A stretch of DNA of 64,000 nt, from the NCBI GenBank assembly GCA_965205485.1, contig OZ242180.1, positions 4,896,001 through 4,960,000 of the forward strand, given 5' to 3'. Below are positions 1-64,000 of the stretch, in pieces. The DNA comes from Candidatus Latescibacterota bacterium. GTDB lineage: Bacteria; Latescibacterota; UBA2968; GCA-2709665. The notes beneath the pieces are model-generated. The model ran no database searches. It was not told the DNA's origin and saw only the letters and a program-made list of their open reading frames with translations. Made by a program: the position numbers and the translations under genes. Within the stretch, counting starts at the first letter, position 1, and the number at the start of each line of letters is the position of its first letter.

Positions 1-606
1 GCCCTGTCGAAACCGTCGCGTGCGCATGCGCCACGGACCCGGCAGAAACGCATGGACTACCACGGTTTTCTGCAGAATCTGGTTTCCCTGCAGGCAACAC
101 GCGCCAGACTCAAGCGCCTGCTTCTGGATACAACGGATCCCGACGTTCAGACCGCTTATACAGGCCATCGGAATCCTGAAGTCAGCTTCACCCTGGGCAA
201 GGCAGGTCCGCTCAAGGAAGAGACGTCGCTCACCTTCGCGAAGGAAGTCGAATCGTGGGCGCAGAAGCTGGCCGAGACGGAAAAGCGGCTCGTCTATCCC
301 GAACGGCGGACGCTGAAGGGAGAAGACGCCGCCATCGAGGCCTCGAGACCATCGGCGCTCGGCACCAGGAGCGACGACCGGCGGGACGCCTACCGCCCAC
401 CCGACGAACGGTCGACCGGTGAACAGACGGCTTCGCGAAGAAGCGGCAGGGAGGGCGAATCCGCCGCAGCGGAATCCAGCAGTCGCGGAGGATCCGGGGG
501 GAGCGGCGGGCGCGGGTCGCGTGCGGGACTGCTGTTTCCCAGCATCATCCTCGCTGCCTATATCTGGTACGTCGTTTCCAAAGGAACGGATGGACTGCGA
601 ATCTGA
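1..606 (+). CDS. Hypothetical protein with low-complexity linker and C-terminal TM helix (frame open from window start, probably partial)
   Basis: Frame has no stop from base 1 to TGA at 606; Ser/Gly/Arg-rich linker, then hydrophobic LLFPSIILAAYIWYVV. Confidence 0.6.
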   Translation, partial: ALSKPSRAHAPRTRQKRMDYHGFLQNLVSLQATRARLKRLLLDTTDPDVQTAYTGHRNPEVSFTLGKAGPLKEETSLTFAKEVESWAQKLAETEKRLVYPERRTLKGEDAAIEASRPSALGTRSDDRRDAYRPPDERSTGEQTASRRSGREGESAAAESSSRGGSGGSGGRGSRAGLLFPSIILAAYIWYVVSKGTDGLRI

Positions 607-630
607 TCATTTCCAACGTGAGGACAGGTC

Positions 631-1428
631 GTGACGCATTTGGTCTGGTATGAGATTCTGATTGTCGTAGTCTTCGCCTCCGGGTGCGCCATGGCAGGCG
701 CGCTTACATTGATCCAGAAGATCGTTTTAATCTGCCGGGAAGAGTTGCGGTACGGGCTGCCGGAAAACCGGGCGAGACTCACGTGCGGCGTTCTGGGCGG
801 CCTTGCGGGGTTCGGCGTCGCAGCGCTGGGCATTTACTACACCCTCTACGTTGCCCTGCCGGAAAGCTGGATCGAGTGGGTGGGCCGCTCTGCGTACGCG
901 CTCATCCTGGCCGCCTCGACCGCGCACCTTTCCGTCATTGTCCACGTATGGAGACGGATTCGCGTCGAAGAGGAGGCCCTGAGTTCGGCGTCATCCGCCT
1001 CAGGGGCGCCCACCCTGCTTGCGCGCCGGCAGGCCGGCCTGCGAGACCTCAGGACCGAAACGGAGGCATTCACGGATCTGAAAGCCAGGGACGACGAACT
1101 GATCACAGACCTGATCGGGGTGATCGGCGAGCGGCTTCTGTCCGGGCATCGCGCTCTGAGCCGCATCCCCTTCTACGGCTATCTGGGCACGGTATGCGGT
1201 ATCCTGCTCATGGCGCAGGAACTGGGCCGGCTGGACGAAGCCACCGAGACGTTCAAAGTGCTCCGCGATATGGCCGATGGATTGACGCTGGCCTTCAAGA
1301 CCACGCTGATTGCCCTGCTGGCCTACCTGCCGTTGAGAAAGTGCGTCGACATTCTGATTGGACGGGTCGGCGCCCTCGAACGGGCGTGGCTGGCAATGAG
1401 AGACGACCAGGGGAGCGAATCAAGTTGA
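631..1428 (+). CDS. MotA/TolQ/ExbB proton-channel family membrane protein with extra N-terminal TM helices
   Basis: IPFYGYLGTVCGI and DGLTLAFKTTLIAL match the family TM motifs (P..GLLGTV.G; GI..AL.TT); GAGGA RBS. Confidence 0.8.
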   Translation: MTHLVWYEILIVVVFASGCAMAGALTLIQKIVLICREELRYGLPENRARLTCGVLGGLAGFGVAALGIYYTLYVALPESWIEWVGRSAYALILAASTAHLSVIVHVWRRIRVEEEALSSASSASGAPTLLARRQAGLRDLRTETEAFTDLKARDDELITDLIGVIGERLLSGHRALSRIPFYGYLGTVCGILLMAQELGRLDEATETFKVLRDMADGLTLAFKTTLIALLAYLPLRKCVDILIGRVGALERAWLAMRDDQGSESS

Positions 1429-1847
1429 GAAGCCGATTCATGCAGCGCGCCGCCACGCAGGCGGAAGAACACGACGTCAGCAAGGAACTGTTCCTTGGAA
1501 TCATGATGCTCATGCTCACGCTGGGCATTATGATCCTGAACGTCGCGCAACCGGTCTGGCGGGTACATCACCACGACCCGCGGTCCGAGGACCTGGTCCT
1601 CATCTACACGGCAAAGGGCGCCGGGCTTTCGAGCGACGGAAAATCCGTAGACCGTCTCCTGCAGACGGGGGAGTTCGAACGCCTCACCGCCGGGCTTATC
1701 GCCCAGCCCGACCGCAATCTCCACCTCTTCCTCCGCGGCGGCAGCCGGGACTTCATGGTTAGACACGCCGCCTACGCAGATTCTCTCCTCTCCACGGCAC
1801 CGACGGGCAAGAAAGTGCGGCCCGCGGTTTTCGTACATATGTGGTAG
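1425..1847 (+). CDS. ExbD/TolR-like single-TM partner protein
   Basis: TTG start overlaps upstream TGA (alternative ATG at 1440); one N-terminal TM then ~100 aa soluble domain; directly follows the MotA/ExbB-like gene. Confidence 0.55.
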   Translation: MRSRFMQRAATQAEEHDVSKELFLGIMMLMLTLGIMILNVAQPVWRVHHHDPRSEDLVLIYTAKGAGLSSDGKSVDRLLQTGEFERLTAGLIAQPDRNLHLFLRGGSRDFMVRHAAYADSLLSTAPTGKKVRPAVFVHMW

Positions 1848-1880
1848 GCTGCAGCCGCCTCATCGTCGACATCACTGAAT

Positions 1881-1915
1881 AAAAAAAACCGGCCGCGTCT
1901 ATGTACGGCCGGTTT
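1881..1915 (-). terminator. Intrinsic terminator between convergent genes
   Basis: AAACCGGCCG/CGGCCGGTTT stem with an A-run on the left (U-tract on the minus strand). Confidence 0.65.
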
Positions 1916-1938
1916 GGGACTGGCTGCGTACGCTTCGC

Positions 1939-2805
1939 CTATTTTTTCTTTAACACCGCCAGCACGCGCTGCCCTATCAGCGTTGAGTCCCAGAAGGTGA
2001 CCATCGTCTGCCCCGCGGGCCCCTTGCTGGCCCGGTATTCCCTTCGTTTGCTCAACTTGCCGTGCCGGTCGCACAATGCCGCCAGTTCGCCCGGAACCGC
2101 GATGGTTTCACCGATAGACGCCCTCTTGATGGTATCCCGGCTCTGCTCATCGGTAACGTCCGGAAAGCCGACGAGTTTGTAGTTCTTCCTGATCGTGATC
2201 CCCCGTGACGTTTTCAGATAGCCTGCCTCTTTCAGTGCGTCTTCGGTGCCGACGTAGACCAGCACGGACGTTGCGGTTTCCTGCATGGTCTGCGCCTGTT
2301 CGACGGCCTCCTTCAGGCTGGACTCCAACCTGATCAGCCGGGTTGTCTTGTCGTGCAGCAGCTTGTTCAGCGTGTCGACCTCGATCTTCAACGTCCTGAC
2401 GGCCGCGGTCGCCTGGTCCTTCTCGCCTCTCAATTGTTTGAGTTCCGCAACCAGCCTTTCGTTCATCGCCTGTTGTTTCCTGTACAGCGCCTGATACTCC
2501 CTCATCTCGCTCGTAACCCTGTGCAGCGATGTCAGGAGCTTCCGGTTGGACACTCTCGCGCTGTCTACATGGGCGCGCATGGCATCGATTCGCGAGTCCA
2601 TTTCATCCACCAGCGCGTTCAACGAATCGATCTGGCCCGTATAGAGCTCGATATCGCTCTCCAGTTGCGCGACCTGCGGGTCGACTTCAGGAACGGTATC
2701 GGGCTTCCAGACCGTCAACAACAGAACAACCAGCAATGCAGCCAGAAAGCCGACGACGATAACGATACGTTTCCTGTCGCCGGACGGATCGGGTCCTTTG
2801 TTCAC
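1939..2805 (-). CDS. Membrane-anchored coiled-coil protein with C-terminal globular domain
   Basis: N-terminal TM, ~140 aa heptad region, beta-rich C-terminus; GGAGG RBS. Confidence 0.75.
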   Translation of the reverse strand: MNKGPDPSGDRKRIVIVVGFLAALLVVLLLTVWKPDTVPEVDPQVAQLESDIELYTGQIDSLNALVDEMDSRIDAMRAHVDSARVSNRKLLTSLHRVTSEMREYQALYRKQQAMNERLVAELKQLRGEKDQATAAVRTLKIEVDTLNKLLHDKTTRLIRLESSLKEAVEQAQTMQETATSVLVYVGTEDALKEAGYLKTSRGITIRKNYKLVGFPDVTDEQSRDTIKRASIGETIAVPGELAALCDRHGKLSKRREYRASKGPAGQTMVTFWDSTLIGQRVLAVLKKK

Positions 2806-2921
2806 GAGCCACCTCCGAATAAAGCGGATTCACGCCGGGTGAACCGAGGTTAATTGTCAGGCTGGATATTGCATCAGGTACCTGAACACCCGGAACGGGG
2901 TGTTTCCTGCCCGCGTTCAGG

Positions 2922-3812
2922 CTACGGCTTCCGGGGTCGTTTCATCACTTTGCCATAGATGGAGTCCACGGCGGACTGCAGGGTGTCAGCCGCCCTGCCC
3001 TGAATGATCATCGCGTCGATGAGTTCATTCTGCGCCGTTGCCGCGTTCTTCAGCGCTAGCCGAGCGCGCTGCTCCGCGCGTTGCAGGGATGTGCGCAACC
3101 GAGCTATTTCTTTCTCCTGCCTGCCGGCGCGCGCCTCCACGCCCGCGAGATTCTCGCGCGTACGGGCGAGACCTTCGAATGTCTTCTTACGGCGGGCCTC
3201 CTCCAGTGCGAGGCGCGTCTGCAAATCCCGTCTCAGCGCGCGTTCCGTATTCAGACTGTCTGAATAGGCGCCGCGGGCGTTCTCTTCTTCCTTCAGCTCC
3301 GCCTGCGTCTGCGCAAGCCGGGCGCGCATTTCCTTGAGATCGGCTTTTGTGCGCGCATGGCGCGACCGCTCGTCCTGCAGGTCTGCCCGCACTTCCCATT
3401 CCGACTTGGTCAGGTCCACCTTTTCCAGCGTCCGGTCCAGCAGTTTCGCGCCTTGCTCGTCCAGCTTCTCACGAAAGGTATCCACCGTCCGGTCCAGCCG
3501 TTCGCGCGTGTCTTTCATCGCCGCGTCCTGCTGCCGGAGGGCCGTCTGAATCACCAGGAAGACCATCAGACCCGATACGACGCTCACGTAGCCGCCAAAG
3601 CCCAGCAGGTGCTTCTGCGACAGCGGTTTCACCCAATGGATGAGCGCGAAGACCCCGCCCCATATCAAGATCAGGGCGCCAAGTATCGCGAGGAGTATGA
3701 TCTGCACGGGAAGACGGCCTCGAGAAACCGGATTAAGAAGCTGTTTTAAAATTCCCGGTGAGTCCCGAGCGCGCGCGAAAATGTGTCGGTCAAGGCGGGC
3801 AAATTCGCCCAT
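2922..3812 (-). CDS. Two-TM coiled-coil protein
   Basis: Two hydrophobic segments then a long charged heptad region; start uncertain. Confidence 0.7.
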   Translation of the reverse strand: MGEFARLDRHIFARARDSPGILKQLLNPVSRGRLPVQIILLAILGALILIWGGVFALIHWVKPLSQKHLLGFGGYVSVVSGLMVFLVIQTALRQQDAAMKDTRERLDRTVDTFREKLDEQGAKLLDRTLEKVDLTKSEWEVRADLQDERSRHARTKADLKEMRARLAQTQAELKEEENARGAYSDSLNTERALRRDLQTRLALEEARRKKTFEGLARTRENLAGVEARAGRQEKEIARLRTSLQRAEQRARLALKNAATAQNELIDAMIIQGRAADTLQSAVDSIYGKVMKRPRKP

Positions 3813-4130
3813 ATACTAATGTATCGTGGCTGCGCGCCCCTCGCCACTCTTGGGTGGATTTGACCAACGCAGACCGACGCTTTTGCAGCCGCGCGAAGAC
3901 CGCTGGGGGGTTTTAAGACAGCTTCTAAGGGGTACGAATGAATATAAGTTGAAGCATTTGCTCGATTTCGTCAAGAGCAAACGTCCGGAAATCCGCGGAG
4001 CCGGACGAAACGAACGGACATTTCAGTGCAATCGTCCGCAAGAAAAAAGACGGGACACGGCGATGCCGCGACCCGTCTCAATGCACATTGGTTCCAGTTG
4101 TCTTTCTCCGGGGGCTTCCTCGATGCCACG

Positions 4131-4985
4131 CTACAGATACACTTCCAAACGCTTCCTTACCGACGGCTGCCTCAGCCTTCCGAAGGCGTCCTCCTTCAAT
4201 TGCCTCACCCGTTCCCGGCTGATACCCAGCCGGCGTCCGATCTCCTGGTAGGTCGTGGGTTCCTCGCCGTGCATGCCGAAATAGAGCACAATGACCTTTC
4301 TGTGACGTTCCGAAAGCGCTTCCAGCGTCTCCATAACGGCGCGGGACCGGCATTCCTCGACGAGCGCCTCTTCCGCCGACACGACCTGCCGGTCCGGAAG
4401 CGTCTCCTCAAAACTGAGGCCGGCGTCCGTACCAACGGAATCGAGTGACACGGCGCTTGCGCCACCGTCCAGGCAGCGGTCGAGCCTCTTGACGGGCAAA
4501 CCGGAACAGGCGGCGATTTCCTCCGGCGCGGGGCTTCGATCCAGGCGCTGCATCAGACGATCTTCGGTCTTTCGCATTCGGCCGATGTCGTTCAAAACGC
4601 TGGCGGGCACACGGACGGTTCGGGTCTGGACGTCCAGCGCCTTCAGAATGTGCTGCCGGATCCACCAGACCGCGTATGTAATGAACCTGCATCCCCTGCT
4701 CCGGTCGAATTTCCTGGCAGCGCTAAACAGCCCGCAATTGCCCTCGTTGATGAGATCTCCCAGCGGCAGGCCCTGGTTCTGGTATCCTCTGGCGATGTGA
4801 ATGACAAAACGAAGATTCGCATTCACGAGCGCCGCAATTGCGGATTCATCCCCCGCTTCCGCCCTGGCCGCGAGGGCCCGTTCTTCGGCCGGATCGATCC
4901 GCGGATGTCGATCGACCTCCTTGTAGTAGTATTTCAGCGATCTGTCTTCAAACGTGGCACGACCTTCATGCATTCCGGCAATCAT
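4131..4985 (-). CDS. RNA polymerase sigma-70 factor, RpoD/RpoS-like lacking region 1.1
   Basis: ANLRFVIHIARGY, DLINEGNCGL, FITYAVWWIRQ, TYQEIGRRLGISRERVRQ (regions 2-4); GGAGG RBS. Confidence 0.95.
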   Translation of the reverse strand: MIAGMHEGRATFEDRSLKYYYKEVDRHPRIDPAEERALAARAEAGDESAIAALVNANLRFVIHIARGYQNQGLPLGDLINEGNCGLFSAARKFDRSRGCRFITYAVWWIRQHILKALDVQTRTVRVPASVLNDIGRMRKTEDRLMQRLDRSPAPEEIAACSGLPVKRLDRCLDGGASAVSLDSVGTDAGLSFEETLPDRQVVSAEEALVEECRSRAVMETLEALSERHRKVIVLYFGMHGEEPTTYQEIGRRLGISRERVRQLKEDAFGRLRQPSVRKRLEVYL

Positions 4986-5072
4986 CGCTCAACCTCCGTG
5001 AACTGAAGGTACCCAACCGATTGAGAATTGTTGACGCACCCTGGAAAATTGCAGTGTCCTCCAGTACACGGA

Positions 5073-5101
5073 AATATACTGAACATATGTTCAGTATTCA
5101 A
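5073..5101 (-). promoter_or_regulatory. Sigma-70 promoter with a 22-bp perfect palindromic operator (LexA-box-like) over the spacer
   Basis: Minus strand TTGAAT-N17-TATATT; ATACTGAACATATGTTCAGTAT at 5076-5097. Confidence 0.75.
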
Positions 5102-5218
5102 GTAGAAACTTCTTGTCCCGGTAATTTTTTTTTAATACTTTTCGTCCTCTGAACCGCAGGGAAGCCCCTGCATTCCTGGCCGAGCTTTTTTATTGTCGTG
5201 TTTACCGGGAGAGTTGCA

Positions 5219-6238
5219 ATGAATAAAATACGAGTCGGACTGGTCCGCTGCGACATGCACGGGATGTATTACGGCGCGCTGATGGCCGAACACGCGCCGC
5301 TGCGGCTCCAGAGCCCCATGGAAGACAGCGCCGGCGCGCCATACTCGTGGATGAGCGGCGGGGCCCACTTTTATTTTTACACGTTCTACAGCGACCCCAC
5401 CCGCATGACCGTACCGGGTCTGCACGAATTCGAAATCGCCCGCGTCTGGGACGAACATCCCGGTGTCGGGGACGTCTTTGCACGAGTCTTCACCTCCAGA
5501 CCGCGGGTTTGCGATCAATTCCACGAAGTCTCTGACGACGTGGACCTGGTTCTGGTGGCAGACTGCAATTACGACGGCGCCGACCACCTGGAACTTGCAA
5601 GGCCCAGCCTGGAAAAAGGAGTGCCCACCTTCATCGACAAGCCGCTTGCGAACAATCTGGACAATGCGAACGCCATCGTCAGCCTGGCCAGGAATCACAA
5701 TGCCCCTCTGCTTTCGCGTTCTATTCTGAATACGCTCCCTCAGGCCAAGCAATTCGCCGCCCGCTTTCCGGAAGTCGGCAACCTGGAGTTCGTCTCCATC
5801 CGGGGGGGAGGCTCCTCCCTCGCGGGCCAGATCCATGCCATCTGCCTGGCGCAGAGCTTCTTCGGACCCGGCGTGCGCGCCGTGGAATCCATGGGGGAAA
5901 ACACCGGCGGCTTCATGCACCTCGTCTACCCGGACGAACCCCGCTTTCCCCGATGCGGCGCCATGCTCAGCTGCGACACCGGCGAAACCTACCACTGCGC
6001 GTTCTACGCCAGCGCTTACGGGAACATGGGCGACATTCACTCGGCCCCCCTTGGCGACTATGTTTTCCCGTACGGCGCGTACGAGAACATCAAACTGATG
6101 AAAACGATGGTCGAATCCCGACAGGCCCCGGTTCCCTACCCTGAAATACTGGAAAGCGTCGCGGTTTCCACCGCTGCTGCCAAAGCGCACAATACCGGAA
6201 GGCGGATCTCGCTGCGGGACGTCGGATACGAACCCTGA
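5219..6238 (+). CDS. Gfo/Idh/MocA family oxidoreductase
   Basis: KIRVGLV start, HLELARPSLEKGVPTFIDKPLA motif. Confidence 0.85.
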   Translation: MNKIRVGLVRCDMHGMYYGALMAEHAPLRLQSPMEDSAGAPYSWMSGGAHFYFYTFYSDPTRMTVPGLHEFEIARVWDEHPGVGDVFARVFTSRPRVCDQFHEVSDDVDLVLVADCNYDGADHLELARPSLEKGVPTFIDKPLANNLDNANAIVSLARNHNAPLLSRSILNTLPQAKQFAARFPEVGNLEFVSIRGGGSSLAGQIHAICLAQSFFGPGVRAVESMGENTGGFMHLVYPDEPRFPRCGAMLSCDTGETYHCAFYASAYGNMGDIHSAPLGDYVFPYGAYENIKLMKTMVESRQAPVPYPEILESVAVSTAAAKAHNTGRRISLRDVGYEP

Positions 6239-6307
6239 CACAAGACACGAGGGGCGCAACGTCAGTTGCGCCCCTCGTGTGCTGACCGCGCCCCGGTCGC
6301 CCGCCGC

Positions 6308-7081
6308 TCAGATTTTCACAATAAAGCGGGTCAGGTCCTTTGCCCGATCCGAAAGAGAATCGTACATGGACCGGGGCAGGGGGTGTTCCTTCCTGAGCCA
6401 AACGAACCACGGCGCCGAATATCCCACGCTCGTCATCGCACGAATCTCATCCGACCGGTTGGCCGTGCCCCCGTGCCAGCAACGGATGTCGCGAATAACC
6501 GCCCCGCCGGCCGGTCCGCATACGATCGACCGCTTCATCCAGTCCGGCTCCTCCTCCAGCCCGGGCGCCGGGTCCCGATTGCGGTGGGTGCCGGGCACAA
6601 ACCGCGTCGCGCCATTGATCTCCGTAAAATCCACCATGGGGAAATTCACCACGATGACCGGGGTCGGCAGGTCGAATACATTCACCCGCCCCTGGGGGTC
6701 GCGGAGCATATCCGTGATATCCGCGTGCAGTTTCTGAATCCTTGCGCCGGGCAGCGAATAATCTCCTCCGGCGCCCCAGCAATGGAAGTCACGGCTCGTC
6801 CAGATCGCTTCCAGGACCGGTAAAACCGTCTGCAAATCAATCAGTTGGGCCCACTCCGGGTGGTGGATCTGCTGTCCGAAGGAATAGCGCGCGTACCCGC
6901 GATTCGCATCCTCCAATGGAATGGCGGCCGTCTGCTGCGCGACCACGCGGTCCGCCCCCGACCGCGCATAGGCAAGCTGCTCTGCTGTCAATGCGTTTCG
7001 CATCACGACAAGCCCGTCCCGATGGAATATCCGCGCCGCCTTCTCCACTTCCGACGGTTCCACTAACTCGACGTCCATCAT
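6308..7081 (-). CDS. Phytanoyl-CoA dioxygenase (PhyH) family Fe(II)/2OG oxygenase
   Basis: QKLHAD (HxD), NGATRFVPGTH, WHGGTANRS..R motifs. Confidence 0.9.
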   Translation of the reverse strand: MMDVELVEPSEVEKAARIFHRDGLVVMRNALTAEQLAYARSGADRVVAQQTAAIPLEDANRGYARYSFGQQIHHPEWAQLIDLQTVLPVLEAIWTSRDFHCWGAGGDYSLPGARIQKLHADITDMLRDPQGRVNVFDLPTPVIVVNFPMVDFTEINGATRFVPGTHRNRDPAPGLEEEPDWMKRSIVCGPAGGAVIRDIRCWHGGTANRSDEIRAMTSVGYSAPWFVWLRKEHPLPRSMYDSLSDRAKDLTRFIVKI

Positions 7082-7439
7082 GTGTTCGCCCCTTCGATTG
7101 GTTTGGGGATAAAAAAAGCGCCTAACCTACCAGGCGCCGAAAATTATTGACGAAGTTCCACAGTAACCTGTGGAATAACTTCCGGTTGGGTCACCCTTAT
7201 GTAGATTCAAGGCACTTTTAGAGGTTGAATCCGCAGGATTCAGCCTCCAAGGAAAATATAAGCATTCCGGATTGAAAACGCAAGCGGAACTATGAACATC
7301 GCCCGTGCCGGCTTGACTTCCTTCCGTCGCCTGCATACATTCCAGCCACGAAAGGCCCATCTCAGGCTCATTTCCGCCGTGCGACGGCGGACCACGTCAC
7401 ACGGTCAATGCACCTTGCAGTACAGAGAAAGGAACGCCC

Positions 7440-8210
7440 ATGGCAGAGCCTTCTCTCCAGGATCTTCTGGCCTTCAGCACCCACGCGGCCTGGCAGGCCG
7501 GGCGCATTACCCTTCGCTACTTTCAGACCGGCGTCCAGGTTGACAGGAAATCGGACGACAGCCCCGTTACCGAAGCCGACCGGGCCGCGGAGCGCAGGAT
7601 CGCCGGGCTGATACAGGGCCGTTTTCCGGATGATGCCATCGTCGGAGAAGAATTCGGCGACCGGGACGGCCGGACCGGCCGTCGCTGGATTATCGACCCG
7701 ATCGATGGAACGAAGTCCTTCGTCCACGGCGTGCCGCTCTACGGCGTGATGATCTGCGTGGAGATCGACGGCGTCCCGTCCGTTGGCGTGGTCCACCTTC
7801 CCGCTTTGAATGAGATGGTCTGCGCCGCCAGGGGCTCGGGCTGCGCGTGGAACGGCCGCCCGGCGAGCGTCTCCACGGTCTCGCGCCTGGAAGACGCCCT
7901 GCTCTGCGCAACCGATTTCGAATCGTTCGCCGAGTTCGGAAGGGATGGCGCGTACAGAAACCTGGCGGGACGGGTCGCTTCCTGCCGGGGATGGGGGGAC
8001 TGTTATGGGCACATCCTCGTCGCCACGGGCCGTGCGGAAATCATGCTGGACCCCATCATGGCCGTGTGGGACTGCGCCGCGTTGCAGCCGATACTGGAAG
8101 AAGCGGGCGGCACGTTTACGGACTGGCGCGGAAACCCCACCATCCGGGGCGGCGAGGCGGTTTCCACCAACGGGGTCCTGTTCGACGAGGTGATGCGGAG
8201 CGTCGCATAG
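7440..8210 (+). CDS. hisN: Histidinol-phosphatase, inositol monophosphatase family
   Basis: SPVTEADR, GEEFG, WIIDPIDGTKSF, GWGDCYG, WDCAAL motifs. Confidence 0.85.
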   Translation: MAEPSLQDLLAFSTHAAWQAGRITLRYFQTGVQVDRKSDDSPVTEADRAAERRIAGLIQGRFPDDAIVGEEFGDRDGRTGRRWIIDPIDGTKSFVHGVPLYGVMICVEIDGVPSVGVVHLPALNEMVCAARGSGCAWNGRPASVSTVSRLEDALLCATDFESFAEFGRDGAYRNLAGRVASCRGWGDCYGHILVATGRAEIMLDPIMAVWDCAALQPILEEAGGTFTDWRGNPTIRGGEAVSTNGVLFDEVMRSVA

Positions 8211-8276
8211 TTCCGCGTGCAATTCATCCAGGTCTACGCCTGGAAGGCCTCCCGGAAAAACGGGATTCCGGCTTTC

Positions 8277-9725
8277 TCAATAGTAATACCCGAGCATGAT
8301 GCACATCTCGTCGTTCTCGGCCGTGAATCCGAACCGGATGGTGAAGTCCTTGTCGTCGTTTTCGTGGGTGCACTCGAATCGCAGGGTTTGTCCAGCCCTC
8401 ACTTCGAGTGCAGGATTGTACAGATTTGTCACCGGTTCGTCCCACTCATCGCTGCGATAGATCCTTTCATCATCCAGGAAGATATCGAATCGCCGGCCGT
8501 GGCGATGCATGTGCGACGACAGCATGACGAGGTTGACATCTCGTCGAAGGGTCCAGTCGCGGCCGGCGGTCACAGTCTGACCCGGCGGAACCTGGATGGG
8601 GAAGAAGCTCTCAAAGATGGGTTTTGCGGCCACCCTGACGCTGTCGGCGGGCATCGAGTGCAGGTTGACGTAGACTTCGCCGATAAGCGTGTTCTCCCCC
8701 GACGTGTTCACGAAATGAGAGTTCAATTCGTAGACCGCATCGGCAGGCATCGGGATCGCGATGCCGTCCGGAAAATCGAATACCGCCTCTGGCGACTGGC
8801 TGCCCACGACAAACCTTTTCCGGAAGATACCGAGCGCCTCGACCGGATCCAGATCGCGAATTCCCGGAGGGGGCGGGTTATCGTTGGTCGACTGATAGAG
8901 GATGAAGTGATGGCTGCCTTCCGGTTGGAACACTTCGATTTTGTTCACCATCAGGTCTTCCGCGACCCTCAGCCGCGTCGTCGAGAAAATCTCCCGTTCC
9001 GACCGCGGCGCGATCGCAAAGGGTTTCAGGTGAAGCTGTATGCCCCGCGCGGGCGGCGCCGGCGGCTGAAAATAAAACTCCGTATTGTGCAGGATCCGAT
9101 CCAGGTCGGGCGCATCCGGCACAACGCTGTCGCGGGGCGCCCCGGCCGCGATCCACGCCCGGATCGCATCGATCGCGACACCGCTCAGGCTGGAATACGA
9201 CCTGGGCATCCGATCGCCGTACCCCACACCGGAACCGGTCAGCTTCGTCATCAGAAAACTCTTTCCGGGATCCCCTGCCGTGACCAGCAGCATCCCCTCC
9301 TCCCGCGCCTTCGCGTTCTGCGGCACCCGCCCTACGAGCTGCTCGTATGCCACGTCGGGTTCAAGCGAAAGTCCCGCGGCAGCCCAGGCCGAGCTGTGGC
9401 AGGAACTGCTGATGCAGCTCTCATTGAAAATATGGTCCTGTATCGCCTCGAACGTGGAGCGGACGCCGCCGACGCCGGTCTCTCCCTCTTCGTGGGTGAC
9501 CTTGCCGAAGTCCCCCGCAAACTGCAGGAAGTCCTCGAAGTCCACCCGCCCGTCGTCGTTCAGATCGAACCGGACGTTCGTGGAACCGTACGCTTCGGCG
9601 AACAGCAGGAAATCCGAAAATCCAACCTGCCCGTCCCCGTCGAAATCCGCCCCGAGACTGTGGGACAGGGCCGCAATGGGAATCAGCAGGAAAACCGTTG
9701 CGGCCAGGGTGATGCGACGACGCAA
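8277..9725 (-). CDS. Secreted EF-hand/dockerin-like + cytochrome-c-like + copper type II (PHM/DBH-like) monooxygenase
   Basis: Signal peptide; DFDGDGQVGFSDF and DLNDDGRVDFEDF; CISSSCH, RMP, IRAWIAAGA; SHH, NSH, SHMH and EMC copper ligands; TTG start inferred. Confidence 0.7.
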   Translation of the reverse strand: MRRRITLAATVFLLIPIAALSHSLGADFDGDGQVGFSDFLLFAEAYGSTNVRFDLNDDGRVDFEDFLQFAGDFGKVTHEEGETGVGGVRSTFEAIQDHIFNESCISSSCHSSAWAAAGLSLEPDVAYEQLVGRVPQNAKAREEGMLLVTAGDPGKSFLMTKLTGSGVGYGDRMPRSYSSLSGVAIDAIRAWIAAGAPRDSVVPDAPDLDRILHNTEFYFQPPAPPARGIQLHLKPFAIAPRSEREIFSTTRLRVAEDLMVNKIEVFQPEGSHHFILYQSTNDNPPPPGIRDLDPVEALGIFRKRFVVGSQSPEAVFDFPDGIAIPMPADAVYELNSHFVNTSGENTLIGEVYVNLHSMPADSVRVAAKPIFESFFPIQVPPGQTVTAGRDWTLRRDVNLVMLSSHMHRHGRRFDIFLDDERIYRSDEWDEPVTNLYNPALEVRAGQTLRFECTHENDDKDFTIRFGFTAENDEMCIMLGYYY

Positions 9726-9806
9726 ATCCAGTCGCCGTCGAACAATCTGCTTATGATGTGCTCTCCGAATCATGTATATCGCCTGTGTCGAGCCTGTCGA
9801 AGCCAC

Positions 9807-10550
9807 TCAGTTTTCCGTCGATCCGTATTCTCGCCTCGCCCGCTCCAGGGTCTCGGGATTTCCGATATCGATCGCCGTTCCGCGAAGCCTGTGCGCATAC
9901 ACGGGTTCCACGTGACAGAGCCATTCCACGAAGTGGCCGGGCGCATCCGGCGTCCGGCCGCTCTCGATGTATTCGTCGAACCGCTTCAACGTGGATGCCG
10001 GGTAGACGTAAAAAGCGGCCGAACCCCATGACGACGCCGGGATTTCGGGCTTTTCGTCGAACTGTAACACCCGGTCCTCCGCATCCAGAACTGCGATGCC
10101 GCGTCGGCGGCGGTCCTCCGGGTCGTCCACGTGACAGACGCAGATGTGGGCTGCCGGATTGGCGCGGAAGTCCGCCACCAGATCCTTCAGGCGAAACCGA
10201 AACAGATTGTCGGAGCCGCATACCAGGACGTCATCTGAAATATCCCGTGTCCGAATGGCGAACCGGATGTCCCCGACCGCACCCAGGCGGTTCTCGTTGG
10301 ACGTGGTCCCGTCGTCGATCACGTCGACGTCCAGGCGGCCGTTTCGTCCGGCCGCCCACCGCTCGTAATGGCCCGCGAACCGGTTGTTGGTTACCAGATA
10401 TACCCCATCGACGTCCGGAACGGTCTCGATCTGGTCCATCAGATAGTCCACGATCGCGCGCCCGCCCACCTTGAGCAGCCCCTTCGGAAAATTCAGGGTC
10501 AGGGGGTACAGCCGGGTGGCGTAACCCGCCGCAATGACGATCGCTTTCAT
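9807..10550 (-). CDS. Nucleotidyltransferase (NTP_transferase family)
   Basis: MKAIVIAAGYATRLYPLTLNFPKGLL, DEKP, DIGNPE. Confidence 0.9.
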   Translation of the reverse strand: MKAIVIAAGYATRLYPLTLNFPKGLLKVGGRAIVDYLMDQIETVPDVDGVYLVTNNRFAGHYERWAAGRNGRLDVDVIDDGTTSNENRLGAVGDIRFAIRTRDISDDVLVCGSDNLFRFRLKDLVADFRANPAAHICVCHVDDPEDRRRRGIAVLDAEDRVLQFDEKPEIPASSWGSAAFYVYPASTLKRFDEYIESGRTPDAPGHFVEWLCHVEPVYAHRLRGTAIDIGNPETLERARREYGSTEN

Positions 10551-10782
10551 CTACCTCTCCGTGCCGGAGCTCGACGATACAACGAACGGATCTCAGACGA
10601 TACGCTGACGCAACCGCGCCGTCACCCCTCCTGTTTGTTCATCGGCCTGGCCGAAATCTGCTGACATTCAGGACCGGGTTAATTATATATAGGAAAGATT
10701 GCAGGGGCAAGGGATTATCCGGAAAAACGCCCGTGCCGGTCATATCCTGAATGCGCGATTCGCCCCATCCAGGAGACGTGCG

Positions 10783-11616
10783 ATGACGCCTTCCGAACTG
10801 ACGGACCGCTTGAAGCCTGCCTGCCCCGCACTTGACGTCCACGTGCATCCGCTGGACTGTTTCGGTCTCTACAGGATCGCCGACGCCAGCGAAGACGCAC
10901 GCCTCATTATCGACTCCGCCGCGCGCGCGGGGGTGGAAAAGATGTGCCTGTTCTCACTTTACACAACCTGCCCTAGAGAGCCGTCGGTTGAAGAGTTCAG
11001 GCAGGCAAACGACTACGCACTCTCCATGCGGGACCTGGCGCCGGATATCTTCATCCCCTTCTGCTACGTGAATCCGATGTACCCCGCGGAGTCCGTTGCG
11101 GAAATAGACCGCTGCATCGAAAGCGAGCGTATGGGCGGAATCAAGCTGTGGGTCGCGCGCCGCGCCACCGATCCGGGCCTGGACCCCATCCTGGGACGCG
11201 CGGTACAGTTCGGTGTTCCTGTCCTGCAGCACGCGTGGATCAAGACGGACGGCAATCTTGTGGGCGAATCCTTTCCGGCCGACGTGGCTCACCTGGCGCG
11301 GCGCCACCCGGACGCGAACATCATCATGGCTCACATGAATGGCTGCGGCCTTGCCGGCATGGAAGACGTGGCGGACTGTCCGAACATCTACGTCGATACG
11401 TCCGGAGGAGACCCGGACAGCGGTATCGTCGAAGCGGCCGTATCGACCATCGGACCCGATCGCATCGTCTACGGCTCCGACGCTCCGATCCGCCATTTCG
11501 GCGTGCAACTCGGCAAGACGCTCGGAACCGATCTTCCGGAAGCGGTCAAGAAAGAGATCCTCTGGAACAACACCGCCCGCCTCCTGCCGGCGTGGTCCGG
11601 CGTCCGGACACTCTGA
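10783..11616 (+). CDS. Amidohydrolase_2 family protein (paralog 1)
   Basis: DVHVH, GIKL, VLQH, IMAH, YGSD metal-binding motifs. Confidence 0.9.
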   Translation: MTPSELTDRLKPACPALDVHVHPLDCFGLYRIADASEDARLIIDSAARAGVEKMCLFSLYTTCPREPSVEEFRQANDYALSMRDLAPDIFIPFCYVNPMYPAESVAEIDRCIESERMGGIKLWVARRATDPGLDPILGRAVQFGVPVLQHAWIKTDGNLVGESFPADVAHLARRHPDANIIMAHMNGCGLAGMEDVADCPNIYVDTSGGDPDSGIVEAAVSTIGPDRIVYGSDAPIRHFGVQLGKTLGTDLPEAVKKEILWNNTARLLPAWSGVRTL

Positions 11617-11691
11617 CCGATCGCGCCAGGGTCCGGAACGGCGTGCCTGAATCGCGCGAATCGAAATCGATATGCGCCAGGGAGAACTGAC

Positions 11692-12444
11692 ATGATTGTC
11701 GACATCAACGCCTACACCGGACACTGGCCCTCCCATCCTGTCGAAGGGGCCCTTGACTCCGTTCGCGCCTCCCTCAGGGAATACGGCGTGGAACGCATGT
11801 GCGTTTCGCCCCTGGACGCCGCGTGGTGCCGCAACCCGCACCGGTTCAACGACAGTCTCTACGCCGCATCGGTCGTGACGGACGACATCTGGCCCGTACC
11901 CGTTCTGGATCCGACCATCGCCACCTGGCGCGACGAACTCCAGCGTGCGGAAGCGCAGCCCCGGGTCCGCCTGGTCAAACTCCTTCCCGCCTATTGCGGA
12001 TACGATCTGGACTTCGCGTCCGGCTTGTTCGCGGCCCTCGCACGCGCCGGTCTCGGCGTCATCGTGCAGACGAGGCTCGAAGACCCGCGAAGGCAGCATC
12101 CACTCGCCCAGGTACCCGACGTCCCCGCGGCCGAAATCGCGGACGCCGCAAAGCGCCACCCCGGCCTTCTCACCATCATCGGAGGGCCGCGCACGGGTGA
12201 AATCAGGGGGCTTAGAGACAGGATTCTGGAGCTACCCAACCTCTACGCGGACGTCTCCCAGTCGGACGGGATGGATGCCGTCAAGGTGCTGGTGGATGAC
12301 GGGCTGAAAGACAAACTGCTGTTCGGCTCTCATGCGCCGCTCTTCATCCCCTATTCAGCGATTTCGCGTGTCGTCACCGATCTCTCCGACGACGACGCGG
12401 CCGCCATCCTCGGGGGGAACGCCGGACGAATCGTCAACTGGTAA
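11692..12444 (+). CDS. Amidohydrolase-fold protein with degenerate metal ligands
   Basis: TIM-barrel amidohydrolase pattern but DINAY instead of DxHxH and FGSH instead of GSD. Confidence 0.75.
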   Translation: MIVDINAYTGHWPSHPVEGALDSVRASLREYGVERMCVSPLDAAWCRNPHRFNDSLYAASVVTDDIWPVPVLDPTIATWRDELQRAEAQPRVRLVKLLPAYCGYDLDFASGLFAALARAGLGVIVQTRLEDPRRQHPLAQVPDVPAAEIADAAKRHPGLLTIIGGPRTGEIRGLRDRILELPNLYADVSQSDGMDAVKVLVDDGLKDKLLFGSHAPLFIPYSAISRVVTDLSDDDAAAILGGNAGRIVNW

Positions 12445-12455
12445 CGGGCTTTACC

Positions 12456-13292
12456 GTGAACCTGACCACGTTGAGAGAGAGACTCAAGCCGCCCTGCGAC
12501 GTGCTGGACGTGCACGTCCACCCGCTCGGCACGGGCGCGGCATCCGTAAAGGCCGACGCCAGCAGGATCCTGGACGCCGCCGGACGCGCGGGCATCACGA
12601 AGATGTGCATCTTTCTGCTGCATCCCGAATCGGGCGCCGGCAGCCGCCTCCATGAGCCGGCGATGCGACACTGCCGGGACGGCAACGACTACAATCTGCG
12701 GATGCGCGATCAGGCCCCGGACGCCTTTCTTCCGTTCTGCTACGTCAATCCCGCCTGGCCCGACGCTTCCGTCGACGAGATCGACCGGTGCATCGTTGCA
12801 GAGCGCATGTGCGGAATCAAGCTGTGGGTGGCGCGCCGGGCGACCGATGCCGGCCTGGATCCGATTATGCGGCGCGCCGTCGACCTCGGCGTGCCCGTTC
12901 TGCAGCACGCGTGGGACAAGACCACCGGAAACCTGCCTGGCGAGTCCTTTCCGCACGACGTGGCCGACCTGGCGCGCAGGCACTCCGACGCCAGAATCAT
13001 CATGGCCCACCTCAACGGGTGCGGGCTCCGTGGAATCGAGCACGTCGCGGACTGCCAGAACCTGGTGGTGGACACCGGCGGCGGGGATCCTGAGACCGGT
13101 ATCGTCGACGCCGCCGTTGGCGCGCTGGGAGGCCGTCGCGTCGTCTTCGCGTCGGACCTGCCGGTCCGCCTGTTCGGCCAATGTCTCGGGAAAACCCTGG
13201 GCGCCGATCTTTCCGATGCAACCAAAAGGGACATCCTCTGGAACAACGCCGCCAGGCTCCTTCCCGAGTGGGCCGGTGTCAAGCCGCAGTGA
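12456..13292 (+). CDS. Amidohydrolase_2 family protein (paralog 2)
   Basis: DVHVH, GIKLWVARRATD, VLQH, IMAH, FASD; long segments shared with 10783..11616. Confidence 0.9.
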   Translation: MNLTTLRERLKPPCDVLDVHVHPLGTGAASVKADASRILDAAGRAGITKMCIFLLHPESGAGSRLHEPAMRHCRDGNDYNLRMRDQAPDAFLPFCYVNPAWPDASVDEIDRCIVAERMCGIKLWVARRATDAGLDPIMRRAVDLGVPVLQHAWDKTTGNLPGESFPHDVADLARRHSDARIIMAHLNGCGLRGIEHVADCQNLVVDTGGGDPETGIVDAAVGALGGRRVVFASDLPVRLFGQCLGKTLGADLSDATKRDILWNNAARLLPEWAGVKPQ

Positions 13293-13350
13293 GCGTCGGC
13301 CAGATGGGAGCGCCTCGTGGCCGGGCAGACCGTTAGACGAAAGGTGTAAC

Positions 13351-14073
13351 GTGCGGAAAAAAGAAATCCTCATCACAGGCGCGGCCGGAAGAATCGGACG
13401 GGTCCTGCGAGAGGGATTGAAGGAAGACTACCGCCTCAGACTGCTCTATCACAACACCGTTCTCCCGGCACGTCCCGGCGAAGAGGTGCATGTTTCCAGC
13501 ATTACCGATATGGATCGGGTCATCGCGGCGGTGAAGGGCGTGGACGCCGTGGTCCACATGGCCGGGAATCCCAACGGGAGCGCTTCTTTCGAAGAAATCC
13601 TCGAAGCGAATATCCGTGGAACCTACACCGTTTACGAGGCGGCCCGCCGAAACGACGTCGACCGCGTCGTGTTCGCCAGCAGCAACCACGTGACCGGGTA
13701 TTACGAAAAGAACGGCATCGGTACCACGACCGAGGTGAACGCGCGGCCGGACAGCTTCTACGGGGCCAGCAAGGCGTACGGCGAGGACCTGGGGCGGTAC
13801 TACGCGGATGCATTCGGGCTATCGGTGATCTGCCTGCGGATCGGATCCTTTCAGCCCGCCGACTCGGTCATCAACCGCACGAGCGACAGGATCCTCGCGT
13901 CCTGGCTCAGCCACCGCGATACCGTTCAACTCGTGCGTTGCAGCATCGAGACCGGCGTCCGTTTCGGCATCTATTACGGCATATCGAACAATACGCGCGC
14001 GTACTGGGACCTCCGAAACGCCCGTGAGGAACTCGGGTACGCCCCTGAAGACGACGCGGAGACCTACGCCTGA
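13351..14073 (+). CDS. NAD-dependent epimerase/dehydratase, uronate dehydrogenase-like
   Basis: ITGAAGRIG, FASSNH, PDSFYGASK, LRIGS, WLSHRD; GTG start. Confidence 0.85.
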   Translation: MRKKEILITGAAGRIGRVLREGLKEDYRLRLLYHNTVLPARPGEEVHVSSITDMDRVIAAVKGVDAVVHMAGNPNGSASFEEILEANIRGTYTVYEAARRNDVDRVVFASSNHVTGYYEKNGIGTTTEVNARPDSFYGASKAYGEDLGRYYADAFGLSVICLRIGSFQPADSVINRTSDRILASWLSHRDTVQLVRCSIETGVRFGIYYGISNNTRAYWDLRNAREELGYAPEDDAETYA

Positions 14074-14120
14074 TGGATGGAACAATAACGGGGCCCCGGG
14101 TTGCCCGGCCGCCGCCGGTT

Positions 14121-14801
14121 TCAGAAATGCCGCTTCGCTTCGGACAGCCCGCCCAGAATGAAATCGGCCTCGGCGTGCCGCTGGCGCGCGGTGAAGAAAT
14201 TCGGCACCGCAAACACGGTCATCCCCGCGGCCTTGCCGGCTCTCACGCCCGCCTCGCTGTCTTCGATTACCGCACACCGGTCCGGTTCGACGTTCATTTT
14301 TCCTGCAGCCATCAGGAAGATGTCCGGCGCCGGTTTCAGCCGTTCCACGTCGCTGCCTGACAGCATCACGTCGAACACCTCGCCCAGGTCATGCACGCCA
14401 TCCATTCTGGACAGCAGGCCGCTGTTCAGCGTCTTCATCATCCGGTCCCGCTGCGTGGACGACGCCAGCGCCAGCGGGTAACCGCGGTTCCCGACGTGCG
14501 CCAAAAGCTCCAAAATTCCCGGTATCAGCAACACCCGGTCGGGATTCGAGATCGCTTTCTCGAATCGATTCATCCAGACCTGGCGGAATTCATCGGGCGC
14601 CACGTCCAACCCGTATCGTTCCACGGCGTACGCGCTGTTTTCCTCGACGGGATGGCCCACGCAGACCGCATAGTCCTCCCGGCTGATTCCGGCGCCGTAA
14701 TCTCCCAGCGTCGCGTTGAACGTCTCGCAGTAAACCGCTTCCGAGCCCACGATCACGCCATCGACATCGAAGATTACGGCATCATAGGTTCGATCCATCA
14801 C
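14121..14801 (-). CDS. HAD-superfamily phosphatase (beta-PGM-like)
   Basis: FDVDGVIVGSE, LASS, KPAPDIF, IEDSEAG. Confidence 0.9.
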   Translation of the reverse strand: MMDRTYDAVIFDVDGVIVGSEAVYCETFNATLGDYGAGISREDYAVCVGHPVEENSAYAVERYGLDVAPDEFRQVWMNRFEKAISNPDRVLLIPGILELLAHVGNRGYPLALASSTQRDRMMKTLNSGLLSRMDGVHDLGEVFDVMLSGSDVERLKPAPDIFLMAAGKMNVEPDRCAVIEDSEAGVRAGKAAGMTVFAVPNFFTARQRHAEADFILGGLSEAKRHF

Positions 14802-15040
14802 GCGACGACCCTAAACGACTCCGCCGACCCGCCTGCGGGAGCGCCGGCAGTGAGAAAGCAAACAAAAAACGGAGCGTTCCCCTTTGGATGCCCCGAACGG
14901 TCGTCAATATTTAAGCGGCGGTGGACGAAGTCAAGGATTTTCCTTGTCTCATGTCCCGGTTTTCCATTATTTCAAATTGCTCGACACAATCCCGTTACGC
15001 CCGACGCCCGGAGCCCGTCTTGTCCCCCAGAGACCCCGAA

Positions 15041-15673
15041 ATGCTGGAAGGCATCCCGCACGCGCCCGCCGACCGGATGCCGCTTTGGCGCGAAGACGGC
15101 CGGACGCTGCAGGTGAACGAGATCTTCTACTCCATAGAAGGTGAAGGCCTGCGCGTCGGGCAGCCAACCACCTTTGTGCGCCTCGCCAGATGCAATCTGC
15201 GCTGCTTCTTCTGCGACACCGAATTCGATACGTACACTGAACTCGATATCGGCGAAATCCTGGCTGAAGTCGGCCGCTACTCCGCCTCCTGGGTCTGCCT
15301 GACCGGTGGAGAACCCCTGGGCCAGAACATCGGACCGCTCTGCCGGGAACTCCGGTCCGGAGATTACCGTATTCACATCGAGACCAACGGCGCGATCGAT
15401 CCGGACCCGGACCTCTACAACCTCATCGAACACTGGACCGTCTCTCCCAAGAGAAAGTCCATCGCCGGTGGTCTACGTTACATTACGGAGCTTAAGTACG
15501 TGGTCGGAAGACACTTCGAGGAGGGCATGGTAGCAGAAGACCGTGCCGAGTATGTCTACCTCCAACCCGAGTCGAGCAAGCCTGAATACATCAGGAAGGC
15601 CCTCGGCATCCTCAAACGGCACCCCGCATGGCGGCTTTCCTGCAGGATCCACAAAATGCTCGACCTCCCGTAA
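15041..15673 (+). CDS. queE: 7-carboxy-7-deazaguanine synthase (radical SAM)
   Basis: EIFYSIEGEG, FVRLARCNLRCFFCDT, TGGEP, IETNG, TVSPK, YLQP. Confidence 0.9.
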   Translation: MLEGIPHAPADRMPLWREDGRTLQVNEIFYSIEGEGLRVGQPTTFVRLARCNLRCFFCDTEFDTYTELDIGEILAEVGRYSASWVCLTGGEPLGQNIGPLCRELRSGDYRIHIETNGAIDPDPDLYNLIEHWTVSPKRKSIAGGLRYITELKYVVGRHFEEGMVAEDRAEYVYLQPESSKPEYIRKALGILKRHPAWRLSCRIHKMLDLP

Positions 15674-15803
15674 CAACAGCGCAGGCAGCGCAAAAGGAGC
15701 GGCGCGGAGGCGCACGAGCCGTTGCCCGAAACGGCGGTCCCGGCGGGCCGTTCGCGTGCGACGAAATCACATTGAATCGCGCTGCGGAAACAGGAGTTTT
15801 CGC

Positions 15804-15832
15804 TTGACAATGCTTTCAGGATAGTATAAATT
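15804..15832 (+). promoter_or_regulatory. Sigma-70 promoter of the thrS operon
   Basis: TTGACA-N17-TAAATT. Confidence 0.65.
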
Positions 15833-15863
15833 GATCTGATGTTCTAAGTATATGCACATCAAC

Positions 15864-15955
15864 CTACTTGCGGAGGAGTGTCAACGGAAGGGGTCGTTTG
15901 TCACCAGGTGCTTTGCCGAATGCCACGCGCAAGTAGAAGGGTCGCGCGTTTTTTT
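15864..15955 (+). promoter_or_regulatory. Putative attenuator-like structured leader upstream of thrS
   Basis: CTACTTGCG (15864-72) pairs with CGCAAGTAG (15928-36); mutually exclusive with an ACGCGC/GCGCGT + T7 terminator. Confidence 0.45.
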
Positions 15956-16070
15956 ATTATACAGAAGCGAGGTCCGGCGTCCTCGAAGTGCCGGCACTCG
16001 CAATGCGCCCGCGCCGCTCCTTTCCGGAAAGCCGCCCGTTTGTTGTGATTGACGTCTCCGCAGCATCTTC

Positions 16071-18020
16071 ATGTCAGAACCGATGCCCCGAACAGGCAAC
16101 ATAACCGTCACCCTGCCGGACGGCTCTCGAAAGGACTTCCGGGAGGGCGTCACCATCCTGCAGGTGGCCGAATCCATCGGCTCCGGCCTTGCGCGCGCTG
16201 CGCTGGCCGGCAAGGTCAACGGCCGGGCCGTAGATCTCAGCTGTACGCTTCATGACGACGCCGAACTGGAGGTCCTCACCTTCTCCAGCGATGCAGGCAA
16301 GGAAGTGTACTGGCACAGCACCGCCCATATTATGGCGCAGGCGGTGCAGGACCTGTTTCCGGACGTCAAAGTCACGCTGGGGCCGCCCATCGAGAATGGC
16401 TTCTATTACGACTTCGATCGGGAACAGCCGTTCACGCCGGACGAATTGCGCAGAATCGAAGCCAGAATGCGGGAACTCATCGCGGAGGCCCAAGCCTTCG
16501 AGCGCCAGGAAGTCACCCGCGAGGCCGCGATCGATCTGTTCCGGGAACGAGGCGAGACCTATAAGCTGGAAATCCTGGAGGAGATCGAACCCGGCGAGAT
16601 CATCAGCATCTACAGGAATGCCGACAGGTGGCTGGACCTGTGCCGGGGGCCGCATGTTCCCGACACCGGCCGCATAAAGGCCGTAAGACTGCTGAGTTCT
16701 TCGGGCGCATACTGGCGGGGCGACGAAAACAACGTGATGCTCCAGCGCATCTACGGCATTTCCTTTCCGGGACAGAAGGATCTCAACGCCTATCTCGAGT
16801 ACCTGGAAGAAGCAAGGAACAGAGACCACAGGACCCTTGGCCGGCAGCTCGACCTCTTCTCGATCAACGATACGGCCGGCCCCGGTCTGGTTCTCTGGCA
16901 CCCCAACGGGGCGCGCATCAGGAACCAGATTGAAGATTTCTGGCGCGAAGCGCATTACGGCGGCGGCTATGACCTGGTGGGTTCGCCCCACATCGGCAGG
17001 TCCCGTCTCTGGGAAACCAGCGGACACCTGGATTTCTTTCGCGAGAACATGTACCCCCCAATGGACATCGACGGCCAGGCGTATTTCGCCAAGCCGATGA
17101 ATTGTCCATTCCACAGCCTCATCTACAAATCCCGCAGGCGCAGCTACAGAGAGCTTCCCTTCCGCTGGGCCGAACTGGGTACTGTCTACCGCTACGAAAT
17201 GGTCGGCACGCTGCACGGCCTGTTACGGGTGCGCGGTTTCACTCAGGACGACGCGCACATCTTCTGTCGTCCGGATCAGGTGGAGGACGAAGTCTCGCGG
17301 GTTATCGACTTTACGCTGTTCATCCTCAAGTCGTTCGGTTTCGAAGACTTTAACGTCTACATCTCAACCCGCCCCGAGAAAGCGGTTGGAGATCCAGCCG
17401 ATTGGCAACGAGCCACCGACGCGCTCAAGCGCGCCGTCGACGCCCAGAAGCTGCCGTACCGGATCGACGAAGGCGCCGGCGCGTTCTACGGTCCGAAGAT
17501 CGACGTGACGATCAACGATGCCCTGAACAGGGAATGGCAGTGCACGACCATACAGTTCGACTTCAACCTTCCGGAACGATTCGACCTCAGCTATGTCGGG
17601 TCAGACGGGAAGTTCCACCGGCCGTACATGGTTCACCGCGCCCTTCTGGGGGCCATGGAACGGTTCTTCGGCCTGCTGATCGAACACTATGCGGGAAACT
17701 TCCCGCTCTGGCTGGCTCCGGTGCAGGCCGTCGTACTTCCGATATCCGATCCGTTTGCCAACTACGCCGGCGAGGTTGCCAGCCAGCTCAACGGCGCAGG
17801 TCTCCGCGCAGAAGTGGACACGCAGGACGCCAGGTTGGGTTTCAAGATCCGCGAGGCTGAAATCCGGAAAATCCCTTATATGGTCATTGTGGGGAAGCAG
17901 GAAGCCGACGCGCAGTCGATCTCGGTCCGCAGGCATGGCGCCGGTGACCTGGGAAGCATGTCCACGCTCGACCTCATTGCCAGGATGCACAAGGAAGTCC
18001 AGACGAAAAGCGCGGAGTAG
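16071..18020 (+). CDS. thrS: Threonine--tRNA ligase
   Basis: TGS domain, HSTAHIMAQA, DLCRGPH, KPMNCP, RVRGFTQDDAH, GAFYGPKID. Confidence 0.99.
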   Translation: MSEPMPRTGNITVTLPDGSRKDFREGVTILQVAESIGSGLARAALAGKVNGRAVDLSCTLHDDAELEVLTFSSDAGKEVYWHSTAHIMAQAVQDLFPDVKVTLGPPIENGFYYDFDREQPFTPDELRRIEARMRELIAEAQAFERQEVTREAAIDLFRERGETYKLEILEEIEPGEIISIYRNADRWLDLCRGPHVPDTGRIKAVRLLSSSGAYWRGDENNVMLQRIYGISFPGQKDLNAYLEYLEEARNRDHRTLGRQLDLFSINDTAGPGLVLWHPNGARIRNQIEDFWREAHYGGGYDLVGSPHIGRSRLWETSGHLDFFRENMYPPMDIDGQAYFAKPMNCPFHSLIYKSRRRSYRELPFRWAELGTVYRYEMVGTLHGLLRVRGFTQDDAHIFCRPDQVEDEVSRVIDFTLFILKSFGFEDFNVYISTRPEKAVGDPADWQRATDALKRAVDAQKLPYRIDEGAGAFYGPKIDVTINDALNREWQCTTIQFDFNLPERFDLSYVGSDGKFHRPYMVHRALLGAMERFFGLLIEHYAGNFPLWLAPVQAVVLPISDPFANYAGEVASQLNGAGLRAEVDTQDARLGFKIREAEIRKIPYMVIVGKQEADAQSISVRRHGAGDLGSMSTLDLIARMHKEVQTKSAE

Positions 18021-18071
18021 TCCCCTCTATTCTCCAATCAGGCCCGACCGCGGCCCGGATCAAATTCGGAG

Positions 18072-18617
18072 GTGATCGGTATCAACAGAGGTCCAAGAGT
18101 TTTCAGAGATCGAAAGCAGGAACGAGCGCCCCGCGTCAACGAACAGATTCGAATACCCCAGATCCGGCTTGTCGACAAGGATGGCGAGCAGGTCGGCATC
18201 GTGGAAACCAGGAAGGCGATGGAAATGGCAATGGAGGCCGACCTCGACCTGGTCGAAGTCGCTCCTAACGCCCGTCCGCCGGTCTGCCGGATCATGAACT
18301 ACGGCAAGTACAGGTATGAGCAGAGCAAGAAGCAGAAGAAAGGCAAGAAGACCGGATCGCAGCTGAAAGAGATCCGCCTCGGTCCCAGAATCAGCGATCA
18401 CGATTACGAATTCAAGATACGCCACGCCGAAAACTTCCTGAAACACCGACACAAGGTCAGAATCACCGTGGAATTTCGCGGCCGTCAGAATATGTACCGA
18501 ATGCAGGGCAGAGAGTTGCTGGAACGGGCTGAAGAGGACCTTCGTGAGATCGGCGCGGCCGAAATGCCCATCAGGGACGAGGGTCGAAACATCGTCGTCA
18601 TTCTTGCGCCGAAGTAA
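18072..18617 (+). CDS. infC: Translation initiation factor IF-3
   Basis: RVNEQIR, DLVEVAPNARPPVCRIMNYGKY, FRGRQ. Confidence 0.98.
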   Translation: MIGINRGPRVFRDRKQERAPRVNEQIRIPQIRLVDKDGEQVGIVETRKAMEMAMEADLDLVEVAPNARPPVCRIMNYGKYRYEQSKKQKKGKKTGSQLKEIRLGPRISDHDYEFKIRHAENFLKHRHKVRITVEFRGRQNMYRMQGRELLERAEEDLREIGAAEMPIRDEGRNIVVILAPK

Positions 18618-18692
18618 GTTCCGCCGAGCGGCCCGGCTGCCGGTTTCCAAACTCAGTGCGCCACAAAAACGAGCCTTTCCAAGGAGTTGAAC

Positions 18693-18887
18693 GTGCCCAA
18701 AATGAAAACCCACCGAGGAGCGGCGAAACGGTTCAAACGCCGGAAATCCGGCGTTATCGGCCGCGGGAAGTCAACGGTCACGCATAATCTGACAAGCAAG
18801 AGCAGCAAACGCAAAATGCATCTGCGCAAACCCACCGTGGTGCATAAATCCGATCAGGACCGGGTTCAGCGCCTGCTACCCAACTGA
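18693..18887 (+). CDS. rpmI: 50S ribosomal protein L35
   Basis: [22 protein letters not shown]. Confidence 0.98.
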
Positions 18888-19016
18888 CGGACCGAACCGA
18901 TTTCAAGTTGGAAGCGCCGTTCCATCGTACCTTCACCGGCTCTCGGATTCAGCCCGTACCGGACAGGACGCAGACGCAGCGCGCACAACTTGCAGGCGTA
19001 CCAGGAGACCATCGAC

Positions 19017-19370
19017 ATGCCAAGAACGACGAACAGCGTCGCTTCGCGACGCAGGCGAAAGAAAGTACTGAAGGCCGCTCGCGGGTACCGGGGAGGGCGA
19101 AGCAAGCTGTATCGCACCGCGGACGACGCCGTCAACCGCGCCCTTTCCTATGCATACAGGGACCGTCGTCAGAAAAAGAGAAATTTCAGATCTTTGTGGA
19201 TCGTTCGAATCAATGCCGCCGCACGGCTGAACGGCCTCTCGTACAGCTGCCTGATCAACGGCCTGAAAAAGGCCGATATTTCCGTCGACAGAAAGGTCCT
19301 GGCCAACCTCGCCGTCACAGATCCGGCGGCGTTCTCCGCGTTGGCCCAACAAGCCCGCCAACACGTGTAA
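19017..19370 (+). CDS. rplT: 50S ribosomal protein L20
   Basis: [33 protein letters not shown]. Confidence 0.98.
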
Positions 19371-19465
19371 TCTGCCCGCCAGGGCCGACGGAACCCATCG
19401 CTGCATCGCCCCCTCGAATCGCTTCCGAATTCGTTCCCGCCCCCCTTGCGTACGGTATCCCGTCC

Positions 19466-19494
19466 TTGACTTTACGCCATGGACGTGTTACATT
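19466..19494 (+). promoter_or_regulatory. Sigma-70 promoter of zapB-zapA
   Basis: TTGACT-N17-TACATT. Confidence 0.55.
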
Positions 19495-19566
19495 GCGTAG
19501 TACGCTGTATTGTCGCCTCAATGCACGACTTTCTGAGAACTGTGTCTGCAAGGAAAGGGTGAGAAT

Positions 19567-20130
19567 ATGGAAGCGCAAGATCCGGTAAACAAACAATTGG
19601 ATTCGGAAGCCAGTGACGCCGCACCCTTCGTATCTGTCAATGAACCGGAGGAGCCGTTGGAATCGGATGGCCCGGAAGAAGGTCAGCTCGATTTGCAGGA
19701 TCAGCAGAGCGGTTCCTTTGAATCCCCCGGCGCGACAGACGAACCGCAGGAACCGGATGGCCGGGAAGATCCACAGATTGAACTTGACGACCGGGTAGAC
19801 GGAGAACCGGGAGCCGATGACGTGGAAGACGACCGGCTGGAGTCGGAAAGCCTCGTTTCCGATCAGCTGGATCTGCTTTTTGGCGAGATCGATCGCGCAG
19901 TCGGCGTTATCGGACAGTTACGTGAGGAAATCGCCGAACTCGAGCGGAGAAACGGGGAACTCCAGCAGCGGCTGGAAGCGCAGGATCAGGTTATCAACGG
20001 GTTGCAGGCCGAACGGGAACGTCTCCGGTCTATTTACGACAGAAATGCTTCACTGATTGAGAACAGGGAGGAGATCCAACGCAAAATCGAAACCATGATC
20101 TCGCGTCTGGATTCAGTGAACACAGCGTAA
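19567..20130 (+). CDS. ZapB-like coiled-coil protein with long acidic N-terminal extension
   Basis: C-terminal coiled coil ending IQRKIETMISRLD; directly upstream of zapA. Confidence 0.65.
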   Translation: MEAQDPVNKQLDSEASDAAPFVSVNEPEEPLESDGPEEGQLDLQDQQSGSFESPGATDEPQEPDGREDPQIELDDRVDGEPGADDVEDDRLESESLVSDQLDLLFGEIDRAVGVIGQLREEIAELERRNGELQQRLEAQDQVINGLQAERERLRSIYDRNASLIENREEIQRKIETMISRLDSVNTA

Positions 20131-20197
20131 AACAGCAACGTCGACATCCACACGGAACCACATCGTTTCACATCGCCACCGGATGTCTAGAGGACTC

Positions 20198-20482
20198 ATG
20201 TCTGAACAACCGGCAATACGCGTCCAGATCTTCGGCACCGAATACAACATCCACGCTGAAGGCGACCCGGACCATGCCCGGACCGTCGCTCGATACGTGG
20301 ACCGGAAAATGCGTGATGTCGCAAACTACATTTCACTTCGTTCGGTTGCCAAAATCGCAGTCGTTGCGGCCGTGAATCTTGCGCACGAACTGCTCAGAGA
20401 GGAAGAAGCCAGTCGGAACATGGGAAAGACCCTGACCGAACAGACCCAGAATCTGGCGACTTTCACAAACCGGATCGCGTAG
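20198..20482 (+). CDS. zapA: Cell division protein ZapA
   Basis: VQIFGTEYNI, VARYVDRKM, KIAVVAAVNLAHEL. Confidence 0.92.
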   Translation: MSEQPAIRVQIFGTEYNIHAEGDPDHARTVARYVDRKMRDVANYISLRSVAKIAVVAAVNLAHELLREEEASRNMGKTLTEQTQNLATFTNRIA

Positions 20483-20553
20483 AGACGACCTCAAACAAAA
20501 AGGGCGTGCCGGCGGTCGCGGGCACCCCTGCCGGATAATCGATTCCGGTGTTG

Positions 20554-20642
20554 CCTGCTGCGTTCATCTGTAACCATCCGGAGCGGACACTCCTGCCCGG
20601 ACGGGATGTACGGAACCGGATGAATGCAAGCGGGTTTTTTTT
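20554..20642 (+). ncRNA. Candidate short 6S (SsrS)-like RNA
   Basis: Rod-like hairpin CCTGCTGCGTTCATCTG/CGGATGAATGCAAGCGGG with central bubble and 3' T-run, in the zapA-rny interval where 6S RNA usually lies. Confidence 0.5.
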
Positions 20643-20676
20643 ATGCGCGTGGTACCTATAATGCGGGGAGACCAGA

Positions 20677-22263
20677 ATGAACCTGCCGATAGACACGACC
20701 ATGGAAGTCGTGACCGTTCTCATGCTGTCGGCCGGCCTGCTCATACTGGGATTTATCCTGGGATGGCTGATCAGCGGCAAGATCGGGCAAAGCAAGATCC
20801 ATCGCGCCGAACTATCCGCGGAAAAGATCCTCGAAGATGCCCAGACCGAGGCGGACGCGATGAAGCGGACCGCAGTCCTCGAAGCCAAAGACAGGATACA
20901 GCAGGAGCAGCTCCGGTTCGAACAGGAACTCGAAGAAAAACGCGATCGGTCCGCGCGGGAGGAAATGAAGCTGAGCAGTCTCAGAAGGCAGCTTGACAAA
21001 CGTGCGGACCTGTTGAACGACAAGGAGAAACTGGCAACCGAGAAAAACGAGCAGCTCCGGCAGCTGGAGGAGCAACTCGCCGGTCGGGAACGGGATCTCG
21101 AACAGAGCCGGCTGGTGCAGAACAGGCGTCTGGAACAAATCGCGGGTCTCACGAAGGACGAAGCAAAACGCGTCCTGATGGCCAACATGGAAGAGGAGGC
21201 GGAACGCGATGCGGAATGGCGTCTCAAGGAAATCCGCGACGACGCGCTCGTCCGCGCCAACGACGAGGCCCGGGAGATTATAGCCGGCGCGATTCAGCGA
21301 TTGGCCGCCGACCACACGATCGAATCTACCGTTGCGGTCGTACGGCTTCCTTCCGACGAGATGAAGGGGCGAATCATCGGCCGCGAGGGGCGGAACATCC
21401 GTGCCTTTGAAATGGCGACCGGCGTGGATGTCACGATAGACGACACCCCGGAAGCAGTCATCCTGTCGGGGTTCGATCCCATACGCCGCGCCATCGCCCA
21501 GATCGCCATGGAGCAACTCATTCTGGACGGTCGCATCCACCCGGGCCGAATCGAGGAAATCGTCCAGAAATCGCGGGAGTCCATTCAGGAAGTGATGCAC
21601 GATGCCGGCGTTCAGGCGGCATTCGACGCCGGCGTACCGGGCCTGCACGATCGCCTCGTTGCCTGTCTGGGCCGCCTCAAATACCGGACGAGCTACGGCC
21701 AGAACGTGCTGAATCACAGTAAGGAGGTGGCCTTCCTTACCGGCATGATGGCCACCTCGCTCGGCCTCGACGCCCAATTGGCCAAACGCGCGGGACTGCT
21801 TCACGATATCGGAAAGGGGCTGGCGCACGAGGCCGAGGGCACGTACGGAGAAAATGGCGCCGACCTGGCGCGCAAATACGGCGAAGACGCAATCGTTATC
21901 AACGCGATCGAAGCCCATCATGGAGACTCGGACCCCGTTTCACCGGTCGCCGTACTTGTGGACGCCGCCGATTCCATATCCCGGTCCCGGCCGGGCGCCC
22001 AGCGTGAACAGATCGAGAATTACGTCCGGCGACTGGAACGCCTGGAGTCCATCGCCAAGATGGTACAGGGCGTGGAATCCGTCTTCGCCATCAAGGCGGG
22101 ACAGGAGGTCCGGGTGGTTGCGGATTCCGATATGATGAGCGACGCAGACACCGAACGCCTGGCGACGCAGATCGTATCGCGCCTCACCGAGGACGCCACC
22201 TGCCCGGGTCCGGTCAAGGTCACCGTCATCAGAGAAACGCGCTCGGTGGATTTCGCGCGCTGA
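20677..22263 (+). CDS. rny: Ribonuclease Y
   Basis: N-terminal TM, coiled coil, KH (MKGRIIGREGRNIR), HD (AGLLHDIGK). Confidence 0.98.
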   Translation: MNLPIDTTMEVVTVLMLSAGLLILGFILGWLISGKIGQSKIHRAELSAEKILEDAQTEADAMKRTAVLEAKDRIQQEQLRFEQELEEKRDRSAREEMKLSSLRRQLDKRADLLNDKEKLATEKNEQLRQLEEQLAGRERDLEQSRLVQNRRLEQIAGLTKDEAKRVLMANMEEEAERDAEWRLKEIRDDALVRANDEAREIIAGAIQRLAADHTIESTVAVVRLPSDEMKGRIIGREGRNIRAFEMATGVDVTIDDTPEAVILSGFDPIRRAIAQIAMEQLILDGRIHPGRIEEIVQKSRESIQEVMHDAGVQAAFDAGVPGLHDRLVACLGRLKYRTSYGQNVLNHSKEVAFLTGMMATSLGLDAQLAKRAGLLHDIGKGLAHEAEGTYGENGADLARKYGEDAIVINAIEAHHGDSDPVSPVAVLVDAADSISRSRPGAQREQIENYVRRLERLESIAKMVQGVESVFAIKAGQEVRVVADSDMMSDADTERLATQIVSRLTEDATCPGPVKVTVIRETRSVDFAR

Positions 22264-22427
22264 ACCGGCCGGCGCGACTCCGGTCGCATTCCGGGCGTTC
22301 TTTCCCGCGGCATCAGCAACCCGGGCGTCCGCACGGGCCGTTCCGGAGTTGCCTCGGGGCGACAGACAATTTACCGGCGTTCGTTTTGCGCACCGTCAAT
22401 CGTTGATTGCTCTTTGTGGGTTTCCTT

Positions 22428-23216
22428 TTGAATATCCTGTTTGTTGGCGATATCTACGGCAGGCCCGGCAGAAAGGCGGCCGCCGACCTGATTCCCCGGC
22501 TCAGGGAGAGTCACCGGATCGATTTTTGCATTGCCAACGGCGAAAACGCCGCGGGCGGTTTCGGCATCACCGAGAACATCGCCAAGAAACTCTTCGCCTA
22601 CGGGGCGGATGTAATCACCACGGGAAACCATGTCTGGGACCGCAAAGACGCCATCCCATACATCTTCGGAGCCGACCGCGTTCTGCGCCCCGCTAATTTT
22701 CCGGATAGCGTCGGCGGCGCCGGCTACGGCATCTTCAACGCCTCAAACGGCGCCCCGGTCGGCGTCGTCTGCATGCAAGGCCGGGTAAATATGCTCGACC
22801 TGGACTGCCCCTTCCGCGTCGGAAGGGATATCGTGGACTGTCTGAGACAACGGACCACGGCGATCGTCGTCGATTTTCACGCAGAAGCGAGTTCCGAAAA
22901 AATCGCGTACGGATGGTTTATGGACGGCCGCGCCAGCGCCGTACTTGGCACGCATACCCACGTACAGACAGCCGATGAGCGTATTCTGCCGGGCGGTACG
23001 GCCTACGTGTCCGACGCCGGCATGACCGGCCCTCACGACTCCGTGATCGGCGCCCGGAAGGAGGCTGTCATCCAGCGGTTTCTGGACCGGACGCCTGTGC
23101 GGTTCGAACCGGCTGAAAACGATATCAAGCTATGCGGCGTCGTCGTGGAAGTCGAAGAAGAAACCGGGAAAGCGACACGCATTGAAAGATTGCGCGTCGA
23201 CTGGCAGGAGGCCTGA
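22428..23216 (+). CDS. ymdB: YmdB-like metallophosphoesterase (TIGR00282)
   Basis: GDIYGRPG, NGENAAGG, TGNHVWD, DFHAEASSEK, GTHTHVQTAD. Confidence 0.95.
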   Translation: MNILFVGDIYGRPGRKAAADLIPRLRESHRIDFCIANGENAAGGFGITENIAKKLFAYGADVITTGNHVWDRKDAIPYIFGADRVLRPANFPDSVGGAGYGIFNASNGAPVGVVCMQGRVNMLDLDCPFRVGRDIVDCLRQRTTAIVVDFHAEASSEKIAYGWFMDGRASAVLGTHTHVQTADERILPGGTAYVSDAGMTGPHDSVIGARKEAVIQRFLDRTPVRFEPAENDIKLCGVVVEVEEETGKATRIERLRVDWQEA

Positions 23217-23218
23217 AC

Positions 23219-24430
23219 GTGGCGGAGCGCCCATACACCGTAACCGAGATAACGCAGGCCATTCGACAGAATCTGGAAGCGGAGTTCCCGGTCCTCTGGA
23301 TCGTCGGTGAAATCTCGCAATACAACCAGGCGGCTTCCGGCCACCGTTATTTCACCCTCATCGATCAGAACTGCCAGCTTCGCTGTGTGATGTGGCGGTC
23401 AGTCAAGCCGGCCTTCAGGCCCGAAACCGGTGTAAAGGTACTCGCCCGGGGACGGATTACGGTCTACGAACGCAGCGGCGAGTACCAGTTGAACGTCGGC
23501 CAGCTCTTCCCGGCCGGCAGCGGTCAGCAGCAACTCGCCCTGGAAGCGCTGAAACTCAAACTTCGAGAGGAAGGTCTGTTCGACCAGGTGCGGAAGCGCC
23601 CGCTGCCGGCGTTCCCGCTTTCTGTCGGCGTGGTCACCTCGCGCACGGGGGCGGCGATCCGGGACATTCTGCACGTGCTGGAAAGGAGGTTCCGCGGGGT
23701 CAACATCGTCGTCCGGCCCACCCTGGTTCAGGGCGCCGGAGCCCCCGAAGACATCGCGCTGGCCGTCGACGAATTGAACGCTTACGGCAAGGTCGACGTC
23801 CTGATCGTGGGGCGCGGCGGGGGTTCCGCGGAAGACCTGGCCGCGTTCAACACCGAAATCGTCGTCCGGGCCATCCGCGGTTCCGGAATCCCGGTGATTT
23901 CCGCCGTAGGCCATGAAATCGACGTCACCCTTGCGGACCTTGCCGCGGACTGCAGGGCGCCCACGCCATCCGCGGCGGCCGAACTGGCCGTTCGCGACGC
24001 AGGCGAGTTGCGCGCCCGGATTCAGAACCTCGCGGGGAGGTCGTACGCCGCCCTCAATCGCTATCTGAAAGAAAACCAGGATCTGCTCGACAGCTATCTC
24101 GGCCGATACGGCTTACGGAAGGTCGAAGACAACATCCACCAGAGCATTCAGGCTGTCGACGAGCTTCAGAAGGGCCTTCAGAACGGTGTGAGGCGCATAT
24201 TCGACAAACGCCTGGCGTCGTACCGCCGGCACACTGGCGAACTCGGGGCGCTGAGCCCGCTCTCCGTCCTGAGCCGCGGATACAGCCTCACGCACCGGGT
24301 GGACAACAATGAACTGGTCACCCGCGCCGGGTCCCTCGTCGAGGACGATCGGGTCCGCGTTCGACTGTCGGAAGGCGAAATCACCTGCACGGTCGACGGT
24401 ATTCAGGCCACGAGCCCCGCAGATCGTTGA
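23219..24430 (+). CDS. xseA: Exodeoxyribonuclease VII large subunit
   Basis: SGHRYFTL, GRGGGSAEDLAAFN, SAVGHEIDVTLADLAADCRAPTPSAAAE. Confidence 0.97.
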   Translation: MAERPYTVTEITQAIRQNLEAEFPVLWIVGEISQYNQAASGHRYFTLIDQNCQLRCVMWRSVKPAFRPETGVKVLARGRITVYERSGEYQLNVGQLFPAGSGQQQLALEALKLKLREEGLFDQVRKRPLPAFPLSVGVVTSRTGAAIRDILHVLERRFRGVNIVVRPTLVQGAGAPEDIALAVDELNAYGKVDVLIVGRGGGSAEDLAAFNTEIVVRAIRGSGIPVISAVGHEIDVTLADLAADCRAPTPSAAAELAVRDAGELRARIQNLAGRSYAALNRYLKENQDLLDSYLGRYGLRKVEDNIHQSIQAVDELQKGLQNGVRRIFDKRLASYRRHTGELGALSPLSVLSRGYSLTHRVDNNELVTRAGSLVEDDRVRVRLSEGEITCTVDGIQATSPADR

Positions 24431-24461
24431 AAAGGCTTTTTTTAACCCAATGAGGAGTCAA

Positions 24462-24710
24462 ATGGCGGAAGGTGAACCCACGTTCGAAGATGCGCTCAAG
24501 CAGCTGGAGTCCGCGGTTGGAACCCTGGAATCCGGAAACCTGCCCCTGGCGGATGCGCTCCGCCTCTTCGAAGAGGGACTGAGAGCGTCCAACCTCTGTC
24601 GCGCCCGGCTGGAAGAGGCGAAGCAGCGCGTTGAAGTCCTGGCCGCCGAGAGCGGGAACGAGTTCAGGCTCACCGACCTGGATGCCGGTGAAGAACAACG
24701 GGCAGAGTAA
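24462..24710 (+). CDS. xseB: Exodeoxyribonuclease VII small subunit
   Basis: FEDALKQLESAVGTLESGNLPLADALRLFEEG; GAGGAG RBS. Confidence 0.95.
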   Translation: MAEGEPTFEDALKQLESAVGTLESGNLPLADALRLFEEGLRASNLCRARLEEAKQRVEVLAAESGNEFRLTDLDAGEEQRAE

Positions 24711-24795
24711 CACCCATTGCGAGATTCAGCTATTCAGGATACATTTATAAAACCAGGGTGGGTTTTTCACGAAGACCGTTGATTGTTGGGTTGTT

Positions 24796-25039
24796 ATCCT
24801 GCTTCTGGTTTCTCATCCTGCACAATCCTGTCAATCCTGATCGGTTTTGATCTTGCTCTTTGGTTCTATTCCCGTTAATCCTGTTCGTTCCTGGCTCTTA
24901 TCCTGCATAAGGTTCTAATCCTGTTTCTTGCTTTTCGATCCTGCAGTCGGTTCTGATCCTGTTTTTGCCTTTAATCCTGCTTAATCCTGTTTTTGCCTTT
25001 TAATCCTGTCAATCCTGGTCGGTTTTGGTTTCTATCCTG
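24796..25039 (+). repeat. Array of 14 same-strand ATCCTG motifs in pyrimidine-rich DNA
   Basis: Counted directly; spacing mostly 9 or 18-20 bp. Confidence 0.85.
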
Positions 25040-25042
25040 TTT

Positions 25043-25909
25043 ATGAAACGAATTGGCATACTTGCATATATCGAACGGGACGGCATCGGTCCCATCATCC
25101 GGAACTTCGTGCGGCTCGCGCACGATCAGGACATCGATCTCATTCTGGAGGAACCGCTGCGGAAAATCCAGGGTTTCAACGGGGTGACCTTTCGTCCGGC
25201 CTCCGACCTCGCCCGCTATTCGGATATTGTCGTTGCGCTGGGCGGGGACGGCACAATACTCAGGGCAGCCAGACTGGTCGAGACCACGCAGAAACCCATT
25301 CTTGGCGTCAATCTCGGCCGCCTGGGGTTTCTGGCCGGAGCCGCGCCCGAAGAGTTGCGGGAAAGTCTGGGCAGATTGAAGCGGGGGGAATACCAGCTTG
25401 AAGAACGCATGGTCCTGGAAGCCGAGATCGGAAACAGGACCTTCTTTGCGCTCAATGAGTTCGTCATCGAAAAGGCCGTACTCGCCCGCCTGGTCCAGGT
25501 GAAGTCCTGGGTCTCCGAGACGCAGTTCAGTTCCTTTTTCGGAAACGGCATTATCGTCTCGACACCGACGGGTTCAACCAGCTACAACCTTTCCGCGGGA
25601 GGGCCCATACTCCATCCGGACCTGCGCGCGTTCGTTGTCACGCCCATATGCGCGCATTCGCTCTCGCTGCGCCCCGCGGTTATTCCGGGCAGTCAGTCGA
25701 TCACCGTTCAGGTTATCGCCGAACACACCGATATCATGGTCACCGCCGACGGCACGATCGTCTCACCCATCCAGCCCGAGGAACGCGTTCAGATCCGACA
25801 GGCCGACCACAACACCCGTCTGATCAACCTCCAGGGACTGTCCTTTTACGAGCTGCTCAGTCGCAAGCTGGACTGGAGCCTGGACCGGCGCGAACCGCAG
25901 GAGTCCTGA
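25043..25909 (+). CDS. nadK: NAD kinase
   Basis: LGGDGTIL, GVNLGRLGFL, ALNE, STPTGSTSYNLSAGGP. Confidence 0.96.
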   Translation: MKRIGILAYIERDGIGPIIRNFVRLAHDQDIDLILEEPLRKIQGFNGVTFRPASDLARYSDIVVALGGDGTILRAARLVETTQKPILGVNLGRLGFLAGAAPEELRESLGRLKRGEYQLEERMVLEAEIGNRTFFALNEFVIEKAVLARLVQVKSWVSETQFSSFFGNGIIVSTPTGSTSYNLSAGGPILHPDLRAFVVTPICAHSLSLRPAVIPGSQSITVQVIAEHTDIMVTADGTIVSPIQPEERVQIRQADHNTRLINLQGLSFYELLSRKLDWSLDRREPQES

Positions 25910-25911
25910 CC

Positions 25912-27612
25912 GTGCTTTGCCGACTGCTGGTGGTCAACTACGCGTTGATCGACAGGATTGAAGTCGAATTCGGACCCGGGCTGAACATCATCACTGGAGA
26001 GACCGGCGCGGGAAAATCCATCCTCATCGGCGCTCTGGGCCTTGTTCTCGGAATGCGTGCGAGCCCGGAATTGGTCCGGACCCGCGAGAAGCGGTGTCTC
26101 GTGGAAGCCATCATCCGGTTGTGCCCCGATCACCGGTGTCTGCGCCTTCTGGACGCCATGGGTATCGACGCCGATCAGGGGGAACTGATCATTCGCAGGG
26201 AGGTCGTGGCGAATGGCCGAAGCCGCAGTTTCGTCAACGGCCTCGCCGTGCCCCTCCGCAGCCTGCTCGATCTGGCCGGAGCGCTGGTCGACCTGCACGG
26301 ACAGCACGATCACCAGTCACTTCTTTATACCGATCGGCACATCGACTTTCTGGACGGTTTCGCCGGCCTTGGAGCGCGCCGGGAGTCGGTCGGCGCGGCC
26401 CACCGTCGTCTGTCGGAACTTCTGGAAAGGCGGGAAAACGCGGACGACGAAGCCCGGAGGGCCCGTGACCGGAGGGAACTTCTGGAGTTCCAGGTTGAGG
26501 AAATCTCCTCGGCAGATCCGGAACCGGACGAGGACGAGCGACTCCTGCAGGAACAATCGCTGCTTACCCATGCCGAACGCCTGATCGAAACCGCCATGCA
26601 CCTCGAAGCCCTGCTCTACCAGGGGGACGACTCGATCGTGGATCGTCTGGGCGCGGCCGAGCAACTCCTGAAAGACGCCGTCAGGATGGACGAAACGCTC
26701 GCCCATCAAGCCGATGAACTTACCGGCCAGCGCTACGCGATTGAGGAACTTGCCCGATTCTTCGCGGATTACGCGCGCGGCGTCGAGCATAACCCGGAAC
26801 GCCTGGCGGAAGTCACCGGTCGCCTGGACCTCCTGGCGCACCTGAAGAAGAAATACGGAGGCAGCCTTCAGACAGTGCTCGAGTACCGGGAGAATGCGGA
26901 AGAGGAACTGGCGCAGTCCGAGCGTCTGGACCGTTCGCTTGCGAAAATCGAAGGAGAGATCGACGCCGCCCGCGCAAATCTGGCGGACCTGTGCGCCGGG
27001 CTCTCAGAAGCGCGTGAAGCCGCCGCCCGCGACCTCTCCAGGGAGACGACGGATGCGCTCGGCGACCTGGGGATTCCGAGGGCCGAGTTTCACGTTGAGC
27101 TTATCCGGGAAGAATCGCCCGACGGTTGGGTGAGCCTGGAAGGGCGGCAGTATCGAGCGGGACCCAAGGGCATCGAGCGCGTGGAATTCCATATCTCCAC
27201 GAACCCCGGCGAGGCCCTCAGGCCGCTGGTCAAGGTGGCTTCCGGCGGCGAAGTGTCCCGGATTATGCTTGCTCTGAAGTCCGTGCTCTCCCAATCCGAT
27301 CCGGTACAGGTCCTCATCTTCGACGAGATCGATATCGGTATCTCCGGCCGTATCGCGGACGTGGTGGGACGGAAACTCAAGAGCCTTTCGCGCGCGCGCC
27401 AGACCATCTGCATTACCCACCTGCCGCAGATCGCAAGAATGGCGGACACCCATCTGGCCGTGCACAAGGACGTATCGAACGGCCGCACCGTCACGCGGGT
27501 GATCCACCTGGGCGACGAAGACCGCGCCAGGGAACTTGCAAAGCTGCTGGGCGGAGAAAAAATCTCGGCCGTTACCATGGAACACGCCCGCGAACTGCTC
27601 AGTCAAAATTAA
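25912..27612 (+). CDS. recN: DNA repair protein RecN
   Basis: ITGETGAGKS, LHGQHDHQ, VASGGEVSR, IFDEID, CITHLPQIA. Confidence 0.97.
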   Translation: MLCRLLVVNYALIDRIEVEFGPGLNIITGETGAGKSILIGALGLVLGMRASPELVRTREKRCLVEAIIRLCPDHRCLRLLDAMGIDADQGELIIRREVVANGRSRSFVNGLAVPLRSLLDLAGALVDLHGQHDHQSLLYTDRHIDFLDGFAGLGARRESVGAAHRRLSELLERRENADDEARRARDRRELLEFQVEEISSADPEPDEDERLLQEQSLLTHAERLIETAMHLEALLYQGDDSIVDRLGAAEQLLKDAVRMDETLAHQADELTGQRYAIEELARFFADYARGVEHNPERLAEVTGRLDLLAHLKKKYGGSLQTVLEYRENAEEELAQSERLDRSLAKIEGEIDAARANLADLCAGLSEAREAAARDLSRETTDALGDLGIPRAEFHVELIREESPDGWVSLEGRQYRAGPKGIERVEFHISTNPGEALRPLVKVASGGEVSRIMLALKSVLSQSDPVQVLIFDEIDIGISGRIADVVGRKLKSLSRARQTICITHLPQIARMADTHLAVHKDVSNGRTVTRVIHLGDEDRARELAKLLGGEKISAVTMEHARELLSQN

Positions 27613-27834
27613 AGGCCCAACGGCGGAACCGCGCCGACCGGGTCGCTGCCGCAGCCGTAGCAGTCCGTTGATAAAGTCGCTCTGCAGGCGAGGCCGAGCC
27701 ATTGTGGCCGAAGACAAGGCGCGCGACCGAGTCCCATCCTGCGATTCGGCGAGGGAGCGCAACGCAGTATTTCGACCGCCAGGGCCGGCCGCAGCCCGGA
27801 TGGACTTTTTCAACGGGCTGGAAGGGAATGCCGT

Positions 27835-28986
27835 ATGAAACCGAAGATTCCAGCCGAACTCCACGACGTCTACGAGAAAGTCCTCGCCGGCGAACGCCTT
27901 TCCGCCGCCGACGGCATGCGCCTTTACGATACGGCGAATCTCAACGCCGTGGGATACATGGCCAATATCGTCCGGGAGCGTCTCTGCGGGAACGTGGCCT
28001 GGTACGTGCGCAATCAGCACATCAACTACACCAACATCTGCAACAAGCTCTGCAGATTCTGCTCCTTCTACGTGCCGCCGAAGGACAGCCGGGGATATGT
28101 GCTCTCCCCTGAAGACATTCAGGAACGCGTAAGACAATATCTGCACATCCCCATCACCGAAATCCACATGGTCGCGGGAATCAACCCCAAACTGCCCTAT
28201 TCCTACTATATCGATATCGTCCGCGCGGTCAAGGACGTCCGTCCGGAGGTCGCCGTCAAAGCCTTTACCGCGATCGAGTGGGTGCAGATCGCCAGAGCCG
28301 CAAAGAAAACGCTTCGTGAGGTCATGCTGGAACTCAAGGCAGCGGGCGTCTCGTCGATTCCCGGCGGCGGCGCCGAAGTCTTCAGCGATCGTGTGCAGGC
28401 GGAGATGTTCTGGACGAAGGCAGACTCCGACGAATGGATGCGCGTTGCCCGCACAGCGCACGAAGTCGGCCTGCCCACCAACGCCACGATGCTTTACGGC
28501 CACATCGAGAATCCTGACGAACGGGTGCAGCATCTTGTCAGCCTTCGGGAACTCCAGGACGAAACCCGCGGCTTTCTGGCGTACATCCCGCTTTCCTTCC
28601 ACCCCGAACGCACCGAACTGGAGGACCTGCCGGCGCCCACCGGCGAAGCCGACCTGCGCGAGATCGCCGTCGCACGTCTCATGCTGGACAACTTCCCGCA
28701 TATCAAGTCGTTCTGGATCATGAACACCATCGAAATCTCACAGGTCGCCCTGTGGTACGGCGCGGACGACATCGACGGCACGATCCAGGAATACGAAATC
28801 ACGAGGCGCACGTACGAGGAGACCCGTCAGGTGCTCACCCGGAAACAGCTGGTGGAACGCATCATCGAAGCCGGTCGGGTGCCCGCGGAACGCGACAATC
28901 TCTACAACGAACTCCGCACGGGGCCGGACGTCGCCGTAGACCGGGACCCTGTGGCCGTACCCGGCGAGTTGCCCGTGCTTCCGTGA
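27835..28986 (+). CDS. mqnE: Aminofutalosine synthase (radical SAM)
   Basis: NYTNICNKLCRFC, PGGGAEVF, NATMLYGH, ARLMLDNFPHIKSFW, GADDIDGT. Confidence 0.92.
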   Translation: MKPKIPAELHDVYEKVLAGERLSAADGMRLYDTANLNAVGYMANIVRERLCGNVAWYVRNQHINYTNICNKLCRFCSFYVPPKDSRGYVLSPEDIQERVRQYLHIPITEIHMVAGINPKLPYSYYIDIVRAVKDVRPEVAVKAFTAIEWVQIARAAKKTLREVMLELKAAGVSSIPGGGAEVFSDRVQAEMFWTKADSDEWMRVARTAHEVGLPTNATMLYGHIENPDERVQHLVSLRELQDETRGFLAYIPLSFHPERTELEDLPAPTGEADLREIAVARLMLDNFPHIKSFWIMNTIEISQVALWYGADDIDGTIQEYEITRRTYEETRQVLTRKQLVERIIEAGRVPAERDNLYNELRTGPDVAVDRDPVAVPGELPVLP

Positions 28987-29127
28987 AGCAGCCCGCGGGA
29001 TTACGGCGTTTCGACCCACGTCGGTTTGCACCGTTACCTACTGTGCCTTTTGTGCTTTTTGTGGCCAATGAAACGGTTATCTTCTTTGTCATGAAGCTGC
29101 GCATGGTCGGGCCCGGAGAATGGATCG

Positions 29128-30228
29128 ATGATCGACGATATCGCCAATAAGATCGACGCGGAAGAACGTATCTCGGTGGAAGACGCCCGCCGGCTGATGG
29201 CGCATCCCAACGTGACGGAACTGGGCATGCTGGCGGACGCCGTGCGCAGGCGCAAATGGCCGGCGGACGTGGTCACCTACAACATCGGCCGCAACATCAA
29301 CTATACGAACGTCTGCTGGGTGCGATGCGACTTCTGCGCGTTCTACCGCCCGCCCGGATCCGGCGAAGGGTACGTCCTGCCCCGGGAGGAGATTTTCCGT
29401 AAGATCGACGAACTGGTGGCCGCGGGGGGGCAGATTCTCAAATCCAACGAGATTCTCATGCAGGGCGGCCTGAATCCCAAGCTGCGCATCGACTACTACG
29501 AAGACCTCTTCTCCAGCATAAGGGAGCGCTATCCGTCGGTCCACCAGCATTGCCTGTCCGCCACCGAGATCATCTATATCGCGCACATCTCGCGGCTGTC
29601 CATCCCGGACTGTATCCGGCGCCTGCGGGACGCCGGCCTGGACTCCATTCCCGGCGCCGGGGCCGAGATCCTGTCGGACGACGTCCGGGACATCATCGGC
29701 TTCCGCAAGGACCGCGTGCACGAGTGGCTGGCGGTGCATCGCGCCGCGCATGAGCTGGGCATGCGCACCACCGCCACCATGATGTACGGCCACGTCGAAT
29801 CCGTCGATCAACGCCTCGAACACCTGAAACACATCCGGGACCTCCAGGACGACACCGGCGGTCTGACGGCATTCATTGCGTGGAATTTCCAGCCGGACGA
29901 TACCGATCTGGCAGCCGACAACACCCGCTGGAACGGCAGGATGGCCACCGGGTACGATTACCTGCGTACCATTGCGGTCTCCCGCATGTTCCTGGACAAC
30001 GTTTCCAGTTTTCAGGCCTCGTGGGTGACCCAGGGACCCAAGATCGCCCAGGTCGGCCTCAAATACGGCGTCAACGACTTCGGCAGCACCATGATGGAGG
30101 AAAACGTCGTCTCCGCCGCTGGTACCAGCCACACGGACGACATGAACCTTCCCACGATGTTACGCCTCATCCGGGGCGCCGGCTACCGGCCGGCAAGACG
30201 CGACACCCGGTACGAAATGGTGAACTGA
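29128..30228 (+). CDS. mqnC: Cyclic dehypoxanthine futalosine synthase (radical SAM)
   Basis: RNINYTNVCWVRCDFCAFYR, PGAGAEIL, QASWVTQG, NDFGSTMMEENVV. Confidence 0.93.
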   Translation: MIDDIANKIDAEERISVEDARRLMAHPNVTELGMLADAVRRRKWPADVVTYNIGRNINYTNVCWVRCDFCAFYRPPGSGEGYVLPREEIFRKIDELVAAGGQILKSNEILMQGGLNPKLRIDYYEDLFSSIRERYPSVHQHCLSATEIIYIAHISRLSIPDCIRRLRDAGLDSIPGAGAEILSDDVRDIIGFRKDRVHEWLAVHRAAHELGMRTTATMMYGHVESVDQRLEHLKHIRDLQDDTGGLTAFIAWNFQPDDTDLAADNTRWNGRMATGYDYLRTIAVSRMFLDNVSSFQASWVTQGPKIAQVGLKYGVNDFGSTMMEENVVSAAGTSHTDDMNLPTMLRLIRGAGYRPARRDTRYEMVN

Positions 30229-30239
30229 AAGCCGTGCGA

Positions 30240-31040
30240 ATGGCAACCCGCCTCGCTGTGGTCTCGTTCCTGAACACCCGTCCCCTGGTGCATGCCCTGG
30301 AGACCGGCCGAATCGAACATCGCTTCGATCTTGCCTACGACGTGCCCTCCCGCTGCGCGGAACGCCTTCACAGCGGCGATGCCGACGTTGCCCTCATCCC
30401 CTCCATCGAAGTCGCCCGCGGGCCCGTTCCATACCGCGTGGTGCCCGAAGTCAGTATTTCCTCCCTGGGGCCGGTCCGGAGCGTACTGCTCCTGCACCGC
30501 AAAGACCCGGCCGATATACGGACGCTCGCCCTCGACGTCAACTCCCGGACGTCCGCCGTCCTCAGCCGCATTCTATTGCAGAAGAGATTCGGGTGCAGGC
30601 CCGATATCCTCCACCTGCCTCCCGACGCCGGACGCATGCTGGATCGCGCCGATGCAGCCGTCATCATCGGAGACGCAGCCCTTGCCGTGGATGTGACGTC
30701 CTGTTCCGTGATCGATCTGGGCGAAGCATGGACCGGGCTGACGGGCCTTCCGTTCGTGTACGCCTGCTGGGCAGGCCGGTCCGATGCGCTGGATCCCGGT
30801 CAAACACGGCAGCTGATCCGGGCGAAGGCGCTGGGGGTCCGGGAGATCCCCGCGATAGCGGCGGATTGCGCGTCGTCCCATTCGGGTTCGGCTGAATTCT
30901 ATGCCGACTTCATGGGCAACCGGATCCGTTACGACTTTGGCGAGGCTGAAATGAAGGGCCTGAACCTCTTTTACAGATACGCACGCGAGTTGGGCAGTAT
31001 CGGAAACATCCCCAAAATTCGTTTCTACGCGCAATCCTGA
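30240..31040 (+). CDS. mqnA: Chorismate dehydratase (futalosine pathway)
   Basis: VSFLNTRPL, GPVRSVLL, SRTS, IIGDAAL, DLGEAW..LTGLPFVYACW. Confidence 0.9.
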   Translation: MATRLAVVSFLNTRPLVHALETGRIEHRFDLAYDVPSRCAERLHSGDADVALIPSIEVARGPVPYRVVPEVSISSLGPVRSVLLLHRKDPADIRTLALDVNSRTSAVLSRILLQKRFGCRPDILHLPPDAGRMLDRADAAVIIGDAALAVDVTSCSVIDLGEAWTGLTGLPFVYACWAGRSDALDPGQTRQLIRAKALGVREIPAIAADCASSHSGSAEFYADFMGNRIRYDFGEAEMKGLNLFYRYARELGSIGNIPKIRFYAQS

Positions 31041-31076
31041 CACATCCGGCCGAACGTCGGAGGGAGGGCCTTTCCC

Positions 31077-32129
31077 ATGCCCAGAACCGGTCGTGCTTCG
31101 GTTCTCGTTGGCGAACGCTTTGAAGTCCGCGAGTATCCCGTCCCCGAACCCGCGCCGGGCACCGTCCTGTTGAGGCAGGAACTGGCCGGCATCTGCGGCA
31201 CCGACCTGCACAACTGGGAATACCAGAGACTGGCAGACGAGATGATCCTGGGACACGAAAACGTCGGAATCGTCGACACACTCGGCGAGGGCGTGACCCA
31301 CGACCACCTGGGGCGTCCCGTCAGAACCGGCGACCGGATCGCACTGGTGCCCGGAACGTCCCAGGGCGCATACGGATTCATCCCGGCTGAAGAACAGCCC
31401 TTTCTCCGGGGCGGTTTCGGCGAATACATCTATCTCTGGAACCCGGAGACCGTTTTCTTCAAGACCGATCTCCCGGCCGAAGTCGCCGTCCTGCTGGAGC
31501 CCTTCACAATCGGCGTACACGGCGTGATGCGGGCCGGCATTCAATTCGGAGACACCGTCGTCGTTCAGGGTTCGGGCGCGATCGGCCTCGTTACCCTCAT
31601 CTGCGCCAAAGTCAGCGGCGCCGGCCGGCTGATCATGGTCGGCGGACCGCCCGGACGCCTGGACCTCGCCCGCGAAATCGGCGCGGACGTCACCGTCGAC
31701 ATCGCCGAAGTGCCTGACCCGGAAGAACGAAAACGCGTGGTCAGAGACAGCACGCCCGGAGGGGCCGGAGCCGACGTTGTCTTTGAATGCGCAGGCTTTC
31801 TGCAGGCCCTGCCCGAGGGTCTGGACTACCTTCGCCAGGACGCCACCTACGTCGAAATGGGCCATTTCGTGGACGTCGGGTCTTTCGAATGCAACCCGAA
31901 CCGGATGTTCATGCGCAAGAATCTGCGCTTGGAAGCCGTCTGGGCGAGTTCACCCGACCATTTCGTGCGGGGCCTTCCCATCCTTGAGAAGAACGAATTC
32001 CCCTTTGCCGATATGGTCAGCCACACCATCCCGCTGGACCGGGTACCCGAGGGCTTCAACGCCCTCGCGGGCAGCTACCGTCTGGACGGCAGGGACGCCA
32101 TCAAAATCGCGGTATCCGGAAGTCTTTAG
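31077..32129 (+). CDS. Zinc-binding alcohol dehydrogenase (MDR family)
   Basis: GICGTDLH, LGHENVG, QGSGAIG; structural-zinc Cys loop absent. Confidence 0.9.
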   Translation: MPRTGRASVLVGERFEVREYPVPEPAPGTVLLRQELAGICGTDLHNWEYQRLADEMILGHENVGIVDTLGEGVTHDHLGRPVRTGDRIALVPGTSQGAYGFIPAEEQPFLRGGFGEYIYLWNPETVFFKTDLPAEVAVLLEPFTIGVHGVMRAGIQFGDTVVVQGSGAIGLVTLICAKVSGAGRLIMVGGPPGRLDLAREIGADVTVDIAEVPDPEERKRVVRDSTPGGAGADVVFECAGFLQALPEGLDYLRQDATYVEMGHFVDVGSFECNPNRMFMRKNLRLEAVWASSPDHFVRGLPILEKNEFPFADMVSHTIPLDRVPEGFNALAGSYRLDGRDAIKIAVSGSL

Positions 32130-32164
32130 CTGGACACTGCTCCTCACCCGGTTCCGACATCCGA

Positions 32165-34132
32165 ATGACGCTGCGCGCGCTCCTCATCGGCCTGGCCATG
32201 GCCGTCTGGGTCAACCTCTGGCCCACCTACTCCAGCCTCATTGCGCATTCCTCGCGCGCCGACTACGCGCACCTGTCGGTGGCCCTGCTGATTCCCTTCA
32301 TCTGCCTGCTCGGCCTCAACCTCCCTCTGTACCGGCGCGGCCGCGGCCTGTCTGCCTCGGAACTGCTGGCCATCTGCTGTATCGGAATGGTTGCCGCGAC
32401 GATGCAGGGAGAATGGCTTTCGGGTTATCTGCTGGGCGTGGTGACGGCGCCCACCTACTTCGCCTCGCCCGAGAATCAATGGTCCGACCACCTGCTGGCC
32501 AGGATCCCGTCGTGGTCCGTTGTCTCGGATCCGGCGGCCACCACCGGCTTCTACGAGAGTCTGTTCAAGGGCCAGGAGTTCCCCTGGGGCGCATGGGCGT
32601 CGCCGGTCTTCTGGTGGGCAGGTTTTCTTGGATCGGTGCTTACCGTCAGTTTCTGCCTGGTTGTGATTCTGCGGAAACAGTGGATGGACAACGAACGCCT
32701 CACGTTCCCGATCGCCACCGCCGTGCTGGAGCTCACGGGGGTTTCCGGCTCCGAACGCAGTCTTTCCACCCTGGTCCGGTCTCGCCTGTTCCGGTTCGGT
32801 TTCTGGCTGATCGTCGCCATCTTCTGCTGGAACATCGCGACCTGGTTCGTCAGGGCCATTCCCGTCCTGGACGTACCCATGACCGTCCTCAGCCGCAAGG
32901 TGATCCGGATCGGCCAGGGGTTCCCCTACTTCGCGTTTTCCATTCATCCGATGACAATCGCGTTCGCGTATTTTACGGAATCGAGCGTGCTGTTCAGCAT
33001 CTGGCTCTTTCACCTGCTGGCCATTCTGCAGGTCGGCGTCTTCAATCGCCTGGGATTCAGCATCGGCAGTTCGGACATGTGGTGCTCCTTCGACCCCGCC
33101 ATCGGCTGGCAGAGCTTCGGCGGTCTCACCGTCTTTGCGGGATGGGGCCTCTGGGTTGCGCGAAGCCACCTGGCCGCCGTATTCAGAAAAGCATTCGCGC
33201 GTGCACAGGATGCAAAACATGCTGAAGGATCCGGCCATATCGACGACTCGAAGGAGCTCATTTCCTACCGCGCGGCGGTGTACCTGCTCCTGGCCGGCTG
33301 CGCCTACCTGCTCGTGTGGATGTTCCGCGCGGGGATGGCCGCCGGGCCCCTGCTCGCCTTCTGGTTCGCCACCCTCGTACTCTACCTGGGCCTGGCGCGC
33401 ATCATCGTGGAAAGCGGCCTCGTGTACCTGAGGGGACCCATTACGGCGCAGGCGTTCACGTGGCACCTGTTCGGCATTTCCGGGATGGGCGCGCACAGCG
33501 CGGTTGCCCTCGGCCTGACCTACACGTTCTTCTGCGATGCGAAGACCTGGGCGATTACCGCCCTCGCCCACATACCAAGGCTGGGCATGGCGATGAGACC
33601 CGAACGGCGGCGCCTGCTTGCGCCCGGCGTCCTCCTGGGCGCCCTGGCCGGCGCCCTCTCCGTCATCGGCTTCATCTTCTACCACGGCTACTATGGCGTG
33701 GGCAGCTATAACTTCGGCGTGGTCAGCTTCAACGGATCCGGCGACGGCGCCGTGGGTATCTGGCGATACACCGCCGCGCGCATCCAGGAAGGGACCGCCG
33801 GCACGAGCTGGGACCGCGTCGGGTTTTTCGCCATCGGTGCCGCGTTCACCGGCCTCCTCGTCTTCCTGAGATACCGCTTTCCGGGATTCCCGGTCCACCC
33901 AATCGGCTTCACCATTTCCGCCTCCAACGTGCTCCGAAGCAGCGTCACCTCCATATTCATCGCATGGCTCACCAAAGCGCTGATCATGAGATTCGGCGGC
34001 CTCAACAGCTACCGGCGAATGGCGCCGCTCTTTCTCGGGATGTTCATGGGATATCTTGCGGGCGTGGGCCTGGGCGTGGTCGCGGACGTCGTCTGGTTCA
34101 ACGGGGACGGGCACAAGCTGAACGACTGGTAG
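32165..34132 (+). CDS. Polytopic membrane protein, DUF6785/DUF6784-like putative (peptide) transporter
   Basis: Many TM helices; LRKQWMDNERLTFPI, PVHPIGF, RFGG..YRR..PLFLG motifs. Confidence 0.7.
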   Translation: MTLRALLIGLAMAVWVNLWPTYSSLIAHSSRADYAHLSVALLIPFICLLGLNLPLYRRGRGLSASELLAICCIGMVAATMQGEWLSGYLLGVVTAPTYFASPENQWSDHLLARIPSWSVVSDPAATTGFYESLFKGQEFPWGAWASPVFWWAGFLGSVLTVSFCLVVILRKQWMDNERLTFPIATAVLELTGVSGSERSLSTLVRSRLFRFGFWLIVAIFCWNIATWFVRAIPVLDVPMTVLSRKVIRIGQGFPYFAFSIHPMTIAFAYFTESSVLFSIWLFHLLAILQVGVFNRLGFSIGSSDMWCSFDPAIGWQSFGGLTVFAGWGLWVARSHLAAVFRKAFARAQDAKHAEGSGHIDDSKELISYRAAVYLLLAGCAYLLVWMFRAGMAAGPLLAFWFATLVLYLGLARIIVESGLVYLRGPITAQAFTWHLFGISGMGAHSAVALGLTYTFFCDAKTWAITALAHIPRLGMAMRPERRRLLAPGVLLGALAGALSVIGFIFYHGYYGVGSYNFGVVSFNGSGDGAVGIWRYTAARIQEGTAGTSWDRVGFFAIGAAFTGLLVFLRYRFPGFPVHPIGFTISASNVLRSSVTSIFIAWLTKALIMRFGGLNSYRRMAPLFLGMFMGYLAGVGLGVVADVVWFNGDGHKLNDW

Positions 34133-34200
34133 CCGCTGCCACAATTCCGGTGCGCCGGAAGCAAATCGTCCTTATCTTCCGGCTCCGGCCCCACAGAAGC

Positions 34201-34353
34201 GGATAGACGGGAGAAGGTAGAGGGGAGAGATTACCTGCCTATTGAGGTTTCTTCTCGTGCCGGAGGCAAAAAGGGAAAATATGGCGGGCTCGGTTTTCAT
34301 CTACCGTCTACCCTCTTACCTCTACCCGCCTTTTTTCTACCGTCTCACGTCTT
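34201..34353 (+). repeat. Dispersed MITE-like element A, copy 1
   Basis: 45-bp core AGAGATTACCTGCCTATTGAGGTTTCTTCTCGTGCCGGAGGCAAA flanked by GGTAGA.../...TCTACC inverted heptamer-like runs. Confidence 0.75.
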
Positions 34354-34438
34354 GCGTCTACCCGAATCCAGGCTTTTTGTGGCCGATTCAAACTGTTGTC
34401 TTTTTTCAACTTGTGGTTTATCCCGGAAGGCGAATCCC

Positions 34439-35998
34439 GTGACTTTCGATCTTCTCATCCGCAACGGCACCGTGGTTGACGGGACCGGACTCAAGGAGCC
34501 GTTCATTGCGGACGTCGCCGTTCAGGGCGACCGTATCGCCGCCGTGGGTCGCCTGGCGGATGCCCGCGCGGAACGTGAGATCGATGCCCGCGGCCACGTG
34601 GTCTGCCCGGGCTTCATCGACGTCCACGTGCATTGCGAACCCGCCCTCCTGACCGGATGCCACCGGTTCGCCGGCGTCGTACAGGGCATTACCACAATGC
34701 TTCTTGCGCCGGACGGATTCGGATGGGCCCCGTTGCCTCCGGACCTTCGCGGCCAGATGTGGGAATATACCCGGTTCATCGCCGGTTCTGCCGACATCGA
34801 ACTCACCTGGGAAACCATCGAAGACTACCTGGACCTCTTTCCCGGCAACAGCCCGTGCAACGTCTACCCGCAGGTGCCCCACTGCGCCGTGCGCCTCAAC
34901 GTCTGCGGCTGGTCCGCCGGTCCGGCCACGGACTCGCAGATCGACGCGATGGCCGACCTGGTGCGCCAATGGATGGATGCCGGCGCGGGCTGCCTCTGTC
35001 TGGGCCTGGACTACCAGCCGAGCGCGAATTCGGACCTGCGCGAACTGGTCGCACTCTGCAAAGTGGCGGCGTCCTACGGGGGCATCTACGCGGCCCACAT
35101 TCGAAACCATCTTCTCGGCAGGGCGGAGGCATGGAAGGAAACCTTCGAGATTTTCCGGCAGTCCGGCATCCCTGTCCACCACTCCCACGAACGGGCCGAC
35201 CGGGAGGGCGCCGAGCTTCTCGATCTCGCCGACCGCGAGGGCATCGACCTCAGCTTCGAGTCCTACCTCTATCCCGCCGGGATGTCTCACATGACCATCA
35301 TGCTCCCCATCCCGGACCAGGTCGGCGCCCCGTCTGACGTTCTTGAACACCTTGCGGACCCGGACGTAAGGGAACGCATCCTGCCACACCTTCGCGGCTG
35401 GCTGGGCGCGTGCGACCAGGTGGTCGGCCATACCCGCTCCGGGCGCTACATCGGCGCCACCCTGTCGGACCTGGCCACCGGTGCAGGCGTCGCTCCGGAG
35501 GAATTCGCCTTCGATCTCATCCTGGAGGAGGACGGCCAGTCCACCTACATTTTCCCCTGGCAGGATGCGCCCGAGACCATCGAAGACACGATCAGGAACA
35601 CCGTCAACCACCCGCGAATGATGATCGCGAGCGACGGCGTCTACAACGTGCGTCATCCCCACCCCCGGGGTTTCGGGTGTTTCGCGCGCGTGCCCGGCGT
35701 ATTCGTCCGAGAGAAGGGCCTGGTCTCTCTCGCGGAAGCCATCCACAAAATGAGCGGTTTCCCCGCCGACCGGTTCGGCCTTGCCGACCGCGGGGAGATC
35801 GCCGCCGGGAAGGCCGCCGACATCGTGATCTTCGATCCCCGGACCGTCAATGCGACCGCCACGTTCGAGAACCCCACCGGGGGTCCGGTAGGAATCCCGT
35901 GGGTACTGGTCAACGGAGAGCCGGCGGTGGAAGGCGGCGCCCCAACCGGCGCGCTCCCGGGCCGGGTGCTGCGCCGCAACGCCTCGTCCGCCGGTTGA
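34439..35998 (+). CDS. N-acyl-D-amino-acid deacylase (D-aminoacylase family)
   Basis: NGTVVDGTG, PGFIDVHVH, HPHPRGFGCF, GKAADIVIFD. Confidence 0.9.
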   Translation: MTFDLLIRNGTVVDGTGLKEPFIADVAVQGDRIAAVGRLADARAEREIDARGHVVCPGFIDVHVHCEPALLTGCHRFAGVVQGITTMLLAPDGFGWAPLPPDLRGQMWEYTRFIAGSADIELTWETIEDYLDLFPGNSPCNVYPQVPHCAVRLNVCGWSAGPATDSQIDAMADLVRQWMDAGAGCLCLGLDYQPSANSDLRELVALCKVAASYGGIYAAHIRNHLLGRAEAWKETFEIFRQSGIPVHHSHERADREGAELLDLADREGIDLSFESYLYPAGMSHMTIMLPIPDQVGAPSDVLEHLADPDVRERILPHLRGWLGACDQVVGHTRSGRYIGATLSDLATGAGVAPEEFAFDLILEEDGQSTYIFPWQDAPETIEDTIRNTVNHPRMMIASDGVYNVRHPHPRGFGCFARVPGVFVREKGLVSLAEAIHKMSGFPADRFGLADRGEIAAGKAADIVIFDPRTVNATATFENPTGGPVGIPWVLVNGEPAVEGGAPTGALPGRVLRRNASSAG

Positions 35999-36031
35999 CC
36001 GGAGGGTTTCCATTCGAAAGGAAGACCCGTC

Positions 36032-39000
36032 ATGCTGATATTCGCCTTCGCACTCGTCCTGTTCCTCGTTGCAATCCGGCCTGATCCGGCGGCGGCGGAC
36101 CCCGTCATTCCGCCGGACCTGGACGAGACCGACGTGAAACGCCTGCGTCGAAATCTCCAACCGGTTCTCACGCTCTCCGACAGCGAAATACTGCGCCTCA
36201 TCCCCGACCGCTCGGGCATCTACTTCGTGGACTGCCCCAACTGCGACGGCGGCGCGCAGGAGGGCCAGATCGACTGGACCATCGACGACCCGGACCGTGT
36301 TTTCTGCAAATACTGCGGCCTGAAATATCCCAACGAAAAATTCCCGGACACCGACACGCTGAGCGTGGTCAACCCCGTTGGCGAGACCCAGGAATATCCC
36401 TATTGGGAGGACGAAACCGGGTACAGACATTTCTTTCAGGCCAAGGGATGGTACCGGGCGCGGGCCTACTTCGCCGGCGCGGCCCACGACCTGGCGGCGC
36501 TCCACTTTGCAACCGGAGACACCTCCTTCGCCCGCCGCGCGGCCCTCATTCTGAACCGGTTCGCCGAGGTCTATCCCGGGTACTGCGTCCACCACGACCT
36601 GCCCTTCCGGCAGAAGATCATCTTTCCCGGAAGCCAGGGGTTTCCCTACCCGGTCCAGGACTACCGCGCCTCCAAGTGGGACTGGTGGGCGTACATGGAC
36701 ATTCCCGAGAATCTGATCTACACGTACGACCTCATCCGGGACAGCGGAGAACTCGACAGCACGATGGTCCGGCGTATCGAAGACGGGTTCTTCCACGCCA
36801 GCGTGGCCTTCATCCGGGGCTTCCCGCCCGCGCTGGGCAATATGGACCCCACGCTGCTTCGCGGCATGGTCGCGGCAGGACGGGTCCTGGAGGAACCGGA
36901 CTATATCCACGACGCGGTCGACCGGATCGAGAGACTTATCGCCGCCAACTTCTTCGTGGACGGCGTATGGCGCGAAGGCGCGATTTCCTATCACAACCAG
37001 ACCATCGGCGGGCTGCGGCAGGTGATGGAGAGACTGAACGGTTACAGCGATCCCGAGGGATACGTCCACCCCGTCGACGGCGAACGCTACGACAATCTGG
37101 ACCTGAACGCCCGCTTTCCCATCCTGACAAAAGCCGCGGGCATCCCCGAGCTTCTCCGCTATCCCAACGGCCGCGTGGTGCCCACCCACGACACGTGGGC
37201 GAAGGGGCGGCAAGACCCCCCTGAAACATCCGGCCCCCTGCTCCTGCCCGGTATGGGACACGCCCGCCTCGATATGGGAAGGGGCGAAAACCAGACCCAG
37301 ACCTATCTCCACTTCTCCGGCGGATACGGCCACCAGCACGCCGACCTCCTTAGCCTCACTCTCTACGCGCGCGGGCAGGAACGGCTGAGCGATATCGGCT
37401 ATACCCACACGCGCCACCGGTGCTGGACCCTCTCCACGCTGTCGCACAACACGGTTGCCGTGGACGGCAATGACCAGGCATACGGCTCCGGAAACGCCCC
37501 GTCGGACGGCAACCTCCTTCTGTTCGCGCCGCACAGCGACACGTTTCAGGCGATCGAAGCCTCCGGCGACCGCGCCTATCCGGGCGTGACCTCGGTTTAC
37601 CGCCGGCTGCTGATCCAGGTCGGCATCTCGCCCGAACAGTCCTACGTGGTCGACCTGTTCAGGGTCGCCGGCGGTCATCGCCACGAATATATCCTCACCG
37701 GCGACGCCGACCACGAAGGCGCGGTCGACGTCGACCTGCCCGACGCGCCCCACGGGAACACGCTTCTCCCGGATGGCGTGACCGCCACGCTGCCCACCGG
37801 CGAGAGCGTCAAGGGCGACGCCGGGGGCCACAACCTGGGATACGCGTTCATCCGCGAGGTGCGCCGCGCCGACGTGACCCGGCCCTGGACCGCGACGTTC
37901 ACCAGCGCGGCCGAGCCGGCCGGTTCCGTCCGGGTACACAGCCTGACCCGCCCCGGCGGAGACCTCTTCACCGCGCGGGCGCCGTCCATTCGAAACGCCG
38001 ATGAGGATGACGTCCGGCTGGACGAGATTACCATGCCGATGCTGGTCCACCGTCGCGAAGGCGAGAACCTCTCCACCCTCTTTGGCACGGTCCTGGAACC
38101 GGTCGGCGACCGTCCGGCCGTCACTCGCGTGGAACGCCTCGACGCGGACGGCGCATCGGATACGGATATCGCGCTCAGGGTCGTCTCCGGCGAGGTTACC
38201 GACTACATACTGTCCGCGACGGACGAAAGCCGGTCGCTCAGCACCGGAGACCTCAGGTTCCGCGGGCGCATCGGCTTCGTCCGGGAACGAAACGGCGAAG
38301 TCGAAGAGATGATCCTGATCGGCGGCACGCTGCTCGAAAAGGGCGGACGCAGGCTCGGCGGCCGCGGAACCCGCAGCGGCGCCGTCCTGGGGACCACGCG
38401 AAAGGCCGCGGGAGACGACGCGGACGGAATCCACGTCGATACCGAATTGCCAACCGGCGTGGACCTCGTGGGCCTCACCGCCGTTGTCACCGACGGCGAC
38501 GGATTCACGTACGGCCACAAGATAAAGGGCCTGCAGCACCTTGAAGACGGCGGCACGTTGCTGGAACTGGAGGACGATCCGGGGTATGAAATCACCGCGG
38601 ACGGAGGCCGGCTCCTGTTCTTCCCCGGACGGTCCTGGAAGGGACCCGCTCAGGTGGAAATACCTACCGTGGCCAGCCTGCGCATCAACACGTCCGGCGT
38701 CAATGCCACCCGAACCGGGGACTGGATCAATCTGGTCCACAACGCGCCGTTCTCGCCGCGCGACACCTCCGAAGACGTCGTATTCCAGGACAAGCTCTGG
38801 ATCAGCAATGCCTATTACCACGCCGGCATCCTCACCCGGGACCTCTGGAATTCATCCGACGGCGTCAGCTGGCATCTGGTCAGCGAAGCCACGCCGTACG
38901 ACGGCTACAGCGAAATGACGGTCTACAGGGACCGCATCTGGGCGGTGAAGGGAAGCGTCTGGAACTCCCCGGACGGCCTTGAGTGGTCCCGGGTTCTGGA

Positions 39001-39577
39001 AGAAACCCCCTTCGGTTCGCGCGGTTACGGCGAACTTCTGGTGTTTCGCGACCGGATGTGGCAACTCGGCAGCGGCAGCGACGTGTGGCGCACCGATGAC
39101 GGCATCGCGTGGATCCGCGCCGCGACCGACGCCCCGTACGGAAAGCGGTCCGCAACCGCCGTGGCTGCGTACGACGGCCGGCTGTGGGTGATGGGCGGCC
39201 GCAGAGTCCAGCCCAACGATCCGCCGGAGAAAGGCTATCCCGACTACACCACCCTCAACGACGTCTGGTCTTCGGAGGACGGCGTCAACTGGACTCGGGT
39301 GCTCGAACACGCCCCGTGGTCGCCGCGGATGTGGTTCATTCCGAAAGTCTACGCGGGCAGGCTCTGGATCATCGGGGGGTACGACAACGTCAACTCCACG
39401 AACCTGGGGGATGTCTGGTTCACCGATAACGGCCGGGACTGGCACGAGTTCAAGCCCCGGACCCGCTTTTCGCCGCGTCACGAATCCACGTGCTACGTAT
39501 TCCGGAACAGCCTCTGGGTTGTCGCGGGCAATACCTGGCCGGTGGTAAACGACGTCTGGCGCCTGACGCTGCCCTGA
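36032..39577 (+). CDS. Secreted heparinase II/III-like polysaccharide lyase fused to a C-terminal Kelch-like beta-propeller
   Basis: Signal peptide; WREGAISYH, GHQHADLLSL, DIGY, SHNTVAVDG; repeated LWVMGG/DVWSSEDG blades. Confidence 0.8.
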   Translation: MLIFAFALVLFLVAIRPDPAAADPVIPPDLDETDVKRLRRNLQPVLTLSDSEILRLIPDRSGIYFVDCPNCDGGAQEGQIDWTIDDPDRVFCKYCGLKYPNEKFPDTDTLSVVNPVGETQEYPYWEDETGYRHFFQAKGWYRARAYFAGAAHDLAALHFATGDTSFARRAALILNRFAEVYPGYCVHHDLPFRQKIIFPGSQGFPYPVQDYRASKWDWWAYMDIPENLIYTYDLIRDSGELDSTMVRRIEDGFFHASVAFIRGFPPALGNMDPTLLRGMVAAGRVLEEPDYIHDAVDRIERLIAANFFVDGVWREGAISYHNQTIGGLRQVMERLNGYSDPEGYVHPVDGERYDNLDLNARFPILTKAAGIPELLRYPNGRVVPTHDTWAKGRQDPPETSGPLLLPGMGHARLDMGRGENQTQTYLHFSGGYGHQHADLLSLTLYARGQERLSDIGYTHTRHRCWTLSTLSHNTVAVDGNDQAYGSGNAPSDGNLLLFAPHSDTFQAIEASGDRAYPGVTSVYRRLLIQVGISPEQSYVVDLFRVAGGHRHEYILTGDADHEGAVDVDLPDAPHGNTLLPDGVTATLPTGESVKGDAGGHNLGYAFIREVRRADVTRPWTATFTSAAEPAGSVRVHSLTRPGGDLFTARAPSIRNADEDDVRLDEITMPMLVHRREGENLSTLFGTVLEPVGDRPAVTRVERLDADGASDTDIALRVVSGEVTDYILSATDESRSLSTGDLRFRGRIGFVRERNGEVEEMILIGGTLLEKGGRRLGGRGTRSGAVLGTTRKAAGDDADGIHVDTELPTGVDLVGLTAVVTDGDGFTYGHKIKGLQHLEDGGTLLELEDDPGYEITADGGRLLFFPGRSWKGPAQVEIPTVASLRINTSGVNATRTGDWINLVHNAPFSPRDTSEDVVFQDKLWISNAYYHAGILTRDLWNSSDGVSWHLVSEATPYDGYSEMTVYRDRIWAVKGSVWNSPDGLEWSRVLEETPFGSRGYGELLVFRDRMWQLGSGSDVWRTDDGIAWIRAATDAPYGKRSATAVAAYDGRLWVMGGRRVQPNDPPEKGYPDYTTLNDVWSSEDGVNWTRVLEHAPWSPRMWFIPKVYAGRLWIIGGYDNVNSTNLGDVWFTDNGRDWHEFKPRTRFSPRHESTCYVFRNSLWVVAGNTWPVVNDVWRLTLP

Positions 39578-39640
39578 GACACAACAAGGGGCCGTACTCG
39601 GACAGTTAAAGAGCTGAAAGGACACGCCACTACTCCCGTC

Positions 39641-40075
39641 ATGTCCCGCGTCAAACTCGAGCTCCCTGAAACCTTCGTCTACGCCACCGATATCCGCCTT
39701 CGGATCTCCGACATCAACTACGGCGGGCATATGGACAACAACGCCGTGCTCTCCCTCGTCCACGAGGCGCGGGTGCGATTCCTCGAAAGCCACGGCTACA
39801 GCGAACTGAACGTGGACGGGGTGGGCATCATCATGGTCGACGCGGTCATCCAGTACAAGTCCGAAGCCTTCTATGGTCAGACGCTGACTTTCGAAGTCGC
39901 GGTTGACGGAATGAGCCGCATCGGATGCGACATCTTCTACCGCATAACCGACGGGGCCACGGGCCGCGAAGTCGCCCGTGCCAAGACCGGGATCGCCTTT
40001 CTCGACTACGACACCCGGAAACCGAAGCGGATGCCCGAAGGGTTCCGGAGCCTGTTCGCGGCCGGGGAATCTTGA
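39641..40075 (+). CDS. Acyl-CoA thioesterase (hotdog fold)
   Basis: RISDINYGGHMDN, HEARVRFL. Confidence 0.9.
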   Translation: MSRVKLELPETFVYATDIRLRISDINYGGHMDNNAVLSLVHEARVRFLESHGYSELNVDGVGIIMVDAVIQYKSEAFYGQTLTFEVAVDGMSRIGCDIFYRITDGATGREVARAKTGIAFLDYDTRKPKRMPEGFRSLFAAGES

Positions 40076-40100
40076 CAACCTCAAAGCGGTTATATATATT
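40072..40100 (+). promoter_or_regulatory. Sigma-70 promoter of tRNA-Leu
   Basis: TTGACA-N17-TATATT. Confidence 0.7.
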
Positions 40101-40145
40101 TAGATTTCGGTCTGAGGGTTCCGGCCCCGGACCCCGGGCGCATGT

Positions 40146-40233
40146 GCCGAAGTGGTGGAACTGGTAGACGCGCTGCGTTCAGGGCGCAGTGAGCCTTGTG
40201 CTCGTGGGGGTTCGAATCCCCCCTTCGGCACCA
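40146..40233 (+). tRNA. tRNA-Leu (anticodon CAG)
   Basis: GCCGAAG/CTTCGGC acceptor stem, CTGCG-TTCAGGG-CGCAG anticodon arm, long variable arm, GTTCGAAT T-loop, encoded CCA. Confidence 0.97.
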
Positions 40234-40240
40234 GAAAAAC

Positions 40241-40274
40241 AACGGGTTACGCCAATCTGGCGTAACCCGTTTCT
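40241..40274. terminator. Bidirectional terminator between tRNA-Leu and pheT
   Basis: 14-bp perfect stem AACGGGTTACGCCA/TGGCGTAACCCGTT. Confidence 0.8.
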
Positions 40275-40307
40275 GTGTTTCGATCCCCGCCTCTCGCCCG
40301 GCATCAA

Positions 40308-41993
40308 TCAGCGTTGATCTCCCGCGATATCGATGTTGACTTCGAACGCGCTCACGGGTACCGATACGCTCCAGTGCTCCAGGACTTCGGGATGGACTTC
40401 GCCGATGATGCCGTAGCTTTCGCCACCCACCCGGATTTCCCCGGCCCGTCCCGGAAGGAAAGTGGGATGCTCCGAAGGCGTGAGGTCATAATCAAATCCG
40501 AGGTAGTAGGCAATGGCTTCGAGCCGGCTTTGAATTCCCGAGAGATTGGCCTCGGCGTGCGCCTCCAGCGCCGCGAGGCGGATTTCGGTGCGGGTGCCGT
40601 ACAGGTCGTCCGGAGCGACGACAGAGACCTCGCCCACCTCGAAGACATGGTGGGGATAAAGAGCCTTTCGGCTCGCCCCTTCCACGCGGAGCAGCCCGGG
40701 CAGCAGGGCGTTCCGGACCGCGCTGTAGTTGTCCGACATGGGGTTGGAAATCTCGACGATCGCGGCTTCGGTGTCACGCATTCGTTCCGTCAGGTCAACA
40801 CACGACGAGAGAATGGGCAGGAAGAGCTCCTGAAACCCGCATCCGACCATCAGGCCGCGGATGCGGTCCGCGAGGTCTTCCTCGGGCGCGGACTTGCCCA
40901 CCGTGAAATCGCGCGGCAATTCGGGTTCGAAGCTGTCGAAGCCCACGGCCACGATCACGTCCTCGATGAGGTCCACGGGATGCAGGATATCGTCCCGGTA
41001 CGGCGCCGGCCGCGCCCGTACGCGGGTGGGGTCGAGCCCGACGTCCCGGTATCCCATGGCGGCCAGGGCGGCTTCGATGCTTGCGTTGTCGATTCCGCCG
41101 CCGACGACGCGCCGCAGGTCGTCCAGGTCGACTTCCACCGGTACCGTCATATCCAGGGGGCACAGGATCTCCCGCCCGCGCGGCGTATCGTACGGATAGA
41201 CGACGTTGACAGGCAGGATGCGCCCGCCGCGGTCCCCCATGTTGGCGGCCATAATGGAAACCGAAAGGAGTACGGCGTCGAGCTCGGTGCCGGTGGCCTC
41301 GCAAAAGAGAAACGTGTCGCCGACCGCCACGGCGCCAGGGTTCCGGCTGTTGATCACGGGAGGCATGGAGAGGACGTCGCCCCTGCTGTCGGTGATGAGG
41401 GGAAATCTGCCGAAGCCTTCGAGCAGATGCGCGTAGGTCTGCCCGGTGGGGTGTTCGCTCAGGATTTCCCGAAGCGTCAGTTCCGTTTCCATGCCCAGCG
41501 GGACAAAGCGGGCCGTATCCGGGTCGGCGGCGGCGAAGTTGACGGGAAACACGACGTTGGAAGCGTCGTAAATGCCAATGGCCACGGCGCTTCGACCGCG
41601 CCCGTATCCTTCCGCCAGTTTTTCCTGGGCTTCGATGAGCTGCTCGAGGGCCGCCTCGTCCACCTCGATCCCTCTGCACGCAAAGGCGGCGATCCAGGGC
41701 CGGATGCCAATCAGGGAGGGATCGACGCGCAGTTCCAGGTCCGTCGCGGATTCCTCGAAAAAGGGATAGGACTCGTGCCTGCCGTTCCGATGCCCCCTGA
41801 GCAGCCTGGCGACCCCCTCGGACGACCAGAGATCCGGACGGTTGGTATCCTTCAGTTGAATCCTCAACCGGGAGTCGTCCTCGACCTTGACCTCGGCTTT
41901 GACAGCCTCCAGTGCGCGTTCGAGTTCGGGAAGGTCGTACTTCCGGCCCGCGAGTCGCTCGAGGTCCTGTCTGATGACGCTAATCGTGGGCAT
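40308..41993 (-). CDS. pheT: Phenylalanine--tRNA ligase beta subunit, archaeal/spirochaete type
   Basis: 561 aa; DTNRPDLWS, LSMPPVINS, YRDDILHPVDLIEDV; lacks the bacterial OB and FDX-ACB domains. Confidence 0.93.
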   Translation of the reverse strand: MPTISVIRQDLERLAGRKYDLPELERALEAVKAEVKVEDDSRLRIQLKDTNRPDLWSSEGVARLLRGHRNGRHESYPFFEESATDLELRVDPSLIGIRPWIAAFACRGIEVDEAALEQLIEAQEKLAEGYGRGRSAVAIGIYDASNVVFPVNFAAADPDTARFVPLGMETELTLREILSEHPTGQTYAHLLEGFGRFPLITDSRGDVLSMPPVINSRNPGAVAVGDTFLFCEATGTELDAVLLSVSIMAANMGDRGGRILPVNVVYPYDTPRGREILCPLDMTVPVEVDLDDLRRVVGGGIDNASIEAALAAMGYRDVGLDPTRVRARPAPYRDDILHPVDLIEDVIVAVGFDSFEPELPRDFTVGKSAPEEDLADRIRGLMVGCGFQELFLPILSSCVDLTERMRDTEAAIVEISNPMSDNYSAVRNALLPGLLRVEGASRKALYPHHVFEVGEVSVVAPDDLYGTRTEIRLAALEAHAEANLSGIQSRLEAIAYYLGFDYDLTPSEHPTFLPGRAGEIRVGGESYGIIGEVHPEVLEHWSVSVPVSAFEVNIDIAGDQR

Positions 41994-42010
41994 TCACGCT
42001 CCTTTATCCG

Positions 42011-43597
42011 TTACCCCGCCGCCCGCATGTTCTCTCGCTCGTTCCGGATCAGATCCAGGTCGGTGCTGAAAAGGTCGCGGATGTCGTCGATCCCCAATGC
42101 CACCATCGCCATGCGGTCGATGCCCAGTCCCCACGCGATGACGGGAACGTCGACGCCCAGGGGGCGCGTGAGCTCGGGCCGGAAGAGGCCGGCGCCGCCG
42201 AATTCGATCCAGCCCAGCGAGGGGTGCCTCGCCTGTAGTTCGACCGACGGCTCCGTGAACGGGAAATAGTCCGGAACAAAGCGGCACTCCTCCGATTGCG
42301 CGATTTCCAGGGCGAAGAGCTTGAGCAGGCCGAGCAGACTCCGGAAGTTGATGCGCTCGCCCAGAACGATGCCCTCCACCTGGATGAAGTCGGCGGCGTG
42401 GGTCGCGTCGACGTCGTCGTACCGGAAACAGCGCGCAACGGCGAAGTACTTCCCCGGGATGTCCGGCCCCGAAGCAAGCGTGCGTGCCGACAGGGCGGTT
42501 CCCTGGCTGCGCAGGATGAGACGTCGCGCGCGCGCGGGGCTGAATTCGTACCGCCAGCCGCGGGAGCCCGTGTCGCCGCCGTTGGCGTGGGCTTCGGCCA
42601 CTTTCGAGAAGTAGGGTTCTTCGGCCGCTTTCGAACGAACGGGATCTTTTACGTAGTAGGCGTCATGGATATTGCGCGCCGCGTGGAACTGCGGCATGAA
42701 CAGGGCATCCATATTCCAGAATTCGGTTTCCACCAGCGGCCCCTTCATTTCTTCGAATCCCAGCGAGAGCAGCTTGCGCCTCACGCCGTCAAGGTAGGCG
42801 CGGTAGGGGTGAAGACGGCCGATGACGATACGCGGGGGCTTGATGCTGATGTCGTAACGGCGGAACGATACATTCTTCCAGGCCCCGGACCGGATCACTC
42901 CCGGTGTCAGGCGCGAGACCTCTTCGCCGGTCAGATTGTTCTCCAGAATGCTCGCCAACGTCCGGACGCCCGGCGACGTGAGTCTGTACGTGCGCTCCAG
43001 GCGTTCGTCCATGCGGACGGCCGACCTTCCCTTACCGCGCTTGCTGGTTCGCGCCCGGATATATGACTGGATCTCTTCCGTGAAGTCGCCGAGATTCAAC
43101 CCGGCTCCGTCGCCGGCCCGTTGAAGCCGCCCGAAGAGCCCGGGTATCAGCCTCTCCACGTAGAACGCGGCCCTTTCGGGATTGGCGATGCGGATCGTCG
43201 CGCCCTCCTGACGGATCGTACCCTCCGCCTTCAGCCCGCCGAACGCGCTTCCCCACTCGCCCCTGTCAAAGCGGGTGTCTTCCTGCAGTTCCCTGAGCGT
43301 TGGCGCGGGCGCTTCCCCGGCCCGGACCAGCAGCGCGGTTTCGGGCGTCGCGCCGGCGCGGGCGTGTTCGACGCCCGATCCGGTCAGGCTGACGGTGGAG
43401 ACCGTGGCTTCCGAGACGATTTCGATGAGTCCCTTGGAACGCAGCCATTCCAGCGCGCGCCGGCTCTGGCCGGGACCGATGCCCGCGGCTTCCGGCAGTG
43501 CGGCGTCGGTGATTTCGTGGTCCTCACGCGGCTCGAAGGCGCGCAGCGTCCTGATTTCGAGCGCGTGAAGGGACGAAAGGTCGATCGGCTGATTCAC
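42011..43597 (-). CDS. pheS: Phenylalanine--tRNA ligase alpha subunit, archaeal/spirochaete type
   Basis: ~528 aa with long N-terminus; FWNMDALFMPQFHAAR, DATHAADFIQVEG, YFPFTEPS, IAWGLGIDR; GTG start with AGGGAG RBS. Confidence 0.94.
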   Translation of the reverse strand: MNQPIDLSSLHALEIRTLRAFEPREDHEITDAALPEAAGIGPGQSRRALEWLRSKGLIEIVSEATVSTVSLTGSGVEHARAGATPETALLVRAGEAPAPTLRELQEDTRFDRGEWGSAFGGLKAEGTIRQEGATIRIANPERAAFYVERLIPGLFGRLQRAGDGAGLNLGDFTEEIQSYIRARTSKRGKGRSAVRMDERLERTYRLTSPGVRTLASILENNLTGEEVSRLTPGVIRSGAWKNVSFRRYDISIKPPRIVIGRLHPYRAYLDGVRRKLLSLGFEEMKGPLVETEFWNMDALFMPQFHAARNIHDAYYVKDPVRSKAAEEPYFSKVAEAHANGGDTGSRGWRYEFSPARARRLILRSQGTALSARTLASGPDIPGKYFAVARCFRYDDVDATHAADFIQVEGIVLGERINFRSLLGLLKLFALEIAQSEECRFVPDYFPFTEPSVELQARHPSLGWIEFGGAGLFRPELTRPLGVDVPVIAWGLGIDRMAMVALGIDDIRDLFSTDLDLIRNERENMRAAG

Positions 43598-43671
43598 GAG
43601 TTTGCTCCCTGGAATCAAGGCTTGAAATTGCCGAGACATCCGGCGGCAATGCGTTCGGACCGCAAATGATA

Positions 43672-43990
43672 CGAAAAAATCCTTTCATCCCCATAGGGAC
43701 GAAAGGACGTGACGTCTTCCGCGGTACCACCCTATTTGCGCCTTGCAGGCGCCGCTCTTCAGGCGGCCACAACCGCCCCTCTCCATTGTCGGCGGGAGTC
43801 ACCGGCTTCGCCTAGTAACGATTGCCGCGAACGTCTTTCAGGCCAGGGGCCGAATCCGGCAATCGCATTCAGCGTTGCAGCTCGAGAGGGAACTTCGGCC
43901 GTTCATGCCGCGAGGGCGCTTTCAGTCCGGGGCGCCCCCTCCCTTTCCGGTTGGAGACGGCCTACTTTCCTCCGTCATCGCTTTGGGTGA
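43672..43990 (-). promoter_or_regulatory. T-box riboswitch with Phe (UUC) specifier
   Basis: Minus strand: GCGATGA K-turn, AGTA, AGGGAG/GACTGAAAG distal motifs, GAAG-TTC specifier (43890-43892), AAATAGGGTGGTACCGCG T-box (43720-43737), terminator + T-run. Confidence 0.93.
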
Positions 43991-43991
43991 G

Positions 43992-44020
43992 AAAATAGGA
44001 TGTTGTACGATTTAAGTCAA
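43992..44020 (-). promoter_or_regulatory. Promoter of the T-box-pheST transcript
   Basis: Minus strand TTGACT-N17-TATTTT immediately upstream of the T-box. Confidence 0.55.
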
Positions 44021-44083
44021 GGAGAAAGAGGGAATTCGGCGTTCATCGTCCATCCGATTTAAGTCAAGGCAGAAAGGAAGCGT

Positions 44084-44204
44084 GGGTAGACGTAGAGGGA
44101 AGAGATCGCCTGCTGTGTGAGGTTTCATCTCATGCCGGAGGCAAACAGGAGGAACTTATCGGGCAAGGACGTCATCTCCCGGCTCCCGGCTTCCGTCTCC
44201 CCGG
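44084..44204 (+). repeat. Element A, copy 2
   Basis: Core AGAGATCGCCTGCTGTGTGAGGTTTCATCTCATGCCGGAGGCAAA. Confidence 0.75.
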
Positions 44205-44210
44205 TTTTAC

Positions 44211-44776
44211 GGAACGCGCCGTAGGCATGATTTCGTATAGACAGTAGACAGGCAAACTACAGGTATGGCATTTGCATACTGGAATTTTCTCATAAATCCT
44301 TTGTTTTCTTTCTTTTACGTCCTTTTTCCACTCACGCGATTCGGCAGGGGGCCGGTTTTTCCGTGAATCACTCCGGAGGCGCCAATAGCAATAGGGCGGC
44401 CTGCTAACCCTTCAGTTGCGCCCGTGCGAATGCGATGGACGGATCCACACGGAGAACCTGCCTCCGCCCGCGAAGCGGGTGACCTGTTGTTCCAATGATT
44501 TATCGGAACAACAGGGGACGCGTGGTTCTCGCGTCCGAGGCTGCTGGTGAGCGGCGGCCCTTTGCCGCGAACAAACCCCCCGTACCCCCGGTTGCCAGTT
44601 GTGAAATACATTGACAGAGCGAAAACCGCCTTTTCTCCCTCTCTCCTGGTAGGAGAGAGGGTCGGGGAGAGAGGTCTGCGGGGATGGATGGAGGGGGTTC
44701 TCTTGATCTTGCCTTTGGTTTTCGCACTTTGCTTCTCGTTCTTTGCTGACACCTTACGGCTGGTCGCTGATAGCTC
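44211..44776 (+). repeat. Composite structured repeat B, copy 1
   Basis: Shares ordered blocks with 48164-48627, including identical TTCGGCAGGGGGCCGGTTTTTCCGTGAATC (44340-44369). Confidence 0.8.
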
Positions 44777-44886
44777 CGTCGGAGTGGTCCCCACCCGATT
44801 TGAATTGAATATTTGCTTTCCGATACGCCGGATGTGTATCTTTTACCAGTACCGCTTCTGATGAACCTGTTTTTCTATTCTGACTC

Positions 44887-47800
44887 ATGCAGGAGCTTCA
44901 CGTGAAGGATCGACAAGCGCTTCTCCCACGGTTTTCAATAACCAGGCCGGTGACGGTGGCCATGTGCCTGGTGGCGCTGCTGGTCATCGGTTGCGTATCC
45001 TACTCGAAGATACGCCTGCAGGCCTTTCCTTCAGGGTGGGAGTGGAAGCGGCTGTGGGTGTGGGTGGACAGCCGGGACACGTCGCCCAAGGAGAACGACC
45101 AGGAAATCTGCCGGCTGTTCGAGTCGTATCTGGGCACGGTGAAAAACCTCCGCGAAATGCGCACCTGGGCCGGTAAGGACTGGGCGAACGCCAGTCTGAG
45201 GTTTCGCCCGGAGACGGACATGTCTCTGGCCTACAACCAGGTCATGGACCGGCTGGACCGGCTGAAACTGGAACTGCCCCCGGAGAAGCGCGAGAGGACG
45301 GGCGTCTGGAAGTATAACGAGGAGACCGACCAGGAGATTATATGGATGGGGGTGGCCCCGCCCGAGGGGCTGGACGATATCCAGTCGTTCATTGAAGACA
45401 GGGTTCAGCGGCGTCTGGAGCGAATCGACGGGGTGGCGAAAATCTCTTTCTGGGGGAGATTCAGGAAAGAGATCACGGTCGTCGTGCTGCAGGAGCGCAT
45501 GCGTTCGCTTGGCGTCCGGCCCGCCGACGTGGTGCAGGCGCTGCAGGGAGAGAACTTCGCGCTGGCCGGCGGTCACGTACACGAGGGCGGCAAGAAGTAC
45601 TTCATCCGCTCCCTGGCGCGGTATCGGGACATGGACGAGATCCGCCGGATTCCTATCCAGCGGTCGAACGGGGTGGGACCCGTCAGTGTGTCCGACGTCG
45701 GAGGCGTACTGTTCGGAATGCCGCCGCGCCTGGGGTCCTGGCGAATCAACGGCAAGGAAGCGGTGGGGCTGGACGTGTACAAGGAGTCGAGCGCCAACGT
45801 CGTGGACGTATCGGTCCGGGTGAAGGAGGAACTGAAACGGATCGCCGAGGAAACCGGTGCACAGTTCAACGTCATGTGGGACCAGGGCAGGGCGGTGCGC
45901 GATTCGATAGACAATATTCGAACGACCGCGATCTGGGGCGCCCTGTTCGCCTCCCTGATCCTGCTTTATTTCCTCCGCGCGGTCCGGATGACGGCCCTCA
46001 TCACCCTGTCGATACCACTGTGTATCATGATGACGATTTCCGTGCTCTATTTTCTGGACTGGTCGCTGAATCTGCTGACCATGATGGGCCTGATGGTGGG
46101 GATGGGCATGGTGGTGGACAATGCAATCGTGATCGTGGAGAACATCTATCGAATGCGCGCAAAGGGATTGAATGCGCACGAGGCGTCCGTTACCGGGGCC
46201 AGCGAGGTGGGCATGGCCATCTCCATGGCCACGCTGACCACGGTGGTGGTCTTCATGCCGTTGATGTTTATGACGGGCGACATCGGACTGACCTTTGAAC
46301 TCACCAGGGTCGGCATTCCGGTGGTCGTGTCGCTGCTGGGCTCTTTGTTCGTGGCGCTGATCTTCATCCCCCTTGCGGCGAAGGTACTCGGCAGGCACGC
46401 GACAAGGAAGGACCCGGGGTCGGTCCGGTGGATGCGGCGCAGATACCAGGGCGGCCTGCGGTGGATTCTGACGCACCGGAGGGACGCTTCGCTGATCATC
46501 ATCATCCTGTTTGTTTCCGTTTTCTATCCCGCGTCGAACGTCAAGAAAACCACCGGGCGCGCACGGGTGAACAACGAATTTTTCATTCGATTCAATGCCC
46601 CGCCCTTTTTCAAGCGTGCGGAGATGGAACGCATCGCGACCCAGATCGAGGAATTCCTGGACAGCAAACGGGAAACCTACCGGATTGAAACGGTGCGGCT
46701 GGGTTACTGGCGACAAAGCAGCGTTATCCGGGGTTTTATCCGGGTGTATCTGAAAGAAGAGCCGAACCGGAACTGGTGGTACCAGTTCTACAAGAGTGTC
46801 AGAAAGAAGGCCGGTTTTCCCGTCAAGGGATGGATGACGCGAGCCGAGGTGATCGAGGACGTCAAGAAACACATTCCGCAATTCGTCGGCGTGCGGGTAA
46901 TGGTCCAGACGCGGTGGCGCAGCGAACCGGGGGTCTCGGTCTATCTCTACGGAGAGGACATCGATCTGCTGGGGCGGCTGTCGGAGGCCGTACGGCAACG
47001 AATGGAGGCGATTCCGGACGTCGTCAGCGTGGACAGCGACCTGGAGTTTGCCGACAAAGAGGTGCAGGTGCTCATCAACAAGGAACAGGCTCATTCGTAT
47101 GGGATTTCCGCCCGGGCCGTCGGGCGCAGCATCTCCTATCAGCTTCGCGGCGTCAACCTGGCGCCGTACCACAGTGAAGACCGGATGATTTCGGTCCGGC
47201 TCTTCATGGACGAAGACGACCGCCAGACGCTGGCCCAACTCAAGAGTTTTCCGTTTCACTCGAATACCGGCGCCCAGATTCCCCTCTCGGCATTCGCGAC
47301 CTTCAATATAACGGAAGGCAGCGGCAACATCAGACGCGAGGACGGAAAAATGCGGATGCGCGTGCGGGCGTACACAACCCAGGAGGACCTGAAGGGGTTG
47401 TGGGAACAAATCGACCGCGCGATGGAAGGCTTCGCCATGCCTCGCGGATACTCCTGGAACAAGGGAGAGACCTATTCCAGGTTCCAGGAGACCGACGACA
47501 CGATGTCGTTTGCGATCGCGATGGCGATCACCTGCGTATTCCTGTTGATGGGCGTGCTGTTCGAGTCGTTCGTTCTGCCGTTTGCGGTACTGTTGTCAAT
47601 CCCCTTCGCGTTTCTGGGCGTGTACTGGGGCCTCTTCCTCACGAATACCGTAATGGGTAAAATGGCCCAAATGGGCATCATCCTGCTGATCGGCGTGGTG
47701 GTGAACAATGCAATCGTACTGGTGGACATGATCAATCGGCTGAGGGTGGGCGGCATGAGCCGAACGGAGGCGATCGAGGAGGCCGGATTCAACCGGTTCC

Positions 47801-48039
47801 GGCCCATCCTGATGACCACGTTCACCACCATCTTCGGCTTGTTCCCGATGGCCGCGGGCTCGGCGACGATGCTCGGAACGCCCTATGCCCCGCTCGGCAT
47901 CACAATGATCGGCGGCCTGTTATCGTCAACGATATTGACGCTCTTCGTCGTGCCGCTGTTCTATACGTATCTGGACGACTTGAGGGTCTTCCTGAGGGGC
48001 TTTTCGCGTAAAATCCTACAGCCGCTGAAAACCGGGTAG
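44887..48039 (+). CDS. RND efflux transporter permease (AcrB/AcrD/AcrF family)
   Basis: 1050 aa; SITRPVTV, GMVVDNAIVIVENI, GVVVNNAIVLVD, RFRPILMTT. Confidence 0.95.
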   Translation: MQELHVKDRQALLPRFSITRPVTVAMCLVALLVIGCVSYSKIRLQAFPSGWEWKRLWVWVDSRDTSPKENDQEICRLFESYLGTVKNLREMRTWAGKDWANASLRFRPETDMSLAYNQVMDRLDRLKLELPPEKRERTGVWKYNEETDQEIIWMGVAPPEGLDDIQSFIEDRVQRRLERIDGVAKISFWGRFRKEITVVVLQERMRSLGVRPADVVQALQGENFALAGGHVHEGGKKYFIRSLARYRDMDEIRRIPIQRSNGVGPVSVSDVGGVLFGMPPRLGSWRINGKEAVGLDVYKESSANVVDVSVRVKEELKRIAEETGAQFNVMWDQGRAVRDSIDNIRTTAIWGALFASLILLYFLRAVRMTALITLSIPLCIMMTISVLYFLDWSLNLLTMMGLMVGMGMVVDNAIVIVENIYRMRAKGLNAHEASVTGASEVGMAISMATLTTVVVFMPLMFMTGDIGLTFELTRVGIPVVVSLLGSLFVALIFIPLAAKVLGRHATRKDPGSVRWMRRRYQGGLRWILTHRRDASLIIIILFVSVFYPASNVKKTTGRARVNNEFFIRFNAPPFFKRAEMERIATQIEEFLDSKRETYRIETVRLGYWRQSSVIRGFIRVYLKEEPNRNWWYQFYKSVRKKAGFPVKGWMTRAEVIEDVKKHIPQFVGVRVMVQTRWRSEPGVSVYLYGEDIDLLGRLSEAVRQRMEAIPDVVSVDSDLEFADKEVQVLINKEQAHSYGISARAVGRSISYQLRGVNLAPYHSEDRMISVRLFMDEDDRQTLAQLKSFPFHSNTGAQIPLSAFATFNITEGSGNIRREDGKMRMRVRAYTTQEDLKGLWEQIDRAMEGFAMPRGYSWNKGETYSRFQETDDTMSFAIAMAITCVFLLMGVLFESFVLPFAVLLSIPFAFLGVYWGLFLTNTVMGKMAQMGIILLIGVVVNNAIVLVDMINRLRVGGMSRTEAIEEAGFNRFRPILMTTFTTIFGLFPMAAGSATMLGTPYAPLGITMIGGLLSSTILTLFVVPLFYTYLDDLRVFLRGFSRKILQPLKTG

Positions 48040-48156
48040 AAGGTAGAGGGACGCCGTAGCCAGTGGAGAAGAAATCCTTGCCCGGCATTTTAACCCTCTT
48101 TGCCTCCGGCACGAAAAGAAACCTCACAAGGCAGGCAATCTCTCCCCTCTCCCGGT
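48034..48156 (-). repeat. Element A, copy 3
   Basis: Reverse-complement core AGAGATTGCCTGCCTTGTGAGGTTTCTTTTCGTGCCGGAGGCAAA; overlaps the RND stop codon. Confidence 0.75.
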
Positions 48157-48163
48157 TTTTCAA

Positions 48164-48627
48164 GGAACACGCCGTAGGCATGATTTTTAAGAGAAAGACG
48201 AAAGATGGATTTGCTTAATACATGTCGCTATTCTTGGAATCAAATCATTAATTTTCTTTTATTTACGTCCTTTTTCTTATGCGCGGAAGAAAAAGGACCA
48301 AAAAGAAGCGCGCCCTTCGGCAGGGGGCCGGTTTTTCCGTGAATCTCCTCAGTGGTGAAATTGGGATTCGGGTGGCCTTCACGTCCCTCTGCTGTACCAA
48401 AGCTCCGGTGTTGTACGGATTAACACGGAAAAACCCCCCATACCCCCGGTCGCCGGATGTGAAATGCATGGATTGGGCGAGACCTGCCTTTCTCCCTCTT
48501 TCCTTTAGGAGAGAGGGCCGGGGAGAGAGGTCTGCGCCATGCGTGGTGTTCAGCATGATAACGCAGACGTCACCTGATTCGGTTTCCGCTCATTGCTGAC
48601 GGCTGAATGCTGATCGCTGACAGCTGA
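48164..48627 (+). repeat. Composite structured repeat B, copy 2
   Basis: Identical 30-mer at 48316-48345, shared 48431-48536 block, ends in GCTGANN heptamers (48588-48627). Confidence 0.8.
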
Positions 48628-48694
48628 TTTCGCCGTAGGCAGGGAATTTGGGGAGATTTGGATTTGGTTTTTATAATGTCTATACAATTGCATG

Positions 48695-48727
48695 AAAAAG
48701 CGGGTCGGGATTGAATCCCGACCCGCT
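48695..48727 (-). terminator. Intrinsic terminator of the cox/cupin operon
   Basis: 13-bp stem AGCGGGTCGGGAT/ATCCCGACCCGCT with adjacent A-run. Confidence 0.75.
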
Positions 48728-48770
48728 GTTGTTTTTCTATTAGATCTCATCGACCCAGTGACGTGCGTCT

Positions 48771-49136
48771 CTATCCCGTTCGGTCTTCGGGCGGGATGTA
48801 GCGGTTGCCCAGTTCCACGTAGTCCTCCCTGACAGGGCTGAAGATGTCCAGCACGACGGCGGGGCCGTCCACGGCGACCGCGCGATGCGGCACGTTGGGC
48901 GGGATGAGGTAGGCGGCGTCCTTCTCAACCGTCCGGGTGACGTCGCCGATGGTCAGTTCGACCCGTCCCTCCAGCATGATCCCGCCCTGCTCGTGCGGAT
49001 GATGGTGCAGCGGCACGACCGCGCCCTCATCCATTTCCAGCAGGGAGATCATGAGATTCTCGCCGTAGGGCGCGCGGATGCGCACGCCTGGCGCGAGTTC
49101 GTTGACGGGGACGTCGTTCCAGTCGATATGGGGCAT
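48771..49136 (-). CDS. Cupin domain protein
   Basis: HHHPHEQ, IPPNVPH, DIFSPVREDY. Confidence 0.9.
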   Translation of the reverse strand: MPHIDWNDVPVNELAPGVRIRAPYGENLMISLLEMDEGAVVPLHHHPHEQGGIMLEGRVELTIGDVTRTVEKDAAYLIPPNVPHRAVAVDGPAVVLDIFSPVREDYVELGNRYIPPEDRTG

Positions 49137-49206
49137 ACGTGGATCCGGTTCGGGTCGCGGAATTCGGATGTGTACGGATCGTCCCAGCCGTGCCTGACAG
49201 GGATCG

Positions 49207-49716
49207 CTACTGCCCGGCCCCCGGCTTCTTGCCGCGGAGATAGTCCCTCAGGACGCCGTGCTTTACGGTTTCGCCCGGAGCGGCTCTGGCCTCGGCCTCG
49301 ATGGCACCGAAGAGCTGACGCGTCATCATCTTCGAGACGCTCAGGTGCAGCCGCTGGCCCACCGCTGCAACCGGCCCGCCCAGCCGCACGTCGCCGCTGT
49401 AGGTGACCTGAGTACCGTCTCCCTCGGCGGCGAGGTCGATCCTCCCCTCTCCCCTGACGAATCCGGTCTTGCCCTTCGCGTCGACGATCATCCGATAGCA
49501 TTCGGGCGGGTTCAGGTCTTCCAAGCGGACGGTGCCGCTGTAACTGCCTCTGATGGGCCCCACCCCGGCGTTTATATCCAGTTCGTACGTGTTCTCGCCC
49601 ACAAGCGCCAGCTTCCGGGCGCCGGGTATGCACCTGGCGAGGGCCTCGGGGTCGGTGAGCATTTCATAGACGCGTTGTCGCGGCGCGTTGATGGTGTGCG
49701 TACCCTTGATCTTCAA
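49207..49716 (-). CDS. coxG: CoxG/SRPBCC family protein
   Basis: LTDPEALARCIPG, GVGPIRGSYSG, GGPVAAVGQR. Confidence 0.88.
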   Translation of the reverse strand: MKIKGTHTINAPRQRVYEMLTDPEALARCIPGARKLALVGENTYELDINAGVGPIRGSYSGTVRLEDLNPPECYRMIVDAKGKTGFVRGEGRIDLAAEGDGTQVTYSGDVRLGGPVAAVGQRLHLSVSKMMTRQLFGAIEAEARAAPGETVKHGVLRDYLRGKKPGAGQ

Positions 49717-49813
49717 GAACGCCTCCTAACCGGGGGTTGGTACGCGAGTACGTGCGCCCGGCGGCATCAACCGGGCGCACGCGTTTAGCGTTCGAATCGA
49801 TTTGAGGCGGCGG

Positions 49814-50686
49814 TCAGGCCGCGCGCTCGGCAGCCCTCGCAAGCGCCTGCCGCGTGAAGACCCCGGCCAGATGGGCGCGGTAGTCGCCGGAGGCGTGGTG
49901 GTCTTCCTGAAAGTCGTCGACGCCGTCAGCCGCCTTCCCGGCTGCCGCGGCAATCGTATCGTCGTTCAGCGGGCCTCCCTGCAGCGCGGCTTCAGCGGCC
50001 GAGGCCCTGTAGGCCACCGGCGATACGCCGGTGACGCCGATGCCGACCGACGCGCAGTTGCCGTTGTCCAGCGTGACCTGCGCCGCAACGCCGCAGATGG
50101 CGAATCCCGAGGCGGACTGGTGCATCTTGACGTACGCGCCGCCCGAGTTGTCCGGCGGTGTGGCGATCCGAATCTGTGTGAGGATTTCGTCTTCGCCGAT
50201 GGCGACGGTGAGCAGGTCTTCGAAGAAATCGCCGACGGCAACGCTCCGCTCGCCCCCGGGGCCGGAGATATCCAGCTGGGCGTTGAGCGCCAGCATGGTC
50301 GCCGGCCAGTCCGCAGCCGGGTCCGCGTGGACCAGGCTCCCGCCGACCGTGCCCCGATTGCGCACCTGGGCGTCTCCGATGGCCGATGCCGTTTCCGGAA
50401 GCAGGCCGCACCTGGACTTCAGAAGCCGGTGGCTCTCCACCGCGTAGTGCGTCGCCAGGGCGCCGATCGAGATGGTTTCGTTTCCGGCGACGACCTTCCG
50501 CAGACCCGTGATGCCCCCCAGGTCGATGAGGGTTGCCGGCGAGGCGAACCGCAGTTTCATCAGCGGGATGAGGCTGTGGCCGCCTGCCAGGATCTTTGCG
50601 TCGCCGCCGTGTTCCTGAAGCAGGCTGAGCGCCTTTCTCAGGGTCTTCGGCGCATGATAGTCGAATGGGCTGGGAATCATTGTCAT
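49814..50686 (-). CDS. coxM: Molybdenum hydroxylase FAD-binding (medium) subunit
   Basis: LAGGHSLIPLMKLR, IGDAQVRNRGTVGGSLVHADPAAD. Confidence 0.93.
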   Translation of the reverse strand: MTMIPSPFDYHAPKTLRKALSLLQEHGGDAKILAGGHSLIPLMKLRFASPATLIDLGGITGLRKVVAGNETISIGALATHYAVESHRLLKSRCGLLPETASAIGDAQVRNRGTVGGSLVHADPAADWPATMLALNAQLDISGPGGERSVAVGDFFEDLLTVAIGEDEILTQIRIATPPDNSGGAYVKMHQSASGFAICGVAAQVTLDNGNCASVGIGVTGVSPVAYRASAAEAALQGGPLNDDTIAAAAGKAADGVDDFQEDHHASGDYRAHLAGVFTRQALARAAERAA

Positions 50687-50776
50687 CTCTCCACGTATCG
50701 AATATTGGACTTCCGCGCGAGCGCGCTCACCCGTTCATCATCCGGTTGCCGCGCCCCTGACGGTCCGGGCAGGCTG

Positions 50777-53107
50777 CTAACCCTGCATGAGCTTCCAGAG
50801 TTTTTCGGGACGCAGCGGCATGTCGACATGCCGCACGCCGAACGGCTTGAGCGCGTCCACCACCGCGTTGACGATGGACGGCGTGGAGCCGATGGTACCC
50901 GCCTCGCCCACGCCCTTGACGCCCATGGGGTTCACCGGTGAAGGTGTGACCGTGTTGTCGAGTTCGAAGCGCGGGAAATTATGCGCCTTGGGCAGGGCAT
51001 AGTCCATGAACGAACCGGTGATCATCTGTCCGCTCTCGTCGTAGATGGCTTCTTCGTACAGCGCCTGGCCCAGACCCTGGGCGATACCCCCGTGGATCTG
51101 CCCCTCGACGATCATCGGGTTGATGATCTGGCCGCAGTCGTCGACGGCGATGTACCGGAGGATGTCCACTTCGCCGGTGTCCGCGTCCACCTCCACGATG
51201 GCGATATGGGTGCCGAACGGGTAGGTGAAGTTGGACGGTTCGAAGAAGTGCGTGGCAGCCATGCCCGGCTCGGTATCCGGAGGCAGATTCACGCCCCCGT
51301 GGGCGGCCATGGAAATGTCCGCCAGGGTCACGCCCTGATCGGGCGACCCCTTGACGCCGTATTTGCCGTCTTCGACCACGATGTCGTCCGGATTGCTCTC
51401 CAGCAGGTGCGCGGCGATGTTGATGGCTTTCTCCTTGACCTTTTCCATGGCCATCACCATGGCCGTACCGCCCACCGCGGTCGCGCGCGAGCCGAACGTA
51501 CCGATACCGTACTGCACGGCTTCCGTATCGCCGTGGATGATCCGCACGTCGTCGATGTCCACCCCGAGACCGTCGGCGATGAGTTGCGCAAACGTGGTCT
51601 CCTGGCCCTGGCCATGGGGCGAGACGCCGGTGAGAACCGTGACTTTGCCGGTGGGGTCCACGCGTACGGTGCCGCTCTCCCAGCCGCCCGCCGGCATGGC
51701 GGCCGAGGGGCCCATCCCGCAGATCTCCACGTACGTGGAGAAGCCGATGCCGAGGTACCGGCCCTGTTCGCGGGCTTCGGCCTGTTCCTTGCGGAAACCC
51801 TCATAGTCGATCTTCCGCAGCGCCTTGTTCAGCGCGATCTCGTAGTCGCCGCTGTCGTAGGCGACGGCCGTACCGGTCTCGAAGGGAAACTCGTCCTTGC
51901 CGATGAAGTTCCTGCGCCGGACCTCGAGGGGGTCCATATCCAGATCGTAAGCCACGCAGTCCAGCATTCGCTCGATGAGGTACGTGGCTTCCGGCCTTCC
52001 TGCGCCGCGGTACGCATCGGTGGCCATCTTGTTGGTGAAGGCGGCAACGAGCTCCATCGATACGTTCTGGAACTTGTAACAACCGCAGAGCATCAGCCCC
52101 GTGAGCGTGGGGATGGCCGGCGTAAGCAACTGGTAGTAGGCCCCCACGTCGGCCTCAACGGTGTATTTGAGGCCCAGGATGGTCCCGTCGTTCTTGACGG
52201 GAATCTCCACGTCGCCCACCTGGTCGCGCCCGTGGATCGTGTGCAGGAAATTCTCACGCCTGCTCTCGATCCACTTGACAGGCCTCTTGAGCTGGATCGC
52301 GAGGTGACCCACCAGGGCTTCCTCGGCGTACACGTTCAGCTTGCAGCCGAAACCGCCGCCTACCTCGGGCGCGATGACCTGCACGAGCTGCTCGGGCCGG
52401 CTTAGAATGACCGAGAGCTGGGTTTTGAGCAGATGCGGGATCTGGGTGGAGGACCAGATGGTGAGCTTGCCGTCTCCGGGTTGAAACTGCGCGACCACGC
52501 CCCGGGTCTCCAGCGGGTTCGGCACCAGGCGCTGATGGTCGAATCGCTGTTTGACCACGCGGTCGGCCTGGGCGAAGGCGTCGTCGATGTCGCCGCCGGC
52601 AATGGCCCACGTAAAGGCCTGGTTGCTGCCGAATTCTTCGTGCAGAATGGGCGCGCCGTCTTTCAGCGCGGCAGCCGCCGAGTTGACGGCGTCGAGCGGA
52701 TCGTAGTCCACCTCGATGAGTTCGGCCGCGTCGCTTGCGGTGTAGGCGCTGTCCGCCACGACCGCTGCAACGGGCTCCCCTACGAACCGCACTTTACCGT
52801 GGGCCAGCACCGGATGCTCGGGAACCTGGATACCCGGAAAGCCCTCGGGATCCGTGGTGGCGCACGGTATGGTGCCGATATTGCCTTTGAGATCGTCGCC
52901 GGTCACCACGGCCACCACGCCCGGGTGGTCCGCCGCGGCGGCGGTATCGATGCCGCGGATGTGCGCGTGTCCGTACGGGCTTCTGAGGACAGCCACGTGC
53001 AGCGTGCCGGGCAGTTGGATGTCGTCTACGTACTGCGCAAGGCCCTGGATCAGCCGGGGATCTTCCCTGCGTTTGATTCTGGCGCCTACTGATTTACCGA
53101 CAGGCAT
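50777..53107 (-). CDS. coxL: Form II CO dehydrogenase-like molybdopterin (large) subunit
   Basis: RREDPRLI, VGGGFGCK, active-site AYRGAGR, SPHGQGQET, KGVGEAG. Confidence 0.92.
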   Translation of the reverse strand: MPVGKSVGARIKRREDPRLIQGLAQYVDDIQLPGTLHVAVLRSPYGHAHIRGIDTAAAADHPGVVAVVTGDDLKGNIGTIPCATTDPEGFPGIQVPEHPVLAHGKVRFVGEPVAAVVADSAYTASDAAELIEVDYDPLDAVNSAAAALKDGAPILHEEFGSNQAFTWAIAGGDIDDAFAQADRVVKQRFDHQRLVPNPLETRGVVAQFQPGDGKLTIWSSTQIPHLLKTQLSVILSRPEQLVQVIAPEVGGGFGCKLNVYAEEALVGHLAIQLKRPVKWIESRRENFLHTIHGRDQVGDVEIPVKNDGTILGLKYTVEADVGAYYQLLTPAIPTLTGLMLCGCYKFQNVSMELVAAFTNKMATDAYRGAGRPEATYLIERMLDCVAYDLDMDPLEVRRRNFIGKDEFPFETGTAVAYDSGDYEIALNKALRKIDYEGFRKEQAEAREQGRYLGIGFSTYVEICGMGPSAAMPAGGWESGTVRVDPTGKVTVLTGVSPHGQGQETTFAQLIADGLGVDIDDVRIIHGDTEAVQYGIGTFGSRATAVGGTAMVMAMEKVKEKAINIAAHLLESNPDDIVVEDGKYGVKGSPDQGVTLADISMAAHGGVNLPPDTEPGMAATHFFEPSNFTYPFGTHIAIVEVDADTGEVDILRYIAVDDCGQIINPMIVEGQIHGGIAQGLGQALYEEAIYDESGQMITGSFMDYALPKAHNFPRFELDNTVTPSPVNPMGVKGVGEAGTIGSTPSIVNAVVDALKPFGVRHVDMPLRPEKLWKLMQG

Positions 53108-53120
53108 GGGAGACCTCCTT

Positions 53121-53585
53121 TCAGGACCTCATCTTTTTGGCCGCGTACTGGACGGCGTCGACAATGTGCTGGTACCCGGTGCATCGGCAGAGGTTGCCCT
53201 CGATGCCGCGCCGGATCTGCGCTTCGGTGGGCCGTGAGTTGCGTTCCAGCAACTGGTGGGCGGCGATGATCATCCCGGGCGTGCAGAAACCGCACTGCAG
53301 GCCGTGGCACTCCCAGAAGCCTTCCTGAACGGGATGCAGTTCGCCGTTCTCGGCCAGACCTTCGATGGTGGTGATTTCGGCGCCGTTCGCCTGCACCGCG
53401 AGCAGGGTACAGGATTTGACCGCCTGCCCGTCGAGCATCACGGTACAAGCGCCGCAGAGGCTGGTCTCGCAGCCCACGTGGGTGCCCGTCAGGCCGACGA
53501 CGTCGCGCAGATAATGCACAAGCAGCAGCCTGGGCTCCACGTCGTGGCTGTGGCGCTCGCCGTTAATGGTGACTTCCACGTTCAC
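53121..53585 (-). CDS. coxS: [2Fe-2S] small subunit
   Basis: [37 protein letters not shown]. Confidence 0.95.
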
Positions 53586-53913
53586 TGGCCACCTCCTTTT
53601 TGTGTGTTTCCCGATTTCGCGGATCCGTTGACGATTTTCCGCAAAAGACGGAGTCGATAGAATCAGGGGGGTGAAGGTACGCACAATCGATACGCCTGCG
53701 CAAGCGGATTTCGCCGGGCCGCGGAAACGGCGAATTGCAACGGTATTGCACAGGCGTGGACAGGGTCGATATGCTTGCCTTTTTCAACACGCGTCTTTAA
53801 TTTTGTACCGGTCCTCAGGGCGTGGAACCCGGCTTCGCGTTCCGGACCGTCTGAGGTCATGCGCGTGCATCTGTCGGTCCTTTCACCGGGATAAAATTTC
53901 CAAGGGACGAAAA

Positions 53914-54546
53914 ATGGATCCGAAGCTCTACTACGTGGCAGACCCGATGTGTTCGTGGTGCTGGGGCTTCAGGCCGGTGCTGAAGGAGATCATCTCGGCG
54001 CTTCCGGAGGCCGTTCCGGTTGTGTACGTGATGGGCGGGCTGGCGAAGGACTCGGACGATCCGATGCCCGAAGAAACGCGCGCGTACGTGCAGCGGAACT
54101 GGCGGGAGGTCACAACAGCGACAGGGGCGGAGTTCAACTGGGACTTCTGGCGCAGATGCAAACCGCGCCGTTCCACCTACCCCGCCTGCCGCGCCGTGCT
54201 GGCGGCGAGGGCGCAGCGTGAAGACGCCGTGGCCGAGATGTTCGACGCCATCCAGCGCGCATATTACCGGGAGGCGCGGAATCCGTCGGATATCGAGACG
54301 CTGACCGCGGTGGCCGGGTCGCTTTCACCGCCACTGGACGTGGAACGGTTCGAACGGGATATCGGGTCGCCTGAGATCGAGGCGGAATTGCAGGCGGGAT
54401 TCAACCTGCGCCGATCGATGGGCGTACGGGAATTCCCGAGCGTGGTCGTGATACGCGGCGACGCGCAGACGGACGTCGTCCGCGGCTGGGCGAACGCCGA
54501 GACGGCGATGGCGCGGATGAAAAAAGCCTTTAGAGGGTATAGGTGA
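53914..54546 (+). CDS. DsbA/FrnE family thioredoxin-fold protein
   Basis: DPMCSWCWGF, RSTYPACRAV, GVREFPS. Confidence 0.9.
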   Translation: MDPKLYYVADPMCSWCWGFRPVLKEIISALPEAVPVVYVMGGLAKDSDDPMPEETRAYVQRNWREVTTATGAEFNWDFWRRCKPRRSTYPACRAVLAARAQREDAVAEMFDAIQRAYYREARNPSDIETLTAVAGSLSPPLDVERFERDIGSPEIEAELQAGFNLRRSMGVREFPSVVVIRGDAQTDVVRGWANAETAMARMKKAFRGYR

Positions 54547-54676
54547 GACGGGAGCCGGTAGATGAAATCAATGCCCCATAGTATTCTCCTGATTGCCTCC
54601 GGCATAAGAAGAAACCTCACAACGTAGGCGATCTCTCCCTTCTTCCTTCTTCCTTTTTACGTCTCACGTCTCCCCA
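54542..54676 (-). repeat. Element A, copy 4
   Basis: Reverse-complement core AGAGATCGCCTACGTTGTGAGGTTTCTTCTTATGCCGGAGGCAAT; overlaps the DsbA stop codon. Confidence 0.75.
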
Positions 54677-54749
54677 CTTAGCGACTCACGCATCTATAGT
54701 CGTATCGCCACGGAGTGTTTAAGTCAATTATTACAAGGAGGTTATCTTC

Positions 54750-55253
54750 ATGGCCGAAAGTGAGCCGATCACGCAGGAGCAGATGAACGAGTTTCTGTTT
54801 ACGCAGATCGTACTGATGTTTCAGGGCGCGGCCTGGCAGCATCTGGGCAAGGTGATGAACCCCGCCACCAACAAGGTGGAAAGGGACCTCTCCCAGGCGA
54901 AGAACACCATTGACATCCTGGGCATGCTGCAGGCGAAGACGAAGGGGAACCTCAGCGACAACGAAAAAAAGTTCCTGGAGCACGCGCTGTACGAGTTGAG
55001 AATGAACTACATCGACGAAGCGAACAAGGGACCCGACGAGACGGAAGCGGCTGCCGATGAGGCCGAGGCGCCAACGGCCGAACCCGAAGCATCCGCGGAG
55101 GAGAGCGGCGAAGATGGCTCCGGGAGCACGGAAGCCGAGGCGCCGGAGCAGGATGCGTCCGCGGAGCAGAGCGCCGGCGACGCCGCTGGAGCCGAGGAAG
55201 CGGAAGCGCCGAAGGACGAGCCGGCGTCGGAAACGACGGAGGAATCGGATTGA
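54750..55253 (+). CDS. DUF1844 domain protein with acidic tail
   Basis: AWQHLGKVMNP, AKNTIDILGMLQAKTKGNL, LYELRMNY. Confidence 0.85.
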   Translation: MAESEPITQEQMNEFLFTQIVLMFQGAAWQHLGKVMNPATNKVERDLSQAKNTIDILGMLQAKTKGNLSDNEKKFLEHALYELRMNYIDEANKGPDETEAAADEAEAPTAEPEASAEESGEDGSGSTEAEAPEQDASAEQSAGDAAGAEEAEAPKDEPASETTEESD

Positions 55254-55747
55254 AGCGTTCCCTCCTCCCCTGCGCGGTGCTGATCATGTTCTGGCTGGCC
55301 GGATGCGCGTACTATTCGACGTCGGCGACCGGGGGATCCGGTTTCCGCTCGGTGGCCATTCCGCTGATGGAAAACGAGAGCCTGGAGCCGGAAATCCAGC
55401 AGGCGCTCACCGACAGCCTGATCCAGGCGTTCCTACAGGACGCGGCGCTGCGGGTCACGGACGAAGACCGCGCGGACATCGTGCTTCGCGGCACCGTCGT
55501 GGAGGTGAGGGACGACCCGTTCACCTACCGCGGCCAGGAGGACCAGTTCCAGATCTCGGTCTTCCTGGACGTAAGTTGCTACGACGTGAAGAACAAGAAG
55601 CTGCTGTGGGAGGAGAAGCGCCTGAAGGGATACGGCATCTACAGCGCCGCCGGCCAGCGCGAAGAAGCCCGCCTCGAGGGCCTCGGCGCGGCGTTCGAGA
55701 TCCTGACGCGGGATATCGTGGACAGGACACAGGTCGGCGGGTGGTAG
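55250..55747 (+). CDS. LptE-like lipoprotein
   Basis: Lipobox LAGC; SVAIPLMENES; ends in W as FCB-type LptE often does. Confidence 0.75.
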   Translation: MKRSLLPCAVLIMFWLAGCAYYSTSATGGSGFRSVAIPLMENESLEPEIQQALTDSLIQAFLQDAALRVTDEDRADIVLRGTVVEVRDDPFTYRGQEDQFQISVFLDVSCYDVKNKKLLWEEKRLKGYGIYSAAGQREEARLEGLGAAFEILTRDIVDRTQVGGW

Positions 55748-55927
55748 GGATAGACCATCGAGGATTGGTGCATGGGAACATGGATTAACAGGATAGGCAG
55801 GATAAAGGCGGGAAAGCAAAGAGCGGGACAAACACGAAAATCCGGCATAGCACGACTCGGGCCTCGGTGGTTGACGAGGCATAGTAGCGCGTATACAGCA
55901 CTGTGATCCTCCTTGCCCGGAGCCGCT

Positions 55928-56062
55928 CCCTGAGCCGTTGTCCTGAGCCTGCCGAAGGGTTGTCGAAGGGTCGGCGAAGGGCTGTGCAAGGGAGTCGAAC
56001 GGATGCCGGAACACGGGCACTTCGACATTTCGACAAGCTCAATGCAGGCATGCTCAGTGACC
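55928..56062. repeat. REP-like palindromic cluster (CTGAGC..GTCGAAG / TTCGACAAGCTCA type)
   Basis: CCTGAGCCTGCCGAAGGG and TTCGACAAGCTCA complementary motifs; related GAGCCTGTCGAAG at ~9790. Confidence 0.55.
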
Positions 56063-56421
56063 ACGTTTAGGTAGGTTCAAGGTCCGCTTTGACAAGCTTT
56101 GCCGATGCAGCGGAGGTTGAAAACCAGGGTTTGCTACCCGTAGCACAAAAGTGGCAAATCTAATGTGTAGGTTTGACTGATTTTTTCGATTTTCACGGTT
56201 CTCATCCTGTAGGTCCTGTCTATCCATATAAGTTGCCTTGCCTTTTGACTTCGAGTCCTTCCAGCTGATCCATGTTTACCGGTTCTGGTTTGCCCCGTTT
56301 TTGTGCCGTTTGTGCTTTTTGTAGTCTTCGCTTTTTTGTTGTTTCTTCTGGTTTTATCCTGCTCATCCTGTCCATCCATGTTTGATGGTGTTGACTTTGG
56401 CGATGGGAAGGGGGTCTTACG

Positions 56422-57009
56422 ATGCCGTATATCGATGTTATTCCACCAGATAGGGCCACCGGCCTGTTGAAGAAGCTGTATGACGCTGCGCTGAAGCGTG
56501 CCGGGAAGATCTGGAATATCGTCTCCGTCATGAGCCCGAATCCGCCGGCGATGAAGGCGTCGCTGGATTTCTACGGCACGTTGATGCACGGCCCCTCGCC
56601 CCTCAGCCGCGCGCGGCGGGAGATGCTCGCCGTGGTGGTCTCAGCCGCGAACCATTGCGTGTACTGAATTCGCTCGCACGCCCACGACCTCCGTGCCGAG
56701 GTCGCCGGACAGTTCGACGTCGAGGACGGCGAGGAAGCCGACCGGCTGGTGCATCAGTTGGCCGCGGACTGGCGCCAGGCCGATCTGCCGGCCGCCGACC
56801 GCGCGCTGTGCGCCTTCGCGGAGAAGCTCAGCCTGGATCCACGTGATTCAACGGCCGAAGACATCGAGGGGCTGCGCGAGCTTGGCTTCGACGACCGCGC
56901 CATCCACGACGCGGTCCAGATCATCGGCTTTTTCAACTATATCAACCGCGTGGCCGATGCGCTCGGCGTCGAACCGGAGACTTTCACGAAAGCATGGGGA
57001 GAATCCTGA
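56422..57009 (+). CDS. AhpD-like peroxidase-related selenoprotein (CxxU)
   Basis: REMLAVVVSAANHCVY-TGA-IRSHAHDL continues in frame to FFNYINRVADALGV; hairpin at 56685-56704. Confidence 0.85.
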
Positions 57010-57215
57010 GAAGATCAGAGAAGCAAAGCATGAAACATGGATGAACAGGATAGGCAGGATAAAGGCGGAAAACCATAAAAGCGGGACGAGCGGGCAGATC
57101 AGCAAAGCGCGAAACAGCCCGCGGATGATGAAAAGCCACCGTAGTACATTATCAAAATGCCCCGCACTCACGAGGACGAATGCAGGGCCGTTTCCGGATC
57201 TGGCTATGTTTGAGA

Positions 57216-57512
57216 TTAGCCGCTGAACGCCCTGATCGCAAGCCCAGCGATGGCCAGGATCGTCGTAATCTGCAACGGTACCATCCACCTATACAGCCTG
57301 TCGACCTTCGCTTCCAACGACATGCGATTCGCGTCGATCTTGCCATCCAGAGACGTGTGGCTGTCGTCAATCTTGGCGTCCACCGCGTCTATCTTTGTTT
57401 CCATACGCTCCAAACGGACGACGATTTGTTCGACCAAGCCCTCGATACGGGCCATACGTACCACATGGTCCAGGGGACTTCGGCGTTCCTGCGTTGGGCT
57501 TGTCTCGGCCAT
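57216..57512 (-). CDS. Small coiled-coil protein with C-terminal TM (DUF1640/CCDC90-like)
   Basis: Repetitive KID heptads followed by RWMVPLQITTILAIAGLAI. Confidence 0.65.
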   Translation of the reverse strand: MAETSPTQERRSPLDHVVRMARIEGLVEQIVVRLERMETKIDAVDAKIDDSHTSLDGKIDANRMSLEAKVDRLYRWMVPLQITTILAIAGLAIRAFSG

Positions 57513-57612
57513 CGTCTTCTCTATTTCAACTTGCTGCAAAAAGACTGGTCGGGGATGCTGTAAGGCGCCTTCAGACTGGTAGTCATTGGGGTTTTCCATC
57601 TCAGATCATCAA

Positions 57613-58728
57613 CTATTCGTCTGGCCAGATGTCCTCCAGTACAATGCGTGACCCCCTCCGTATACCCTTCACCCTGACCTGGGAAGCCCACAGAGGGCGT
57701 ACAATGTCGTTCATCATTCCCTCCGGCACTTCAATGTCTTGTGCCCTTCCTCGTACATTGACGATCTTGATTTTGTTGCTTGCATCGCTTGTCGCGTCCG
57801 CGTACCGCAGTATCCCATTCAACTCGACCGGTTCTGCGTCGGCTTTTTGCGACGAATCAACGTCCGGTATTGGCGGAAATTCAGACGCTGGCGTAGAAAC
57901 GTCGACAAATCGTTCCGATCCATTTCTCACTGTCGTCAGACCAACCTGGCGGATACGTTCTCCGTCAGGGGCAATCTTCCTCGAAAGGCCAATGAAATTC
58001 CTGAAATACGCAGGGTCTGAAATGCGATTCCGAATATCTGAAACTCTGGATTGGCTTGCCATCTCCATTAAGTCCATGAATTCATCTAGTATGTCATTTG
58101 TGGTCAATACTCCTGGCAGGAATAGCTGTCCGGTTGGCCGGCCTAACTTCAAAGTGACGGCAAAACTGGCCGCCCTCGGTGTAGAAACGTACAGTTCGTA
58201 ATTCTCTGCTATATCCTTTTTGGGTCGCCCTCTTTCCCTGAATGGCTCTTTGCTGCGGCGTTCTACGATACGTTGAATGATCTTTGACGAGTTTTCCATG
58301 CGACCTAAAAACTCACCCTGACTTACCATACCCAGACCCACCTGCTGCCCCGAAAGACTCAACTGGATTTCGCCCTCTCCCAGTGATATTCCTCTAAGGC
58401 TAAGGTGCCGCCTGAAGTTAACCTGCTCCAACAGGTCGCGCAGCTCCTCGGCAATTTGAGGATCCGGCTCGCCAGCAAGGGCTTTGCTGGCCAGCTGTTC
58501 TGCCAGTCGCGGTTTGTTGCAGTCCAACGCCAGCCACCCCGCACTACGGTGGAGTATCGAATATGTCGGCTCGACCGGATCGGACATCTCACTTAGTGCC
58601 TTGAGTTCCAGGTCCAGGGCCCGATCAAACAAGCCCTCTGATCGCTCTTGATTTCCTCGACGTCGTTCTTGATCAGCTAAAAACGCCGCTTCCATTGCCT
58701 GGTCGTGGAATTTATCGACCTCACTCAT
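57613..58728 (-). CDS. Hypothetical protein: TPR-like N-terminal helices plus uncharacterised C-terminal domains
   Basis: 371-aa ORF, lower GC than flanks, start overlaps upstream gene; AGAG RBS-like. Confidence 0.8.
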   Translation of the reverse strand: MSEVDKFHDQAMEAAFLADQERRRGNQERSEGLFDRALDLELKALSEMSDPVEPTYSILHRSAGWLALDCNKPRLAEQLASKALAGEPDPQIAEELRDLLEQVNFRRHLSLRGISLGEGEIQLSLSGQQVGLGMVSQGEFLGRMENSSKIIQRIVERRSKEPFRERGRPKKDIAENYELYVSTPRAASFAVTLKLGRPTGQLFLPGVLTTNDILDEFMDLMEMASQSRVSDIRNRISDPAYFRNFIGLSRKIAPDGERIRQVGLTTVRNGSERFVDVSTPASEFPPIPDVDSSQKADAEPVELNGILRYADATSDASNKIKIVNVRGRAQDIEVPEGMMNDIVRPLWASQVRVKGIRRGSRIVLEDIWPDE

Positions 58729-59245
58729 CTTCTCTTACCTCTGCAACTGGCGTCCCGAACTCTACGACGACGACGAATAGTTGCAACTTGGATTTTTCAG
58801 TCCGCCGAGTCTGTCGTATCTTTTGTCGTAACCTGTTTTTAATCGACCTTACGTCGCCTTTGCGAATACCCGATATTTCCAGGCCAGCTTTGTTCGTAAA
58901 CCCCTCTTCGGATTCCATCCCCATCCAATAGTCGAAACCGGTACCCTTCCGAGACTGCCTGATAATCTCGTATCCCGTTAGCTTTTTCGCGATCAATATC
59001 GCAATCCCCACGGCGCCGTATTCGGTAGCGTTCTCCGGATCGTTCCACGACATACGAGACTGCTCTGTAATGTATGGCCAGACAACTGCGTACCGACTTT
59101 CATGGTAACCTCGGACGGTAATTTGGACATGTTGCTGATGTCCTTGCGACTCCATACACACGCCGCAAGCTTCTGCCAGGGCTGTCCCGACTGCGGGCGA
59201 AATAGCAGGGATGGAGCCTTTTGCCAAGTCATTCAGATCCAGCAT
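58721..59245 (-). CDS. Hypothetical protein, PD-(D/E)XK-like nuclease candidate
   Basis: ATEYGA ... GTGFDYW ... LEISG ... K..Q pattern; lower GC. Confidence 0.65.
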   Translation of the reverse strand: MLDLNDLAKGSIPAISPAVGTALAEACGVCMESQGHQQHVQITVRGYHESRYAVVWPYITEQSRMSWNDPENATEYGAVGIAILIAKKLTGYEIIRQSRKGTGFDYWMGMESEEGFTNKAGLEISGIRKGDVRSIKNRLRQKIRQTRRTEKSKLQLFVVVVEFGTPVAEVREDE

Positions 59246-59997
59246 GAACCGTTTCCATTACCACGTTACCTACCAGAGATTAATGTTAGGGTCGACTTCC
59301 GTCAGTGGAACGACGGCCTTTGAGTTTCATTGAAAGATTGGCAAAAAATCAGAAATATCCTGTACTATCATAGGCAACCAGAGAAGACTCTGATAACAGC
59401 GCGTAACCGACTTCAACAGACTGTTGTGCAGGGCTGTTCATACGGTAAATTAGTCTGGAAGCGACTCGAAATGGGGGAAAACGGAAATGGAATGAGCCAC
59501 GTAAACCCGCATGTTCGACATCTGACTTTATATCTCGAAACGTGGCTGCCTATAAGCCGGCAGCAAAGATGTTTGGAATGCACGTCCAAGTCAACGATTG
59601 AAATGACCGACGATATTCGATCAGGTAACGTTCCGACTAGAGGCATTTACGACTGCGATTATCGCAAATCAGCACTGTGCAGTCTCATCTGTGAAAGGAC
59701 GAACACTACTGCACAACGTATAGGATCCGATTCGAGTGCTGCACATATGTACAGTAAATTGTGGTAAATGTCAAGATGTCGATTAATGGTCTGAAAGTGA
59801 CAGAAAGAATCTGCGAAATATGCATGCACAGGATAGGTAAGATCGATCCGGGAACCCAAGGTCCCACGAATTACCCAACAAACGTCATTGGCGCGATTCC
59901 TTGAATACGATGACGACTTGGAGGGGAGAGAGTGAGCGGGGCGTGAACGGATGGGAGTTCATGGTGAACGATGAACATTGGTATGTACAATCAGACA

Positions 59998-60288
59998 TCA
60001 TTCGTGTGCTGCGAGACGCTCGACGCGTATCTCGTCTGCGTTCTGCATGGCCTTTGCAAGATCGTACGCGGCTTGCATCCGGTACCACGTTTGGGCGCCG
60101 CCGCCGAACGCCTTGTCCAGGCGAATGGCCATCTCGGGAGAGATGCCAATCTGACCGCTGACGATATCGGACAGGTGTTTACGGCCGACACCGAGTTTGG
60201 GCGCGGCTTCAGCGACACTCAAGCCAAGCGGTTCCAGGCAATCGTAACGCACCGAAAGTCCGGGATGCGGAGGGTTTTTCATATGCAT
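59998..60288 (-). CDS. higA: HigA family antitoxin (orphan)
   Basis: [41 protein letters not shown]. Confidence 0.9.
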
Positions 60289-60483
60289 ACTCTTCTCCCT
60301 ATGATCATTAGCCAAATTTAACACTTCTTCGCTCCGAATCAAAGTCCCACGTACATCGTCGGCTGGCCCGGCGCATTCCAGACGCGTTGAGGCTGTTCGC
60401 GCACAACTACATCAACTCGAAGATCCCTGAAACATGGATGAACAGGATAGGCAGGATAAATGCGTTTTTGTGACTCTCGCTGT

Positions 60484-60515
60484 TTTCGTAGTTTCGTAGT
60501 TTCGTAGTTTCGTAG
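60484..60515 (+). repeat. Tandem octamer (TTTCGTAG)4
   Basis: Direct reading; lies inside the 60432/60530 inverted repeat pair. Confidence 0.9.
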
Positions 60516-60745
60516 TTTCTTCTGGTTTCATCCTGTTCATCCTGTCCATCCATGTAGGCTATGGTTGGTAGCGAAAGACCATCAATAGGAGATACAAAGA
60601 ATCGACAGGACAAAACCGGGAACCCACCGCACGTATAATCATATATAATACAGGTATCGCTCGAATCGTTGGCAAGCCGGGATGCTTCTCCTTCATGCAG
60701 TTGAATCCATGTTGATTTTTCGAGTCGGGATTGCGTGAGTTGGTG

Positions 60746-61005
60746 ATGAGCAGGCAGTTGACGGCAGTTATCGAGTGCGTGGGTGATGGGTACGTCGCGC
60801 TCTGCCCAGAGCTGGACATCGCGAGCCAGGGAAAGACCGTAGCCGAATCCAGGGAAAACCTGAAGAAGGAATTGGCGTTGTTCCTGGACACGGCTTCTGT
60901 CGACGAAATCAACATCCGGCTGCGCGAGTAGATGCAGATGACACTGATGCCGGTGGCGGTTGGGTCTGCGCAAAGTTCTGGCTATCGGCCTGTGCAAAGA
61001 CGTAC
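60746..61005 (+). pseudogene. hicB: Degraded hicB-hicA module
   Basis: LTAVIECVGDGYVALCPELDIASQGKTVAESRENL; TAG at 60929 precedes the expected ...VAVG tail; hicA-like start (TTG GGT) cut off by the repeat at 61009. Confidence 0.65.
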
Positions 61006-61172
61006 GAAACATGGATGCACAGGATAGGCAGGATTTAGGCCGAAGACAGTCCCCTGCCCGGATTCCGAGTGCCTCCTTCCCCCTCCTCCCCTACATTGTC
61101 CCGATCAGAGTAAATCGCAGTTCGATCGCACAATTGTCCTTTTCGACCTGTCGTTCGATTTTGAAAAATTCG

Positions 61173-61225
61173 TTGACAGGATTATTGTTTTTCTGTATGA
61201 TGACTATAGTTATAACTATAGTCAT
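61173..61225 (+). promoter_or_regulatory. TA promoter with 26-bp palindromic operator
   Basis: TTGACA-N17-TATGAT; ATGACTATAGTTATAACTATAGTCAT at 61200-61225. Confidence 0.8.
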
Positions 61226-61245
61226 ATATCAATCGAGGGGAACGC

Positions 61246-61476
61246 ATGCAGACCATCTCAAAGAGCAAGTTGAAAGCACAAATGCTCCGTATCTTCCGGG
61301 AACTCGAGCGTTCAGGCGAAGAACTGATTGTCACGGATCGCGGTCGCCCGGTATTGCGTATTCAGCCTATTTTGCGAAAAAAGACCGTTGAAGAGGTCTT
61401 CGGCGCCATACGCGGCGACGTGACGTATAACGAAGACATCAATCTGCCAACCACCGATGAATGGGCGGACGCATAA
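61246..61476 (+). CDS. Phd/YefM family antitoxin
   Basis: ISKSKLKA, GEELIVTDRGRPV. Confidence 0.9.
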   Translation: MQTISKSKLKAQMLRIFRELERSGEELIVTDRGRPVLRIQPILRKKTVEEVFGAIRGDVTYNEDINLPTTDEWADA

Positions 61477-61856
61477 TGGTGCTGCTGGACACTTCGGCGC
61501 TTGTCTTCTGGACGCTGGATCGCGATCGGCTGTCTACGGCAGCGGCGCAGGCCATCTCCGATGCCGACAGGATTGTTCTAAGCGCCATCTCCATATGGGA
61601 AATCGGCATTAAAGTAACGAAAGAACAATTGGTTATCCCATTGACCGTTCGAGAATTCACTCGCAGACTGGAGCAGGTCGATCGCGTCGAAATCCTTCCC
61701 GTATGCGTCCGGACATGGATCAGGAACCTCGTACTCGATTGGGACCATCGCGATCCTGCCGATCGCACCATCGTCGCAACCGCCAGCCTCAACGCCTGCC
61801 CGATCGTGACATCCGATTCAAGAATTAAGGCCTTCTATCCGCAGACGATCTGGTAG
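61476..61856 (+). CDS. vapC: VapC/PIN domain toxin
   Basis: LLDTSAL, SAISIWEI, HRDPADRTIVATA, VTSD; TAATG coupling. Confidence 0.92.
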   Translation: MVLLDTSALVFWTLDRDRLSTAAAQAISDADRIVLSAISIWEIGIKVTKEQLVIPLTVREFTRRLEQVDRVEILPVCVRTWIRNLVLDWDHRDPADRTIVATASLNACPIVTSDSRIKAFYPQTIW

Positions 61857-61986
61857 TCCGGGATCGACGATACCCCCTACCCGCCCCCAGAAGCAAAAAC
61901 CTACTTTACATGGATGAACAGGATAGGCAGGATAAAGGCACGAGAGCACAAAAACGAAACTACTGAATATTGTCAGGCTCTTCTCT

Positions 61987-62215
61987 GATGACTCACATCC
62001 CGACCCGGAATTCGGTCGATTTCCGTTTCCCCGCATTTGCCATAATCCTGCTTAATTGTGTTCCAATCCTGCCAATCCTGGTATTGTATGGCCCTTCCAC
62101 GATGACTCACATCGCGGGCAAGAATTCAGTCGGTTTCCCTGTCCATGAATCTGCCTTAATCCTGCTTAATCCTGATCCAATCCTGCTTAATCCTGGTCGT
62201 TTTTGACTTTGCTCC
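61987..62215 (+). repeat. Diverged ~114-bp tandem duplication rich in AATCCTG
   Basis: Units start GATGACTCACATC at 61987 and 62101. Confidence 0.75.
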
Positions 62216-62244
62216 CAACCCGACCGCAGAGTATATTGGGAACG

Positions 62245-62688
62245 ATGACGACCCGTGATTTCACCGCAACCACGTTCGTCGTTCAGGACGGCCGGACGTT
62301 GTTGCTGTTTCACAAACGGCTCAGGCTGTGGCTTCCGCCGGGCGGGCATATCGACGAGGACGAATTGCCGTGCGACGCGGCCGTGCGCGAGGTCCGTGAA
62401 GAGTGCGGTCTGGAGGTGAACCTGATTTCGCCCCGCTACCGCCTGGGCACGGTGGACGTATTAAGCCGCCCCGAGTGCATTCTCCTGGAACAGATTTCAG
62501 ACGACCACCAGCATATCGACCTGATCTATTTCGCGCGGGTGACGGGCGGCAGCCTCAAGGTGGCGGCCTCCGAGGCCGAGGGATACCGGTGGTGCGGCCC
62601 CGCGGACCTTGAGGACGAAACGATCGCGGAAGACATTCAGCGGCTGGGGAAGATGGCGATCGAGGCCGTCGCAAGCCGCGACGCGTAA
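62245..62688 (+). CDS. NUDIX hydrolase
   Basis: WLPPGGHIDEDELPCDAAVREVREECGL Nudix box; HQHIDLIY. Confidence 0.92.
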   Translation: MTTRDFTATTFVVQDGRTLLLFHKRLRLWLPPGGHIDEDELPCDAAVREVREECGLEVNLISPRYRLGTVDVLSRPECILLEQISDDHQHIDLIYFARVTGGSLKVAASEAEGYRWCGPADLEDETIAEDIQRLGKMAIEAVASRDA

Positions 62689-62766
62689 TCGATGGATATG
62701 TGCCGATTGAGAATGCGCGATCGAGGGCGGTGACCGGGCCTCATCGAAGCATTCGAAAGGACCGAT

Positions 62767-63714
62767 ATGCCGTTGGCCAACGCGGTGGCGGGCAATATCC
62801 TGGAACTGATCGGCGATACGCCGATGGTCCGGCTGAACCGGATCGTGGAACCGGGCATGGCGGAGGTGGCCGTTAAAATCGAGGCCTCCAACCCCGTGGC
62901 CTCGGTAAAGGACCGGATCGCATTCGCCATGATCGACGCGGCCGAGCGGGACGGCAGCCTGAAACCGGGCATGACGATCGTCGAACCCACCAGCGGAAAT
63001 ACGGGTATCGGCCTGGCGCTGGTGGCCGCGGCGAGGGGATATCGCCTGGTCCTGACCATGCCGGATTCCATGAGCCGTGAGAGGCGTGACCTCTTGCAGA
63101 GCTTCGGGGCCGAGGTCGTGCTGACGCCGGGAGCGGCGGACATGCAGGGCGCCGTGGACGAGGCGATGCGCATCGCGCGGGAATCCCCCGGCGACACGTT
63201 CATGCCGCAGCAGTTCGCCAATCCCGCCAATCCCGAGGTGCACCGGTGCACAACAGCGAGGGAGATCCTGGATGCGGTGGAGGGGCGGCTGGACGCGTTC
63301 GTGGCCGGCGTGGGCACAGGCGGTACGATCACCGGCGTTGGCGAGATCCTGAAGGCGGAGTTGCCGGGACTGCTGGTGGTGGCGGTGGAACCCCAACGCT
63401 CCAGCGTGTTGTCCGGCGGCGCGCCGGGGGTTCACGACATCCAGGGCATCGGCGCGGGATTCATACCCGAGGTATTGAACAGGGAAATTTACGACCGCGT
63501 GATCTGCGCCACGGAGGCCGACGCGTTCGAGACCGCCAGACGCCTCGCGTCCGAAGAAGGCATCCTCAGCGGCATCTCGGCCGGCGCGAACGTCTGGGCC
63601 GCGCTCAAGGTCGCGGAGGAGTTGGGCGAAGGCCGGCGCGTTGCCACGGTGATCTGCGATTCGGCGGAACGATATTTCAGCGTGCCGGGGTTTATGGATC
63701 ACGAGAAACCGTAA
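62767..63714 (+). CDS. cysK: Cysteine synthase A
   Basis: SVKDRIA, EPTSGNTGIGLA, GVGTGGT, IQGIGAGF, GISAGA. Confidence 0.96.
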   Translation: MPLANAVAGNILELIGDTPMVRLNRIVEPGMAEVAVKIEASNPVASVKDRIAFAMIDAAERDGSLKPGMTIVEPTSGNTGIGLALVAAARGYRLVLTMPDSMSRERRDLLQSFGAEVVLTPGAADMQGAVDEAMRIARESPGDTFMPQQFANPANPEVHRCTTAREILDAVEGRLDAFVAGVGTGGTITGVGEILKAELPGLLVVAVEPQRSSVLSGGAPGVHDIQGIGAGFIPEVLNREIYDRVICATEADAFETARRLASEEGILSGISAGANVWAALKVAEELGEGRRVATVICDSAERYFSVPGFMDHEKP

Positions 63715-63844
63715 ACACCGGCGCGGGAGACGGGCTGAGTTCGCCCTGATTGACGTGCAACCCGGTGAGTTCGTTTTTGGTACCCCTGTTGACAGATAAA
63801 CTGACCGTTGGAGACCGCCGGTCCCCCGGTGAAGGGAGCCCAGA

Positions 63845-64000
63845 ATGCCCAGAGAACCCGAACCCTCGTGGCGCGATGGCATGCGCAGCCTGCATCCCGA
63901 CGAATTCGAGAGCCTCGCCGAACTGGTCCACACCGTGTTCCGGCCCGGACTGGTCCAGGAATACCCGCACTTCTACACCCCGGCGCACGCCGGTGAAATG
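63845..64000 (+). CDS. Partial CDS, probably GNAT acetyltransferase N-terminus
   Basis: GGGAG RBS; MRSLHPDEFESLAELVHTVF...EYPHFY; frame runs off the window. Confidence 0.5.
   Translation, partial: MPREPEPSWRDGMRSLHPDEFESLAELVHTVFRPGLVQEYPHFYTPAHAGEM

What the first reader, a model, noticed from the sequence alone, without database searches (positions are those of the whole stretch)
40308..43597. Archaeal/spirochaete-type PheRS appears to have displaced bacterial pheST
Seen: the alpha subunit is ~528 aa with a long N-terminus and an NxDALFxPQxHxAR motif. The beta subunit is only 561 aa and lacks the OB and anticodon-binding domains. In the same window, thrS-infC-rpmI-rplT is followed directly by zapB-zapA. 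Known: bacterial PheRS is ~340/~790 aa and usually sits right after rplT, often before zapA; spirochaetes carry the archaeal type. Inference: xenologous displacement, with the vacated native locus and the replacement ~21 kb apart and the new copy beside a tRNA gene.
Basis: partly seen in the sequence, partly recalled or inferred. Interest (0 to 1): 0.72.

Follow-up and report, generated by a model that had tools for sequence, protein, structure and literature searches.

The report
Archaeal-type PheRS with T-box riboswitch
This bacterium and its close relatives long ago swapped their bacterial phenylalanyl-tRNA synthetase for the archaeal kind, dropped the old genes from their usual slot, and most of them control the new ones with a tRNA-sensing RNA switch; it is a clean new case of a known type of gene swap.

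Summary
Displacement is supported. Both subunits score as archaeal-type, and they are the only PheRS found in a one-contig, 97%-complete genome. Closest relatives are mostly titled Latescibacterota. The archaeal beta passes its cut-off in 47 of 50 genomes of this order and in 0 of 77 other phylum genomes. Sister families keep bacterial pheST after rplT (14 of 15 loci), while 30 of 30 own-order loci join rplT to zapB. The swap is therefore old and order-wide. The 21-kb distance and the tRNA-Leu neighbour are genus-specific and say nothing about insertion. In the alpha tree the enzyme lies in one clade with those of spirochaetes, Nitrospirota and Fermentibacterota, nested among archaeal sequences, so it probably arrived through another bacterium; the donor is unresolved. 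Archaeal-type PheRS displacement is published for spirochaetes. This scan noted the same T-box and enzyme before in other genomes, and that note led me to the T-box.

The parts
43992..44020 (-). sigma-70-like promoter TTGACT-17-TATTTT just before the leader (consensus match only)
   Evidence: 1 found, 0.4 expected in shuffles; weak alone, but it sits 5 nt before the T-box model start
43692..43987 (-). class I (transcriptional) T-box leader, Phe-specific; specifier UUC at 43892-43890; T-box sequence with UGGU bulge at 43733-43720
   Evidence: RF00230 positions 1-219 of 219, 80.3 bits, E 2e-17, below the gathering score of 93; covariation
43672..43708 (-). intrinsic terminator overlapping the 3' arm of the antiterminator, followed by a U tract
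   Evidence: terminator -20.7, antiterminator -13.2 kcal/mol
42011..43597 (-). pheS, archaeal/eukaryal-type PheRS alpha, 528 aa from GTG (frame open from ATG 43639)
   Evidence: PRK04172 522 bits against cut-off 350; best fold match human 3l4g
40308..41993 (-). pheT, archaeal/eukaryal-type PheRS beta, 561 aa, without B2 and B8
   Evidence: TIGR00471 472 bits (cut-off 283), TIGR00472 96 bits (cut-off 403); 2cxi_A E 6e-67
40146..40233 (+). tRNA-Leu(CAG), convergent neighbour; genus-level only, no duplicated 3' end
16071..19370 (+). thrS-infC-rpmI-rplT cluster, left flank of the vacated slot
19371..19566 (+). 196-bp rplT-zapB junction where sister families carry bacterial pheS-pheT; no remnant found
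19567..22263 (+). zapB-like, zapA, rny: right flank of the vacated slot

Best explanation
In the ancestor of this order an archaeal-type pheS-pheT operon arrived by horizontal transfer and settled away from the ribosomal-protein cluster. The bacterial pheS-pheT was then deleted from between rplT and zapB (the pattern is shown; the order of events is inferred). The enzyme is an ordinary alpha2-beta2 PheRS. Its alpha N-terminal domains probably hold the tRNA in place of the missing bacterial anticodon-binding B8 domain (inferred from the human enzyme, recalled). It charges an unchanged bacterial tRNA-Phe with U20. The operon has its own promoter and a T-box. Uncharged tRNA-Phe pairs its GAA anticodon with the UUC specifier and its ACCA end with the UGGU bulge, holding the antiterminator so that pheST is transcribed when charging is low (the parts are shown; the switching is inferred). 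The operon most likely came through another bacterium, from a lineage of archaeal-type PheRS shared by several phyla, and not straight from an archaeon.
For: Type. Only copy: one PF01409 match, no pheT_bact over cut-off, no FDX-ACB, and sister-family pheS/pheT hit only this locus. Distribution: 47 of 50 own-order and 0 of 66 sister-family genomes over the TIGR00471 cut-off; 46 of 48 against 0 of 77 at phylum level. Synteny: 14 of 15 sister loci read rplT-pheS-pheT, and the 15th is cut by a contig end; 30 of 30 own-order loci read rplT-zapB-like. Old: GC3 0.82 and 0.79 against 0.70-0.83 for seven neighbours. T-box; 42 of 50 own-order genomes; pheS directly downstream in 27 of 30 T-box loci; UUC in 37 of 38 parsed leaders, the exception being a leuS leader; 15 of 33 pairs change on both sides, 0 of 500 shuffles as high. 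Tree: a 40-row clade holding every named bacterial archaeal-type alpha, 99/99 under LG and 96 under the mixture model.
Against: The T-box scores below Rfam's gathering cut-off here. It is missing upstream of pheS in 6 own-order genomes checked by hand, so it is dispensable. No expression data were obtained. The sister of the Latescibacterota enzyme is unresolved: spirochaetes 62/96 in the concatenated tree, Nitrospirota not rejected at p-AU 0.20, Fermentibacterota 85 in the mixture tree. Many tree rows are unnamed, 7 of them inside the 40-row clade, so some could be archaeal. No archaeal beta was on hand. Pfam PheRS_DBD models did not hit the alpha N-terminus. Three own-order genomes lack a full-length hit (two fragments, one miss in a 930-contig assembly).
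Confidence: 0.88

Rival explanations
1. The operon was inserted recently at tRNA-Leu(CAG) by a mobile element, close to the native locus.
For: The tRNA 3' end faces the pheT end 75 bp away. The two sites are 21 kb apart.
Against: The tRNA is adjacent in only 13 of 44 related loci. The last 14-20 nt of the tRNA occur once in the genome. Base composition matches the neighbours. The distance is short only within the genus. The trait spans two families.
Confidence: 0.04
2. The order took the enzyme directly from an archaeon, independently of spirochaetes and Nitrospirota.
For: Woesearchaeota- and Nanoarchaeota-named alphas are the nearest named rows outside the clade. Unnamed rows inside the clade could be archaeal.
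Against: Identity is about 52% to Nitrospirota alphas, and the named Woesearchaeota and Nanoarchaeota representatives score lower. All named bacterial sequences fall in one starred clade under two models.
Confidence: 0.08
3. The archaeal type is ancestral in the phylum and the sister families regained a bacterial type.
For: Another FCB-related phylum (relationship recalled), Fermentibacterota, carries the same enzyme lineage and groups weakly with it in one tree.
Against: None of the 77 phylum genomes outside the order, from 11 families, has the archaeal type. In the sampled sister families the bacterial genes sit in the canonical slot after rplT.
Confidence: 0.03
4. Origin of the T-box, a separate question: a resident leuS T-box was moved and re-specified by one base (CUC to UUC), instead of travelling with the operon.
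For: The one T-box found in 66 sister-family genomes is a CUC leader before leuS. Six of six aligned Nitrospirota T-boxes read CUC. The bulge UGGU fits both tRNAs, which share A73 (PMC9976931 table). No T-box motif lies upstream of archaeal-type pheS in 36 Nitrospirota-like loci or 80 metagenome loci (some with short upstream DNA).
Against: Only 1 of 66 sister genomes and 0 of 20 genomes of other classes have any T-box, so an ancestral resident T-box is not shown. No RNA phylogeny was made, and Fermentibacterota leaders were not seen.
Confidence: 0.4

Closest known systems
Archaeal-type PheRS of Spirochaeta, Borrelia and Treponema (Andam and Gogarten 2011, PMC3191353; passages read)
   Same: Both subunits replaced together; sizes match their 513-528 and 514-573 aa; marks a whole clade; Treponema-named alphas fall in the same starred clade.
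   Different: A different phylum. That paper names Thermococcales as nearest, with Nanoarchaeum weakly for beta. My nearest named outgroups are Woesearchaeota and Nanoarchaeota, but no row is named Thermococcales, so that is untested. No T-box is mentioned in the passages seen.
Archaeal/eukaryal cytosolic PheRS (TIGR00471, PRK04172; PDB 3l4g, 2cxi)
   Same: Passes both curated cut-offs; long alpha N-terminus; beta without B2 and B8; best sequence and fold matches.
   Different: Works with a bacterial tRNA-Phe bearing U20, not the G20 listed for Archaea and Eukarya (PMC9976931 table), and sits under a bacterial riboswitch.
Class I T-box leaders (Rfam RF00230)
   Same: Full-length model match, specifier loop, T-box bulge, competing terminator, aminoacyl-tRNA synthetase target.
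   Different: Host is outside the groups listed in PMC3766115 (Firmicutes, Actinobacteria, Chloroflexi, Thermus/Deinococcus, Geobacter). It is the only T-box found in the genome, has insertions in the stem II-III region, and controls an archaeal-type enzyme.
Archaeal-type PheRS of Nitrospirota
   Same: Same enzyme clade; 86 of 131 genomes over cut-off.
   Different: There the operon lies inverted right beside rplT in 30 of 36 loci and has no T-box motif upstream.

Membership tests
Archaeal/eukaryal-type PheRS | beta passes pheT_arch and fails pheT_bact | tested here: met
   472 bits against cut-off 283; 96 against 403
Archaeal/eukaryal-type PheRS | alpha of about 500 aa matching the long-type model over its whole length | tested here: met
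   PRK04172 522 bits, residues 23-535
Archaeal/eukaryal-type PheRS | beta lacks B2 (OB) and B8 (FDX-ACB) | tested here: met
   with a sister-family beta as positive control
Archaeal/eukaryal-type PheRS | alpha N-terminal DNA-binding-fold domains as in human PheRS | tested here: inconclusive
   Confident alpha/beta domains predicted and a full-length Foldseek alignment to 3l4g_C, but TM 0.47 and rmsd 22.7; no Pfam DBD hit
Archaeal/eukaryal-type PheRS | branches with archaeal, not bacterial, PheRS | tested here: met
   alpha only; the beta was not treed with archaea
Archaeal/eukaryal-type PheRS | Phe-tRNA synthesis and editing activity | not testable with these tools
   Inferred from being the only PheRS found
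Xenologous displacement | native copy absent from the genome | tested here: met
   one contig, 97.3% complete
Xenologous displacement | outgroups keep the native form at the native site | tested here: met
Spirochaete PheRS lineage in the narrow sense | sister to or nested within spirochaete PheRS | tested here: inconclusive
   Not nested; sister only at 62/96 in one of three trees
Class I T-box | RF00230 match at the gathering score | tested here: not met
   80.3 against 93 bits here; 16 own-order homologues exceed it
Class I T-box | specifier codon matching the downstream gene | tested here: met
   UUC
Class I T-box | T-box bulge UGGN complementary to the tRNA 3' end; alternative terminator | tested here: met
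   UGGU against ACCA of tRNA-Phe
Class I T-box | stem I structure supported by covariation | tested here: met
   I set the structure from the Rfam alignment, and the sequences are kin
Class I T-box | tRNA-dependent antitermination | not testable with these tools
   needs in vitro transcription

The most novel reading that the evidence does not exclude
One ancient transfer from a DPANN-like archaeon founded a bacterial lineage of archaeal-type PheRS that then moved between phyla (spirochaetes, Nitrospirota, Fermentibacterota, this order, scattered others) and repeatedly evicted the native enzyme without any change at tRNA-Phe position 20. In this order it was domesticated by a T-box re-specified from Leu to Phe by a single base. 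That would recast the spirochaete case as one branch of a wider sweep and give a natural example of riboswitch retargeting that accompanies displacement of an essential gene.
Probability: 0.25. Interest if true: 0.65.

Novelty: new variant of a known kind. Interest (0 to 1): 0.42.

Why it matters
It is a clear case of replacement of an essential translation enzyme: the empty slot, the outgroups with the slot filled and the order-wide replacement can all be seen. It gives a diagnostic marker for an uncultured order and warns against using pheS/pheT as phylogenomic markers there. It suggests that the spirochaete transfer is part of a wider bacterial lineage. It also offers two direct tests: how an archaeal-type PheRS reads a U20 bacterial tRNA, and how a T-box gets attached to a newly acquired gene. 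The biochemistry itself is ordinary.

Tried and rejected
Rfam at the gathering threshold finds no T-box in the window; it appears only by E-value. ARAGORN's tRNA-Ser inside pheT is not called by Rfam and is rejected as a false call. The plasmid collection gave only weak, half-length bacterial-type pheS matches and no match to the leader. Sequencing runs: no RNA holder listed, so no reads were laid. The Atlas search only restated the family. Cluster look-ups named the organism for few of 30 proteins. tRNA co-adaptation at position 20 was tested and not seen: U20 in 9 of 9 own-order and 11 of 11 sister-family tRNA-Phe. My rpmI reference was out of frame, so rpmI was not scored in the synteny tables. 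The 6S-like hairpin between zapA and rny got no Rfam match. Nine paper searches listed no paper whose title or abstract start concerns PheRS or T-boxes in Latescibacterota; the library lacks most subscription journals, and I read no supplements (PMC3766115 additional files and the TBDB database could list such T-boxes).
Full report
Observation. The two genes lie as stated: pheT 40308-41993(-), 561 aa, and pheS ending at 42011, 528 aa from GTG 43597 or 542 aa from ATG 43639. The alpha scores 522 bits on the long-type model PRK04172, and the beta 472 bits on pheT_arch against 96 on pheT_bact. The beta has no OB or FDX-ACB domain, which a sister-family beta does have. The nearest solved relatives are human 3l4g, 8s8b and 2cxi; that 2cxi is archaeal is recalled and also appears in an earlier scan note. 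thrS, infC, rplT, a zapB-like gene, zapA and rny are in order, with 196 bp between rplT and the zapB-like gene.

Only copy. The genome is one contig of 5.13 Mb, 97.3% complete. PF01409 matches once, at this locus. pheT_bact finds only this beta and a short E 1e-6 match to model positions 46-123 elsewhere, both under cut-off. FDX-ACB finds nothing, while ringing in 11 of 14 controls. tblastn with two sister-family pheS and two pheT proteins hits only this pheS.

Host and distribution. Most of the closest loci are titled Candidatus Latescibacterota, some Gemmatimonadota or 'bacterium'; I take the phylum from those titles. Among 116 genomes of the class, 47 pass the pheT_arch cut-off, all in the window's order of 50. 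The other three are two fragmented genes and one miss in a 930-contig assembly. None of 66 sister-family genomes passes. At phylum level 46 of 48 own-order and 0 of 77 other genomes pass. In those 77 the match lies in long frames, mostly near 800 aa, and one such gene was confirmed as pheT_bact at 802 bits. I did not run pheT_bact on the own-order relatives, but the archaeal model also reports bacterial betas weakly and showed no such extra match there.

The vacated slot. I took 15 of the 66 sister-family loci. Fourteen read rplT-pheS (336-377 aa)-pheT (787-803 aa) and then rny; the fifteenth is cut by a contig end inside pheT. zapB-like or zapA hits were detected between pheT and rny in 10 of the 15. 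All of the 30 best-scoring of 50 own-order rplT loci, the window among them, have the zapB-like gene straight after rplT. This is the pattern expected if the bacterial pair was deleted once in the order's ancestor.

What does not hold. The rplT-pheT distance is 21-29 kb in 14 of 14 genomes of the genus and 95 kb to 4.9 Mb in 20 of 20 other own-order genomes; genomes with the genes on different contigs were left out (coordinates). tRNA-Leu(CAG) lies beside pheT in 13 of 44 Latescibacterota-like loci, all at 82% identity or more; two of the rest end too early to tell. Its 3' end is not duplicated, and GC3 of both genes matches the neighbours. Proximity and the tRNA are later, genus-level arrangements.

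The T-box. An earlier scan note prompted a look upstream. RF00230 matches 43692-43987(-) over its whole length, 80.3 bits, E 2e-17, below the gathering score of 93, and it is the only match in the genome. The specifier is UUC. The bulge UGGU complements the ACCA end of the single tRNA-Phe. A terminator (-20.7 kcal/mol) overlaps the antiterminator (-13.2), and a promoter-like site lies just upstream. It is found in 42 of 50 own-order genomes and 1 of 66 sister-family genomes, and in 0 of 34 genomes re-searched with laxer filters: 20 of other classes, 8 sister-family, 6 own-order. pheS follows directly in 27 of 30 loci; one is the leuS leader and two give no pheS reading at contig ends. Of 40 loci given, 38 were parsed and 37 read UUC; the pattern looked for Phe codons, some loci repeat a genome, and the odd one is the leuS leader with CUC. 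On 14 leaders, 95.7% of cells pair and 15 of 33 pairs change on both sides, with 0 of 500 shuffles as high and slid controls near 45%; kin inflate this. Against necessity: six own-order genomes have no trace of it before pheS.

Origin. After the order itself, the next relatives are Nitrospirota at about 52%. In that phylum 86 of 131 genomes pass the archaeal cut-off, and the operon lies inverted beside rplT in 30 of 36 loci. One of these loci, L066, is in genome G139, flagged unpublished; no conclusion rests on it alone. Other carriers named by their sources are Leptospirillum, Fermentibacterota, a Deltaproteobacteria bacterium, Treponema and Spirochaetales and a Planctomycetes bacterium. A 62-row alpha tree, hand-picked from these and from 150 representatives and rooted on three bacterial-type sequences, puts all named bacterial archaeal-type rows in one 40-row clade (99/99; 96 under LG+C20). 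The nearest named rows outside are Woesearchaeota and Nanoarchaeota. The nine Latescibacterota rows are a clade at 100. Its sister changes with the analysis: unresolved, spirochaete-like at 62/96 on 22 concatenated alpha-beta rows with Nitrospirota not rejected, Fermentibacterota at 85. Limits: archaeal rows were chosen by likeness to the query, many are unnamed, none is named Thermococcales, several have odd composition, and no archaeal beta was available. Nitrospirota do have T-boxes (26 of 101 genomes), but six of six aligned read CUC. No T-box motif precedes archaeal-type pheS in 36 Nitrospirota-like loci, 16 further Nitrospirota loci or 80 metagenome loci. The coupling of T-box and enzyme thus looks peculiar to this order.

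How it works. Shown: gene types, single copy, distribution, synteny, leader anatomy. Inferred: an alpha2-beta2 enzyme whose alpha N-terminal domains bind the tRNA in place of B8, which contacts G34 in Thermus PheRS (PMC9976931, passages). It must accept a tRNA with bacterial U20, found in this genome and in 20 of 20 relatives, although G20 is the listed archaeal determinant. Antitermination by uncharged tRNA-Phe follows the established T-box mechanism. A gene pair that has left the rplT transcript needs its own promoter and benefits from feedback, which is my inferred reason for the T-box.

Known and new. Displacement by an archaeal-type PheRS is published for spirochaetes (PMC3191353, passages read), and standard models label these genes correctly. 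T-boxes are described mainly from Firmicutes, Actinobacteria, Chloroflexi, Thermus/Deinococcus and Geobacter (PMC3766115, passages). PMC7778990, PMC5370408 and PMC4427996 were searched by term (passages only) and added nothing on this lineage. Nine library searches (listings and abstract starts only) showed no paper on it; subscription journals and supplements were not seen. Earlier notes of this scan describe the same system in other Latescibacterota genomes and parallel cases in other phyla; they are leads, not support. Verdict: a real, old, order-wide displacement of a known kind, with an unreported-looking regulatory variant. Interest 0.42.

Noticed in passing
window 41529-41610 (+): ARAGORN calls a tRNA-Ser(GGA) inside pheT on the opposite strand; Rfam does not; likely false.
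   Followed up: yes
window 19567-20130 (+): The zapB-like protein has an acidic N-terminal extension (187 aa here, mostly 80-105 aa in sister families); it is not a pheT remnant by tblastn.
   Followed up: partly
window 20496-20650: A long hairpin region (-73 kcal/mol, no shuffle control) between zapA and rny, where 6S RNA often lies (recalled); no Rfam match at E<=1.
   Followed up: partly
L150 1501-1744 (G062): A strong Leu T-box (124.5 bits, CUC) before leuS in one sister-family genome, the only T-box found in 66 such genomes.
   Followed up: partly
L219-L233 (Nitrospirota): T-boxes in 26 of 101 Nitrospirota genomes; six aligned read CUC (Leu); their downstream genes were not identified.
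   Followed up: partly
L066-L103, L181, L188, L189: In Nitrospirota the archaeal-type pheST lies inverted and convergent right after rplT, i.e. at the native site.
   Followed up: partly
L028, L030, L031 about 8340-9900: Some genus members carry an extra gene of about 1.5 kb between pheT and tRNA-Leu whose start resembles an ECF sigma factor (recalled likeness, not scanned).
   Followed up: no
genomes G145-G271: Many Nitrospirota without the archaeal type have pheT frames of only about 690-720 aa, shorter than the usual 790-800.
   Followed up: no
window 27835-31040 (+): Two radical-SAM MqnC/CofH-like genes and a menaquinone-biosynthesis gene, suggesting a futalosine pathway cluster.
   Followed up: no
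window 36032-39577 (+): A 1181-aa protein with a heparinase II/III-like domain and C-terminal kelch repeats.
   Followed up: no
L087 2623-2839 (-): A group I intron match upstream of pheS in one Nitrospirae locus.
   Followed up: no
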